Below the pieces are notes generated by a model. The model was given only the letters and a program-made list of their open reading frames with translations, made no database searches and was not told where the DNA came from. Positions 1-64,000 of a stretch of 64,000 bases of DNA are shown here, piece after piece. Positions within the stretch are counted from its first letter, which is position 1; each line of letters begins with the position of its first letter. The position numbers and the translations under genes are program-made. This DNA is from Nemertoderma westbladi (lineage: Eukaryota > Animalia > Xenacoelomorpha): the NCBI GenBank assembly GCA_032718475.1, contig JAUCBJ010007749.1:1-64000 (forward strand). Reading direction: 5' to 3'.

Positions 1-12
1 CTACTACTTACA

Positions 13-2122
13 GATGAGATCAAGTTTGCTTTTGATATCTGTATAAACCTGTTTATCTTTTTTCTGTAACTGATTCTGAATATGAGCCCGCACAGAGTCC
101 CTTGAGTTTGCAGGAACATTATTACCACCATCATCTTTCAGACGACCTTTTGTGTCCATAGTTCTCCAGAAGGATCTATCGTTATTTAGGTTTTTGACGA
201 GGTGGCACTCTGCTAAGTTCGAAACAATTTATTATTCAGTCTCCGAGTAGCTTTCCGTGATGCCTTAATGTCATTCAATAGAGGATCCTGTGGATCAGAC
301 CCATTCCGGAGCCAAAGGTGGAGCAGTTTGGATGTTGTTTTAGAGTAGTCCTTCAACCTTTCATTGCGAATACGTAGATTTCGTGTTCTTTTCTGCATCT
401 TCTTGTGAGGTATATTCTCAATGGCTGAACGGAAAATCGCTATACTGTAGAGACTTCCAGAGTGAAGGAGTCCAGGTCATTTTTTGACCATGAGTCTGAT
501 GGGGGATAACATTCTAAGATTTTAGACATTTTCTGCTAGAAGGCATTATTATACACTAGTATCTGACTAGAGGTAGCTTTCCCCCAGTGAAATCGAGTTA
601 ATTTACGAATATTTAAGCTTTCAGGTACGGTAGCACCACCAGGCAAGTCAAGTTCCATTGTAATTGCAAAATGATCGGAGAAGTTCATTTTATCTGGGGC
701 TGAATTCACTGGATCCTCATAGAGTACCTTACCTGAGAGTTGTACCCGAAGCTGGTTAGTGCCAACAATATGGTCGATGTAAGATGTAGCTCCACTGGTA
801 TCACAGTGGAAGGTAAATTGGGGACCACTGATACATGATTTCGTATCTAGACATGATGCATATATGTTTTCTAAGAGCTCTAAAAGGTTTCTTCCACGTT
901 GAGTAGGCACTGTTCTACAGAATCGTGTGCAATTTGAACTACCAATATCTGCATTAAAATCACCCAGTACGATAGGCACTGCTGATGGATGTGCCACAAT
1001 GGTACCCTCGGGTCTTCCAATAAAATCAGTGTACTCTTCTTGGGGCTTAGAAGCATCAGGAGCATAAACACTAAGCATAATAAGTTGTGACCCCATGAAG
1101 GAGGTTAGGGAACCAACAATGTCATCCTTGGAGCGTACCGGGCAGATATATTTGAACATTTTTGTATCAAGGATAAGAGCTACACCACCAACTCCTCTTT
1201 TCCTATTAGGATTATTCATTTTTTCAGATACAGCAAATAGGCATCTAAAATTGCTGGACGGCCTTTTGTTAAAAACTCCAGCCATCTCCTGGTGATCACG
1301 CCAGTGTTCCTGTAGTGCTAGAATACAATTAGTACGTAGTAGTTCATCAACATAGGCAAGGTTTGTCGCAATTCCATGACAATTAAAGGTTGCACAGTGT
1401 AAACAGTTAGTATCGGTATCTTCTCGGCACACCAAATTCCCTTGACGTCCATAAAAGGGCACCGTTTGTTCCATCTTGTCTGTTGCATCAGTAAAAGCAT
1501 ACTGGCGGTATTCCCATTCTACACATACAAATCATTGTGGCCAGAATCCTGTCGAGGTTAGAGCACTGGCATCATTTGCATTCACCACTAACTGCATGTT
1601 CTTATCCCTATTGTAGAACCTTTTAGAAATTTTTAGCACTTTAATTCCCACCTCGTTACAGTATCCATCAATCAAACCCTCGGCACAGTCAGCCTTCATT
1701 CCAGTGAGATATAAGGTTTTAGTCTGAGCACACGTATCACCTTGATTTAACTGCATTTTATTCTGATTGTATAGTACTGGGTTAACCTTATCACTCTCAC
1801 TACTTGGTCGTTTAAATCTGTGGCCTGATGCCATTGTTGACCCAAAACGATGTGAGATAGGTTTAGAGTCTTCCAAATCATCAGGTGTATGACTAAGGAC
1901 TGTGAACCTATTGTCACAATTTACAGCCGGTCTACTGTTGTGTAGTCTTGTTTGGTGATGTAACTCATCTCTGGGCCTATGTGACTGCCAGGCCATATGA
2001 AAAGGCTTTTCTATATTACCTTCTATAACTCTACTTTGTCTGACCTCCTTATCACCATCAAGAATCTTTAGATCCCCATTGATACCAGGGCGAGATCTAC
2101 CATGACCATGTGAAACTTGCAA
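13..2122 (-). mobile_element. Decayed CR1/L2-group LINE: ORF1 remnant (~1500-2122) and APE endonuclease part of ORF2 (536-1474), with in-frame stops
   Basis: APE motifs in order: TFNCHG, LQEHW, GGVALI, SVYAP, LGDFNAD, YIDHI, SDHFAI. ORF1 ends in an RRM-like segment followed by FWPQ*FVCREW with a premature stop. No RT domain is visible in the window. Confidence 0.8.
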
Positions 2123-4868
2123 AGTTCCTATGGTTCCTAGACGCAGTGTATCATATATGATACGCAGTTCCTAGTCGCAGTGTATCATATATGATACGCA
2201 GTTCCTAGACGCAGTGTATCATATATGATACGCAGTTCCTAGACGCGGTGTATCATATATGATACGCAGTTTCTAGACGCAGTGTATTGTCGCGGTTCCT
2301 AGACGCAGTGTATCATATATGATACGCAGTTCCTAGACGCAGTGTATCATATATGATACGCAGTTTCTAGACGCAGTGTCGCGGTTCCTAGACGCAGTGT
2401 ATCATATATGATACGCGGTTCCTAGACGCAGTGTATCATATATGATACGCAGTTCCTAGACGCGGTGTATCATATATGATACGCGGTTCCTAGACGCAGT
2501 GTATCATATATGATACGCAGTTCCTAGACGCGGTGTATCATATATGATACGCGGTTCCTAGACGCAGTGTATCATATAAGATACGCGGTTCCTAGACGCA
2601 GTGTATCATATATGATACGCGGTTCCAGACGCAGTGTCGCGGTTCCTAGACGCAGTGTAGCATATATGATACGCAGTTCCTAGACGCAGTGTCGCGGTTC
2701 CTAGACGCAGTGTATCATATATGATACACAGTTCCTAGACGCAGTGTATCATATATGATACGCAGTTCCTAGACGCAGTGTCGCGGTTCCTAGACGCAGT
2801 GTCGCGGTTCCTAGACGCAGTGTGGTGTATATGATACGCAGTTCCTAGACGCAGTGTCGCGGTTCCTAGACGCAGTGTATCATATATGATACACAGTTCC
2901 TAGACGCAGTGTATCATATATGATACGCAGTTCCTAGACGCAGTGTCGCGGTTCCTAGACGCAGTGTAGCATATATGATACGCAGTTCCTAGACGCAGTG
3001 TCGCGGTTCCTAGACGCAGTGTATCATATATGATACACAGTTCCTAGACGCTGTGTATCATATATGATACGCAGTTCCTAGACGCAGTGTATCATATATG
3101 ATACGCAGTTCCTAGACGCAGTGTCGCGGTTCCTAGACGCAGTGTAGCATATATGATACGCGGTTCCAGACGCAGTGTCGCGGTTCCTAGACGCAGTGTA
3201 GCATATATGATACGCAGTTCCTAGACGCAGTGTGGTGTATATGATACGCAGTTCCTAGACGCAGTGTCGCGGTTCCTAGACGCAGTGTATCATATATGAT
3301 ACACAGTTCCTAGACGCAGTGTATCATATATGATACGCAGTTCCTAGACGCAGTGTCGCGGTTCCTAGACGCAGTGTAGCATATATGATACGCAGTTCCT
3401 AGACGCAGTGTCGCGGTTCCTAGACGCAGTGTATCATATATGATACACAGTTCCTAGACGCTGTGTATCATATATGATACGCAGTTCCTAGACGCAGTGT
3501 ATCATATATGATACACAGTTCCTAGACGCAGTGTATCATATATGATACGCAGTTCCTAGACGCAGTGTCGCGGTTCCTAGACGCAGTGTGGTGTATATGA
3601 TACGCAGTTCCTAGACGCAGTGTCGCGGTTCCTAGACGCTACTACTAGGATCGGCATGCTGCATTGCAGCTGCATTTTTAAGAATGCTGTGCCGGCTTGT
3701 CAACAAAATTGCACCGCCACAACTCCCTATCACCCATGACATTTGCTAGATCATCCGCATCTTTAAGGCCAGTGTCCTTTAAGATGCGTCTCAAGAAAGT
3801 CATGGGCTGTCCACCATGCTTATTCACTCCATGAGGCTGCCAAAGTACAAGATTGTGCACTGGCTGGTCCTCACGGCGAAAGCAATGTCCTGCAAAGCGG
3901 AGGCGATTTTGTTCTAGTGTCAAGCTTGGGGGAACCAATGAGACACCTCCAATGTTATATAGTGTCTGGTTGGAGATGTGTGCATTGTACTTGACACAAT
4001 GTACCCGGCGTAGCATTCTTGTGAATGTGCCATCCAGAGATTTGGTGTCCTCAGCAGTTAGAGCCCAGCATGGACTCCCGTAGAGGAGTACTGGAACTAC
4101 TGCTGCTCTAAATAATCGGACCTTAAGTTTCCGATTAATTCTAGGTGACTTCCAAATCCTGGAAAGCCTATTCAAGGCTGCCCATGCCTTTCCCTTACGT
4201 ATTCGAAGGTCCTCACCTGACTTCCGGATCCATGATCCCAGGTAACAGAAGTCGTCCACATGCTCAAGCATACCATCCTTTGAGCTTATGCTCATCCGAT
4301 CAGAGACTTGCTGAGGACTTTCAAAGTTAACTGTCAGAATTTTGGTCTTTCTGGAGTTAATAAAAAGACCAACACTAGAAGCAGCATGTTCTAATGAGCT
4401 GAGGAGCCGCTGGGCTCCCTCTAATGATTCTGAGAGTACTCCTAAGTCATCAGCAAAGTCTAGACGCAGTGTATCATATATGATACACAGTTCCTAGACG
4501 CAGTGTATCATATATGATACGCAGTTCCTAGACGCAGTGTCGCGGTTCCTAGACGCAGTGTAGCATATATGATACGCAGTTCCTAGACGCAGTGTCGCGG
4601 TTCCTAGACGCAGTGTATCATATATGATACGCAGTTCCTAGACGCAGTGTATCATATATGATACGCAGTTCCTAGACGCAGTGTATCATATATGATACAC
4701 AGTTCCTAGACGCAGTGTATCATATATGATACACAGTTCCTAGACGCAGTGTATCATATATGATACGCAGTTCCTAGACGCAGTGTATCATATATGATAC
4801 GCAGTTCCTAGACGCAGTGTATCATATATGATACACAGTTCCTAGACGCAGTGTATCATATAAGATAC
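2123..4868. repeat. Minisatellite of mixed 34-bp (GTTCCTAGACGCAGTGTATCATATATGATACGCA) and 21-bp (GTTCCTAGACGCAGTGTCGCG) units, split by an RTE insertion
   Basis: Tandem units are directly visible at 2123-3639 and 4460-4868. The long unit contains the palindrome GTATCATATATGATAC. Confidence 0.97.
3639..4464 (-). mobile_element. 5'-truncated RTE-clade LINE (copy 1) with (TAG)n tail and ~8-bp TSD
   Basis: Encodes DFADDL...FCYLGS...KVRLFRAAVVPVLLYGS...RLRFAGHCFR...DRELWR. Tail reads (CTA)3 on + at 3639-3647. CTAGACGC flanks both sides (3632-3639, 4460-4467). Confidence 0.92.
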
Positions 4869-5965
4869 ATTCATATTATTAACAATTTGATAATATTAAT
4901 TACTATTTTACATGTTTTTGCTGTCACCAGCCTCTTCCTCAGGAATTTTGGCACATAAATAATATTTTTTATATTAACTGTGCATTACATGAACACTGAG
5001 TTTAATCTTACATCGCCGCAAATTTTCAAGTTGTAAGACGCTAGCTATGTAGCTTGTGTATGTATGTCTGTATGTGCTATGGAGCTATGTTACGCTGTCT
5101 ATAAATAATTGGGCAATTATCATCAGAGACTCCAACATGAAACACAAGTGAGTGAGTGGCCAATGGGATGCTTTTATAGCCACATAAAATGGTTTGTATC
5201 ATATAAGTAGATGTGGTAGAGGGTTAATATTTAATCGAAATGATCTGTTAATTTGATTCGATATAACGGTATAACGCCCTGCGTTCCTGGATGGGTATTA
5301 ATTAGCCCCAAGGCACTTCCACTTAGCGTGATGGTTGGTCCAAATCCAAAAATACAATTATTCATTATCTCCCAGAACAGATATTTTATTCCATGTTAAG
5401 GAAAAATATGGTACAAAGCTAATCCTGCAACAACCTTAATAACACTTAAAAAGAACGTCTAGATATTCGAGTCTCCTGAATTAATTGTAACTATTATAAC
5501 AAGAAGTATTCTAGAATTCTGTAAAAGTTCAATTACGGAACGCTGAAGGTGCCCGCCCGGAGACCTTAGTATTCGATTAATAGCTTATTATTAATAAATT
5601 CATCATCAAGTTAGATATTAATTTATATCCAATAAGGGCGGCGTAGCACAGTGTGAAACAGCAAACACTAACCAAACTGTCTACACAATATTATATACCC
5701 GAATAAATGGCCAAAAAACGAACTGCAGGAATAGAAGGAAGTCTGACAACCAGTTCGAGTTACACGGGTCATCTCGACGACTAGCGGCAGTTGGAAGTTG
5801 GGAGGGAGAGAGGGAGGGAGGGGTTGTAAATGTTCCGTTAATCTGTACCAGTTTTTACACTATTGCTAAAAAAATGGCTTCTTATTCATACGATTTAGCA
5901 AATGAGGTAATAAATGCGACTTAATTGCAAAACATGACGTTATAACTCGGCGCCGGTACAACGTG

Positions 5966-7433
5966 TTAGTAACGGGGAGCGTAAAAGTTGGGATCGAAAG
6001 CGGCCGGATTCCGGAAGCCGGCGTTGGCGCTCCGGAAGTACTGCTGGCTGATAAGACTGATGGGGTGGTTGTGGTTCCTAATGGGGCCGGTGTAGATGCG
6101 ATGGGGCGGGGGCACCGAACCCGGGAGGACCTCCCCGACGCGGGTCGACAGGACCGACGACATTCCGCCGCCGCCTTCCGACTCCGCCGACGAGTCGCTG
6201 TCCCAACCGTAGAACCGCTCCGACGGAATGATCCGAGACTTCACCTTGGCGCGCTTGTATCGTTTATTCTCCGGGGCGTCGCTGTCCGTGTCTGAGTAGC
6301 GCGGGGAGCACTGCACCGCGACGGCGGGGCCACGGGACCGGATCCGAGATCGCAGATCCGATGTGTCCGTAACCGAGTCCGTCACCGTCGGAGGAACCCG
6401 CACCCTCCGCTGGTCCTCCAGTATCTGTCTCTGCGTCTCCTCCAACTCCTTCACCGATTGCTCCACAAGTTCCCGCTGTTTTATCGCGCGAATCCGGTCG
6501 AGTAATTCCTCCATCAACCGAACCGATTGCTTCTTCCGCTGCTCCACTCCTCTCTCCCTCTGCATTCTCGCGAACTTCTCCTGCGCTGCCATTTCCGCCT
6601 CCTGCCGCCGTCGTTCCAACAACTTCATCTTCCGTTTCTCTTCCCGCGACTGACGGCGACTTTCCCGCAACAACATCTTCTCTTTCTTCTGCAACTTCTT
6701 TAAATGTTTCTCAGATTTTTTCTTGAGTTTATCGATCCGAACATTGGCCATCTCGTCGTCTCTCTCCAACTGAACCTTCTCGATCTTCGCGAACTCCAAC
6801 TCTTCCAACTTCTTTCTCTCCAACAACCGCTTCCGGATGTTCTTCTCGCTGAGATGCTGCGATTTATCGAAATCAACCTTAATATACGCAGAGAAATACT
6901 TGAGCTCCTCGTCTTTAAACACCAACTTCATGCACTTAAAGTGGTCCATAGCGCGAACGAAACTGATGTACTCCTTGTACTGAATGTAGCAGTCGAAGGT
7001 GACGGAAGTACCCGAACCCAAGTTAGTGAACTTATTGAAACCCATCGCTTTGTTGATATCCTCGCGGTATTCGTCGAGTATCGGGATATCGAGTTCGCGA
7101 ATCTCTCCGAATTGCGCGAACACTTTCCGTATTCGGTCTTCGCGCGGTTTCGCGTTGGCGTCCAGAATCTGGCGGTCCTTGGAGGAGGCGAACCACTTAC
7201 ACGGGACGCTCTGCAGACTTATAGTGTCCGGGCGCTCACCCGCTCGGGCCTCGTTCAGATGCTTCGCGTCTCGGAAGAACGCGTTCCAATCATTCACCGT
7301 CGGGTGCGGAACCTTCGCCTCGGCCGCTTTTATCCGCAGACTGTCGTCGTATCCCGTCACCTTAACAGCCCGCCCGTCCAGAATGCCGATAACCCGGAGG
7401 ATTTGCGATTTGGATTCCAGTTCGGCTTCGAAT
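5966..7433 (-). CDS. AKAP17A: A-kinase anchor protein 17A (XE7 splicing regulator), coding exon 2
   Basis: FEAELE...DWNAFFRDAKHLNE..GERPDTI..PCKWF..FGEIRELDIP..YKEYISF..IKVDFDKSQHLSE matches the AKAP17A family, followed by a coiled coil. Acceptor TTTCATTTTAG ends at 7434; stop TAA at 5966-5968. Confidence 0.93.
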
Positions 7434-7531
7434 CTAAAATGAAACAATATCTTATGAGTTATGAATACAGAAAATATTCTTAATCATTTTAGATATTTAT
7501 TTAAAAAGCAAGTTATTGTTCTGAAACGAGA

Positions 7532-7755
7532 CAGGGGGGAAACTGGACACAAAACCCGCCTTGGCGAATTCATGTTCCGCTTCAAAAGGAGCAGGTTACA
7601 GTGGCACGTTATTTTAACCAAAACAATAAACTAAGCACAATAGAACAGGTTACAGTTTTATTTTGGAGAGTAATCAGCCTTTATTTGCGTCAAATTTCCC
7701 CTGTAGAGGGATGAATTTTTATTGCGTCCAGTTCCCCCCCCCCCCCCCCCCCCCG
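7532..7755. mobile_element. Small MITE-like element with imperfect terminal inverted repeats
   Basis: CAGGGGGGAAACTGGACACAAAA at ~7532 is inverted relative to TTGCGTCAAATTTCCCCTG (~7685-7703) and TTGCGTCCAGTTCCCC (~7722). Confidence 0.45.
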
Positions 7756-8379
7756 CTATCTGTCTGAAACACATAATTTTGTCCTTGAACATTTTAATTA
7801 ATAAACATTTCAGGAAGGAAATATTGTTTTACACACTATTTTTTGAAATTAATGTTGAGACCAAATGCATATAGCGGCCGGTAGTAATATACGGCAATAG
7901 TAAATTAACGACTTTAATCATATTGCTATCATTGAATTATATTGGAAATTAAAATTTAAAAATAATTTTATTCTTAAATTGTTACTTTTTCGCTCAAAAT
8001 TAGACCAAAATCGGGAGAAAAATTTGCACTTTTTTCCCTAGAGAAAAAAAGTAACGCATAGAATTGCATTGATTTTACTTTTTTTTCGGCGAAAAAAGTA
8101 AAACAAAATATTTTTGGTGGAATTTCTTAAATTTTATTAAATGTGTTCAAAGAGCATTGACGTAGAAAAGGTTTGCACGTAATTTGAGCAAAATCCATGC
8201 ACGCACTCAAAAGTTATTGCACATTTAGTGTCTGTGTGGCGTACTCCAAAACAAACGGAACTCAAAATAAATATTCGAGAACACTAAATTATTTAACATT
8301 GAGTGATGCAGCATCATGAGTTGAAGAGTATAGTAATTTGAATTTCAGTAACTATGGAAGCAATATAGAAAAATACTAT

Positions 8380-9450
8380 ACTACTACTACTACTAGGATC
8401 GGCATGCTGCATTGCAGCTGCATTTCTAAGAATGCTGTGCCGGCTTGCCGGCAAAATTGCGCCGCCACAACTCCCTATCACCCATGACATTTGCTAGATC
8501 ATCCGCATTGTCAAGGCCAGTGCCCTTTAAGATGCGTCTCAAGAAAGTCATGGGCTGTCCACCATGCTTAATCACTCCATGAGGCTGCCAAAGCACTGCA
8601 CTGGCTGTTCCTCACGGCGAAAGCAATGTCCTGCAAAGCGGAGGCGATTTTGTTCTAGTGTCAAGCTTGGGGGAACCAATGAGACACCTCCAATATTATA
8701 TAGTGTCTGGTTGAAGATGTGTGTATTGTACTTGACACAATGAAACCGGCGTAGCATTCTTGTGAATGTTCCATCCAAAGATTTGGTGGCCTCAGCAGTT
8801 GCCCAGCATGGACTCCCATAGAGAAGTACTGGAACTACTGCTGCTCTAAATAATCGTACCTTAAGTTTCCGATTAATTCTCGGTGACTTCCAAATCCTGG
8901 AGAGCCTATTCAAGGCTGCCCATGCCTTTCGCTTACGTATTCGACGGTCCTCACTTGACTTCCGGATCCATGATCCCAGGTAACAGAAGTCGCCCACATG
9001 CTCAAGCATACCATCCTTTGAGCTTATGCTCATCCGGTCAGAGTCTTGCTGAGGACTTTCAAAGTTAACTGTCAAAATTTTAGTCTTTTTGGAGTTAATA
9101 AAAAAGAGACCAACACTAGAAGCAGCCTGTTCTAATAAGCTGAGGAGCCGTTGGGATCCCTCTAGTGATTCTGAGAGTACTCCTAAGTCATCGGCAAAGT
9201 CTAGATCAGTTAGGTACTTGGCAGGATTTCCTCGACTTCTGGAGCCAGTAGGTGGAGTTACCATCACCCCATCATCATTATGATGATCTAAGGACATGCG
9301 TAGAACATAGTCAACCTCAATTATGAACATGAACGGCGCAAGTGTGTCTCCTTGGAGGACTCCCCATAATACATCAAATGGTTCTGTGTCACCATCAACA
9401 GTAGACACAAATTTGTCGAACGATCGTATACTGATATTATTGCTGATATG
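8380..9450 (-). mobile_element. 5'-truncated RTE-clade LINE (copy 2, same family as copy 1) inside the AKAP17A intron
   Basis: RT motifs GVLQGDTLAPFMF, LDFADDL and FCYLGS. Near-identical to 3639-4464, with the same 3' UTR and (TAG)n tail, and a frameshift near the 3' end. Confidence 0.92.
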
Positions 9451-10119
9451 ATACTGATATGGTAGGCCTTATTCTGTAATCATAAATATCATAGAAAAAT
9501 TACACTAATTAGGCCTAATTTAATAGGTTACAGGTTTGGTAAACTAAATCAATTTATTGGGAAGGAATACTCCACCTCATTGGCGATGGTCACAGTAGAA
9601 AAGGTCAAATAGAAAATTATTGAGCTAAATGCGTTGAAAGTTTTTGTTGTTGAAATTCAATTAAATCCTTATGTTTTTCTTGTATTTTTTATATTAATCA
9701 ACCCCAGCCATTAATTTTTATATGTGCCCATGAAAAGTGCTATAAAATGTCTATAAATTGCGGGATGTCAATGAAACACTCTTAGACTGTGATCATTGTA
9801 TACAGTATATGCCAATCTAAGTAGGAACAACACCACAAAAATGAGATTATTTGATATTATAGAGTTGGTACAAATTAAACTGATTCAAGGGTTCGATTTT
9901 GATGAATGAACAAACAAAAATGAGATACGATATGGATATGGCTAATGTCTGAATGTTAAATTGTGATATATATATATTCTATTCCAAACTCTGTAAAGTA
10001 AAATCTATAATTTTAGTCAATTTTTAGTTTTAGAAATATTTCTAAACAAGTTTAAAAAATTTAGAAATCACTATATTAATTTATAAATTTCACTAACATA
10101 TTTAGAAAAAAAAACCCTG

Positions 10120-10322
10120 GTTCATTGTACTTGACACAGTGAATCCGGCGCAGCATTCTTGTGAATGTGCCATCCAGAGATTTGGTGTCCTCTGCAGTTA
10201 GCGCCCAGCATAGACTCCCATATAATTATAAGAGTACTGGGATGGTACTACTACTGCTCTACTGCCAAAAATAATCGAACCTTAAGGTTCCGTTTTATTC
10301 TATGGGACTTCCAGATCCTGGA
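10120..10322 (-). mobile_element. Short degenerate fragment of the same RTE family
   Basis: TTGTACTTGACACA...GCATTCTTGTGAATGTGCCATCCAGAGATTTGGTGTCCTC matches ~3985-4052. Confidence 0.85.
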
Positions 10323-12490
10323 CCTGTGTCGGCACTCGTAGGCCTAGAGTTCGAATAAAAAATTCTTCAGCATGAATAGCGAATTTGTTTTGGGTTGCAA
10401 ATGCAACCAATCCCCCCCCCCCCCCCCCCCCCCTCCATTCGCCAGTTTCATTGGACTATACATACACCATGACCCGTAATATAGTGTCATTTTCTGATGA
10501 CACGGATTTTTCTACAAATCTTTATCATAATGCTTGAAAATTGAAACACAACTAGTTAAACTCATCGTGTTGTTACCATGAAGCCGGAATTTTCTATTTC
10601 GCCTTTAAATTTTTTTTATAAGCGTTTTAAAAAAGTGTCTTTTGCGGAATTGCACATCTCCTATCATCGCCATTCTTCAAATTCTTCACTCGCTTTATAG
10701 ATATCATTAAAAAGCTTGCGTTACAAGGATTCCAAATATGTAACAATAACTGAATTTCGTTGAGAAACAGCTGAGATATAGGTGTTCAAAGATTCCAAGA
10801 ATTATTGTTCACTGAAGGCCATTTATTCTATTAAATAAATACACAATATTCTGGAACAATTTGTTATGTATGATTAGCTACGCAGTATAGATATTCTATA
10901 GGCATACCACTGTTGCCAACCAACTCATAAAGTAAATAACACCTTCTAGAATTTTGTGTATTTATTAAATAGAATAAATGGCCTTCAGCGAACAATAATT
11001 ATTGCAATCTTTGAGGGGGCAATCTTTCATATTATTTGAAAGTATACTTATTAACGTAATAGCTGAATAGTAGTAATAATAACAATACTTGATCAGCATA
11101 CATTGCAATTGCACTGAAATATTGCATATAATTACCCAATTAACTAAAACTGCTAATTAACTATTAATAAATTCCATGATTTATTATTATACAAAATGCC
11201 TCAATTCAATTCCTAAAAATATGCACTGTAACATGATAATTGCTTAATAATAATTTGACTTACTAAAAACGTACTAAAAAGATCGATTAATTAAAAATTA
11301 CTTAGGCCAATACTTATAAATTACATAATTAGCTAAAAATCTACAAAATATATTAAAAATTTAATAATTATTAATTAAATTATTAATACTTAGTATAAAA
11401 CGCCCCAACAAATTATCGGTACTGTAAAGTAATTATATTGTAAAAGTTATATTATTTAAAAAGTACCGGTAAGAAATTAATTAAAAATTATAATAATACA
11501 TGTACCAAGTATGGGCCACACAATTCCAACTAAACCTATGGGAACGATGTCAATTTTACTTTCTCGTTCGCGTCATCCCACTTCCATTGCCATCGAGCAA
11601 CGACAACACGTTGGGGGTGTTTCCGGACCGAGACCGTGTCTTATCCATATCCACCACTGAAAGATCGTAAATCGTTCAGGCACTTAAACTGGCATTCTTC
11701 CTCTCCTCCCCCAGTGTCGCCGGTACAATTTATCATCGCCATTTAAAATATTATTTGACTATTACAGTAGTTGATTGCCTACTTACAGTTCAGTAGGTAG
11801 GTCTAACGGTATAGTGCTGTTGTCTGGTACTGGCAGGGCAGTATTGACAGTGGTGAAATTAAGTAAAGTAATTTTCTAAAAATACAGTTTTTTTCACGTG
11901 CTGCGCGAAGGGCACATCATCCTCTACAGACGTAAAATTGACACCAAACAGACAGACATTAAATACAGGACCTGGGGTGTCTGTCTGTAGATTTCCCGGC
12001 AAATTGAAGGAAAATTGAGGAAATGGTGCACATTTTAAAACAGACAAAAATCACCTACCTAACATGATCGTTATGCAAACTGATATGAACCTACTGCCCC
12101 ATTAGGCCCATGCTAATGCCATGCCCATATGGGGGAAATAAATTGGAATAAACTCACCACTTAAGGTTAACATTTTAACGGTGATCAAATTTGTACCCAA
12201 AAGTGGGCACACAAACTTTACAGATTTTTCTACATTTTAAAGATAAAAAGTCTGATGTAATTTTCAATATTGACACCATTAGCATCTAAATCGATTGTAA
12301 TGGTGCACTTGGTTTGTGTTCGATTAATAAATAATGCCTGTAAGAAAATGTTAGTAAATCGTCGCTCGAACTTTCAGGCGACGATTTTGTGGTGCCTCTG
12401 AAAGATTCACAATATAGAGAAATTTAATAATATCATCACCTTATAATATATATATATTAATTCAGTAATTAGCCTAGTCAACAGATTTAG

Positions 12491-12775
12491 TAAAAAACCT
12501 TATTTAATTAATTTTTGACTATCATTTAAAGTAGGCCTATTGTAGATAAAAAATTACAGCAGTTTTAAAAAGTTGGTGCCCACGTTCGGTAATGCCCACA
12601 TTCGGGTGTAGACGGTAAGTACAATTTTTTTTAAAAAACCTTATTTAGGCCTAATTAATTTTTGACTAGGCCTATCATTTAAAGTATTGTAGATAAAAAA
12701 TTCCAGCAGTTTTAAAAAGTTGGTGCCCACGTTCGGTAATGCTGTAATGCCCACATTCGGGTGTAGACGGTAATT
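12491..12775. repeat. Tandem duplication (~130-140 bp, two copies) whose main differences are GGCCTA insertions
   Basis: 12491-12618 aligns to 12632-12773. Confidence 0.9.
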
Positions 12776-12996
12776 AAAATTTTTTTTATATGAAGTTACA
12801 CATACTGACATAGGTCAGAGAGTGCCTGTGTGAAATTAAGACCCAGTATGACAAATCGGTCCAAAAATGGCCACTGGGGAAATGTGTTTGTCACTGTGCC
12901 TCAAATGTGATTGAACCATTACGACTAATGCTGTAATGTGGAGAATGGCAATGATACTGATGGTGCGATTTTGGATTTCGCAAGACACTTTTTTAA

Positions 12997-14077
12997 CCCT
13001 GCCCCGGTAAGGTAAAAAATTATCCTTCACCGGTAACATGGGGTATTTTTATACCCCAAATTGATAAGACATTTTAAGTAACATTAAACAGAAAAACACT
13101 TGCAATCCCCCTCCCAGAATTTGCCAAATGGTGAAAAAATAAGTTGTGAATTTTTTTTTTCAATTTGGTTGAAGTCTACCCAACGCTCAATGCCACAAAA
13201 GTTATCCCACTACAATCACGATCATCGTTAACGTCGCGATGGGGCGTTTTGCAACAAGATACTATCATAGCGAAGCATTAGCTGTGAGAGTGTTTCTCAT
13301 TTTAGGTTTTTTAGTGGTGTTATGGGTCAAGTACACCCTGAAGTATACCATTGCAGTTCCAATAAGCATAAAATGAGTCAAATACCACCACTAAAAGTCA
13401 ACAAAGTGATATATATATACAGATATATCACCTCGCAATAGCACAAGATCTTGAATTGTAATATGAAATATACACCATGACTGCAAAAGTACTGATGATT
13501 TGGTCATAAAATGTGATTATTGTCCAACTAAATTATACATTGCAGTTTCAATGAACCCAAAATGAGACCCAAAAGGCCAGAACACCTCTAAGAAAGCCTA
13601 CACAATAAGAATTATTCACATATAGGCCTACCTGTATACTTAGCAATCTATCGCATCGCGATTAGGCCGAAGTCTTGGCTTGTGAAATACAGGCCATACA
13701 CAATACAGTAGCTTCATAATACTGATAATTTGGTCTTAAAAGACAAAGTTAAAACATGCCTCTAGATGTCTAGTACAACTAAATCGATATTGTGGTTCCA
13801 ATGAAACCAAAATGAGTCACAAAGCACCACTAAACGAGCACCATAACGTTATGGGGTATTTTTATACCCCATCTTACCTAACTAAGTTGTTTTCAAATTA
13901 AGGGCCCATAACATTTTTCATAAACAAAATTTTATGGATTTGACCCACACAATCGTTAGATTACAAGTTTTTTGGAAGATACTATGAAGTTGGACATACA
14001 TAATATAAGAGATTGTCGAAAAATATCAAAAGTAATCCCCTTGGGGTATTATTTTACCCCACGTTACCGGGGGAGGG
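12997..14077. mobile_element. piggyBac-like non-autonomous element inserted in the right arm of the foldback element
   Basis: TTAA|CCCTGCCCCGGTAA ... TTACCGGGGGAGGG|TTTTAA. Subterminal GGGGTATTTTTATACCCC repeats are present. Removing it restores AGACACTTTTTTAAAACGCT as in the left arm. Confidence 0.7.
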
Positions 14078-14337
14078 TTTTAAAACGCTTATAAAAAAAA
14101 TTTTAAGGCGAAATCGAAAATTCCGGCTTCATGGTAACAACCACGGTGAGTTGAACTACTGAACTAGTTGTGTTTCAAATTTCTAGCAATATGATAAAGA
14201 TTTGTAGAAAAATTTGGCAGTTTGGGGGGGCGGCATTTCCGTGTCATCAGAAAATGACACTATATTACGGCAGTACGGGTCAGGGTCTGATGGTGTATAT
14301 AGGCTATCAATCAGACTGTAGCCTACGAAAAACGAAC

Positions 14338-14771
14338 CTAATAAATTCCAGTGTTGATTTTGTAACCTTCAGGACAATAAATACCATCGGTTTAATTGCA
14401 AGTTTAATCTTCTCCATAACTTCCCAGTTAGATATAGTTTTGCCAGGGGTTTTAGTGGGAGGTAATGTTACAGATATATACATTCGAGCAATTGGTTTTA
14501 GGTACAATCCATAAGGTTCGTATAATTCAATGGCCTCAGAAACATCCGTACAAAGTGTTGGAGCTGTTGGCATTTTAACAGATCCTTGGACAATGTTAGT
14601 TGACTGAAGAACCCGTGTGAGGAATGGTTGGTACGTCTTATTGGTCGCATCATCCAAGTTCCCATCTTTAAGTTCTTTATCAATGGCGCTGACAGAAGTT
14701 ATAATTTCGTCGTCAATAGTATCCTCTGCCTGTAGACACAACTCGCCAGCTTCCACAGCAAGCGAAACCAT
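14338..14771 (-). CDS. AKAP17A: AKAP17A coding exon 1 (start at ATG 14771 or ATG 14573)
   Basis: DVSEAIELYEPYGLYLKPIARMYISVTLP..PGKTISNWEVMEKIK..KSTLEFIR matches the AKAP17A N-terminus. Donor AG|GTTCGT at 14338/14337 joins exon 2 in phase (AG+A = Arg, giving FIR-FE). Intron spans 7434-14337. Confidence 0.92.
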
Positions 14772-16814
14772 GTTATTGATGTGGAACCAGAATAATTATA
14801 TAGAGAATTATAGAAAAGTTAAGTGAATTATAGAATTGTAAAGAAGTGAGGGCCTACCGGTAGGCCCAACTGTTGGGTGGTATGAGGGATGAGTGTATGA
14901 CTGTATGAGGCAGGGTACTGACAGACTGAGGTACCGCGTACCGGTGCCGGTAGGTAAAGTACTAACGTAGCCAGGTAGCTGGTGCTGGTGCTGGACCCCT
15001 GGACCTATTTCTGTATTTTGTATTTTATTCAGCGATAGGCCTAATTCAGTAATTATAGGCCTACTGTCAGACTGTCTACCTGTCAGCCTGTCTATAGAGT
15101 TCAGCAGTTCTGTCAGTCTGTAACTGTAGTTCAGTGCTGCAGTGGGCCCCTACAGCCCTACACCTGTACACGTACACTACAAAGCAGCAAAGTAGGCCTA
15201 CTGCAGTCGTTCATGTCGTTCTGTAGTTGTCTGCTGGCACAGTGGCCTGGTGGCAGGCTGGTAGAATTCCAGATTACTGTCAGAGTCAGACCTGCAGACT
15301 CAGAGACTGTTAGTGTTAATCATGGCCTACTATATACTACGGCCTACCAGGTCACCTTGAGAGGCCTCTTGAAAAGAGGCCACTTATTTCAATATGATGT
15401 AACTGGTAAGTTGTACCCAAATTTACCACCCACCCCCTAATACCACTAAATCGACTATCGCGAATTCAATGGGTGTATTTTTAAATGTTTATTGGCAGCC
15501 TGAAACGATGGACAACTAACTTTTTTGACATTTTCAATATGAAGACTGGTTGAAAGCCCGAGACTATTCCTCTAGTCAGACGATAATCGACGTGTAAAAA
15601 CGCGTTAATACAGTATGTGGGTCGAGTCACGAAGTCAGGCGTAGCCTGAGCACACAATTATACAAGTATACACACGAAACATCGCGAATTAAACAGCATT
15701 CATATATTGTGTTATTAATCGGAAACCTGCTATTTTTAGAAAACATTTTATTGATTGTTGTAATATTCCTCAATCTTGTAAAAAGTAAAAGTAAAAGTAA
15801 GTTCTTTTTAAAAAGTGATAATTTTTATGGAATATATCGGCTCGTCTACTGCTCGATATTAATATTATCATTATTTATTAAGAATTAATCTACCTGTCTA
15901 CTGTAATTAATTTATAAATGTACTTAAGAAAAGCTAATTATAAATTATAGAAGCACATTGATAGCACATTGATAACTCATTTACGGAATTTGGATATCTG
16001 CCTTTTCTTAAAGTTTGTTCGTCACTTTTCGCCTTCTGCATGTTATTGAAATATATGTTAATAATTGTTCGATAGATCGTGACGGAGTAGTTCTTATGGT
16101 AATCACAAAATGGCGATGTACCATAAAGTTCAAGGAAATGGAGTGCCGCCCTTCTTATAGGAATACCCGATCTCAATAGAATATGATGTACACAGTCTAA
16201 TCCAGTAAGCAACCGAGGGTGGACTCTCTATAGCCGAGGGGCACTTGTATAATAACTAATAATCACGAACCCCATCCTCTTATAATATATAACTCTGTAG
16301 TAGTCAGTAGCAGTAGTAATAATAGTAGTAGTAGTAGTAGTATAAGTAGTAAGTAATAGTAAAGGAGATCGGTTTAAACCAAAGTGATAAAGTAACATTA
16401 TTATATAACATAACCATATAGACAAAGTAGAATAAGATACGGATTCATAATTATTTTATCAAACTCATGTACTACTTACTTCAATGTGCCAATTGTAATA
16501 ATAATTAAACATATTATTCCGATTAATCTGCGTTTGGCCCTATAAGATATTATACTGAAGTGTTTTATATCAATATATCCATGCGAGTAAACAAGAAGTA
16601 AAGTAAATGTTTATTATTATAGTTTTAGAAATTGAATGATATACCCAAGATAGTGAAATAGATAATATACAAGAAATTGCCATTTGATCAGATATATCAA
16701 AGCGGCGTCTTTAGTATAATACCGTAATAGTATCAATTAACTCTGTTATACAATGTAAATATACTAAATCTATTTATAAATATATTATGAGCCCTACATT
16801 GTATATTTCTCCTA

Positions 16815-18071
16815 CAGTCCCTATCTCATTCTAGATACTGTTTCTCAAACTGGGTACCTTTTCTCTTACCTCACTCTTACTAACTCAAACCTGTCTGGTT
16901 TACTCAAACCCAACTCAAACTCGCGTAACCACCCACTATGCACTGTGTAGCATTCATACAACAAGCTGTCTGTGTTTAATGGCCCACTCGCTTCTGTTAT
17001 ACTCTGCCTACGGGATTGATGGTCTCCTGCTGTTATAACATTCCCTAAACTTGATTTGTTTGTGTGTAATTAACTCCAGTAGACAGTGAGAATTAAGTTG
17101 CAGACTCAGTGACTCAATTTATTTTTAAATTTCAGAATAAAAAAATTATATGCTAAAAAATTATTAAACTGAAGATTTATTAATTTTTATTACATTTATT
17201 AAGTATGTATGACTCATAACATATTAACGTTATTTTACATTAAAATATAACCATATAATATAACCAACCAATTTTATAAATTTAGTTTAATGTCGCGTAT
17301 ATTTCGCTAATGTTTCTAATGTTTAACTTTAATGTTTTACTAATGTTTAATTCTCTATTACATCGTCAACACAATTATTCGCAATACATCCGGGTGTGGG
17401 GTGGGTATACCGGGCAAAGGGGCCAGAGGAAACCTCTGTAATTATAGACAGGGCCATATTTATGGGAGGGGGGGGGGGGGGGGGGGTGTTGCGAGGTCCC
17501 ATATGCACTAATAATTCTTAATTAACCATTAGATTTTTAAACTGATATGTCTTGTAAGGCACCAATTGACATCAAACAGACAGACAACAGAGCACCAATT
17601 TCCCACAACAATATTCCCAGAATTAAAACTTTCTCTACAAACAGACCGAGCCAGTGTGGTTTAGTTAACAACATACATTTAGTAAAGCCCACAAAGGAAC
17701 TGCGTGATTGACATGTCTTTTATGAGACACATGCAAGCCGGCCTGCCCAGCTTATGTAATTCAACCCATTAACTCAAGAGCCCAAGCAACAGACAGAGGC
17801 CCCTTCCCCATGTGGTGCCTCACTCAACCAGAGTAATTATCCATCCCGTACAGGAAGAGTAATGCTGAGTATGACACAGTTGGAAGTCAACCTAACTCAA
17901 ACCATGGCGCCAGACTCTAGTTTGAGTTAGATTGAGCTGGCTGCATCTTTCTGATTTCTCAACTCTTACCCCAGTCTTACCTACTGAAATTCTCCGTTGA
18001 CTATCATTAGTAAAAGGTTTGAGAAATGATACCCAGTTTGAGAAATAATATTCAGAATGAGATAGGGACTG
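16815..18071. mobile_element. Tc1/mariner-type non-autonomous element with TA target duplication
   Basis: TA|CAGTCCCTATCTCATTCT..TTTCTCAAACTGGGTA at the left end and TACCCAGTTTGAGAAA..AGAATGAGATAGGGACTG|TA at the right end. Confidence 0.8.
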
Positions 18072-18619
18072 TACAGGTAGACAATGTAGTATGTTAAAAC
18101 TTGATATAATTTGGTATAATGTATAACATATTACAAATAAGACTGAGGCAGCTAAACTATATTGCAAAGAAATCAAATATCCTAAAGTAATATACTAGAC
18201 CCTCCCTCCACCCTATAAATAGTGTTCACCACCTACCCCACCCACCACCCTTATTACTTCATAATAATGAAAGATAGTACTGGCGCTCCGGTCACTCCGT
18301 TCCCTCCGCTGGGGGGGTTAAGTTGTAGGTTTTGAAACTATGCAAAATCCGAGCACAGAGTTAGAAGCGCATTGGATAGGCGAACATTTCTTGCAGTGAA
18401 AGTATTTCCATACCTATTATAGTTTTCGAGATAGTCAGACATGAGTAGCTAAAATTTGAATTTTTTTCGGTAAAGTCTGATTTCACCGGTACCTGTCATC
18501 CGAAATATGGATTGTGATATATCGTTAGATGCGAGTCCACTAACTGTACATTCACATATTTTCAAGGAAAAAATTCGATCAAGGGTTTTCGAAATATTTT
18601 CGAATTACCGGAAGCAGAC

Positions 18620-19870
18620 TTTGGACGACCATATCTCCGGTACCGGTAGGCCTATTGAGTCGAAATTTTTTTTAATCTACTTAGAACACTCCAGTGAATG
18701 TTTTTTAGTTTGAAAGTTTTGCCCCAAAATGCTCAGAAGTAATTTCGAAAAAACTGATCATTTTGCGATCATGATCTTTTGACCCCCTAGAATTGAACTT
18801 TTTTATGGTCAAATTTTGGCTACCCCCCCTAATTCGAGGGTGAGGAATCTTTTTGTAATGTTAAGTTTTTTCATACGGTGAACTCACAGCACTTGGTCTT
18901 CGAAATAAAACCGAAAACATGATCTTTCCTGATCATGGCCTGATCAAATCGCTTTTTGAAAATTTTGAAATGCTCAAAAGTTGCCCCTTCTTAATAGAAG
19001 TCGATTAGTAAAAAAAAAGTCGGGGGTCTCAAACAAAGTTTTCAAGAAAATCGGGAAAAACCGAAAAACACGATCTTTTATGATCAGGAAGCTGATCTCG
19101 AGAACTGGTTGCCCGATCGAGCCAATTTTTTTTTAATCAACTCAGAATAGACCATTGCACATTTCTTACAATGAATGTTTATTAGAAAAATGCTTAGATT
19201 CGATTTTAAATATACTGATCTTTTCGCGATCATGATCTTGAGTTTTGACCCACTAGACTTGAACTTTTTTATGCCCAAATTTTGGCTACCCCCCATAATT
19301 CGAGGGTGAGGAATCTTTTTGTGATGTTAAGTTTTTCCATACGGTGAACTCCCAGGACTTGGTCTTTGAAATAAAACCAAAAACACGATCTTTTCTGATC
19401 GCGGCCTGATCAAATCGTTTTTTGAAAATTTCGAAATGCTCAAATGTTGCCCCTTCACCATAGAAGTCGATTCGTAAAAAAAAAATCGGGGGTCTCAAAC
19501 AAAGTGTTCGAGAACATCCAAAAAAACTAAAAAATCTGATATTTAATGATCAGGTATCAGATCTCGAGAACCAGTTGTCCGATCGAGCCAATTTTTTTTT
19601 TAATCGACTCAGGGCGGTGTTCTGAACGTTTCCTACAGTAATTGTTTATATCCAAAATGCTTAGTTCGATTTTACGAAGTCCGATCTTTGCGCGATCATG
19701 ATCTTGCGTTTTGACCGGGAAGAATTCACTTTTTTTAAAATCTTTTAACGGGAATCATGACTAATGTGGGGTCGCTGAATCTTTTTGTAATGTTAAGTTT
19801 TTCGATTGGAGCAAGCCTTGAGTGTCCGATTGCTGATCAAAACTGATCTTTGCTGATCATGGTCAAGATC
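18620..19870. repeat. ~466-bp tandem repeat (~2.7 diverged units), probably internal to a larger non-coding transposon (~18280-20100)
   Basis: AATTCGAGGGTGAGGAATC at 18831 and 19297. GCGATCATGATC at ~18765, ~19227 and ~19693. Confidence 0.8.
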
Positions 19871-20109
19871 ATGATCTGACACCTCCAAAAAAAGCTCCTT
19901 GAATGTAAACCCATATGCTGCCTATCGATTGGCGCCGGTCCCAACTCCGTAGCATTAGCCGTTTTGGCTGTAGCTCCATAGCAACGTGGTTGCTAGGGAA
20001 GCGGACTTTTTGACTCAAATTGGCCCTAGCCGGAGAACCGTAGACTTTTTTAACACATTATGTATGGCGAAAAGTCTTCTGGATAAATTTTTTTTGGGGG
20101 GGGGGGGGT

Positions 20110-20500
20110 CTAGGAACATCCTATTGTTCGTTTTCGCTTAGTTGCTGAGATCCTCTCGTCCCCCAAATCCCAGGATTCTATAAAGGCATTCTGCTGGACT
20201 AGTTCCGTGGCCGGAATAGTGTTCGGTGTTCTGCGAACAGAGAACCTAATCGGTTTAGGGCCCTGACCGTCTAGCAAAACACGTTGCCACAACATCCGTG
20301 AATTCTTTTGAAGGTATTTTAAGTCCTCCTCTGTTCAAAACTTCAACATAGTCAGATGGATTTGATTGGGATCCGAATGGGTTAGTATCAGACCCACCAG
20401 CACCACCACTATCATCTGTATAAAGGTTCGTTGGGCAACTATCGCAAGGTTGCTTAACTATTGACAGATTGTGCAACAAGAAGCCTGACACAGTATATAG
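20110..20500 (-). pseudogene. P-element/THAP9-type transposase C-terminal relic (frameshifted)
   Basis: YTVSGFLL...CDSC...EVLNRGGLKIPS resembles the Y-x-x-G / CxxC / RGGLxxPS motifs of P-type transposase C-termini. Confidence 0.6.
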
Positions 20501-20654
20501 TAGGCCATGGTGTTAATTACAGAATTAAGGTACCGGTACTACCGGTATTAATTACCGGTAACGCCACAGGTGATTGGAAAAAACATTCACCAAAAACGGA
20601 ACCGAATTTTACTAGGCCCCTATGCGGGACACACTAATAAATGGGTAGGGTAAA

Positions 20655-20955
20655 CTGGGGTAAGTTGGGACAAAATCGTCCTTTATAGCTTTTTTCAGAA
20701 TCTTAAAAACATTTTTTTGATAATCTGACCTTCTCAAGTATGCACCAGCACCATTGACCATGTACAGTAAGGCTACTGCAGTACCCATTCAATATCAATA
20801 ATATTCAATATATTTTATTTTATATTCTATCAAACTAATTACTTAATTTTTATGTTCAAAATAATTAATTACCATTTTTTAAATAATATTCATCAGTCAG
20901 TGTCCCAAATTACCCCAGCATGGCTGCATGGGGCTGTGGGGTAATTTGGGAAAGA
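20655..20955. repeat. MITE-like subterminal repeats (GGGGTAAnTTGGGA) in direct and inverted orientation
   Basis: GGGGTAAGTTGGGACA (~20657), TGTCCCAAATTACCCC (~20901), GGGGTAATTTGGGA (~20938). Confidence 0.5.
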
Positions 20956-23900
20956 AACATAAATCGAACAGACAGACATGAGTGGTCCATTATAATAATA
21001 TTAATTATTATTATTAACACAACCCATTGTAAAATAAACATTCATGCGATAAACATAATAAATTATGCATGCACTAAATTAAAAGTAAATTATAAAAGGG
21101 GAGAAGACCGCCCAGGACTGCACTTAGGGGGGGCCATACACTAAAAATCCAGAATGATGAATCTTTATTAATATAAAATTGACACAAACTTTGTTGAGAA
21201 ATTGTACAATGCTAAACAATGCATCAATAAGACCAAAAGTGGAGATTTTAAAGACTGTTCGACACCATCAGTTCAACAGTCTCCCGCTAGAGGGCTACAT
21301 ATCAAAAATGAAATGTCCTCCCATCTGCCATATCTTTGCATTTAATCCGAGCAATCTGAAACTTATCATATTTGTATTAGACCATTAGCTGTCGTGTCAT
21401 GTGTGTCATTCAAAAGGGGCTAATCTGTGTGCAGTGTCTATTCTGTTTGTCCATTTCCTTTCGTTGATCTTATCTTAATCGATTTACTGGTTTAAGCTGA
21501 GTCTTCTAATATAAATACCAAACCACAACTACCTGACTACATGCTGACATGGTGGTCTTTTTGAGGAAGGTGACTCATCTGCTGGGTCAGGCTGTCAGGC
21601 AGTTCTCCAGTCTGTTGCTAGGGGGCGAAATGTCTGAAAGTGAAAAAACATTCTCCCATTTCCGTGATTTTAATTCATATTTACTGAATCTTGGCAAAGT
21701 ATGTATGTACTATCTAGCTATGGACCGCCTACTATATGACTATAGGCCCTACTATCTGACTATACCACATGTTGCATCTTTGTGAAGATCATCAGTTCTT
21801 CAGACTGTCACTAGACGGCGAAATGTCTGAAAGCCAACACCTTACACTTACTTACTTATACTTACTTGTGATGCAGGGCCTAATTAAGGGATGGTGGGTT
21901 GGGAGCCCCTTGGAGAGGAGCCCAAAATTTGATTCAATTTCATAGTGGAAACGCTCGTTTCTTAATCAGTCGAAATCTCAAAATTTTCTGAACCTTTGCC
22001 CTAGTTTATTCATGACAAATGCCGTTGAATATATTGAAAAAAAAACATAGTAATGCGGGGATAAATATAATTAATTAAATAACGAAGTTCAATGCAGTCT
22101 TTGTCTAATGAAGATAAGTTACAAAGTTGCAAGCTTTCAGGTTCAGTTGTAACACTACTCCAAGCGTATATTTTTAAAAAAATAACGATATACTGTAGAC
22201 CTGATGAACGGTTCCAACGGAACCTGAAAGCTTGCAACGTTTTAACTTACTGTATCTTCATTAGAATAAGACTGTGGGTATTGAACTTCGTTATTTTATT
22301 AAATTATTATTATTATTCATTGATATCGTGCAGCATAATATATATGGTTCATTCCTACAGTAAATAGAGAGATATATAGAAGTACGTAGCACAAAATAGA
22401 CAAAGAAACGAACGTATAGTAATACTTGGGGGAATTTTTGCACATAATTAATTAATATCATTAAACAGAAGCAACGTAGTCTAACATATATTTTATTTCT
22501 TCACCTGGCATAACTAAATCACTACATAAACAAAAGGCTAATTCATTGCAACAATTCAACTTCCATTGATCCTTTACGTTAAACAAAAACGAACACATGG
22601 GTGAGCCACGAAGTGAGCGAAGCCTTAGCATATGGGTGCCATTAACGAGTTGTCTCCATCTCGTCGTAAATATTTGAACGCTAATAACTCGGTCATTCCT
22701 TGATGAAATTAAACGAATACATGGTTACTATTGGTACTTTAAGACACGCTCATAACGAAAAAATCATTCACGGGAAAATGCGATTTAGTATAAGACAGAA
22801 ATATCGCGCTTTGATTCTTTAGCGAACAACTAAATTATAGTCACATAATGGATTCTGCAATGAGTAGAATACCAATACTTTCTATATGCACCTAAACAGG
22901 GGCGCTGAATTCAAAAATAACCTCTAAAATATCTTAAAGTTGACACAAATATGATTTTATCTACTCAACTATCTGTGAAACGAAAATTCAGCCTACGCAA
23001 CTATAACCTATGAAACTACCCGTACTTCACACATGATATCTCGTTAACGAAACAAGGTATGGATATGGATAAACTGTTTTTAGATTTTATATCTTTTTTA
23101 GATTTTATTATTATTATTTATTTTTTTTATTTATTTTATTACTTCTTTTTTAGATTTGTTTTTAGATATTTTTTTCCATTGAACACAGATATCAAAATAT
23201 CGATGAATGTGAAACACGGAAGATAAATTATGTATGAAAGTTGTTCTGTGACACTGAGAGCTTCCCGCATTTACAGTGTCCTGTCGTGGAACTAATTAAT
23301 GGCTTGATTGTTTCTATGAGATACTCAAATGTGTCGCAATCCATCCGCAGATATCGCCGATATTGATGTTGTGCATCACACTCTAATAACTCTTGCATTA
23401 TAATGCGATATAGCGATTTTCTTTGCTCCTCAGACAGCCCGTTATCACTTCACTCGCCCCATTTCTTTTTCGGTTCAACCAACAGATAGAAGAGTCAGGC
23501 AATTGCCGAGTTATTCAATAGGACATTTGACTGTAAATTGTACCTTTTTTGCAGTTTTACTGCAATTTGTATAGAATTTTAACGATTTATGATGTTAAAA
23601 AATAGGGGCAGTGGGCAATGCGAAATGTTCCAAAATTATAGGGAGGCTGCGCAAGAATATAATAATAGCCAGCACTACTATTTTACATCACACTAACTAC
23701 AGTAAGTTGCTCTCAAAGGCCATGTTGCTGGTAAAGTTGCCGCCACGCTTAAACTGCGAAAAATTAAGTTGCTCCAAAAAGTTGCAAGTTGACGATAAAA
23801 GTTGCTCAAAAAGTTGCTACGTCTGAACCGGCCTTTAGAACAGTTAATTCTTCCAAATCGTTACACCTCAACACGAGGTAACTCAGAGAATGCAATAATT

Positions 23901-24377
23901 AATTACAAATTTGGTAATTACACCATATAATATAAAATCACAATTCACAGGCTTGCATTTTTTGGCAAAGTGCAAACTCTGCACTGTGGTTGAAATTGTC
24001 ACAGATTTTCTAAGGAGAGTCTCTGAATGATCTTACTTCATGCGATATTCTAAAAGATGATATTATATTTCGTTGAGATAGGAGACAGGACAGGACTTAT
24101 TTTCACCGACTTGCTGTATGTGTAGGGGATGATTATCATTATTGTTGAAAATATATTAAAATGTTTCAAAATATGAACAATTATGATTTATTAGAATAAA
24201 AGAAAAGGAGAAATACTATTCAGTAAATAGTATAATTTAAACAGTATATACATATATATATATAATATAAATATACTGTACAATACACTGCAATTGAAAG
24301 TCTCAAACAACAATCGTTTAAGAGTAATTTATAAATGAATCCCAAAGAAATATAAATTTTAAGAATAGGCCTACAAT

Positions 24378-27300
24378 CTATTTCCCACGTGAAAACAACC
24401 CTAATAACCCACTCACCACATGGCTTACAATTGAAAACTTTCTTGGTTTTCCACTTTTTGAACCATCCGTTTCATTTAAAGAGGTAACAACATTATTAGA
24501 AGAAACCCCACCCTCTACTTGCACACACTCCCATCCTGAGTCAGTTTCTTCAGGAATGGGATCGTTGTCTGAACTGCAGTTATCCATCTCTATATCTGGA
24601 GATTCCACATGTTGTATTTTATCTATCTCTATATCAGGAGATTCCACATGTTGTATTCTATCTATCTCTATATCTGGAGATTCCACATGTTGTATTTTAT
24701 CTATCTCTATATCTGGAGATTCATCATCTTGTATGTCATCTGTCTCTATAACATGAGATTCCTTATCAGTTTCTATATTAGGAGATTCCACATGTTGTAT
24801 TTTATCAGTCTCTCTAACTGGAGATTCGTCATGTTGTATGTTATCTGTCTCTATATCTGGAGATTCATCATGTTGTATGTTAATTGTCTCTATAACTGGA
24901 GATTCCTTATCAGTCTCTATATCTGGAGATTCCTTATCAGTCTCTATATCTGGAGATTCCTTATCCGTCTCTATATCTGGAGATTCCTTATGTTGTATAT
25001 TATCTGTCTCTATATCTAGAGATTCCACTTGTTGACTGTTATCTGTCTCTATATCTGGAGATTCCTTATCCGTCTCTATATCTGGAGATTCATCATGTTG
25101 TATGTTATCTGTCTCTATATCTGGAGATTCCACATGTTGTATGTTATCCGTCTCCATAACTGGAGATTCCACATGTTGTATATTATCAGTCTCTTTATCT
25201 GGAGATTCCACATGTTGTATGTTATCAGTCTCTATATCTGGAGATTTCACATGTTGTATTTTATTAGTCTCTATAACTGGAGATTCCTCATGTTGTATGT
25301 TATCAGTCTCTATATCTGGAGATTCATCATGTTGTATGTTATCTGTCTCTATAACTGGAGATTCCTTATCAGTCTCTATATCTGGAGATTCCTCATGTTC
25401 TATGTTAACCGTCTCTATATCTGGAGATTCCTTATGTTGTATTTTATCAGTCTCTATATCTGAAGATTCCACATGTTGTATTTTATCAGTCTCTATAACT
25501 GGAGATTCTTCATGTTGTATGTTAACCGTCTCTATATCTGGAGATTCCTTATGTTGTATTTTATCAGTCTCTATATCTGGAGATTCCACATGTTGTATTT
25601 TATCAGTCTCTCTAACTGGAGATTCGTCATGTTGTATGTTATCTGTCTCTATATCTGGAGATTCATCATGTTGCATGTTAATTGTCTCTATAACTGGAGA
25701 TTCCTTATCAGTCTCTATATCTGGAGATTCCTTATCAGTCTCTATATCTGGAGATTCCTTATCAGTCTCTATATCTGGAGATTCTTCACGTTCTATGTTA
25801 ACCGTCTCTACATCTGGAGATTCCTTATGTTGTATATTATCAGTCTCTATATCAGGAGATTCTTCATGTTGTATGTTATCCATCTCTATATCTGGAGATT
25901 CCACTTGTTGACTGTTATCAGTCTCTATATCTGGAGATTCCTTAGGCATCTCTATATCTGGAGATTCCTTATGTTGTATTTTATCAGTCTCCATAACTGG
26001 AGATTCCACATGTTGTATATTATCAGTCTCTATATCTGGAGATTCCTTATGTTGTATTTTATCAGTCTCTATAACTGGAGATTCCTCATGTTGTCTGTTA
26101 TCCATCTCTATATCTGGAGATTCCACTTGTTGACTGTTATCAGTCTCTATATCTGGAGATTCCTTATGCATCTCTATATCTGGAGATTCCTTATGTTGTA
26201 TTTTATCAGTCTCTATATCTGGAGATTCCACATGTTGTATATTATCAGTCTCTTTATCTGGAGATTCCACATGTTGTATTTTATCAGTCTCTATATCTGG
26301 AGATTCCACATGTTGTATGTTATCCGTCTCTATATCTGGAGATTCCTTATGTTGTATTTTATCAGTCTCTATATCTGGAGATTCCACATGTTGTATATTA
26401 TCAGTCTCTTTATCTGGAGATTCCACATGTTGTATTTTATCAGTCTCTATATCTGGAGATTCCACTTGTTGTATGTTATCTGTCTCTATATCTGGAGATT
26501 CCACATGTTGTATATTATCAGTCTCTTTATCTGGAGATTCCACATGTTGTATTTTATCAGTCTCTATATCTGGAGATTCCACATGTTGTATGTTATCCGT
26601 CTCTATATCTGGAGATTCCTTATGTTGTATTTTATCAGTCTCTATATCTGGAGATTCCACATGTTGTATATTATCAGTCTCTTTATCTGGAGATTCCACA
26701 TGTTGTATTTTATCAGTCTCTATATCTGGAGATTCCACTTGTTGTATGTTATCTGTCTCTATATCTGGAGATTCCACATGTTGTATGTTATCCGTCTCTA
26801 TATCTGGAGATTCCTTATGTTGTATTTTATCAGTCTCTATATCTGGAGATTCCACATGTTGTATATTATCAGTCTCTTTATCTGGAGATTCCACATGTTG
26901 TATTTTATCAGTCTCTATATCTGGAGATTCCACTTGTTGTATGTTATCTGTCTCTATATCTGGAGATTCCACATGTTGTATATTATCAGTCTCTTTATCT
27001 GGAGATTCCACATGTTGTATTTTATCAGTCTCTATATCTGGAGATTCCACATGTTGTATGTTATCCGTCTCTATATCTGGAGATTCCTTATGTTGTATTT
27101 TATCAGTCTCTATATCTGGAGATTCCACATGTTGTATATTATCAGTCTCTTTATCTGGAGATTCCACATGTTGTATTTTATCAGTCTCTATATCTGGAGA
27201 TTCCACTTGTTGTATGTTATCTGTCTCTATATCTGGAGATTCCACATGTTGTATATTATCAGTCTCTTTATCTGGAGATTCCACATGTTGTATGTTATCC

Positions 27301-30300
27301 ATCTCTATATCTGGAGATTCCTCATGTTGTATGTTATCCGTCTCTATATCTGGAGATTCATCATGTTGTATGTTATCTGTCTCTATATCTGGAGATTCCT
27401 CATGTTGTATGTTATCCATCTCTATATCTGGAGATTCCTCATGTTGTATATTATCAGTCTCTATATCTGGAGATTCATCATGTTGTATGTTATCTGTCTC
27501 TATAACTGGAGATTCCTTATCAGTCTCCATAACTGGAGATTCCACATGTTGTATGTTATCCATCTCTATATCTGGAGATTCCTCATGTTGTATGTTATCA
27601 GTCTCTATATCTGGAGATTCATCATCTTGTATGTCATCTGTCTCTATAATTTGAGATTCCTTACCAGTTTCTATATTAGGAGATTCCTCATGTTGTATAT
27701 TAGCAGTCTCTATATCTGGAGATTCCTCATGTTGTATGTTATTAGTCTCTATATCTGGAGATTCATCATCTTGTATGTCATCTGTCTCTATAACTTGAGA
27801 TTCCTTACCAGTTTCTATATTAGGAGATTCCTCATGTTGTATATTATCAGTCTCTATATCTGGAGATTCCTCATGTTGTATGTTATCCATCTCTATATCT
27901 GGAGATTCCTCATGTTGTATGTTATCAGTCTCTATATCTGGAGATTCATCATCTTGTATGTCATCTGTCTCTATAACTTGAGATTCCTTACCAGTTTCTA
28001 TATTAGGAGATTCCTCATGTTGTATATTATCAGTCTCTATATCTGGAGATTCCTCATGTTGTATGTTATTAGTCTCTATATCTGGAGATTCATCATCTTG
28101 TAAGTCATCTGTCTCTATAACTTGAGATTCCTTACCAGTTTCTATATTAGGAGATTCCCCATGTTGTATATTATCAGTCTCTATATCTGGAGATTCCACA
28201 TGTTGTATGTTATCCATCTCTATATCTGGAGATTTCTCATGTTGTATATTATCAGTCTCTATATCTGGAGATTCATCATGTTGTATGTTATCCGTTTCTA
28301 TATCTGGAGATTTTTTATCAGTCTCTATATCTGGAGATTCTTTATCCGTCTCTATATCTGGAGATTCTTTATCCGTCTCTATATCTGGAGATTTCTTATC
28401 CGTCTCTATATCTGGAGATTCATCATGTTGTATGTTATCCGTCTCTATATCTGGAGATTCCTCATGTTGTATGTTATCTGTCTCTATATCTGGAGATTCA
28501 TCATGTTGTATGTTATCAGTCTCTATATCTGGAGATTCATCATGTTGTATGTTATCTGTCTCTATAACTGGAGATTCCGTATCATTCTCTATTTCTGGAG
28601 ATTCCTCATGTTGTATATTATCAGTCTCCATATCTGGAGATTCCACATGTTGTATATTATCCGTCTCTATATCTGAAGATTTCTTATCAATCTCTATATC
28701 TGGAGATTCTTTATCAGTCTCTATATCTAGAGATTCCTCATGTTGTATATTATCAGTCTCTATATCTGGAGATTCATCATGTTGTATGTTATCTGTCTCT
28801 ATAACTGGAGATTCCTTATCATTCTCTATAACTGGAGATTCCTCATGTTGTATATTATCAGTCTCCATATCTGGAGATTCCACATGTTGTATATTATCAG
28901 TCTCTATATCTGGAGATTCCACATGTTGTATGTTATCCATCTCTATATCTGGAGATTCCTCATGTTGTATATTATCAGTCTCTATATCTGGAGATTCATC
29001 ATGTTGTATGTTATCTGTCTCTATAACTGGAGATTCCTTATCATTATCTATATCTGGAGATTCCACATGTTGTATTTTATCAGTCTCTATATCTGGAGAT
29101 TCCTTATGTTGTATTTTATCAGTCTCCATAACTGGAGATTCCCCATGTTGTCTGTTATCCGTCCCTATATCTGGAGATTCCTCATGTTGTAAATTATCAG
29201 TCTCTATATCTGGAGATTCCTTATCATTCTCTATTTCTGGAGATTCATCATGTGGTATATTATCAGTCTCTATATCTGGAGATTCATCATGTTGTATGTT
29301 ATCCGTCTCTATACCTGGAGATTCCTCATGTTGTATATTATCAGTCTCTATATCTGGAGATTCCTCATGTTGTATATTATCTGTCTCTATAACTGGAGAT
29401 TCGTCATGTTGTATGTTATCTGTCTCTATATCTGGAGATTCATCATGTTGTATGTTATCTGTCTCTATATCTGGAGATTCATCATGTTGTATATTATCAG
29501 TCTCTATATCTGGAGATTCCTCATGTAGTATGTTATCTGTCTCTATAACTGGAGATTCGTCATGTTGTATGTAATCTGTCTCTATAACTGGAGATTCCTT
29601 ATGTTGTATGTTATCAGTCTCTATATCTGGAGATTCCTCATGTTCTATGTTAACCGTCTCTATATCTGGAGATTCCACATGTTGTATTTTATCCGTCTCT
29701 ATAACCGGAGATTCCTCATGTTGTATATTATCAGTCTCTATATCTGGAGATTCCTCATGTTGTATATTATCTGTCTCTATATCTGGAGATTCATCATGTT
29801 GTATGTTATCTGTCTCTATATCTGGAGATTCCTTATGTTGTATATTATCAGTCTCTATATCTGGAGATTCCTCATGTTGTATGTTATCTGTCTCTATAAC
29901 TGGAGATTCGTCATGTTGTATGTTATCCGTATCTATATCGGGAGATTCCACTTGTTGACTGTTATCCGTATCTATATCTGGAGATTCCTCATGTTGTATC
30001 TTATCTGTCTCTATAACTGGAGATTCCTTATCCTTCTCTATATCTTGAGATCCCTTATCCGTCTCTATAACCGGAGATTCCTCATGATGTATGTTATCCG
30101 TCTCTATATCTGGAGATTCCACTTGTTGACTGTTATCTTTCTCTATATCTGTAGAATCCTCATGTTGTATGTTATCAGTCTCTATACCTGGAGATTCCTT
30201 ATGTTGTATTTTATCAGTCTCTATACCTGGAGAATCCTCATGTTGTATGTTATCAGTCTCTATATCTGGAGATTCGTTATGTTGTATTTTATCAGTCTCT

Positions 30301-33300
30301 ATATCTGGAGATTCCACATGTTGTATTTTATCAGTCTCTATATCTGGAGATTCCTTATGTTGTTTGTTATCCATCTCTATACCTGGAGAATCCTCATGTT
30401 GTATGTTATCAGTCTCTATATCTGGAGATTCCTTATGTTGTATTTTATCAGTCTCTATATCTGGAGATTCCACATGTTGTATTTTATCAGTCTCTATATC
30501 TGGAGATTCCACATGTTGTATTTTATCAGTCTCTATATCTGGAGATTCCACTTGTTGTATTTTATCAGTCTCTATACCTGGAGAATCCTCATGTTGTATG
30601 TTATCAGTCTCTATACCTGGAGATTCCTTATGTTGTATTTTATCAGTCTCTATACCTGGAGAATCCTCATGTTGTATGTTATCAGTTTCTATATCTGGAG
30701 ATTCCTTTTGTTGTATTTTATCAGTCTCTATATCTGGAGATTCCACATGTTGTATTTTATCAGTCTCTATATCTGGAGATTCCTTATGTTGTTTGTTATC
30801 CATCTCTATACCTGGAGAATCCCCATGTTGTATGTTATCAGTCTCTATATCTGGAGATTCATCATGTTGTATGTTATCAGTCTCTATATCTGGATATTCC
30901 TCATGTTGTATTTTATCAGTCTCTATAACTGGAGATTCCTTATGTTGTATTTTATCAGTCTCCATAACTGGAGATTTCACATCTTGTATATTATCAGTCT
31001 CTATATCTGGAGATTCCTTATCCATCTCTATATCTGGAGATTCCTTATGTTGTATTTTATCAGTCTCCATAACTGGAGATTCCACATGTTGTATATTATC
31101 AGTCTCTATATCTGGAGATTCCTTATCCATCTCTATTTCTGGAGATTCCTTATGTTGTATTTTATCAGTCTCCATAACTGGAGATTCCACATGTTGTATA
31201 TTATCAGTCTTTATATCTGGAGATTCCTTATGTTGTATGTTATCCATTTCTATATCTGGAGATTCCTTATGTTGTATGTTATCCATCTCTATATCTGGAG
31301 ATTCCACTTGTTGACTGTTATCAGTCTCTATATCTGGAGATTCCTCATGTTGTATGTTATCTTTCTCTATATCTGGAGATTCCTTATGTTGTATTTTATC
31401 AGTCTCTATAACTGGAGATTCCACATGTTGTATATTATCAGTCTCTATATCTGGAGATTCCTTTTCCATCTCTATATCTGGAGATTCCTTATGTTGTATT
31501 TTATCAGTCTCCATAACTGGAGATTCCACATGTTGTATATTATCAGTCTTTATATCTGGAGATTCCTTATGTTGTATGTTATCCATTTCTATATCTGGAG
31601 ATTCCTTATGTTGTATGTTATCCATCTCTATATCTGGAGATTCCACTTGTTGACTGTTATCAGTCTCTATATCTGGAGATTCCTCATGTTGTATGTTATC
31701 TTTCTCTATATCTGGAGATTCCTTATGTTGTATGTTATCCATCTCTATATCTGGAGATTCCACTTGTTGACTGTTATCAGTCTCTATATCTGGAGATTCC
31801 TCATGTTGTATGTTATCTTTCTCTATATCTGGAGATTCTTTATGTTGTATGTTATCCATCTCTATATCTGGAGATTCCACTTGTTGACTGTTATCAGTCT
31901 CTATATCTGGAGATTCCTCATGTTGTATGTTATCTTTCTCTATATCTGGAGATTCCTTATGTTGTATGTTATCCATCTCTATATCTGGAGATTCCACTTG
32001 TTGACTGTCATCAGTCTCTATATCTGGAGATTCCTTATCCATCTCTATATCTGGAGTTTCCTTATGTTGTATTTTATCAGTCTCCATAACTGGAGATTTC
32101 ACATCTTGTATATTATCAGTCTCTATATCTGGAGATTCCTTATGTTGTATGTTATCCATCTCTATATCTGGAGATTCCACTTGTTGACTGTCATCAGTCT
32201 CTATATCTGGAGATTCCTTATCCATCTCTATATCTGGAGTTTCCTTATGTTGTATTTTATCAGTCTCCATAACTGGAGATTTCACATGTTGTATATTATC
32301 AGTCTCTATATCTGGAGATTCCTCATGTTCTATGTTTTCCGTCTCTATATCTGGAGATTCCTCATGTTCTACATTATCAGTCTCTATATCTGGAAATTCC
32401 TCATGTTGTATGTTATCAGTCTCTACACCTGGAGAATCCTCATGTTGTCTGTTATCAGTCTCTATAACTGGAGATTCCTTATGTTGTATGTTATCAGTCT
32501 CTATATCTAGAGATTCCTCATGTTGTATGTTATCAGTCTCTATATCTAGAGATTCCACTTGTTGTAAGTTATCAGTCTCTATAACTGGAGTTTCTTTATC
32601 ATTATCTTTATCTGGAGATTCATCATGTTGTATGTTATCCGTCTCTATATCTGGAAATTCCTCATGTTGTATATTATCAGTCTCTATAACTGGAGATTCC
32701 TTATCATTCTCTATATTTGGGGATCCCTTATCAGTCTCTATAACTTGAGATTCCTCATGTTGTATGTTATTAGTCTCTATACCTGGAGAATCCTCATGTT
32801 CTCTGTTATCAGTCTCTATATCTGGAGATTCCTTATGTTGTATATTATCAGTCTCTATATCTGGAGATTCCTCATGTTCTACATTATCAGTCTCTATATC
32901 TGGAAATTCCTCATGTTGTATGTTATCAGTCTCTACACCTGGAGAATCCTCATGTTGTCTGTTATCAGTCTCTATAACTGGAGAGTCCTCATGTTGTATA
33001 TTATCAGTCTCTATAACTGGAGATTCCTTATCATTCTCTATATCTGGGGATCCCTTATCAGTCTCTATAACTTGAGATTCCTCATGTTGTATGTTATTAG
33101 TCTCTATACCTGGAGAATCCTCATGTTCTCTGTTATCAGTCTCTATATCTGGAGATTCCTTATGTTGTATATTATCAGTCTCTATACCTGGAGAATCCTC
33201 ATGTTGTCTGTTATCAGTCTCTATAACTGGAGAGTCCTCATGTTGTTTATTATCAGTCTCTATAACTGGAGATTCCTTATGTTGTATATTATCAGTCTCT

Positions 33301-36300
33301 ATATCTGGAGATTCCTTATGTTGTATATTATCAGTCTCTATATCTGGAAATTCCTCATGTTGTCTGTTATCAGTCTCTATAACTGGAGAGTCCTCATGTT
33401 GTTTATTATCAGTCTCTATAACTGGAGATTCCTTATGTTGTATATTATCAGTCTCTATATCTGGAGATTCCTTATGTTGTATATTATCAGTCTCTATATC
33501 TGGAAATTCCTCATGTTGTCTGTTATCAGTCTCTATAACTGGAGAGTCCTCATGTTGTTTATTATCAGTCTCTATAACTGGAGATTCCTTATGTTGTATG
33601 TTATCAGTCTCTATATCTGGAGATTCCACTTGTTGACTGTTATCTTTCTCTATATCTGGAGATTCCTTATCAGTCTCTATATCTGGAGATTCCTTATCAG
33701 TCTCTATATCTGGAGATTCCTTATCATTCTCTATAACTGGAGATTCCTTATCAGTCTCTATATCTGGAGATTCCTTATCAGTCTCTATATCTGGATATTC
33801 CTTATCAGTCTCTATATCTGGAGATTCCTTATCATTCTCTATAACTGGAGATTCCTTATCAGTCTCTGTATCTGGATATTCCTTATCTGTCTCTATAACT
33901 GGAGATTCCTTATCATTCTCTATAACTGGAGATTCATCATGTTGTATGTTATCAGTCTCTATATCTGGAGATTCATCATGTTGTATGTTATCAGTCTCTA
34001 TATCTGGAGATTCCTTATCATTCTCTATTTCTGGAGATTCATCATGTTGTATGTTATCAGTCTCTATATCTGGAGATTCCTTATCAGTCTTTATATCTGG
34101 AGATTCCTTATCAGTCTCTATATCTGGAGATTCATCATGTTGTATGTTATCAGTCTCTATATCTGGAGGTTCCTTATGTTGTATATTATCCGTCTCTATA
34201 TCTGGAGATTCCACTTGTTGACTGTTAGGCCTATCTGTCTCTATATCTGGAGATTCCTTATCAGTCTCTATATCTGGAGATTTCTTATCATTCTCTATAT
34301 CTGGAGATTCCTTATCAGTCTCTGTATCTGGATATTCCTTATCTGTCTCTATAACTGGAGATTCCTTATCATTCTCTATATTTGGAGATTCATCATGTTG
34401 TATGTTATCCGTCTCTATATCTGGAGATTCCTTATCTGTCTCTATATCTGGAGATTCCTTATCAGTCTCTATATCTGGAGATTTCTTATCATTCTCTATA
34501 TCTGGAGATTCCTTATCAGTCTCTGTATCTGGATATTCCTTATCTGTCTCTATAACTGGAGATTCCTTATCATTCTCTATATCTGGAGATTCATCATGTT
34601 GTATGTTATCCGTCTCTATATCTGGAGATTCCTTATCTGTCTCTATAACTGGAGATTCCTTATCTGTCTCTATATCTGGAGATTCCTTATCATTCTCTAT
34701 ATCTGGAGATTCCACTTGTTGACTGTTATCTGTCTCTATATCTGGAGATTCCTTATCAGTCTCTATATCTGGAGATTCCTTATCAGTCTCTGTATCAGGA
34801 GATTCCTTATCAGTCTCTATATCTGGAGATTCCTTATCTGTCTCTATATCTGGAGATTCCACTTGTTGACTGTTATCTGTCTCTATATCTGGAGATTCCT
34901 TATCAGTCTCTATATCTGGAGATTCCTTATCAGTCTCTATATCTGGAGATTCCTTATCAGTCTCTATATCTGGAGATTCCTTATCTGTCTCTATATCTGG
35001 AGATTCCACTTGTTGACTGTTATCAGTCTCTATAACTGGAGATTCTTTATCATTATCTTTATCTGGAGATTCATCATGTTGTATGTTATCCGTATCTATA
35101 TCGGGAGATTCCACTTGTTGACTGTTATCTTTCTCTGAATCAGGAGATTCCTTATCAGTCTCTATATCTGGAGATTCCTTATCTGTCTCTATATCTGGAG
35201 ATTCCACTTGTTGACTGTTATCAGTCTCTATAACTGGAGATTCTTTATCATTATCTTTATCTGGAGATTCATCATGTTGTATGTTATCCGTATCTATATC
35301 GGGAGATTCCACTTGTTGACTGTTATCTTTCTCTATATCTGGAGATTCCTTATCAGTCTCTATATCTGGAGATTCCACTTGTTGTAAGTTATCAGTCTCT
35401 ATAACTGGAGATTCTTTATCATTATCTTTATCTGGAGATTCATCATGTTGTATGTTATCCGTATCTATATCGGGAGATTCCACTTGTTGACTGTTATCTT
35501 TCTCTATATCTGGAGATTCCTTATCAGTCTCTATATCTGGAGATTCCACTTGTTGTAAGTTATCAGTCTCTATAACTGGAGATTCTTTATCATTATCTTT
35601 ATCTGGAGATTCATCATGTTGTATGTTATCCGTATCTATATCGGGAGATTCCACTTGTTGACTGTTATCTGTCTCTATATCTGGATATTCCTTATCAGTC
35701 TCTATATCTGGAGATTCCTTATCAGTCTCTATATCTGGAGATTCCTTATCCGTATCTATATCTGGAGATTCCACTTGTTGTAAGTTATCAGTCTCTATAA
35801 CTGGAGATTCTTTATCATTATCTTTATCTGGAGATTCATCATGTTGTATGTTATCAGTCTCTATATCGGGAGATTCCACTTGTTGACTGTTATCTGTCTC
35901 TATATCTGGAGATTCCTTATCAGTCTCTATATCTGGAGATTCCACTTGTTGTAAGTTATCAGTCTCTATAACTGGAGATTCTTTATCATTATCTTTATCT
36001 GGAGATTCATCATGTTGTATGTTATCAGTCTCTATATCGGGAGATTCCACTTGTTGACTGTTATCTGTCTCTATATCTGGAGATTCCTTATCAGTCTCTA
36101 TATCTGGAGATTCCTTATCCGTATCTATATCTGGAGATTCCACTTGTTGACTGTTATCCGTCTCTATATCTGGAGATTCCTTATCATTCTCTATATCTGG
36201 AGATTCCTCATGTTGTATGTTATCAGTCTCTATATCGGGAGATTCCTTATCATTCTCTATATCTGGAGATTCCTCATGTTGTATGTTATCAGTCTCTATA

Positions 36301-39300
36301 TCGGGAGATTCCACTTGTTGACTGTTATCTTTCTCTATATTTGGAGATTCCTTATCAGTCTCTATATCTGGAGATTCCACTTGTTGACTGTTATCTTTCT
36401 CTGAATCAGGAGATTCCTTATCAGTCTCTATATCTGGAGATTCCTTATCTGTCTCTATATCTGGAGATTCCACTTGTTGACTGTTATCAGTCTCTATAAC
36501 TGGAGATTCTTTATCATTATCTTTATCTGGAGATTCATCATGTTGTATGTTATCAGTCTCTATATCTGGAGATTCCTCATGTTGTACGTTATCCGTCTCT
36601 ATATCTGGAGATTCCTTATCATTCTCTATATCTGGAGATTCCTCATGTTGTATGTTATCAGTCTCTATATCGGGAGATTCCACTTGTTGACTGTTATCTT
36701 TCTCTATATTTGGAGATTCCTTATCAGTCTCTATATCTGGAGATTCCACTTGTTGACTGTTATCTTTCTCTATATCTGGAGATTCCTTATCAGTCTCTAT
36801 ATCTGGAGATTCCTTATCAGTCTCTATATCTGGAGATTCCTTATCAATCTCTGTATCTGGATATTCCTTATCAGTCTCTATATCTGGAGATTCCTTATCA
36901 TTCTCTATAACTGGAGATTCCTTATCATTCTCTATATCTGGAGATTCATCATGTTGTATGTTATCCGTCTCTATATCTGGAGATTCCACTTGTTGACTGT
37001 TAGGCCTATCTGTCTTTATATCTGGAGATTCCTTATCAGTCTCTATATCTGGAGATTCCTTATCAGTCTCTATATCTGGAGATTCCTTATCAGTCTCTGT
37101 ATCTGGAGATTCCTTATCTGTCTCTATATCTGGAGATTCCACTTGTTGACTGTTATCTGTCTCTATATCTGGAGATTCCTTATCAGTCTCTATATCTGGA
37201 GATTCCTTATCAGTCTCTATATCTGGAGATTCCTTATCAGTCTCTGTATCAGGAGATTCCTTATCAGTCTCTATATCTGGAGATTCCTTATCTGTCTCTA
37301 TATCTGGAGATTCCACTTGTTGACTGTTATCTGTCTCTATATCTGGAGATTCCTTATCAGTCTCTATATCTGGAGATTCCTTATCAGTCTCTATATCTGG
37401 AGATTCCTTATCAGTCTCTGTATCAGGATATTCCTTATCAGTCTCTATATCTGGAGATTCTTTATCTGTCTCTATATCTGGAGATTCCACTTGTTGACTG
37501 TTATCTGTCTCTATATCTGGAGATTCCTTATCAGTCTCTATATCTGGAGATTCCTTATCCGTCTCTATCACTGGAGATTCCTTATGTTGTATGTTATCTT
37601 TCTCTATATCTGGGGATTCCTTATCAGTCTCTATATCTGTAGAATCCTCATGTTGTATATTATCAGTCTCTATAACTGGATATTCCATATCATTCTCTAT
37701 ATCTGGAGATTCCTCATGTTGTATATTATCTGTCTCTATATCTGGAGATTCATCATGTTGTATATTATCAGTCTCTATATCTGGAGATTCCTTATCCGTC
37801 TCTATATCTGGAGATTCCACATGTTGTATATTATCCGTCTCTATAACTGGAGATTCCTCATGTTGTATATTATCAGTCTCTATATCTGGAGATTCCTTAT
37901 GTTGTATATTATCAGTCTCTATAACTGGATATTCCATATCATTCTCTATAACTGGAGATTCCTCCTGTTGTATATTATCAGTCTCTATATCTGGAGATTC
38001 CTCCTGTTGTATATTATCAGTCTCTATATCTGGAGATTCATCATGTTGTATGTTATCAGTCTCTAAAACTGGAGATTCATCATGTTGTATGTTATCCGTA
38101 TCTATATCTGGAGATTTCACTTGTTGACTGTTATCCGTCTCTATATCTGGAGATTCCACTTGTTGACTGTTATCAGTCTCTATATCTGGAGATTCCTTAT
38201 CATTCTCTATATCTGGAGATTCCTCATGTTGTATGTTATCAGTCTCTAAAACTGGAGATTCCTCATGTTGTATGTTATCAGTCTCTATATCTGGAGATTC
38301 CTCATGTTGTATGTTATCAGTCTCTATATCTGGAGATTCCTCATGTTGTATGTTATCAGTCTCTATATCTGGAGATTCCTCATGTTGTATGTTATCAGTC
38401 TCTATAACTTGAGATTCCACATGTTGTATGTTATCAGTCTCTATATCTGGAGATTCCTCATGTTGTATGTTATCAGTCTCTATATCTGGAGATTCCACTT
38501 GTTGACTGTTATCAGTCTCTATATCTGGAGATTCCTTATGTTGTACGTTATCCGTCTCTATATCTGGAGATTCCTTATCATTCTCTATAACTGGAAATTC
38601 CTCATGTTGTATATTATCAGTCTCTATATCTGGAGATTCCACTTGTTGACTGTTATCAGTCTCTATATCTGGAGATTCCTTATGTTGTACGTTATCCGTC
38701 TCTATATCTGGAGATTCCTCATGTTGTATATTATCAGTCTCTATATCTGGAGATTCCACTTGTTGACTGTTATCTGTCTCTATATCTGGAGATTCCTCAT
38801 CAGTCTCTATATCTGGAGATTCCTTATCAGTCTCTATATCTGGAGATTCCTCATGTTGTATGATATCCATCTCTATATCTGGAGATTCCTCATGTTCTAT
38901 GTTAACCGTCTCTATATCTGGAGATTCCTTATCAGTCTCTATATCTGGAGATTCCACATGTTGTATATTATCCGTCTCTATAACTGGAAATTCCTCATGT
39001 TGTATATTATCAGTCTCTATATCTGGAGATTCCACTTGTTGACTGTTATCTGTCTCTATATCTGGAGATTCCTCATCAGTCTCTATATCTGGAGATTCCT
39101 TATCAGTCTCTATATCTGGAGATTCCTCATGTTGTATGATATCCATCTCTATATCTGGAGATTCCTCATGTTCTATGTTAACCGTCTCTATATCTGGAGA
39201 TTCCTTATCAGTCTCTATATCTGGAGATTCCACTTGTTGTATGTTATCTGTCTCTATAACTGGAGATTCCTTATGTTGTATATTATCTGTCTCTATAACT

Positions 39301-42300
39301 GGAGATTCCTTATGTTGTATATTATCTGTCTCTATAACTGGAGATTCCACTTGTTGTATGTTATCTGTCTCTATAACTGGAGATTCCTTATCAGTCTCTA
39401 TATCTGGAGATTCATCATGTTGTATATTATCTGTCTCTATATCTGGAGATTCCACTTGTTGACTTTTATCTGTCTCTATATCTGGAGATTCCTTATCAGT
39501 CTCTATATCTGGAGATTCCACTTGTTGTATGTTATCTGTCTCTATAACTGGAGATTCCTTATGTTGTATATTATCTGTCTCTATAACTGGAGATTCCTTA
39601 TGTTGTATATTATCTGTCTCTATAACTGGAGATTCCTCATGTTGTATATTATCAGTCTCTATATCTGGAGATTTCACTTGTTGTATGTTATCTGTCTCTA
39701 TAACTGGAGATTCCTTATGTTGTATATTATCTGTCTCTATAACTGGAGATTCCTCATGTTGTATATTATCAGTCTCTATATCTGGAGATTCCACTTGTTG
39801 TATGTTATCTGTCTCTATAACTGGAGATTCCTTATGTTGTATATTATCTGTCTCTATATCTGGAGATTCCACTTGTTGACTGTTATCCGTATCTATATCT
39901 GGAGATTCCTCATGTTGTATGTTATCTGTCTCTATAACTGGAGATTCCTTATGTTGTATATTATCAGTCTCTATAACTGGAGATTCTTTATCATTATCTT
40001 TATCTGGAGATTCATCATGTTGTATGTTATCTGTCTCTATAACTGGAGATTCCTTATGTTGTATATTATCTGTCTCTATATCTGGAGATTCCTTATCATT
40101 CTCTATATCTGGAGATTCCTTATCAGTCTCTATATCTGGAGATTCCACTTGTTGTAAGTTATCAGTCTCTATAACTGGAGATTCTTTATCATTATCTTTA
40201 TCTGGAGATTCATCATGTTGTATGTTATCTGTCTCTATATCTGGAGATTCCTCATGTTGTATGTTATCTGTCTCTATAACTGGAGATTCCTTATGTTGTA
40301 TATTATCAGTCTCTATAACTGGAGATTCTTTATCATTATCTTTATCTGGAGATTCATCATGTTGTATGTTATCTGTCTCTATAACTGGAGATTCCTTATG
40401 TTGTATATTATCTGTCTCTATATCTGGAGATTCCTTATCATTCTCTATATCTGGAGATTCCTTATCAGTCTCTATATCTGGAGATTCCACTTGTTGTAAG
40501 TTATCAGTCTCTATAACTGGAGATTCTTTATCATTATCTTTATCTGGAGATTCATCATGTTGTATGTTATCCGTATCTATATCGGGAGATTCCACTTGTT
40601 GACTGTTATCTTTCTCTATATCTGGAGATTCCTTATCAGTCTCTATATCTGGAGATTCATCATGTTGTATGTTATCCGTCTCTATATCTGGAGATTCCAC
40701 TTGTTGACTGTTATCTGTCTCTATATCTGGAGATTCCTTATCATTCTCTATATCTGGAGATTCATCATGTTGTATGTTATCCGTCTCTATATCTGGAGAT
40801 TCCACTTGTTGACTGTTATCTGTCTCTATATCTGGAGATTCCTTATCATTCTCTATATCTGGAGATTCATCATGTTGTATATTATCAGTCTCTATATCTG
40901 GAGATTCATCATGTTGTATGTTATCCGTCTCTATATCTGGAGATTCCACTTGTTGACTGTTATCTGTCTCTGTATCTGGAGATTCCTTATCAGTCTCTAT
41001 ATCTTGAGTATCTTGAGATTCATTATGTTCTATGTTACCAGTCTCTAAACCTGATGATTCGTCAGATGGTTTGTTAACATCATCATCGCCATCAACATCA
41101 TCAACAATGTCGGGCCCTTCTTTTATGGTCTGCAAACACTTTTTGAGTCGCTTTATTATGCACTCAGCGTCATTCTGAGTCAAACCGAAAGCTACAGTGC
41201 AGAGCAAATAAGGAAAGTGCTGATAGATGTTGTCATGGGAATCAAAGGTTATGAATTTGTGACATCCGATAAACTTCGCTTGTGTGTTGGACTCAACAAT
41301 TCGAATACCAAACATGTTAAAATGAGATAACATGGAATCCAAACGAGAGGCCTTGGAACCCAAAAGAGATGCTTTGCATGCAGTTAGTTTCGCGGCGGAC
41401 TGGTATGTTTTTTGAGTGGCCTTCTGTTCTGTTGGTTGGGTGCCATTGTCGTCTGTTGGTTGGCTGTCGTTGTGGTCTGTTGGTTGGTTGCCATTGTGGT
41501 CTGTTGTTCGGGTGTTGTTGTTGTCTGTTGTTGGTTGGGTTTCGTTCTGATATATCTGATTAGACAATGTCATTGCTATAGATATTCCGTTGTGGGGAGT
41601 TTCTAAAACTTTCTCACCCAACTGCGCTGCTAAAGATGTTAGCTCACCCCTAAAATAACTATAAACGTATTTATGGCTACGCAATAATCCTAGGTACCCG
41701 TCCCTTCCCATAGATAAAAGTGTTATAAATACATCTACAATGGGGGCGGCACTGGCCCTACCAGGGTATGTTCCGCATACAAGTGAGATTAACTCCTCTT
41801 TGGGAGAGGCAATTATCGCTCCTCCTATTGGAACCATTAAATTTGTATGAGTACTCTGAACCACTAAGTCTATAAGACCATTATGTGAAGCCTCATCTAC
41901 AAGTTGGCATAATTTATTGTTTAGTAGGCCGTGGTCGTTGTTTACCAGATGAAACACACTAAACCGTCGACAAATCAATCCGACCAGTTCTAATTGGTCT
42001 GCAACGCTAGGAGCGAAGCTTGACGTAGTCGAGAGAACGCAGAGGACCAGCGACCGATTTATCTCCAAGAGTTTATTCTCTATCTCCAAGATATCGCTAG
42101 TTAATTCGTCTCCAACAAAATTATTTTCAACCACAACCGGTTCCATTCCCGCTGCGGTAATGAATTTGTAACAGGATTTCTGTTCATTTCGTGGCAAAAT
42201 TACGTATTTCGCGGTCGGTTTTTTACCTTTAAGTGCCAATAAACAAAGTGTCAGCGCCATTTCCGTAGCTTCAGGGACAATTACGCAACCTGAGATGGAG

Positions 42301-42698
42301 TTTATCCCGCATAGTTTGAATGCGTCTAATACAAGGTCGTTAGCGAGTTTATTTAGGAGACTAGAACCAGACGCTTTGGGATGGGATGCAGCTATATCCT
42401 CTGATAGACTTATACCGTGTGTCAACCGGAAGTGACGTCTTTCGACGAGATCAGAGTATAAACGGCCCCCCCTCTCGCCGGCGGCGATTTTGCCAGGTAA
42501 GTTCTTGGTATCCATGGCAGACAGCTGATTTAGTAATAACTCAATGGTAACATCGTCCCAACCTTGGCTAGGGATTTTTCTGTGTTCTAGAAGGTTACGA
42601 ATTAGGTTGTATTGCGATTGGAGTCCTTCCTGACATTGCTGGATGTTTGTTTTTGGGACAAGGCTTTCTAAAAAGGGAAACCCATTGGAATCAGTCAT
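24378..42698 (-). CDS. Intronless SepSecS-like pseudoenzyme fused to a giant acidic repeat (~6,106 aa from ATG 42698)
   Basis: The N-terminal ~530 aa align along their whole length with O-phosphoseryl-tRNA(Sec) selenium transferase (GWDD.TIELLL, GERGGR, GSSLLNK, QKSC, GDEL, STTS.FAP, MVPIGGAIIA, YPGRAS, TPHN.ISIAMTL). The PLP-Lys motif reads QSTHTN rather than QSLDKN. The frame is open for 18.3 kb. The ORF-track start at 42728 is a TTG. Confidence 0.85.
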   Translation of the reverse strand: MTDSNGFPFLESLVPKTNIQQCQEGLQSQYNLIRNLLEHRKIPSQGWDDVTIELLLNQLSAMDTKNLPGKIAAGERGGRLYSDLVERRHFRLTHGISLSEDIAASHPKASGSSLLNKLANDLVLDAFKLCGINSISGCVIVPEATEMALTLCLLALKGKKPTAKYVILPRNEQKSCYKFITAAGMEPVVVENNFVGDELTSDILEIENKLLEINRSLVLCVLSTTSSFAPSVADQLELVGLICRRFSVFHLVNNDHGLLNNKLCQLVDEASHNGLIDLVVQSTHTNLMVPIGGAIIASPKEELISLVCGTYPGRASAAPIVDVFITLLSMGRDGYLGLLRSHKYVYSYFRGELTSLAAQLGEKVLETPHNGISIAMTLSNQIYQNETQPTTDNNNTRTTDHNGNQPTDHNDSQPTDDNGTQPTEQKATQKTYQSAAKLTACKASLLGSKASRLDSMLSHFNMFGIRIVESNTQAKFIGCHKFITFDSHDNIYQHFPYLLCTVAFGLTQNDAECIIKRLKKCLQTIKEGPDIVDDVDGDDDVNKPSDESSGLETGNIEHNESQDTQDIETDKESPDTETDNSQQVESPDIETDNIQHDESPDIETDNIQHDESPDIENDKESPDIETDNSQQVESPDIETDNIQHDESPDIENDKESPDIETDNSQQVESPDIETDNIQHDESPDIETDKESPDIEKDNSQQVESPDIDTDNIQHDESPDKDNDKESPVIETDNLQQVESPDIETDKESPDIENDKESPDIETDNIQHKESPVIETDNIQHDESPDKDNDKESPVIETDNIQHKESPVIETDNIQHEESPDIETDNIQHDESPDKDNDKESPVIETDNLQQVESPDIETDKESPDIENDKESPDIETDNIQHKESPVIETDNIQHDESPDKDNDKESPVIETDNIQHKESPVIETDNIQHEESPDIDTDNSQQVESPDIETDNIQHKESPVIETDNIQQVESPDIETDNIQHEESPVIETDNIQHKESPVIETDNIQQVKSPDIETDNIQHEESPVIETDNIQHKESPVIETDNIQHKESPVIETDNIQQVESPDIETDKESPDIETDKSQQVESPDIETDNIQHDESPDIETDKESPVIETDNIQQVESPVIETDNIQHKESPVIETDNIQHKESPVIETDNIQQVESPDIETDKESPDIETVNIEHEESPDIEMDIIQHEESPDIETDKESPDIETDEESPDIETDNSQQVESPDIETDNIQHEEFPVIETDNIQHVESPDIETDKESPDIETVNIEHEESPDIEMDIIQHEESPDIETDKESPDIETDEESPDIETDNSQQVESPDIETDNIQHEESPDIETDNVQHKESPDIETDNSQQVESPDIETDNIQHEEFPVIENDKESPDIETDNVQHKESPDIETDNSQQVESPDIETDNIQHEESPDIETDNIQHVESQVIETDNIQHEESPDIETDNIQHEESPDIETDNIQHEESPDIETDNIQHEESPVLETDNIQHEESPDIENDKESPDIETDNSQQVESPDIETDNSQQVKSPDIDTDNIQHDESPVLETDNIQHDESPDIETDNIQQEESPDIETDNIQQEESPVIENDMEYPVIETDNIQHKESPDIETDNIQHEESPVIETDNIQHVESPDIETDKESPDIETDNIQHDESPDIETDNIQHEESPDIENDMEYPVIETDNIQHEDSTDIETDKESPDIEKDNIQHKESPVIETDKESPDIETDKESPDIETDNSQQVESPDIETDKESPDIETDKEYPDTETDKESPDIETDKESPDIETDKESPDIETDNSQQVESPDIETDKESPDIETDKESPDTETDKESPDIETDKESPDIETDKESPDIETDNSQQVESPDIETDKESPDTETDKESPDIETDKESPDIETDKESPDIKTDRPNSQQVESPDIETDNIQHDESPDIENDKESPVIENDKESPDIETDKEYPDTEIDKESPDIETDKESPDIETDKESPDIEKDNSQQVESPDIETDKESPNIEKDNSQQVESPDIETDNIQHEESPDIENDKESPDIETDNVQHEESPDIETDNIQHDESPDKDNDKESPVIETDNSQQVESPDIETDKESPDIETDKESPDSEKDNSQQVESPDIETDKESPNIEKDNSQQVESPDIETDNIQHEESPDIENDKESPDIETDNIQHEESPDIENDKESPDIETDNSQQVESPDIDTDKESPDIETDKESPDIETDNSQQVESPDIETDNIQHDESPDKDNDKESPVIETDNLQQVESPDIETDKESPDIETDNSQQVESPDIETDNIQHDESPDKDNDKESPVIETDNLQQVESPDIDTDKESPDIETDKESPDIETDKEYPDIETDNSQQVESPDIDTDNIQHDESPDKDNDKESPVIETDNLQQVESPDIETDKESPDIEKDNSQQVESPDIDTDNIQHDESPDKDNDKESPVIETDNLQQVESPDIETDKESPDIEKDNSQQVESPDIDTDNIQHDESPDKDNDKESPVIETDNSQQVESPDIETDKESPDIETDKESPDSEKDNSQQVESPDIDTDNIQHDESPDKDNDKESPVIETDNSQQVESPDIETDKESPDIETDKESPDIETDKESPDIETDKESPDIETDNSQQVESPDIETDKESPDIETDKESPDTETDKESPDIETDKESPDIETDNSQQVESPDIENDKESPDIETDKESPVIETDKESPDIETDNIQHDESPDIENDKESPVIETDKEYPDTETDKESPDIENDKKSPDIETDKESPDIETDKESPDIETDNIQHDESPNIENDKESPVIETDKEYPDTETDKESPDIENDKKSPDIETDKESPDIETDRPNSQQVESPDIETDNIQHKEPPDIETDNIQHDESPDIETDKESPDIKTDKESPDIETDNIQHDESPEIENDKESPDIETDNIQHDESPDIETDNIQHDESPVIENDKESPVIETDKEYPDTETDKESPVIENDKESPDIETDKEYPDIETDKESPDIETDKESPVIENDKESPDIETDKESPDIETDKESPDIEKDNSQQVESPDIETDNIQHKESPVIETDNKQHEDSPVIETDNRQHEEFPDIETDNIQHKESPDIETDNIQHKESPVIETDNKQHEDSPVIETDNRQHEEFPDIETDNIQHKESPDIETDNIQHKESPVIETDNKQHEDSPVIETDNRQHEDSPGIETDNIQHKESPDIETDNREHEDSPGIETNNIQHEESQVIETDKGSPDIENDKESPVIETDNIQHEDSPVIETDNRQHEDSPGVETDNIQHEEFPDIETDNVEHEESPDIETDNIQHKESPDIETDNREHEDSPGIETNNIQHEESQVIETDKGSPNIENDKESPVIETDNIQHEEFPDIETDNIQHDESPDKDNDKETPVIETDNLQQVESLDIETDNIQHEESLDIETDNIQHKESPVIETDNRQHEDSPGVETDNIQHEEFPDIETDNVEHEESPDIETENIEHEESPDIETDNIQHVKSPVMETDKIQHKETPDIEMDKESPDIETDDSQQVESPDIEMDNIQHKESPDIETDNIQDVKSPVMETDKIQHKETPDIEMDKESPDIETDDSQQVESPDIEMDNIQHKESPDIEKDNIQHEESPDIETDNSQQVESPDIEMDNIQHKESPDIEKDNIQHEESPDIETDNSQQVESPDIEMDNIQHKESPDIEKDNIQHEESPDIETDNSQQVESPDIEMDNIQHKESPDIEMDNIQHKESPDIKTDNIQHVESPVMETDKIQHKESPDIEMEKESPDIETDNIQHVESPVIETDKIQHKESPDIEKDNIQHEESPDIETDNSQQVESPDIEMDNIQHKESPDIEMDNIQHKESPDIKTDNIQHVESPVMETDKIQHKESPEIEMDKESPDIETDNIQHVESPVMETDKIQHKESPDIEMDKESPDIETDNIQDVKSPVMETDKIQHKESPVIETDKIQHEEYPDIETDNIQHDESPDIETDNIQHGDSPGIEMDNKQHKESPDIETDKIQHVESPDIETDKIQQKESPDIETDNIQHEDSPGIETDKIQHKESPGIETDNIQHEDSPGIETDKIQQVESPDIETDKIQHVESPDIETDKIQHVESPDIETDKIQHKESPDIETDNIQHEDSPGIEMDNKQHKESPDIETDKIQHVESPDIETDKIQHNESPDIETDNIQHEDSPGIETDKIQHKESPGIETDNIQHEDSTDIEKDNSQQVESPDIETDNIHHEESPVIETDKGSQDIEKDKESPVIETDKIQHEESPDIDTDNSQQVESPDIDTDNIQHDESPVIETDNIQHEESPDIETDNIQHKESPDIETDNIQHDESPDIETDNIQHEESPDIETDNIQHEESPVIETDKIQHVESPDIETVNIEHEESPDIETDNIQHKESPVIETDYIQHDESPVIETDNILHEESPDIETDNIQHDESPDIETDNIQHDESPDIETDNIQHDESPVIETDNIQHEESPDIETDNIQHEESPGIETDNIQHDESPDIETDNIPHDESPEIENDKESPDIETDNLQHEESPDIGTDNRQHGESPVMETDKIQHKESPDIETDKIQHVESPDIDNDKESPVIETDNIQHDESPDIETDNIQHEESPDIEMDNIQHVESPDIETDNIQHVESPDMETDNIQHEESPVIENDKESPVIETDNIQHDESPDIETDNIQHEESLDIETDKESPDIEIDKKSSDIETDNIQHVESPDMETDNIQHEESPEIENDTESPVIETDNIQHDESPDIETDNIQHDESPDIETDNIQHEESPDIETDNIQHDESPDIETDKKSPDIETDKESPDIETDKESPDIETDKKSPDIETDNIQHDESPDIETDNIQHEKSPDIEMDNIQHVESPDIETDNIQHGESPNIETGKESQVIETDDLQDDESPDIETNNIQHEESPDIETDNIQHEESPNIETGKESQVIETDDIQDDESPDIETDNIQHEESPDIEMDNIQHEESPDIETDNIQHEESPNIETGKESQVIETDDIQDDESPDIETNNIQHEESPDIETANIQHEESPNIETGKESQIIETDDIQDDESPDIETDNIQHEESPDIEMDNIQHVESPVMETDKESPVIETDNIQHDESPDIETDNIQHEESPDIEMDNIQHEESPDIETDNIQHDESPDIETDNIQHEESPDIEMDNIQHVESPDKETDNIQHVESPDIETDNIQQVESPDIETDKIQHVESPDKETDNIQHVESPDIETDKIQHKESPDIETDNIQHVESPDIETDKIQHVESPDKETDNIQHVESPDIETDNIQQVESPDIETDKIQHVESPDKETDNIQHVESPDIETDKIQHKESPDIETDNIQHVESPDIETDNIQQVESPDIETDKIQHVESPDKETDNIQHVESPDIETDKIQHKESPDIETDNIQHVESPDIETDKIQHVESPDKETDNIQHVESPDIETDNIQQVESPDIETDKIQHVESPDKETDNIQHVESPDIETDKIQHKESPDIETDNIQHVESPDIETDKIQHVESPDKETDNIQHVESPDIETDKIQHKESPDIEMHKESPDIETDNSQQVESPDIEMDNRQHEESPVIETDKIQHKESPDIETDNIQHVESPVMETDKIQHKESPDIEMPKESPDIETDNSQQVESPDIEMDNIQHEESPDIETDNIQHKESPDVETVNIEREESPDIETDKESPDIETDKESPDIETDKESPVIETINMQHDESPDIETDNIQHDESPVRETDKIQHVESPDIETDKIQHKESPDIETVNIQHEESPVIETDKIQHVESSDIETDKIQHKESPDIETVNIEHEESPDIETDKESPVIETDNIQHDESPDIETDNIQHEESPVIETNKIQHVKSPDIETDNIQHVESPDKETDNIQHVESPVMETDNIQHVESPDIETDNIQHDESPDIETDKESPDIETDNSQQVESLDIETDNIQHKESPDIETDKESPDIETDKESPDIETDKESPVIETINIQHDESPDIETDNIQHDESPVRETDKIQHVESPNIETDKESHVIETDDIQDDESPDIEIDKIQHVESPDIEIDRIQHVESPDIEIDKIQHVESPDIEMDNCSSDNDPIPEETDSGWECVQVEGGVSSNNVVTSLNETDGSKSGKPRKFSIVSHVVSGLLGLFSRGK
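24575..41050 (-). repeat. Coding minisatellite of 39-bp (ESPDIETDNIQHx) and 27-bp (ESPDIETDK) units over ~16.5 kb, with higher-order duplications
   Basis: The core TCTCTATATCTGGAGATTC recurs throughout. All length variants keep the frame. Block duplications are visible, e.g. 276-bp offset (38860/39136) and 327-bp offset (32764/33091). Confidence 0.98.
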
Positions 42699-42941
42699 AG
42701 TTATGATATAATTCAATTCTTTGATCAAATTTAAACTTCATAATTAGGATTTATCATCGTAAGTATAAGTTGATCCAATTCGCCATAAAATATGCTTTCG
42801 AGGCATTTGCGATGAGACGTGGTAATTTGCATTATATTATTTTACTTTTTACATTAATCTATGAAACAGACAGCTCGATATCTGGATCTTTGGGGAACAG
42901 TATTATTACTAAATAAGAACTAAGGATTGGAACTAAGAACT

Positions 42942-43681
42942 AAGGGCCGGATTTAGAGTGGTGGGGTGGCCTGGGGCCGGGTCAGTGGTGGGGGGCCTGG
43001 GCTCAACTGTATACCTTTCAAAGAAACCTGAATGTAGATGTAAAAATTTGGAAATTTCTGGAAATTTCCTATACATTTTCCGGAAAATTCCTATTTTATT
43101 AATTATTTTATTTAGCTCATTCTGAAAACATATAGTAAAACACAAGTAGAGTAAACAAAACACTAGAGACAATGGATTTCTGCTTAGATGTGTTTAGGTG
43201 GTTCGTTGTCTTGTCTCTTGTGGTCGTAACTACGGATGAAATATACTTTTCCGGAAATTTCCGAAATTTCCTTGAAAAACATTTTTCAGGAAAACTCACA
43301 TCCCTATATATTAGACGTGGAAATTATGAATTTGAAACATGTTCCTGTTTATATCCGTATAAAAATATCTGATCCAAAAATGCCCAATTGAAATTGAAAG
43401 TGAAAAAAATTTACTTTCATAAGCTACAAAAATATTTACTGTTTTTCACACTAACTTTTTGTTTTAATTTTTCATATGGCAAAATTCAAAATTGCCATGT
43501 TCGGTTTCAGTTCGTTTCCAGTTCGGCTCCTCGGCTCCTCTATAGTTTGGTCGATCCCTATAGTTGTGGGATCGTTGTGGGGGGCCCCTGTGGTGGGGGG
43601 CCCCTGTGGTGGGGGGCCTGGGGCCTCGGCCACTTCGCCCTTCGCTCCCCCCCCCCCCCCCCCCCCCTAAATACGGCCCTG
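42942..43681. mobile_element. hAT-like MITE just upstream of the SepSecS-like gene, possibly with a nested element (~43040-43305)
   Basis: AGGGCCGGATTTAG ... CTAAATACGGCCCTG terminal inverted repeats and GGGGGCC subterminal repeats. No clean TSD was seen. Confidence 0.6.
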
Positions 43682-44475
43682 ACTAATTATAATAGAAATT
43701 ATATTAAATTATACTAATTATAAGAGAATCATGTGGCAATAAATTGATAATACACATATGTGAATATTAATAAGAGTGGAATATAACCTCTAGATCCACT
43801 TAACCATTATTAGAACTCTGGGAATTAATGTACTTAATAGAATTCACATTCGTAGTTATTAGTATTAGAAGAACACAACTACAGTATCGATACATAAGAT
43901 AAACGTGGGAGCAAATATTAGCATTTCGGAAACCACTTTTAGAGATTTGTTCACAAATTTAGTTAGTATTTTTATATAATTAAACGCAATTCCGATCAGT
44001 GTGTTTCATGGAATTAGGAATATTTTACAATTTATTAATTACATAATTTTTATTCCTTAGCGTGAAATAAATATATACTTCTTCTAATAATAATTCAGGA
44101 AAAATAATGATAGTAATAGTAATAATTATAATTTAATATTATCTTATGGATTCTTTGTTTAGAATTCTGTATCAAAATAGCCTATATCAATAATATATTA
44201 CTATAATAATATATCTTATTTATACATCACAGAAATCTGTTAATATATTATGTATATCAAGATATCAGATCGATGATACTTATTAATAATATAACAAACA
44301 AACAATAATTTGGAATAATTTGATTGCATTGGATTGCTAGACAAACAACAAACAGTTAGTGAAGCATACACATAGTTGCCGCCACTAATTGATCAATTGT
44401 ACTGAAGTCACCAGCTGTTTACGAAATTAAATGTTATTAATAAATCCGGAATGTAACCCAGAAATTATTTATTAT

Positions 44476-45017
44476 TTAACTATAGTGCTGCACCATTAAC
44501 TATAGTGCTGCACCATTAACTATAGTGCTGCACCATTAACTATAGTGCTGCACCATTAACTATAGTGCCGCGCCATTAACTATAGTGCCGCGCCATTAAC
44601 TATAGTGCTGCACCATTAACTATAGTGCTGCACCATTAACTATAGTGCTGCACCATTAACTATAGTGCTGCACCATTAACTATAGTGCTGCACCATTAAC
44701 TATAGTGCTGCACCATTAACTATAGTGCTGCACCATTAACTATAGTGCTGCACCATTAACTATAGTGCAGCACCTTTAACTATAGTGCTGCACCATTAAC
44801 TATAGTGCTGCACCATTAACTATAGTGCTGCACCATTAACTATAGTGCTGCACCATTAACTATAGTGCTGCACCATTAACTATAGTGCTGCACCATTAAC
44901 TATAGTGCTGCACCATTAACTATAGTGCTGCACCATTAACTATAGTGCTGCACCATTAACTATAGTGCTGCACCATTAACTATAGTGCTGCACCATTAAC
45001 TTTAGTGCTGCGCCATT
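44476..45017. repeat. 20-bp minisatellite (TATAGTGCTGCACCATTAAC), ~27 near-perfect copies
   Basis: Directly visible; it abuts the broken end of a LINE relic. Confidence 0.98.
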
Positions 45018-45975
45018 CGTCACAAAACTGAAACCCACCCCAGTAAGCACTACGTAACCCTAATAATAATCGATTCCTGATGCGACTTAATAGAATCTCA
45101 TTGTATGGCTTTGCAGCAATTAGATTAACGAGACTCCGCGAAAATGTCCATAGAATGTTAGGTTGCCCTTCAGGGGGAACACCATCTACTCCACTGGCAC
45201 GATTGGTCTTAATGGTCAGCAAAGGAGATGTCGGCCATGGGTATCCCCGGGAGAACAGACTCCGATACTATTCTTTCTACAAAGTTATCAGGCAATAAAT
45301 ACTGTACGATGTCATAATTGAGGAGCTTTTCAAAGAGGGTCATCCAACCATTGAGGAGATCAGCTGGTGAATCTGCCAGTTCTTTGATGGTTGGATGGCT
45401 TTCCTGCCAGTCACCCAAGGCGACCTAAATACCCAAGTATAGAGGTCGCCTTGCAGTCACCAGACCAGATTGAATAATTTCCATGCCTGGAATAATTGCA
45501 ATCTGTCTTCGGCCTCGTTGATGGCATCAACCTGTTTGTTTATTAGCTCATGTAGATTAACAGAGTACTGCCTGTTCAGGGACCTAGATGCAGCCTTAAA
45601 CTACATTCTTGGCCGCTGTAGTCCGTTTGAGTCGGGACTCTTTCTGTGCCTTAGTGAGATTCTCTCCGGACTTCCGAATTTTGTGGTATGTCCACCCTGG
45701 ACACCCTGGCCAAAAAAGGCACCCTGCCTTTTTTCTCTTTCGAGGGTTTGCAGGACCTGTTTCTGCAGCGGCTGTTGTTTCATACAAGGGCGGAAGGGCC
45801 TCATACAGTTGTCGTTGCTCAGCTCTAGTGTGAAGCTGGATCTCACACTCTGGGCTGTTGCAGTAGAGAGGACCAATCATGCCGTGGCAAGGTGATTTCT
45901 TAAACCCTGCTACTGTAGCATCCAGACTAAGTTTTACCTTAGCCAGAATAATACGATAATCACTGTGCAATCTTG
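45018..45975 (-). mobile_element. Heavily decayed RTE-like LINE fragment (endonuclease end to RT start)
   Basis: HSDYRIILAKVKL (SDH-like), NRASGVDGVPPE (KAxGxDG-like) and SLVNLIAAKPYNEILLSRIR occur across frameshifts. Confidence 0.65.
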
Positions 45976-46305
45976 TACTGCACAGTGATTACACTTGGAA
46001 AGTTTAGAAGATTAGTAAAGTTTAGGGAAAAATCATGCATCCTGACGTCAGTTACGACAGATGATGTTTTTTTTTAGAAAATTTAAAATTTCTCGGGATC
46101 GCATCATTTTCCAGAGCTTAAATTTTGGTTAATTGTAGATAATCATGAACTCTATCTTTTACGAAATTGAAAAGTTAAGACAATTAATTGGGGAACCTCT
46201 AGAGACTCAGAAGTAATGACCTACCGGCTGAACGGTACGGTACCAGTACGAAGCACCAGTAAGTACGAAATTGCAGAATTACTACTTATCCTTCTTCTAC
46301 ATCGA

Positions 46306-46388
46306 GCAGTGTTTGCCGAATGGTTAAGAAGTTGGACTAGAAATCCAGTGAGATCACTCCGCGCAGGTTCGAATCCTAGCCGTGACCG
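46306..46388 (+). pseudogene. Degenerate tRNA-Ser(AGA) or tRNA-derived element
   Basis: GCAGT..TGCCGAATGGTTAA..TGGACT-AGA-AATCCA, a long variable arm, then GCAGGTTCGAATCCT. The D-stem and acceptor stem do not pair properly. Confidence 0.7.
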
Positions 46389-46703
46389 AAATAAATAGAT
46401 CAATCATTGATGAAATTTTGGTGCGTATGCAGTCCGTCAAAAGTTTGGAATGAATCTAAAATCTCGTCAAAAATGAGACAGCCTGTCAGTCGGTACCGGT
46501 AGTTTCAGACTTGTTATAAAAACCGAAATAATTCGGTCAATCACAGATGAAATTAAACCAAACTTGGTACGTATGCAGTCTCGTGCTGCACGAAGGCCCC
46601 ACGATCGGGTACTGCACATCTCTCACAATATCGTCACCCTTCTATTTAATTAAAGTTTATTTGTTTTAAATCTTCTTACTACAATTTAAAACGTTAGTAA
46701 TGG

Positions 46704-46980
46704 CCCATGTGAAGAATACCAGACTTTCTGCTGTTATATTTCACTTTGCAGTTTACCCCATGTGAAGAATACCAAGTTTTCACTCAAACCACATGTTTCA
46801 GAAGGGCTGATTCTAACCAAAACAATAAACGAATAAGTATCTATACAGGTTATATTGTAAGACAGAAATAAGCGCTATAAAAGATTTAAAGGAGAGATTT
46901 GGAAAAATACAAATTATTAATATGTAAAATTCCAGTAGAATTTTGACCGAAAAGTTAAAACCTGGTATTCTTCACATGGG
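46704..46980. repeat. Small inverted-repeat (MITE-like) element
   Basis: CCCATGTGAAGAATACCA at ~46704 and ~46757; the inverted copy TGGTATTCTTCACATGGG ends at 46980. Confidence 0.6.
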
Positions 46981-47722
46981 TGGTAATTATTATAATATTA
47001 ATAAAATGTGAGAGAAGCAGTCTGAAATATAGTAGTTTGCAAGCGATAACGCAATATCGTTGAATATACGAGAGGCATGCAATATACGATCACAAACTAC
47101 AGGAGCTGTACTAATGATATATCAGAAATCAATAGTCGAGATTTATATTGGTTTGGGTATGAGCGCCAGATGCCTAATATGTATTTTACTGTCTCATTAC
47201 CAGTATACGTAGATACGAAAACTGCAATCGTATTAAGTATATATTATTGGTGTAAACGCTACAGTCGGCAGCCGACAAACGTCTGCCGACAACTGTAATT
47301 ATAAACAAAAACGAAATGAACTGTAATCTGTGCCCTTGTCTCTCCTTTATTGTTTTGGTTAGAATTACCAGCCTTTGTAACGTATTCCTTTGCCTGCCAA
47401 TTCACAGGAAGTAGAAGAAGTCGTGTTACTGCAACAAAACGAAATTATTGTTCAGTATAGCAATATTAGAAACCCTAACACATTATTATGAATTATACTG
47501 GTGTTGGGTAAAACAGCTGTTGCTGCAATTACAATTAGTTAATTTCTGTAGATTTTGCGGTGCATGTGTAATTATTCAATATAATGTGATTTTTTCAAAA
47601 CTTTACATACCAGGCGGGGTAAATGCGTATAGTTGTAAAATATTAACTTATTTATTAATAATAATAATTATTATTTATTAATTATTATTATTATATTATT
47701 ATTTATTAATTATTATTATTAT

Positions 47723-49003
47723 GGGACAAGGGACGAGGATCTGGCGCCAATCCGCCAGGAGCTGTTGCGGCGCTTCATCCCGGCCCTCTTTGGGACTTCC
47801 CCCAGATCTGTGGATGAGGAGCTCATCCTCCTTCCTGTCCGCCATGGTGGGATCGGGATCCGGGACCCCCTGATGCGGAGGGGTCACGCGAGGGAGGCGT
47901 CGCTATCTGGGACTGCTGGGGTGGTCGAGGCACTGATGACTGGTTGTCCCCTTAACGTCGCTGACCACTCTGCCTGCCTCGCCTCCGCGTTGGCTGCGAG
48001 TCGCGTCGCCCAGGACGCCGCCTATAAGGCAGCGATGGAGTCCGCCATCCAATCCGTCCCGGCCGAAAGGCGCCGTACTGTGGACCGTACGGTGTCCCAC
48101 AAGACGGGTGGGTGGCTGTCGGCGCAGCCCTCCGTGGTCGATAACACCGACCTGGCCCCGGAGGTGTTCCGCGACAACCTCGCGCTGAGGTACGGCCTCA
48201 CGCCGCCCGGCCTCCCGGCGAAGTGTGAGGGGTGTGGGGAGCCGTTTACGACAACCCACACCCTGAACTGCAAGTCGGGTGGCCTGATTATAAAGCGGCA
48301 CGATGAGGTCCGGGAGGTATTCGGGGACCTTATCGCCTCTGCCTTTGGTGGGTCGTGTGTGCAGCGTGAAGTCACGCTGTGCACCGGCTACCTGGACAGA
48401 AGGGGCCGCGAGGTGGGAGGAGTTAGGGCTGATCTCCTGGCGAGGGGAGTCTGGACCGAGCAGAGGGTGGCGTCTTTCGATATTGCGATCGTAAACGCCG
48501 ACGCCCCCTCATACGCTCACCGGTCCTTGGACTCTGTCCTCGAGCAGAGAGTCCGAGCCAAGAAGGTGCACTATAGCGCGGTGTGCGAGGATAGAAGGTT
48601 CTCCTTCACCCCCCTTGTCGGAACCACCGATGGGGTGTGGTGCAAGGAGACTGATACCTTCATCAGCCACCCCGCTGAGACCCTTGTGGCTCGGCGGCAG
48701 GGGATGCGGGATCGTGGCCTTGCTTGCGTTCTAGGGGGAGTTCGGAGGCGGCTTCAGTTCGCGCTCCTCCGCTCCAACTCCCTCTGTTTGCGTGGTGGCC
48801 GGCGTCCCTGGAGGGCGCTGGGCTTTGGGGATGGTGCGGGTCTGCGGGGGAATGACCTCGCAGACCATTATTAATTCACGGTGCACCATTTTTAATTGTA
48901 TGTTAAACCTTATTGTCTTAATTGTATTGTTCTGATTGGTGGTGGGATGCTGGTGCAGTTTTATATTTAGTTTTATAGCAATTTTATTTTTAATGATATT
49001 AAC
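47723..49003 (+). mobile_element. 5'-truncated RLE-type (CRE-like) non-LTR retrotransposon inserted in an (ATT)n tract
   Basis: GC-rich ORF (open 47723-48874) with WLSAQP, FRDNLALRYG, a CxxC...H..C zinc knuckle, RHDEV, RADL..FDI, AKK..Y and FTPLV.TTDG, typical of a restriction-like endonuclease C-terminus. Identical 27-bp flanks at 47681-47707 and 49004-49030. Confidence 0.85.
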
Positions 49004-49949
49004 ATTATTATTATTATATTATTATTTATTTATTTTATATTTATTATTAATAAATATTAATATTAATAAATCAAAGTTCGTTTTCTAGTAAAATAAGTAA
49101 TACCCAGGCACAATAATATAGTATACTGTAGTACAAGTAGTAAACTACTGTATGCATATGCGCTAGTAAAGACAACCAGAGGGTTTCACTTAGGGTTGGG
49201 CGTAGACATGGGCCAATATACAATTAAACTGCCATTATTATTCATACTATAATATCATATTATTATTACCATTCATTATTCTAGCTAATAATTTTTCTAC
49301 ATTGTGTCAACTTATCAACGTTCTAATGATATCCTCGTAATGGAGCCACTAGTCATCATTCTATTCAATAAAATCCAATTCAATCTATTTATTTCAGCAT
49401 TATATTCCCTCCCATTGCACGTAGAGGTGAATGGTCATTAAATTGGTAACAAAATTATATTTATGTTTATTTTAATTATGTATTCTCCATTGATGATAGA
49501 TATTTTAGGCTAAGTGTAAGATTGTACAGTTCTTACTTTTAACTGCATTACTATTAACTGCAATTTTTTAGTATAAAAGGGATAAGAATTGGATTGATAA
49601 ACATTACAATATTAAAAGCAAATAATTAAAGCATTCAACACTGTCAGTAAGTTGGCATAATATAACGAAATGATGGACACCATCATATATCGTTTATAAC
49701 TCTTGAATGTTTATGTAAACCGCCCACGTTGCGTTCGCTCGGTACATACTGTAAATACATTCGGGTCAAAACACTGAAATGTAGTACTTTTCACACAATC
49801 ACAATGATGTATATAGTTAGGCTATATTTACTGTAAAATGGTTGTACTATTCAATTCAGTACAATGCTGAACAATTAAGTTAAATTTAAAGTATATGATT
49901 AAAATGTACTATAAAATGAACAATGTCCACAGATATGACCACAAAGTCC

Positions 49950-52245
49950 TTAACAACACCAACTCATTCCCTTTTTCTTCTCTAACGTTTAGGTAATGTA
50001 ACAACATCAACTCATTCCCTTTCTCTTCTCTAACGTTTAGGTAATGTAACAACATCAACTCATTCCCTTTCTCTTCTCTAACGTTTAGGTAATGTAACAA
50101 CACCAACTCATTCCCTTTCTCTTCTCTAACGTTTAGGTAACAACACCAACTCATTCCCTTTCTCTTCTCTAACGTTTAGGTAACAACACCAACTCATTCC
50201 CTTTCTCTTCTCTAACGTTTAGGTAACAACACCAACTCATTCCCATTTTCTTCTCTAACGTTTAGGTAATGTAACAACATCAACTCATTCCCTTTCCCTT
50301 CTCTAACGTTTAGGTAATGTAACACCAACTCATTCCCTTTCTCTTCTCTAACGTTTAGGTAATGTAACAACATCAACTCATTCCCTTTCTCTTCTCTAAC
50401 GTTTAGGTAACAACACCAATTCATTCCCTTTCTCTTCTCTAACGTTTAGGTAATGTAACAACATCAACTCATTCCCTTTCTCTTCTCTAACGTTTAGGTA
50501 ACAACCCCAACTCATTCCCTTTCTCTTCTCTAACGTTTAGGTAACAACACCAACTCATTCCCATTTTCTTCTCTAACGTTTAGGTAATGTAACAACATCA
50601 ACTCATTCCCTTTCTCTTCTCTAACGTTTAGGTAATGTAACAACATCAACTCATTCCCTTTCTCTTCTCTAACGTTTAGGTAACAACACCAACTCTTTCC
50701 CTTTCTCTTCTCTAACGTTTAGGTAATGTAACAACATCAACTCATTCCCTTTCTCTTCTCTAACGTTTAGGTAATGTAACAACATCAACTCATTCCCTTT
50801 CTCTTCTCTAACGTTTAGGTAATGTAACAATATCAACTCATTCCCTCTCTCTTCTCTAGCGTTTAGGTAATGTAACAACATCAACTCATTCCCTTTCTCT
50901 TCTCTAACGTTTAGGTAATGTAACAACATCAACTCATTCCCTTTCTCTTCTCTAACGTTTAGGTTATGTAACAACATCAACTCATTCCCTTTCTCTTCTC
51001 TAACGTTTAGGTAATGTAACAACACCAACTCATTCCCTTTCTCTTCTCTAACGTTTAGGTAATGTAACAACATCAACTCATTCCCTTTCTCTTCTCTAAC
51101 GTTTAGGTAACAACACAAACTCATTCCCTTTCTCTTCTCTAACGTTTAGGTAACAACACCAACTCATTCCCTTTTTCTTCTCTAACGTTTAGGTAATGTA
51201 ATAACATCAACTCATTCCCTTTCTCTTCTCTAACGTTTAGGTAATGTAACAACATCAACTCATTCCCTTTCTCTTCTCTAACGTTTAGGTAACAACACCA
51301 ACTCTTTCCCTTTCTCTTCTCTAACGTTTAGGTAATGTAACAACATCAACTCATTCCCTTTCTCTTCTCTAACGTTTAGGTAATGTAACAATATCAACTC
51401 ATTCCCTCTCTCTTCTCTAGCGTTTAGGTAATGTAACAACATCAACTCATTCCCTTTCTCTTCTCTAACGTTTAGGTAATGTAACAACATCAACTCATTC
51501 CCTTTCTCTTCTCTAACGTTTAGGTAATGTAACAACATCAACTCATTCCCTTTCTCTTCTCTAACGTTTAGGTAATGTAACAACATCAACTCATTCCCTT
51601 TCTCTTCTCTAACGTTTAGGTAATGTAACAACATCAACTCATTCCCTTTCTCTTCTCTAACGTTTAGGTAACAACACCAACTCTTTCCCTTTCTCTTCTC
51701 TAACGTTTAGGCAATGTAACAACATCAACTCATTCCCTTTCTCTTCTCTAACGTTTAGGTAATGTAACAACATCAACTCATTCCCTTTCTCTTCTCTAAC
51801 GTTTAGGTAATGTAACAACATCAACTCATTCCCTTTCTCTTCTCTAACGTTTAGGTAATGTAAGAACATCAACTCATTCCCTTTCTCTTCTCTAACGTTT
51901 AGGTAATGTAACAACACCAACTCATTCCCCTTCTCTTCTCTAGCGTTTAGGTAATGTAACAACATCAACTCATTCCCTTTCTCTTCTCTAACGTTTAGGT
52001 AATGTAACAACACCAACTCATTCCCCTTCTCTTCTCTAACGTTTAGGTAATGTAACAACATCAACTCATTCCCTTTCTCTTCTCTAACGTTTAGGTAATG
52101 TAAGAACATCAACTCATTCCCTTTCTCTTCTCTAACGTTTAGGTAATGTAACAACACCAACTCATTCCCCTTCTCTTCTCTAGCGTTTAGGTAATGAAAC
52201 AACATCAACTCATTCCCCTTCTCTTCTCTTGCGTTTAGGTAATGT
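49950..52245. repeat. 48-bp (and 43-bp variant) minisatellite derived from the stop-codon region of the adjacent basic-protein gene
   Basis: Unit TAACAACATCAACTCATTCCCTTTCTCTTCTCTAACGTTTAGGTAATG. The right-most unit is continuous with the coding sequence TLPKRKRREGE*. Confidence 0.97.
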
Positions 52246-52389
52246 TTTCTTGTTGTGTGAAACCATTTTCATGAACTCCCAGCCTGTCATCTCTGCTCGT
52301 TTTTGAGACTTGGCTGGATTGGTGCTAGTCTTTGCTTCATTATTTTCTCGAATTCTGGTACCGGTACTTATTCCTCGAATCTTTTTATC
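52210..52389 (-). CDS. Lys/Arg-rich small basic protein, exon 2 (59 aa plus TGA)
   Basis: Acceptor TTTTATTTAG|GAT at 52390/52389. Phase-0 open frame DKKIRGISTGTRIRENNEAKTSTNPAKSQKRAEMTGWEFMKMVSHNKKTLPKRKRREGE* is in register with exon 1. Confidence 0.6.
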   Translation of the reverse strand, partial: DKKIRGISTGTRIRENNEAKTSTNPAKSQKRAEMTGWEFMKMVSHNKKTLPKRKRREGE

Positions 52390-52611
52390 CTAAATAAAAT
52401 AATAAAAACAATAAAAAAAGAACCAAATAATTTTAGTTACAATATGATCTCACCTAGCAATTTATGTAGCTATATATATAATTCTAAATAATTGTGACTA
52501 ATGTAATCTTATACCAAAAAAAGTCTAGTAAACCAATCAGAATATAATTATAATGACATGGAGGTCCCAATGAGAAATAATAATAAATAATTCCCTAATG
52601 AATATTTAATC

Positions 52612-52897
52612 TGACCTTCTTCACTCCGCCACTCGGTCTTCCTCTAACGTTCGGACCTTCACTCCGCCACTCGGTCTACCTCTAACGTTCGACTGACCTT
52701 CACTCCGCCACTCGGTCTACCTCTAACGTTCGACTGACCTTCACTCCGCCACTCGGTCTACCTCTAACGTTCGACTGACCTTCACTCCACCACTCGGTCT
52801 ACCTCTAACGTTCGACTGACCTTCACTCCGCCACTCGGTCTACCTCTAACGTTCGACTGACCTTCACTCCGCCACTCGGTCTACCTCTAACGTTCGA
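52612..52897. repeat. 41-bp minisatellite (~7 copies) made of the exon-1 end plus its splice donor
   Basis: Unit GACCTTCACTCCGCCACTCGGTCTACCTCTAACGTTCGACT. On the minus strand most units contain GTGAAG|GTCAGT; the two distal units read GTCCGA and GTCAGA. Confidence 0.95.
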
Positions 52898-53140
52898 CCC
52901 TCTCCTTTTCGACTTCCACTTTCCTTTCGTCCCCTTTCCTCTATGACTCTTTGACTTACTTCCTTTACCTCGGCGACTCCTTGACCTGCTCTTCTTTCCC
53001 TTACTACTTCCCTTTCTCGTCGTTCGTCTCCTTTTCTCCATTTCTTTCTTGCTTGTTTCCCCCCGATCGTCAACTAAACCCGAACCCCGCACTTCAACCT
53101 GCTCCGCTCCATGATTGTCACTGTCTGCGCTCGCAGCCAT
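52862..53140 (-). CDS. Lys/Arg-rich small basic protein (protamine-like composition), exon 1 (93 aa)
   Basis: ATG at 53140. MAASADSD...KRRRTTRKGSSKGKKSRSRSRRGKGSKSKSHRGKG...GGVK is followed by donor AAG|GTCAGT at 52862/52861. Confidence 0.62.
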
Positions 53141-53408
53141 TAATATGGAAGAAAATAGTAGGCCTATCTAGATCAGATCCTTTTACGATGACACACTAAT
53201 TACTGTAAACTGTTAAATTTATATAAAATTACATTTACGTTTTGTGGAAACTAAAATGTAAAATTCTAGAATTCTGTCGTTAAAGTTTTAGCGCGCAGTG
53301 CAGAAGGGCGTGCTCCTCAGTTTGTACGTCATTGCTGCCACAATGACATATGCGTCGCTCACGTGGAGTACGTGACCACCTCCCGGTCTCTATTCGTAGT
53401 TTGTGGGC

Positions 53409-56400
53409 TGTACATAGCCGCTACTTACTGTAACCGTACATACAGTAGCAGCTACTTTACTGTACGTGTACATAGCCGCTACTTACTTTAACCGTACATA
53501 CAGTAGCAGCTACTTTACTGTACGTGTACATAGCCGCTACTTACTGTACCCGTACATACAGTAGTAGCTACTTTACTGTACGTGTACATAGCCGCTACTT
53601 ACTGTACCCGTACATACAGTAGTAGCTACTTTACTGTACGTGTACATAGCCGCTACTTTACTGTACGTGTACATAGCCGCTACTTTACTGTACGTGTACA
53701 TAGCCGCTACTTTACTGTACGTGTACATAGCCGCTACTTTACTGTACGTGTACATAGCAGCTACTTACTGTACCCGTACATACAGTAGTAGCTACTTTAC
53801 TGTACGTGTACATAGCCGCTACTTTACTGTACGTGTACATAGCCGCTACTTACTGTACCCGTACATACAGTAGTAGCTACTTTACTGTACGTGTACATAG
53901 CCGCTACTTTACTGTACGTGTACATAGCCGCTACTTTACTGTACGTGTACATAGCCGCTACTTACTGTACCCGTACATACAGTAGTAGCTACTTTACTGT
54001 ACGTGTACATAGCCGCTACTTACTGTACCCGTACATACAGTAGTAGCTACTTTACTGTACGTGTACATAGCCGCTACTTTACTGTACGTGTACATAGCCG
54101 CTACTTTAGTGTACGTGTACATAGCCGCTACTTACTGTACGTGTACATAGCCGCTACTTACTGTTCCCGTACATACAGTAGCTGCTACTTTACTGTACGT
54201 GTACATAGCCGCTACTTACTGTACCCGTACATACAGTAGTAGCTACTTTACTGTACGTGTACATAGCCGCTACTTTACTGTACGTGTACATAGCCGCTAC
54301 TTTAGTGTACGTGTACATAGCCGCTACTTACTGTACGTGTACATAGCCGCTACTTTACTGTACGTGTACATAGCCGCTACTTTACTGTACGTGTACATAG
54401 CCGCTACTTTACTGTACGTGTACATAGCCGCTACTTTACTGTACGTGTACATAGCCGCTACTTTACTGTACGTGTACATAGCCGCTACTTACTGTACGTG
54501 TGTACATAGCCGCTACTTTAGTGTACGTGTACATAGCCGCTACTTTACTGTACGTGTACATAGCCGCTACTTTACTGTACGTGTACATAGCCGCTACTTT
54601 ACTGTACGTGTACATAGCCGCTACTTACTGTACGTGTACATAGCCGCTACTTTACTGTACGTGTACATAGCCGCTACTTACTGTACGTGTACATAGCCGC
54701 TACTTTAGTGTACGTGTACATAGCCGCTACTTTACTGTACGTGTACATAGCCGCTACTTTACTGTACGTGTACATAGCTGCTACTTTACTGTACGTGTAC
54801 ATAGCCGCTACTTACTGTACCCGTACATACAGTAGCAGCTACTTTACTGTACGTGTACATAGCCGCTACTTTACTGTACGTGTACATAGCCGCTACTTAC
54901 TGTACGTGTACATAGCCGCTACTTTAGTGTACGTGTACATAGCCGCTACTTTACTGTACGTGTACATAGCCGCTACTTTACTGTACGTGTACATAACCGC
55001 TACTTTACTGTACGTGTACATAGCCGCTACTTACTGTACCCGTACATACAGTAGCAGCTACTTTACTGTACGTGTACATAGCCGCTACTTACTGTACCCG
55101 TACATACAGTAGTAGCTACTTTACTGTACGTGTACATAGCCGCTACTTTACTGTACGTGTACATAGCCGCTACTTTACTGTACGTGTACATAGCCGCTAC
55201 TTACTGTACCCGTACATACAGTAGTAGCTACTTTACTGTACGTGTACATAGCCGCTACTTTACTGTACGTGTACATAGCCGCTATTTTACTGTACGTGTG
55301 CATAGCCGCTACTTACTGTAACCGTACATACAGTAGCAGCTACTTTACTGTACGTGTACATAGCCGCTACTTACTGTACCCGTACATACAGTAGTAGCTA
55401 CTTTACTGTACGTGTACATAGCCGCTACTTTACTGTACGTGTACATAGCCGCTACTTTACTGTACGTGTACATAGCCGCTACTTTACTGTACGTGTACAT
55501 AGCCGCTACTTACTGTACCCGTACATACAGTAGTAGCTACTTTACTGTACGTGTACATAGCCGCTACTTTACTGTACGTGTACATAGCCGCTACTTTACT
55601 GTACGTGTACATAGCCGCTACTTACTGTACCCGTACATACAGTAGCAGCTACTTTACTGTACGTGTACATAGCCGCTACTTACTGTACCCGTACATACAG
55701 TAGTAGCTACTTTACTGTACGTGTACATAGCCGCTACTTTACTGTACGTGTACATACAGTAGTAGCTACTTTACTGTACGTGTACATAGCCGCTACTTTA
55801 CTGTACGTGTACATAGCCGCTACTTTACTGTACGTGTACATAGCCGCTACTTACTGTACGTGTACATAGCCGCTACTTTACTGTACGTGTACATAGCCGC
55901 TACTTACTGTACCCGTACATACAGTAGTAGCTACTTTACTGTACGTGTACATAGCCGCTACTTTACTGTACGTGTACATAGCCGCTACTTTACTGTACGT
56001 GTACATAGCCGCTACTTACTGTACCCGTACATACAGTAGTAGCTACTTTACTGTACGTGTACATAGCCGCTACTTTACTGTACGTGTACATAGCCGCTAC
56101 TTTAGTGTACGTGTACATAGCCGCTACTTACTGTACCCGTACATACAGTAGTAGCTACTTTACTGTACGTGTACATAGCCGCTACTTTACTGTACGTGTA
56201 CATAGCCGCTACTTTACTGTACGTGTACATAGCCGCTACTTTACTGTACGTGTACATAGCCGCTACTTTACTGTACGTGTACATAGCCGCTACTTTACTG
56301 TACGTGTACATAGCCGTTACTATAGTGTACGTGTACATAGCCGCTACTTACTGTACCCGTACATACAGTAGTAGCTACTTTACTGTACGTGTACATAGCC

Positions 56401-59086
56401 GCTACTTTACTGTACGTGTACATAGCCGCTACTTTACTGTACGTGTACATAGCCGCTACTTTACTGTACGTGTAAATAGCCGCTACTTTACTGTACGTGT
56501 ACATAGCCGCTACTTTACTGTACGTGTACATAGCCGGTACTTTACTGTACGTGTAAATAGCCGCTACTTTACTGTACGTGTACATAGCCGCTACTTACTG
56601 TACTCGTACATACAGTAGTAGCTACTTTACTGTACGTGTACATAGCCGCTACTTTAATGTACGTGTACATAGCCGCTACTTTACTGTACGTGTACATAGC
56701 CGCAATTTTACTGTACGTGTGCATAGCCGCTACTTACTGTAACCGTACATACAGTAGCAGCTACTTTACTGTACGTGTACATAGCCGCTACTTTACTGTA
56801 CGTGTACATAGCCGCTACTTTACTGTACGTGTACATAGCCGCTACTTACTGTACGTGTACATAGCCGCTACTTTACTGTACGTGTACATAGCCGCTACTT
56901 ACTGTACCCGTACATACAGTAGTAGCTACTTTACTGTACGTGTACATAGCCGCTACTTTACTGTACGTGTACATAGCCGCTACTTTACTGTACGTGTACA
57001 TAGCCGCTACTTACTGTACCCGTACATACAGTAGTAGCTACTTTACTGTACGTGTACATAGCCGCTACTTTACTGTACGTGTACATAGCCGCTACTTTAC
57101 TGTACGTGTACATAGCCGCTACTTACTGTACGTGTACATAGCCGCTACTTTACTGTACGTGTACATAGCCGCTACTTACTGTACCCGTACATACAGTAGT
57201 AGCTACTTTACTGTACGTGTACATAGCCGCTACTTTACTGTACGTGTACATAGCCGCTACTTTAGTGTACGTGTACATAGCCGCTACTTTACTGTACGTG
57301 TACATAGCCGCTATTTTACTGTACGTGTGCATAGCCGCTACTTACTGTAACCGTACATACAGTAGCAGCTACTTTACTGTACGTGTACATAGCCGCTACT
57401 TTACTGTACGTGTACATAGCCGCTACTTTACTGTACGTGTACATAGCCGCTACTTACTGTACGTGTACATAGCCGCTACTTTACTGTACGTGTACATAGC
57501 CGCTACTTACTGTACCCGTACATACAGTAGTAGCTACTTTACTGTACGTGTACATAGCCGCTACTTTACTGTACGTGTACATAGCCGCTACTTTACTGTA
57601 CGTGTACATAGCCGCTACTTTACTGTACGTGTACATAGCCGCTACTTTACTGTACGTGTACATAGCCGCTACTTACTGTACGTGTACATAGCCGCTACTT
57701 TACTGTACGTGTACATAGCCGCTACTTACTGTACCCGTACATACAGTAGTAGCTACTTTACTGTACGTGTACATAGCCGCTACTTTACTGTACGTGTACA
57801 TAGCCGCTACTTTACTGTACGTGTACATAGCCGCTACTTATTGTACCCGTACATACAGTAGCAGCTACTTTACTGTACGTGTACATAGCCGCTACTTACT
57901 GTACGTGTACATAGCCGCTACTTTACTGTACGTGTACATAGCCGCTACTTACTGTACGTGTACATAGCCGCTACTTTACTGTACGTGTACATAGCCGCTA
58001 CTTACTGTACCCGTACATACAGTAGTAGCTACTTTACTGTACGTGTACATAGCCGCTACTTTACTGTACGTGTACATAGCCGCTACTTTACTGTACGTGT
58101 ACATAGCCGCTACTTTACTGTACGTGTACATACAGTAGTAGCTACTTTACTGTACGTGTACATAGCCGCTACTTTACTGTACGTGTACATAGCCGCTACT
58201 TTACTGTACGTGTACATAGCCGCTACTTACTGTACGTGTACATAGCCGCTACTTTACTGTACGTGTACATAGGCGCTACTTACTGTACCCGTACATACAG
58301 TAGTAGCTACTTTACTGTACGTGTACATAGCCGCTACTTTACTGTACGTGTACATAGCCGCTACTTTACTGTACGTGTACATAGCCGCTACTTTACTGTA
58401 CGTGTACATAGCCGCTACTTACTGTACCCGTACATACAGTAGTAGCTACTTTACTGTACGTGTACATAGCCGCTACTTTACTGTACGTGTACATAGCCGC
58501 TACTTTAGTGTACGTGTACATAGCCGCTACTTTACTGTACGTGTACATAGCCGCTATTTTACTGTACGTGTGCATAGCCGCTACTTACTGTAACCGTACA
58601 TACAGTAGCAGCTACTTTACTGTACGTGTACATAGCCGCTACTTACTGTACCCGTACATACAGTAGTAGCTACTTTACTGTACGTGTACATAGCCGCTAC
58701 TTTACTGTACGTGTACATAGCCGCTACTTTACTGTACGTGTACATAGCCGCTACTTTACTGTACGTGTACATAGCCGCTACTTACTGTACCCGTACATAC
58801 AGTAGTAGCTACTTTACTGTACGTGTACATAGCCGCTACTTACTGTACCCGTACATACAGTAGTAGCTACTTTACTGTACGTGTACATAGCCGCTACTTT
58901 ACTGTACGTGTACATAGCCGCTACTTTACTGTACGTGTACATAGCCGCTACTTAATGTACCCGTACATACAGTAGCAGCTACTTTACTGTACGTGTACAT
59001 AGCCGCTACTTACTGTTCCCGTACATACAGTAGCAGCTACTTTACTGTACGTGTACATAGCCGCTACTTACTGTACCGTACATACA
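53409..59086. repeat. 5.7-kb satellite of 27/26-bp (TACTTTACTGTACGTGTACATAGCCGC) and 31-bp (TACTTACTGTACCCGTACATACAGTAGTAGC) units
   Basis: Directly visible as irregular interspersion of two related units, with a TGTAC-GT-GTACA hairpin core. Confidence 0.98.
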
Positions 59087-59493
59087 TGATAAAATTATAT
59101 CGAATTAAAATACCAAAAGTATGCCATAGATAATGTCAACATTAATAACGACGGTCGATCTGGTTCCATTATTTAATTACGAAGGTCGATAATGTCAACA
59201 TTAATAACGACGGTCGATCTGATAATGTCAACATTAATAACGACGGTCGATCTGGTTCCAGTATTTCATTACAACGCACTATAATTATCAGCATTTAATT
59301 AAGACGTTCGATAATTTGCAGTATTTAATTAGTGACGCTCGATGTTGGTACCTTTATCGGCCGTCATAAAATTATATCGAATTAAAATACCAAAAGTATG
59401 CCATACATAGCCGCTACTTACTGTACATGTACATAGCTAAGTTACCTACCAGTTATCTAATTATTCTATTGTGCTTATATCATAGTCAATAAA

Positions 59494-59494
<1 letters not shown>

Positions 59495-59524
<30 letters not shown>

Positions 59525-59664
59525 CATACATACATACATACATACATACATACATACATACATACATACATACATACATACATACATACATACATACATA
59601 CATACATACATACATACATACATACATACATACATACATACATACATACATACATACATACATA
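59495..59664. repeat. Perfect (CATA)n microsatellite, ~42 units
   Basis: Directly visible. Confidence 0.99.
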
Positions 59665-60559
59665 ATGTACGTCCCAATGTAAGTTTTGTGTTGTTGTTGG
59701 CCACAGTCAGAAACTACTGTACGAATATTTAACACCTCACCGATGAAAAATGAGATTGTCAATGACACAGGTTACAGCCTAATTTTTTGTAGTTATCAGC
59801 TATTAGATGCGTAGATTTCCCATGGAGAGGTATGAATTTTGGTTGACTTCAGAGTCCCCCTTACCTGGAATTCCGACACTAACGCAATGGGCGTTCGATG
59901 GATGTACGTACAATATACATGATGTATGGTCTATCGACCATATTGTCTGTATTTTAGTACTGAAACCGCTCTACTGTACACTGAAATACTGATGATAATA
60001 ACACGCGTGGCTATGGGCGGCAGCTACGCGTAGTTAAGCGCATCACAAAAGCGTATACGCGTAGCAGCTACATTAAACTAAATACTGAATGCTGTAGTAG
60101 CTAAATGTTAAAGCCCTAAAATCCGTAGGCCTAACTGCCTAAGCGTAGGTGGGAAAGATTTGCACACTAACTGTACACTGTAACTGACTGTGTAACTGAG
60201 TATGCTTATCCCATATCCAGTTATTTCAGTATGGGTATCTCACATGATCTCTGCATCTGTTTATTCTGTAATCACTATTGCACTAGTCAGCTAGTAATCA
60301 TAGGCCTACAGTCATAAGGCATTACACAGCTAAAATTATTGTATTGTATACTCTACCGGTTCCGGTATTGACAACAGGACAGTCAGATAGTGTACATTCA
60401 GACATTACTGCATTAGGCCTACCGGCTGACCGGCTCTATCACTTTTGCGTACCGATGTTAGTGTAGGGACACGGACATCATTGACCGGTTCGGGCCAATT
60501 TTTTACTTAACCACAAGCGAACTGATTTTATCCGACTGTTGTCGTGTGTCGTGGAACTG

Positions 60560-62067
60560 TGCCGGTGCCGGACTTGGCGAGAAATATCTCTACCCACCGG
60601 TTTTTAAGATTTTTACTGTTTACGATTTAATATTTTTACAAGCACGTTATAATTTTAGCGTACCAGGTTTTAATGTGGTACCGGTACATAACCCCAGCCG
60701 TGACAGCCTTAGGGGCGGAGTGGCTGTGCTGTGTTAATACATAATATGGAATGGCTGTAAAGTAAAATCCATAAGAACTGATGTACATGACATTTTATGG
60801 GTTAGCTTAATTGATTTCCCTAATATTGATTTTGCTTGTGTTTATATCTGTATATTGCACCATCTGATAATCGATATTACGACCCGATAATTTGGGCCGA
60901 AATACGGTCCCATATATTTGACATGAGTCATTGCAGTGAGTAGCAACCCGCTCAGTTGTACTTTTGGGGGATTTTAATGCACGGATAGGGTCGCTACTCA
61001 CGCGTACCATTTCCCAGGTATTAGTTACAGAACCCCTGACGATTTACGGTATGTATTAATGAACACGGCAGACGTTTTATTCAATTACTGGTTGATTGTA
61101 AAGTTGTAAACCTTAGTTATGGTTCATTTGGTGACGTAATATTTGGTGGTGCATTTACGTATCGGAAGAAAGGTAATTATATTTCGGAACTCGATCGTGC
61201 TGTTGTGAGCTATGATATTATCAATAGAGTAACAGAATTTGGGGTGATTGACATGTGGTTACCATCGGATCATGATGCAATTTTTATGTGTCTGAAACCC
61301 GATAACGTACCGTCCGCTGTACAACTGTTGGCTCGCTCCGAGATTTTGGGTAGTTACAATGTGAGTGAGCCAAACCAATCGCATCCGTGTAGGAAGCCAA
61401 TTAAATGCGCACAGGTTATCACAACGAATTTTCGATTGTCCCTCCGTTCTCACGACACTCTTATCGGCCGGGATCTCACCAACAACGACTACGGCGAGGC
61501 TTTTGCGAATGCAATTGACGACGCAGCGAGGTCGGCTAAGCCTGCCGGAATGTCCTTTCCCAGTGTAGTGTAGGTACAGGTACCTTCGACCCCAACCAAG
61601 TCTGGAACGAGCTGGCCGCCAGTCGTAGCGAGCGATCTATCTGGGAGAGAATCAACTGGAAGGGCGGCCTCGAACCCAGTTCATCCATGTCGGCAAGCGA
61701 CAACTCCCCATTGGAGCAGGAGTTTGCCACACATTTTGGAAAGCTGTTATGTAACGACAGCCAGACCACCGGTCCAGGAGACATATCGACTAGTGAATAT
61801 CCATTTATCCCAGTCCTAGATTCGCCAATAACCATAGAGGAAGTTACCGCAGGTATAGACTCTTAGAAACCTAATAAGGCCGCTGGTTCTGACGGTATTT
61901 CTCCCGGCCTCTTAAAATTTCTCCCGCAAAACTGGAAATTATTTATTGTAACATTATTTAACTCCGTTTTCTTTGGTCCCTCATTCCCGGCTTCCTGGTG
62001 CCAATCTCGGCTCGTGACGGTGTTTAAACGCGGATCGAGGTTAATCTGTTCTAACTATCGTGGCATT
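60560..62067 (+). mobile_element. Decayed CR1/L2-group LINE ORF2 (endonuclease and start of RT)
   Basis: RGGVAVL, LLGDFNARIG, PSDHDAI, and PITIEEV..*KPNKAAGSDGISP..FPASWCQSRLVTVFKRG..SNYRGI, with stops and frameshifts. Confidence 0.8.
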
Positions 62068-62192
62068 TTGTTGCGATATTTATGCGACTGAACGCAAGTA
62101 GTTGCGATATTTATGCGACTGAACGCAAGTTGTTGCGATATTTATGTGACTAAACGCAAGTTGTTGCGATATTTATGCGACATAACTCAAGT
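62068..62192. repeat. 31-bp tandem repeat (~4 copies) at the LINE truncation point
   Basis: TTGTTGCGATATTTATGCGACTGAACGCAAG repeats begin immediately after the NYRGI codons. Confidence 0.9.
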
Positions 62193-63029
62193 AGGTCGTC
62201 GCTTGCGAAAAAGGGTTGGACATGACGCTTGGGAATCACATGTTGTAGCATCACCTGGTTGTAGTCCTAAATATTGACGATTTGTACGTGTTCGAAAATT
62301 TGAATGAGCAAGATGACGCGATGTTTTCGGGCTACAGCCTCAGAAATCTTAGGATATCTATTTGAAAGCGTGGGCAGCATTAAAAGAGTAATATCGTCGT
62401 AAACAATGATAACGCTGGTGATATTTTTTTCAAATAAAACAATATATTCGATATAAAAACATAACGGAAACACTATTTTTCACTCATTTTCTTTAGCGAA
62501 ATTCAGATCATATTCTGCCCGCGTTTATTGAGTTTACCACATGTTGGCATTTTAACACTCGCTTCGCTCGTGCTAAAAACCTGCCAACTCTTGCAAAACT
62601 CAACCACTCGGACAGAACAGTTGAATTTCTCTAAATTGAAAATAAGTGAAAAAAGCGGTGTTTTCCTTCCGCTTACTTTCTTTTTATCGAATATAGCTTC
62701 TCGAAGGCCACGCGTAAATTCTGCTTTCGTTAAAAATGTAAATTCAAATTTCTGTACTTTTGACAGACTATTTGTGCACCAAGATTTGTTAAATTTCAGT
62801 GACTGTATAAGGATTGATTGAGTTATTAACGTACAAATATCAGAATATTGGACAGAAAAATCATTCACCCTCACTCACGTCTCACCCTGTCTACCTGCCA
62901 CCGCGAATCACGCTATCAGCTGTTGTTACATTGTTAGGTCTATCAGGTCAGTTTTCTGCAGTATATAGCTTTCAGTACAACTTTATACTGTTTTATTTAT
63001 ATGAACAGTTAAACCTTTAAACATATAAT

Positions 63030-63647
63030 ATGTCTATAAGTGAATACAATGGATCCGCGATTGTCGCAATGGCTGGTAAGGATTGCGTAGCCTTGGCAAC
63101 AGACACCCGATTCGGGATTAGCTTCAAAACGGTGTCTACAGACTTTGACCGTGTTTACAAGATGGGGCCGCGCATATACATGGGGATGGCGGGACTGGTT
63201 ACCGATATGTACACCGTGTCTGCTCGTCTCCGATTCCGGTTGAATCTCTACGAACTGCGGGAGAACCGACCGGTTGCTCCCCGCGTCTTCTTCTCTATGA
63301 TCACTAACCTCTTGTACGAACGTCGCTTCGGTTCATACTTCTCCGCTCCGGTTGTCGCCGCTTTGGATCCCGTTAACGGTAAACCACTTATCGCCGCCTA
63401 CGATTGCATTGGCGACTTAGAAGTTGTTAACGATTTTTTTGCCGATGGCACGTCTACGGAACAACTCTTGGGTATATGTGAAACATTGTGGAAACCTAAC
63501 ATGGATAGCGAGGAATTGTACGAGGTGATAAGTCAATGTTTGCTAAATGCTCAGGACAGTGATGCTTTGGCCGGTTGGGGCGCTCAGGTTTATATCATTG
63601 AGAAAGATAAAGTGACCAAGAAAACATTGAAAGCGAGGCTAGACTAG
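63030..63647 (+). CDS. PSMB3: Proteasome subunit beta type-3, intronless and divergent
   Basis: 205 aa: MSISEYNG..MAGKDCVA..RFG..RLRFRLNLYELRE..NLLYERRFG..CETLWKPNM..IIEKDKVTKKTLKARLD. AATAAA lies downstream at ~63683 and ~63784. Confidence 0.93.
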   Translation: MSISEYNGSAIVAMAGKDCVALATDTRFGISFKTVSTDFDRVYKMGPRIYMGMAGLVTDMYTVSARLRFRLNLYELRENRPVAPRVFFSMITNLLYERRFGSYFSAPVVAALDPVNGKPLIAAYDCIGDLEVVNDFFADGTSTEQLLGICETLWKPNMDSEELYEVISQCLLNAQDSDALAGWGAQVYIIEKDKVTKKTLKARLD

Positions 63648-63965
63648 ATGATTTGTGAACATCATAAATTCTACTTTTGTGTAATAAATAATTCTGTTAT
63701 GTTATTTTATACATAGCATAAGAACGCTAGTCCATAACACCCATATTTTGGTTTAACACCATCTTTAGATTGAAATTCGTATTAATAAAATATTTAAAGT
63801 TATTCAATTTACAGTTAGAACTGCAAAACAAAGAACATCTTTCTGATTTAATCATGGTGGGGATGTACCCCCTCATTGGGGTATGACCTGGAGACTAACG
63901 AACAACGAATTTATGGCACATGAACGAATTTCTGGCTACTATAAAGGCAGCTGAAGGCTACTGAA

Positions 63966-64000
63966 AGCGGGGTAGCTCAGTTTGTTGAGCGCCGGGTCTA
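63966..64000 (+). ncRNA. 5' part of a tRNA or tRNA-derived SINE head, cut by the window edge
   Basis: GCGGGGTAGCTCAGTTTGTTGAGCGC resembles an A-box/D-arm (TAGCTCAG...GAGC). Confidence 0.45.

Follow-up and report, generated by a model that had tools for sequence, protein, structure and literature searches.

The window analysed here is the whole stretch of 64,000 nt. On its minus strand it carries one very long open reading frame, running without an internal stop over 6,106 codons from an ATG at 42698 to a TAG at 24380-24378 (pI 4.05), in which a SepSecS-derived head is followed by an acidic linker, a coding minisatellite and a unique C-terminus (Table 1). The sequence-only reading had proposed a protein of ~0.7 MDa with a repeat joined in frame to a SepSecS head, and this layout held up, as one 695-kDa frame. 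The head region reads as intron-free, its alignment to human SepSecS starts at residue 7, and no tRNA or Rfam family was found in the window.

Table 1. Coordinates of the open reading frame and its parts within the window.
Feature	Position	Strand	Details or basis
Whole ORF	24378..42698	minus	6,106 aa, 695 kDa
SepSecS-derived head, aa 1-527, full fold retained, catalytic site lost	41118..42698	minus	Pfam, PDB, Foldseek, model, residue losses
His284-Thr285 replacing human SepSecS Asp283-Lys284 (PLP Schiff-base lysine)	41844..41849	minus	Alignment and short-read contigs
In-frame head insertion, ~60-70 aa, aa 381-450	41349..41558	minus	Homologue comparison
Acidic linker, aa 528-571, degenerate proto-units of the array	40986..41117	minus	
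Coding minisatellite, aa 572-6040, 5,469 aa, 465 units of 39/27/45 nt	24579..40985	minus	
Unique C-terminal 66 aa	24381..24578	minus	
Acidic W-x-x-V motif, aa 6052-6059, LIR/AIM-like candidate	24522..24545	minus	
Terminal basic-flanked amphipathic/hydrophobic helix, aa 6088-6105, predicted membrane anchor	24384..24437	minus	
AATAAA, possible polyadenylation signal, 186 nt past the stop	24187..24192	minus	

Short-read contigs agree with the assembly at two points: those of X1 and X3 show no difference at the His-Thr site, and the C-terminal coding end is the same in contigs of X1, X2, X3 and X5 (0 differences in X5, a third sample). No RNA run with the locus was listed in the run search, which says nothing on expression. 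In run X5, which is DNA by guess only and whose longest record is 11.6 kb, the last 303 bases, made up of the C-terminal coding end and ~100 nt past the stop, were covered at a depth of 12.8, with no contig cover on the unique flank (23136-24274) or on the head. Taking this pattern for a 3'-biased RNA library, and so for a sign of expression, was considered and dropped; it is not counted as evidence, since absent cover proves nothing and a low-complexity stretch (24239-24277) at the end of an X5 contig was skipped in the cover.

A SepSecS fold that has lost essential catalytic residues

The head matches PF05889 (Pfam, E 2.5e-99) and PDB 3hl2 (E 1.2e-117), and its predicted model (pLDDT 87) aligns with 7l1t at a Foldseek TM of 0.95 by target, with both the PF05889 domain and the fold-type-I SepSecS fold present. 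Relative to eukaryotic SepSecS/SEPSECS (PF05889; 3hl2, 7l1t, 7mdl), it shares the whole fold at 40-51% identity, the dimer interface and the N-terminal helices, but lacks the PLP lysine and Arg398, has a broken P-loop and an acidic instead of a basic surface, and carries both a 70-aa insertion and a tail of 5,500 aa, whereas tail length among 190 homologues has its median at 23 aa and does not exceed 661. The inserted segment (73 aa vs. a homologue median of 12) contains a 24-nt (8-aa) repeat of its own and is predicted to be disordered.

The losses include residues on which catalysis would depend. The residue equivalent to the PLP lysine (human Lys284) is Thr in the head but Lys in 334 of 335 distinct homologues aligned at this position; the Asp283-Lys284 pair used to test SepSecS identity reads His-Thr, with no Lys at or beside the PLP position. 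Eight of the 18 core catalytic and P-loop residues (as listed in Table S3 of PMC11602143) are lost, compared to at most four in any other of 338 homologues, and four of the seven residues of the phosphate-binding loop (Gly96, Arg97, Ser98, Gly99, Gln105, Pro106, Lys107) are gone. Equivalents of Asp283, Tyr255, Gly145, Arg97, Gln105 and Arg398 are missing, while those of Glu74, Arg75, Ser98 and Arg313 are retained. Phe396 and Thr397 are lost along with Arg398, the residue for the tRNA-Sec discriminator base, which is Phe460 here; this last loss is not decisive alone because archaeal enzymes likewise lack Arg398. The tRNA-binding helix 9 has a net charge of -1 in the head vs. +1 to +6 in 189 homologues. 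With the PLP lysine and roughly half of the active-site residues gone, the head is, by its residues, a SepSecS pseudoenzyme in which the fold is kept, essential catalytic residues are lost and the frame is intact, and not the SepSecS proper for which it had been taken.

It could still be argued that the host makes its selenocysteine with this very head and that the tail is a regulatory acidic extension, comparable to helix 16 of mammals but enlarged, given a complete fold and 10 of 18 core residues retained, but with no Lys at the PLP position or beside it, the six equivalents named above lost, and PLP on Lys284 termed obligatory (PMC3541580), we regard this as extremely improbable. Helix 16 (PMC11602143, PMC10164584) is alike in being an acidic extension past helix 15; it is, however, ~17 residues long, mammal-specific and docked on Arg398, whereas the present tail is >300x longer, Pro-rich and paired with a head lacking that arginine. 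The earlier suggestion that the tail grew from a normal short acidic SepSecS tail does not apply generally either, as only 9 of 167 homologue tails of >=10 aa contain >=30% Asp/Glu, and the acidic helix 16 is a mammalian innovation (PMC11602143). The proposed role of the tail as a nucleic-acid mimic is unlikely in the form of a tRNA mimic acting on its own head, since the tRNA-binding surface of the head is no longer positively charged.

Contrasting with the active site (11 of 21 positions retained), the dimer interface is retained at 31 of 33 positions (Fisher p 0.0006, with the interface list derived from a model), and the N-terminal helices at 26 of 30. Active-site losses are only modestly enriched relative to all other conserved columns (p 0.035), 33 of 111 of which changed as well. 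Outside the invariant columns, the head and the neighbouring proteasome gene are conserved to about the same degree (0.74/0.56/0.30 vs. 0.73/0.58/0.33); the invariant columns themselves are retained at 35 of 46 in the head and 43 of 44 in that gene. A homodimer model scored 0.76 vs. 0.40 for the best control, possibly owing to likeness to the solved human enzyme, with >=91% of contacts agreeing between runs and pLDDT >=84; among solved pairs, 21 of 30 attained the mark for a dimer, and among single chains none of 23 (17/29 and 0/30 for eukaryotes). An oligomeric head is likely on the whole, and it may be a tetramer as in the sequence-only reading.

Such selective retention of the dimer and N-terminal interfaces, needed for hetero-oligomerisation, would also suit a dead subunit whose partner is an active SepSecS encoded by a paralogue at another locus, the dead subunit serving to regulate or localise that partner, and the retained Glu74, Arg75, Ser98 and Arg313 equivalents fit this as well. 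The analogy is with trypanosomatid prozymes (PMC5201418, PMC3663545), where a dead enzyme fold is reportedly kept for oligomerisation; in the present case the active partner would be hypothetical, and the tail is giant. This option appears rather improbable: no second SepSecS-like contig of >=80% identity was found in X1 or X3 (a diverged paralogue would escape), helix 9 has lost its positive charge, and a 620-kDa tail is hard to account for in a regulatory subunit.

Homologue searches reached a best identity of 51% among 282 and 250 matches (lengths 293-933 and 30-3357 aa) and of 48% among 150 cluster representatives (longest 1,130 aa); neither a close relative nor a long acidic fusion was found in these searches, the word-index search covering proteins of <=3,357 aa. 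A quick tree of 63 rows placed the head weakly in a rotifer-containing clade (SH-aLRT 83, branch 2.0), a grouping not seen in the PSMB3 tree. The absence of introns gives no evidence for a retrocopy, because the neighbouring PSMB3 is intronless too.

Another interpretation is that the gene is a decaying relic left after selenocysteine loss, with the minisatellite as a passenger and the frame weakly kept (e.g., because a long 3' UTR destabilises the mRNA). Its active-site changes mostly look like single-base steps (11 of 13 examined appear one base from a codon for the conserved residue), the terminal branch amounts to 2.0 changes per site, the repeat units evolve neutrally (see below), and the Sec machinery degenerates in animals that have lost their selenoproteins (10.1101/014928, PMC5330540). 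Neutral decay to the observed level, applied uniformly, would however have left ~8 stops in the 527 head codons, where no stop or frameshift occurs; the interface is retained, the essential gene next door, PSMB3, has just as long a branch within its own family, and a frameshift-free array requires real selection. We consider a relic quite unlikely.

Selection on the frame of the acidic array

The array comprises 465 units, of which 318 are 13 aa long, 145 are 9 aa long and two are 15 aa long. At the DNA level 184 of the units are distinct. The array extends over 5,469 aa with no stop, in agreement with the several hundred 13-aa and 9-aa units initially described. It holds 427 Ser-Pro, corresponding to the expected pair in most units, and 250 His (4.6%), lacks Cys and Trp, and is a polyanion as proposed (net charge -1560), although Asp and Glu make up 34% of residues and not ~40%. 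The array is likely disordered. Its length is known from the window assembly alone; long reads can resolve it, as exact repeats reach at most 500 nt and nine in ten 200-mers (90%) occur once. Giant low-complexity acidic repeats rich in Ser-Pro and subject to unit turnover also occur in neurofilament-H tails, titin PEVK and Plasmodium Glu-rich antigens, a likeness in repeat type for which we claim no homology, the head being different.

All unit-length changes in the array are of -12 or +6 nt, so that none breaks the frame, as the first reading had stated, whereas 11-35 frame-breaking indels would be expected from the non-coding satellites of the window. These satellites do have frame-breaking unit lengths (non-triplet units in 6/6 arrays examined), and 10 of their 12 indels break frame over 62 substitutions, whereas the array has none over 215 substitutions (Fisher p 6e-7, or p 0.0014 on the 69 distinct alleles only; two 34/21 satellite arrays form one family, leaving ~8 independent control events). 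The other five frames of the array contain 441, 1038, 20, 56 and 116 stops. In the coding frame, no stop was observed vs. 2.2-11.7 expected, with P(0) between 0.11 and 1e-5 according to the event count and mutation spectrum used. By itself, the absence of stops is modest evidence, for all the near-stop codons first pointed out, since only 3.5% of possible single changes yield a stop; the case for selection is made chiefly by the indel test.

Synonymous changes match expectation (45 observed, 45 expected), and fall below it among rare variants (19 vs. 28), so that no purifying selection on unit sequence was seen in the array variants; dN/dS, at ~1, gives no support as a sign of coding. With frameshifts and stops absent yet amino-acid change neutral, the array is under selection for an open frame beyond neutral expectation, and what selection holds is the frame, not the unit sequence. 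This makes it a clean case of a 16-kb minisatellite kept in frame while its amino acids turn over neutrally, and the window itself supplies the non-coding controls.

These results bear on whether the array is translated at all, or fully. An internal intron might be suspected from four GTAAGG donor-like sites, in phase 1 inside the array, and from the short CCAG in each unit, and the length could be an assembly artefact. An intron, though, would have no reason to stay open over 16.4 kb, with neither a stop nor a frameshift, the array is purine-rich without the T-rich acceptor of the AKAP17A intron (the one intron found in the window), and repeats of this kind can be resolved by long reads; either explanation is very unlikely.

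Alternatively, the bulk of the polyanion could itself be the function, whether by buffering Ca, Mg, other metals or protons multivalently or by chaperoning basic proteins, the dead head raising valence only and the C-terminus being incidental. The charge, the Asp/Glu and His content and the Ser-Pro phospho-acceptor sites fit this, as does selection on frame and not on unit sequence, which suits a property dependent on length and charge. A late stop, however, would cost little buffer, and its absence from all 465 units suggests that the C-terminus is needed; moreover, synonymous and non-synonymous changes, including loss of acidic residues, are tolerated alike. We thus view this as possible but unlikely.

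The C-terminus and a putative membrane tether

The 66-aa C-terminus has no match in Pfam, PDB or Atlas, and no orthologue was found. Its terminal helix (mean hydrophobicity 0.73, moment 0.44) is predicted to bind membrane and has basic flanks and an uncharged stretch of 16 residues, which is short for a membrane-spanning anchor. A resemblance of the helix to the small-His-x-x-small-x-x-x-Gly pattern of BNIP3-type anchors was considered and set aside, with no match in Pfam, PDB or Atlas and the pattern not confirmed in the papers searched. Upstream, a W-x-x-V motif is a candidate ATG8-binding (LIR-like) site: it fits the W/F/Y-x-x-L/I/V core, is preceded by acidic residues and lies in a region predicted to be disordered (consensus from PMC6769624). 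The motif alone arises in 3.5% of shuffles, and jointly with the helix in 0/130 intergenic open stretches and 0/20,000 shuffles, under criteria chosen after the sequence was seen. In order of parts only (folded N-terminal domain, candidate LIR motif, putative C-terminal membrane segment), the protein is like the tail-anchored LIR receptors BCL2L13, BNIP3 and NIX (PMC12765899); it differs in showing no sequence similarity to them in Pfam, PDB or Atlas, in its short hydrophobic stretch and in its far longer spacer.

The best reading, to which we give about an even chance, is that the protein is a non-catalytic oligomeric hub bearing disordered polyanionic spacers and probably ending on membrane. 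The dead SepSecS-derived head would form the hub, the arms of 5,469 residues, predicted to be disordered, would act as spacers, and each arm would end in the predicted membrane-binding helix and the candidate LIR-like motif; here we infer translation of the ORF, dimer and tetramer formation, disorder, and membrane and ATG8 binding. Historically, the active site would have decayed once freed from catalysis, whether through a loss of selenocysteine use or through a duplicate that kept the job, and the minisatellite would later have grown by unequal exchange between head and C-terminus, with only frame-keeping changes surviving because the C-terminus must still be reached.

SepSecS is close to a one-job enzyme, and from archaea to humans its active site hardly varies. 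A catalytically dead version that keeps fold and interface would be, within the literature searched, the first SepSecS pseudoenzyme; the same search returned no case of SepSecS kept for a non-selenoprotein role. The nearest parallel is SPS1, the non-selenoprotein paralogue of selenophosphate synthetase, a Sec-pathway enzyme kept for a role beyond selenoprotein synthesis even where selenoproteins were lost (10.1101/014928), although a different enzyme and one without a giant repeat. A dead SepSecS would point either to a selenocysteine loss not yet reported, in an animal lineage outside the insects, or to a duplication that is hidden, and serves as a warning that annotation by Pfam match would credit this genome with SepSecS.

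In its most specific form, this would be a Sec-less animal lineage whose sole SepSecS gene was co-opted to supply the tetrameric core of a polyanionic tether of 2.8 MDa with four arms, the arm tips docking on membrane and ATG8, working as an organelle spacer or autophagy receptor, which we consider unlikely as a whole. A rough polymer-scaling estimate gives a radius of gyration of 23-33 nm per arm.

Reading frame and repeat array

The gene is a single minus-strand ORF, from an ATG at 42698 to a TAG at 24380-24378, of 6,106 codons (695 kDa, pI 4.05 if translated). As the sequence-only reading had described, its SepSecS-derived head continues in frame into a long acidic array, here resolved into 465 units, 184 of them distinct: 318 measure 39 nt, 145 measure 27 nt and 2 measure 45 nt. 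The 27-nt and 45-nt forms are the 39-nt unit minus 12 nt and plus 6 nt, respectively. The array contains 34% Asp+Glu (rather than the ~40% first estimated), 4.6% His and 427 Ser-Pro, lacks Cys and Trp, and has a net charge of -1560. Its length is taken from the window assembly, and inflation by assembly appears unlikely, since exact repeats do not exceed 500 nt and 90% of its 200-mers occur only once.

Features of the gene and its surroundings (aa, residues of the predicted protein; other positions refer to the window)
Feature	Position	Strand	Remark
SepSecS-like head	aa 1-527	minus	
In-frame minisatellite within head	41349-41558	minus	24-nt unit
Acidic linker	aa 528-571	minus	
Tandem array	aa 572-6040; 40985-24579	minus	
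Unique C-terminal end	after array	minus	66 aa
PSMB3 (proteasome subunit beta-3)	63030-63647	plus	intronless; rate control
AKAP17A-like gene	14771-14338 + 7433-5966	minus	PF25015, E 5.6e-56 for exon 2
Reverse-transcriptase fragment	8575-9468		inside AKAP17A-like intron
Non-LTR retrotransposon fragments	539-2170, 3681-4493	minus	endonuclease domain at 539-1531
Non-LTR retrotransposon fragments	47639-48871, 61040-62088	plus	
466-nt tandem duplication	18777-19716		
High-copy dispersed repeats	42940-43400; 22600-23070		directly upstream and downstream of gene

Of all possible single changes in the array, 3.5% would create a stop. Counting distinct alleles gives 69 events, counting rare events 138, and counting all spanning-tree changes 231; across these counts 2.2-11.7 stops were expected and none was found (P(0) 0.11 to ~1e-5), so that the stop count by itself is no more than suggestive. 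Indels provide the stronger evidence, and bear out the earlier claim that all of them keep the frame: each of the six non-coding satellites in the window includes non-triplet units, with 10 frame-breaking indels per 62 substitutions vs. 0 per 215 in the array, where 11-35 were expected (Fisher p 6e-7, rising to 0.0014 when the 69 distinct alleles are counted; two of the six satellites are one family, leaving ~8 independent control events). Overall, synonymous changes matched the neutral expectation (45 vs. 45; among rare alleles, 19 observed vs. 28 expected), which, together with the lack of stops and frame-breaking indels, suggests that selection acts on the array frame and not on unit sequence. 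It is very unlikely that the array is spliced out or mis-assembled: donor-like sites are present within it, but not the T-rich acceptor found in the window's one intron.

One antisense frame of the array has only 20 stops. Ser-to-Phe/Tyr changes yield 12 acidic F/Y-P-x-I cores that resemble the ATG8-binding LIR motif, probably by chance.

Loss of catalytic residues and structural retention in the head

The head matches PF05889 (E 2.5e-99) and human SepSecS (E 1.2e-117), and its predicted model (pLDDT 87) reaches a TM of 0.95 (by target length) to 7l1t. Where homologues have Asp-Lys, however, it has His-Thr. The PLP cofactor on Lys284 is described as obligatory (PMC3541580; PMC11047290), and this column is Lys in 190/190 word-search homologues and 146 of the 147 cluster representatives covering it (the two sets overlap by two proteins). 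Eight of 18 core positions (as listed in Table S3 of PMC11602143) are lost (human numbering: G96S, R97L, G99E, Q105H, G145E, Y255H, D283H, K284T), compared with at most 4 in any one of 338 other homologues. Also replaced are the equivalents of Phe396, Thr397 and Arg398, the last reported to read the tRNA discriminator base, its mutation weakening or abolishing binding (PMC10164584), and the net charge is -6 (-4 without the insertion) vs. a homologue median of +6 (range -1 to +15, n=190). These changes are not long-read errors, since the short-read runs X1 and X3 (both possibly sources of the window, and not independent) gave contigs that span 41030-42992 with 0 differences. The head is thereby predicted to be a dead enzyme (pseudoenzyme), and an active one, despite the retained fold, is scarcely credible.

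Among the homologues, just one further protein, KXS16986.1 of Gonapodya prolifera (P0353), has Thr in place of the PLP lysine. The remainder of its active site is nearly intact, so the Thr could reflect either an error in the sequence or the beginning of a comparable loss. The head minisatellite, second to and smaller than the main array, occupies a loop of ~12 aa in homologues, and its units faintly resemble those of the array.

A decaying relic carrying a passenger repeat would account for the catalytic losses, but is quite unlikely: the head has no stop or frameshift, vs. ~8 stops predicted under uniform decay to the same level. In sub-invariant columns it keeps the family consensus at 0.74, 0.56 and 0.30, vs. 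0.73, 0.58 and 0.33 for the neighbouring PSMB3 in its own family, with 35/46 vs. 43/44 invariant columns kept. Conserved positions are retained at 31/33 of the modelled dimer interface vs. 11/21 of the active site (p 0.0006), the contrast being weaker between the active site and all other conserved columns (p 0.035; 78/111 retained in columns belonging to neither set). The presumed tetramer contact, two helical segments near the N-terminus, keeps 26/30. The head thus seems not to be simply decaying. A homodimer predicted for aa 5-385 scored 0.76 vs. 0.40 for the best control (at least 91% of contacts in agreement, pLDDT no lower than 84). The pass mark was reached by 21/30 solved pairs and 0/23 single chains (eukaryotes, 17/29 and 0/30), although here the pass may stem from likeness to human SepSecS, whose structure is solved. 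A dead subunit partnering an active SepSecS paralogue is improbable, as no second contig of X1 or X3 matched the head at ≥80% identity, a cut-off that a diverged paralogue would escape.

Tail, C-terminal end and proposed role

The tail had been read as an expansion of the normal short acidic SepSecS tail, a view that homologues do not favor: their tails have a median of 23 aa (n=190), with at least 30% Asp/Glu in 9 of 167 tails of at least 10 aa, and no long acidic fusion occurs among the 282, 250 and 150 homologue matches listed or counted. Acidic helix 16 has been reported as a mammalian trait, with extensions occurring sporadically in invertebrates (PMC11602143). The repeat tail does not represent an enlargement of a normal SepSecS feature.

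The last 66 aa have no match in Pfam, PDB or Atlas. They include an acidic W-x-x-V motif (aa 6052-6059) fitting the LIR consensus with its upstream acidic residues (as given in PMC6769624), and an uncharged amphipathic stretch between basic residues (aa 6088-6105; hydrophobicity 0.73, moment 0.44). Under criteria set post hoc, the motif arose in 3.5% of shuffles and in 1/130 open stretches between genes, the helix in 0.035% of shuffles and 2/130 such stretches, and both jointly in none of either, which suggests that this end is not random. Contigs of X1, X2, X3 and X5 (a third sample) show 0 differences across the coding end, to which the comparison is confined, and extend 28-122 letters beyond 24580 in the direction of the array. 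A requirement for this C-terminus would account for the intolerance of stops right up to the final units.

We consider, at about even confidence, that the dead head would form an oligomeric hub, likely a dimer or tetramer, with the repeat forming disordered, polyanionic arms that probably attach by their tips to a membrane, and perhaps to ATG8. The open frame, the residue losses and the retained interface are evident from the sequence analysis; translation, oligomeric state, disorder, and membrane and ATG8 binding are inferences. BCL2L13-type receptors served as comparison for the layout of the chain (PMC12765899); a specific autophagy-receptor version of this hub is doubtful. That the polyanion, with its large negative charge, is instead a bulk ion buffer or chaperone is rather unlikely. 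Pseudoenzymes and coding minisatellites are known kinds, and their combination here appears to be new within the searches made; literature searches, of incomplete coverage, returned no SepSecS pseudoenzyme or giant-tailed SepSecS.

Host and genomic setting

The animal host evolves fast and is poor in introns: its intronless PSMB3 reaches no more than 63% identity across 625 matches. Trees of the head and of PSMB3 did not place its lineage. Animal Sec losses are described for insects, some mites and nematodes, with SPS1 as a precedent for a Sec-pathway enzyme retained for another role (PMC5330540; 10.1101/014928).

The AKAP17A-like gene has a single GT-AG intron of ~6.9 kb. Among the retrotransposon fragments, the GC-rich ORF at 47639-48871, with no Pfam match, is presumably a restriction-like-endonuclease element.

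Follow-up and report, generated by a model that had tools for sequence, protein, structure and literature searches.

SepSecS is a tRNA-dependent PLP enzyme, and K284 of the human protein is its PLP lysine (PMC3541580, PMC11047290). In the archaeal enzyme K278A abolishes activity, R94, Q102 and R307 recognise the phosphate of phosphoserine, the PLP ring is held between A249 and H166, G140 touches the phosphate of PLP, and N-terminal helices build the tetramer (PMC2275076). By numbering offsets, these archaeal residues map to human K284, R97, Q105, R313, A254, Q172 and G145. The P-loop of the human enzyme spans G96 to K107, and the mutants R398A, R398E and F396V are inactive (PMC10164584). In mammalian SEPSECS an acidic helix at the C-terminus also blocks tRNA sites, and the C-terminal extensions of invertebrate SepSecS are variable (PMC11602143).

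Pseudoenzymes as a class are well known. The trypanosome AdoMetDC prozyme and the DHS paralogue have, like the protein described here, an intact fold, a lost catalytic residue and a kept interface; unlike it, they have an active partner that is known and no giant tail. The fold-type-I subunit SPTLC1/LCB1 lacks the PLP lysine while its fold and interface are kept, and it too has an active partner and no giant tail. Enzymes have also been reused as structural proteins, the S- and delta-crystallins being examples to which the present case can be likened, and long low-complexity repeat tails, often encoded in one exon, occur in AHNAK, Futsch, the neurofilament heavy chain and fused S100 proteins. 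Sec-pathway genes kept apart from Sec synthesis include SPS1 (PMC4561486) and the SecS of Apis mellifera (PMC2500217). SPS1 belongs to another enzyme family, however, and the text passages on the bee gene describe neither active-site loss nor fusion (PMC2500217). No SepSecS paralogue is named in the accessible text of PMC12936836. Our literature searches, which covered mostly the main texts of papers outside subscription, listed no dead or duplicated SepSecS and no fusion of SepSecS to a giant acidic array.

We analysed a window of 64,000 nucleotides from Nemertoderma westbladi (GCA_032718475.1, contig JAUCBJ010007749.1, positions 1 to 64,000). On its minus strand a stop-free frame of 6,106 codons runs over 24378–42698, and the first 529 codons of this frame (41112–42698) are a SepSecS-derived head:

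24378..42698, minus strand: the whole frame, 6,106 aa, ~695 kDa, pI ~4.05; no intron needed
41112..42698, minus strand: the SepSecS-derived head, residues 1–529 (Pfam, human SepSecS match, AlphaFold2, Foldseek)
41364..41540, minus strand: in-frame low-complexity insertion of 24-bp repeats, ~residues 387–445, in a loop that has insertions in other SepSecS too

A sequence-only reading of this DNA had described a SepSecS paralogue with a dismantled active site and an unbroken frame. Its statement that the head is free of frameshifts and stops is correct: the 529 minus-strand codons hold no stop, while the plus-strand reading of the same region has many. The interval it gave, ending at 41110, is too short. 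The frame continues to 24378 (6,106 aa), so that a 5,577-residue acidic tail sharing the head's frame had been left out, and it is most likely this tail that best accounts for the head's retention.

Three sequencing runs (X1, X2 and X3, from two samples and two studies, any of which may be the window's own source) each gave one contig over ~40975–42993, covering the head and the head-tail junction with no differing letters and no gaps. An assembly error in the head and a sequencing error at the lysine codon are both ruled out by these contigs, which match the window base for base; reads with AAA at 41844–41846 had been named as an outcome that would overturn the dead-enzyme claim, and all three contigs have ACA there, as in the window. 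The head-tail junction is thus covered, while the length (16 kb) and continuity of the repeat array behind it rest on the window assembly, as no contig spans the array.

By sequence and predicted fold, the head is assigned to the SepSecS family. It matches Pfam PF05889 with an E-value of 2.4e-99 (333 bits) and human SepSecS with an E-value of 1.4e-117. AlphaFold2, given a 50-row alignment, produced a model with a pLDDT of 86 and a pTM of 0.84, in which pLDDT is below 50 over residues 392–445 only, and the top Foldseek matches of this model are human, mouse and archaeal SepSecS structures, with a TM-score (target) of up to 0.96 to human. The match to PF05889 and to the solved structures extends across the entire fold, so the full-length SepSecS fold claimed from the letters is borne out by Pfam, PDB match and predicted fold alike. 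Window numbering equals human numbering + 1 over residues 7–380, and window residue 451 aligns with human 389; substitutions are given below in human numbering. The insertion was considered as an intron and rejected, having no splice-donor or acceptor pattern; the stretch with pLDDT below 50 (392–445) falls within it. In a tree of 83 rows built by a quick method, the head is a long branch (1.9) in a weakly supported animal group, and its placement is unsure. Working SepSecS share with the head the fold and domain order at ~40–51% identity, and the predicted dimer interface and N-terminal extension are kept. Relative to them, the head has no PLP lysine, has lost the P-loop Arg/Gln, the ring-packing Ala and the discriminator Arg, and has gained a 59-residue insertion and the 5,577-residue acidic tail.

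Parts of the head with lost residues include:

42375..42410, minus strand: P-loop equivalent (human 96–107, limits from PMC10164584) with G96S, R97L, G99E and Q105H; S98 and K107 kept
42261..42263, minus strand: G145E, at a helix end that would bind the PLP phosphate (archaeal Gly140 mapped via numbering offsets); G in 190/190 listed homologues
41928..41942, minus strand: NNDHG for NNAYG, that is A254D (ring-packing Ala) and Y255H, with N252 kept (alignment)
41844..41849, minus strand: D283H and K284T, the Schiff-base lysine gone (alignment, codons)
41319..41327, minus strand: SHF for FTR, that is F396S, T397H and R398F in helix 14, a tRNA discriminator contact (alignment; mutants in PMC10164584)

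For comparison we used 190 distinct homologues, drawn from 120 matches listed of 284 and 120 of 250 in a search of proteins up to 3,357 aa. Nine residues, K284, D283, G96, R97, Q105, G145, D171, A254 and Y255, are invariant in all 190 listed homologues, and the window differs at all nine. F396 is present in 179/190 and R398 in 183/190; the head has S and F. It keeps R75, S98, Q172, N252 and R313 unchanged. The top 150 of 1,908 distant representatives have the lysine in 145 cases, with a gap in three, a misaligned R in one and a threonine in one; R398 varies in this set (R in 100 of 134 ungapped rows). The motifs reported by the sequence-only reading (GISLSED..HPK, NNDHG, SSFAPS and SHF) are all found in the head, as are its codons ACA at 41844–41846 and CAT at 41847–41849, each one base from a codon for the canonical residue. 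The change it wrote as QSLDKN to QSTHTN needs one correction: the H and second T (D283H, K284T) are real departures, but the T in third place is a common invertebrate state (alignment A1).

Of the features by which an active SepSecS is recognised, then, the lysine is a threonine, R97 and Q105 of the phosphate site are L and H with R313 kept, and F396 and R398 are both replaced. K284T by itself would be expected to end Sep-to-Sec catalysis, as archaeal K278A does, and A254D and G145E would leave less room in the PLP pocket. With several changes, each at a site required for activity, the head is likely catalytically dead as judged from its residues. Annotating it as a functioning Sec synthase would be wrong, since the defining catalytic features are lacking.

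Some residual chemistry or ligand binding could be imagined, through PLP bound without a covalent link, a different lysine, or a site for anions formed by R75, S98, Q172, N252 and R313, all of which are unchanged. The threonine row among the distant representatives gives this idea a precedent of sorts. It is P0234, a database SepSecS of the fungus Gonapodya prolifera, with the same K-to-T change; Gonapodya is Sec-using, and its lysine goes unmentioned in the accessible text of the source (bioRxiv 10.1101/314781). P0234, however, keeps R97, Q105, G145, D283, F396 and R398, and its K-to-T may be a read error. Archaeal K278A is inactive (PMC2275076), human R398A and F396V are each inactive (PMC10164584), and A254D and G145E put acids at PLP contacts, all of which makes retained chemistry very improbable.

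A dead enzyme may be a decaying one, and we compared where the losses fall with what neutral change would produce. Among functional sites defined from the literature 8/12 are lost, against 23/111 other columns conserved at ≥95% (Fisher p = 0.0017), and with S174, S393 and T397 added the count is 9/15 (p = 0.0026), a test weakened by the list having been compiled after the changes were known. At near-invariant columns the head scores 0.75, below all 190 listed homologues (minimum 0.90), while at moderately conserved columns its agreement with consensus is 0.56, within the 0.51–0.72 of nine divergent working SepSecS. The lineage itself is fast. A neighbouring proteasome beta-3 gene has lost 13/88 near-invariant columns, mostly conservatively, so part of the head's 31/123 is background. 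At 30 of the 31 lost positions a single base change separates the codon from a canonical one, which suggests shallow divergence.

In a neutral simulation, the head coding sequence was subjected to random point mutation at several levels, each run 1,500 times. The 21% loss elsewhere corresponds to 0.107 changes per site; at this level at least 8/12 functional sites were lost in 1 of 1,500 runs, and zero stops were likewise seen in 1 of 1,500. At 0.3–0.57 per site, where losing 8/12 becomes likely, 13–18 stops are expected and none of 1,500 runs was stop-free. An excess of only 0.025–0.05 per site leaves the head stop-free in 6–25% of runs; slight recent neutral change on a fast background could therefore yield an open head, yet without the functional-site excess. 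The concentration of losses at functional sites together with zero stops means that uniform neutral decay cannot yield both.

The same comparison can be made in the tail, which consists of a repeat array and a short unique end:

24579..40987, minus strand: array of 464 units of 27 or 39 bp, of types ESPDIETDK and ESPDIETDNIQHE
24522..24551, minus strand: acidic stretch ending W-E-C-V, a candidate ATG8-binding (LIR) motif by motif likeness
24381..24440, minus strand: C-terminal 15-residue hydrophobic segment with basic flanks, mean hydropathy 1.85

After residue 529 the tail has 5,577 residues, of which 34% are D or E, with a net charge of -1576 and 430 S/T-P sites. All 464 unit anchors share one frame, with no off-frame spacing among 463; three spacings are irregular, at 45, 45 and 54 bases. 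When the distinct units of 27 and 39 bases, 180 in all, are joined in a spanning tree, there are 228 changes, for which 8.1 stops are expected (8.7 with the observed mutation spectrum) and none is seen (P ~2e-4, an approximate figure that takes changes as independent). Five other tandem arrays in the window have off-frame spacings of 11/47, 57/171, 33/47, 23/24 and 6/6 and stops in all six frames, although the units of the last three are themselves of a length not divisible by three. Neither head nor tail contains a stop or frameshift. Amino acid changes within the tail are unsuppressed (pN/pS of 0.79 and 1.24, no constraint at the amino acid level), as expected if length and charge outweigh sequence. 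Long plus-strand frames over the array were rejected as antisense shadows (31–119 stops).

The frame terminates in a unique, non-repeat tip. Its W-E-C-V is a putative LIR motif, and the hydrophobic C-terminal segment could, from its composition, serve as a membrane anchor or form an amphipathic helix; by motif likeness, the two together would suit a tail-anchored autophagy receptor. Folding the last 200 residues as a single sequence was uninformative (pLDDT 46). Pfam gave no match above cut-off on three pieces of the tail, an Atlas search with the last 340 aa gave no match, and the tail accordingly has no sequence likeness to the crystallins or to the giant repeat proteins named above.

These data bear on the reading that the locus is a young, unexpressed pseudogene: a copy of a fast-lineage SEPSECS that lost constraint recently and gained an in-frame satellite, and in which stops have not yet arrived. 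Such a history would fit the nearly uniform single-base steps, the high background of the lineage, a tail pN/pS near 1 and the ability of 27- and 39-bp units to hold frame by length alone. It would also fit our failure to find an orthologue. None was close among the matches listed (120 of 284 and 120 of 250; proteins ≤3,357 aa), where the top identity is 51%, nor in the top 150 of 1,908 distant representatives; pattern searches gave 81 matches with none confirmed, a further search gave none, and none of the window's four proteins is in the protein collection searched. What makes recent decay distinctly unlikely is that 8/12 functional sites were lost in 0 of 1,500 simulated runs at levels up to 0.076 per site, and that the tail, unlike the control arrays, lacks the ~8 expected stops and any off-frame indels and ends its frame in the unique tip. 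As far as can be judged from residues and a predicted model, then, the head has what characterises a pseudoenzyme, an enzyme fold with catalytic residues lost, and the simulations and repeat analysis argue that frame and fold were kept by selection. The earlier claim of dead catalysis on an intact, selected fold is to that extent supported by the functional-site losses, the simulations and the frame-keeping tail.

If the fold was kept, its oligomer interface is a candidate for the reason. A homodimer of residues 1–390 was predicted with a score of 0.75 (best of three controls 0.00), with at least 92% of contacts shared and pLDDT of at least 83, a pass that may be memory, since SepSecS dimers have already been solved. 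The mark used was passed by 21/30 microbial homo-pairs and 0/23 single chains, and in eukaryotes by 17/29 pairs (animals 7/16; 1/7 without an older solved relative) and 0/30 single chains. At the predicted interface 27/30 near-invariant columns are kept, compared with 56/78 elsewhere in residues 1–390, a difference that is not significant (p = 0.07); two of the three interface changes are the active-site residues G145E and D283H. The homodimer interface of SepSecS is thus represented in the head by these 27 columns and by a predicted dimer that is possibly memory. The tetramer-packing helices are present, with consensus kept at 8/12 positions in alpha2 and 13/16 in alpha4, as in divergent working enzymes, and at a slightly lower 6/11 in alpha1. 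The proposal that the head is an oligomerisation scaffold is therefore plausible on the model: the kept interface columns and the predicted dimer speak for it, while the possible memory in the dimer prediction takes some of that weight away.

A kept interface could also serve a regulator of a working SepSecS: the dead chain would join the oligomers of the enzyme, where its acidic tail would block tRNA-Sec binding like an enlarged helix 16, or it would play the part of a prozyme-like partner. Along with the dimer interface, the head keeps R75 and R313, by which the site of the partner subunit is completed, and trypanosome dead paralogues do regulate active enzymes. In SepSecS itself some protomers are catalytic and others are not, and tRNA sites are blocked by an acidic helix at the C-terminal end (PMC10164584, PMC11602143). 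A tail of 5,577 residues, however, far exceeds what blocking a site would need, R97 and Q105 are lost, and R26 and R271, which serve in docking, are replaced, though motifs of this kind are little conserved between species. We consider a regulatory role quite improbable.

Our preferred reading, to which we give a probability of roughly 55%, is that this is a selected pseudoenzyme whose head oligomerises giant polyanionic chains into a structural protein. The dead, folded head would self-associate as a dimer or tetramer like its parent, producing a star of two to four disordered chains with ~1,600 net negative charges each. Such a star could bind cations or basic proteins, or serve as a spacer or gel, and at their far ends the chains may be held to a membrane by the hydrophobic C-terminal tip. 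The source of the tail would be the C-terminal extension of SepSecS, which varies and is often acidic; the variability of invertebrate C-terminal ends makes such an origin by expansion plausible, and this expansion may have disabled the enzyme first. Mammalian helix 16 is likewise an acidic extension past the last helix of the fold, but it is a mammalian innovation of ~17 residues on an active enzyme, whereas here 464 repeats follow a dead one and no sequence likeness was shown.

The origin of the gene is a separate matter. It is probably a duplicate rather than the sole copy, and if it is a retrocopy the signs are equivocal: it occupies one exon and has no poly(A) run within 700 bases after the stop, and its neighbours are intron-poor, so an intronless head gene need not be a retrocopy. 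The neighbours, proteasome beta-3 and AKAP17A, match animal families, the best matches of beta-3 (61–63%) including many lophotrochozoans. The alternative is that the gene is the genome's only SEPSECS, in a lineage that lost selenocysteine and recycled the orphan enzyme as a structural hub, with the mechanism of the preferred reading and a different origin. In X1–X3, with one contig each, no second locus with at least 80% DNA identity to the head was found, a threshold that a more diverged working copy could escape. Proteasome beta-3 has one exon and AKAP17A two, so the lack of introns fits an original gene as well. Sec is retained in most animals, which counts against a sole copy. Animal lineages have nonetheless lost Sec, and Apis mellifera is reported to keep SecS without selenoproteins (PMC2500217); Sec-less insects and nematodes, on the other hand, usually delete or pseudogenise SecS (PMC2500217, PMC4114682). 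Rfam gave no matches in the window, which thus holds no SECIS or tRNA-Sec. Taken together, we regard a sole copy as an unlikely origin. A more elaborate version is doubtful as a whole: that a Sec-less animal recycled its sole Sec synthase as a dead tetramer hub, giving a polyanion star of ~2.8 MDa whose four tips would carry a putative autophagy-type motif and a membrane anchor, with the PLP and tRNA sites actively plugged by acidic or bulky residues under selection.

If the preferred reading is true, this is the first SepSecS pseudoenzyme findable in the literature searched, a tRNA-dependent PLP enzyme turned assembly module with an acidic C-terminal end grown more than 300-fold relative to human helix 16. 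The head would then be a natural test that separates residues for folding and oligomerisation, which are kept, from those for catalysis, which are lost. Should the genome have no second copy, it would follow that an animal lineage has lost selenocysteine without this having been recognised. A survey of 874 SepSecS orthologues retained only proteins of 300–600 aa, and so could not include a giant form (PMC11602143). SepSecS counts as a marker dedicated to the selenocysteine trait, which genome surveys score by its presence (PMC4114682), and a Sec-incapable copy with 333 bits against the family model would mislead trait surveys and pipelines.

Some observations on the sequencing runs stand apart from the above. 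Read depth in the first repeat bin is ~500 times that of the head in X1 and X3 and ~200 times in X2, where depth is not to be equated with copy number. Run X6 gave no contig on the control region. Contigs of a further run, X5 (recorded as 'DNA?'), have no cover over 41152–42915, a gap that is evidence neither way. One of them joins AKAP17A exon 2 to exon 1 over a GT-AG intron with no mismatches, and the run looks like spliced RNA of the window's species.

Threonine occupies the position of the PLP Schiff-base lysine not only in the window head but also, by alignment, in the SepSecS of Gonapodya prolifera (P0234, KXS16986.1), a fungus described as Sec-using in bioRxiv 10.1101/314781. In P0234, R97, Q105, G145, D283, F396 and R398 are all retained; its threonine may reflect an error in the reads, or else have arisen independently. 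The protein is 1,130 aa long with a long low-complexity tail, and is perhaps a fused gene model. The insect SepSecS of Adelges cooleyi (P0185) aligns with a changed P-loop (G99E, D100N, K107N), despite which R97, Q105 and K284 are retained.

Other features of the window are as follows.

536-1996, putative non-LTR retrotransposon protein fragment
2133-3639, non-coding tandem array
3678-4295, putative non-LTR retrotransposon protein fragment
4460-4868, non-coding tandem array
5966-7433 and 14339-14771 (-), AKAP17A-like gene, two coding exons
8572-9330 (-), putative non-LTR retrotransposon protein fragment
~42940-43650, many-copy dispersed repeat directly upstream of the SepSecS-head gene
44476-45017, non-coding tandem array
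47639-48874 (+), putative non-LTR retrotransposon protein fragment
49951-52245, non-coding tandem array
52619-52898, non-coding tandem array
53409-59084, non-coding tandem array
~61000-61600 (+), putative non-LTR retrotransposon protein fragment
63030-63647 (+), proteasome beta-3 gene, single exon

The tandem arrays have units within 20-48 bases, and five of the six served as frame controls for the acidic tail array. The five protein fragments are endonuclease- and reverse-transcriptase-like, which we take to resemble non-LTR retrotransposon proteins; the sole domain match in a Pfam search was a sub-threshold one to DUF6451, at 3678-4295. By eye, the G/C-rich segments at each end of the dispersed repeat resemble the terminal inverted repeats of a small DNA transposon.

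A 6.9-kb GT-AG intron separates the AKAP17A-like coding exons, and this splice is present in a contig from X5, a run recorded as 'DNA?'. The proteasome beta-3 protein is only ~58% identical to those of other animals, which share ~78% among themselves; a rapidly evolving lineage or a diverged duplicate would account for this.
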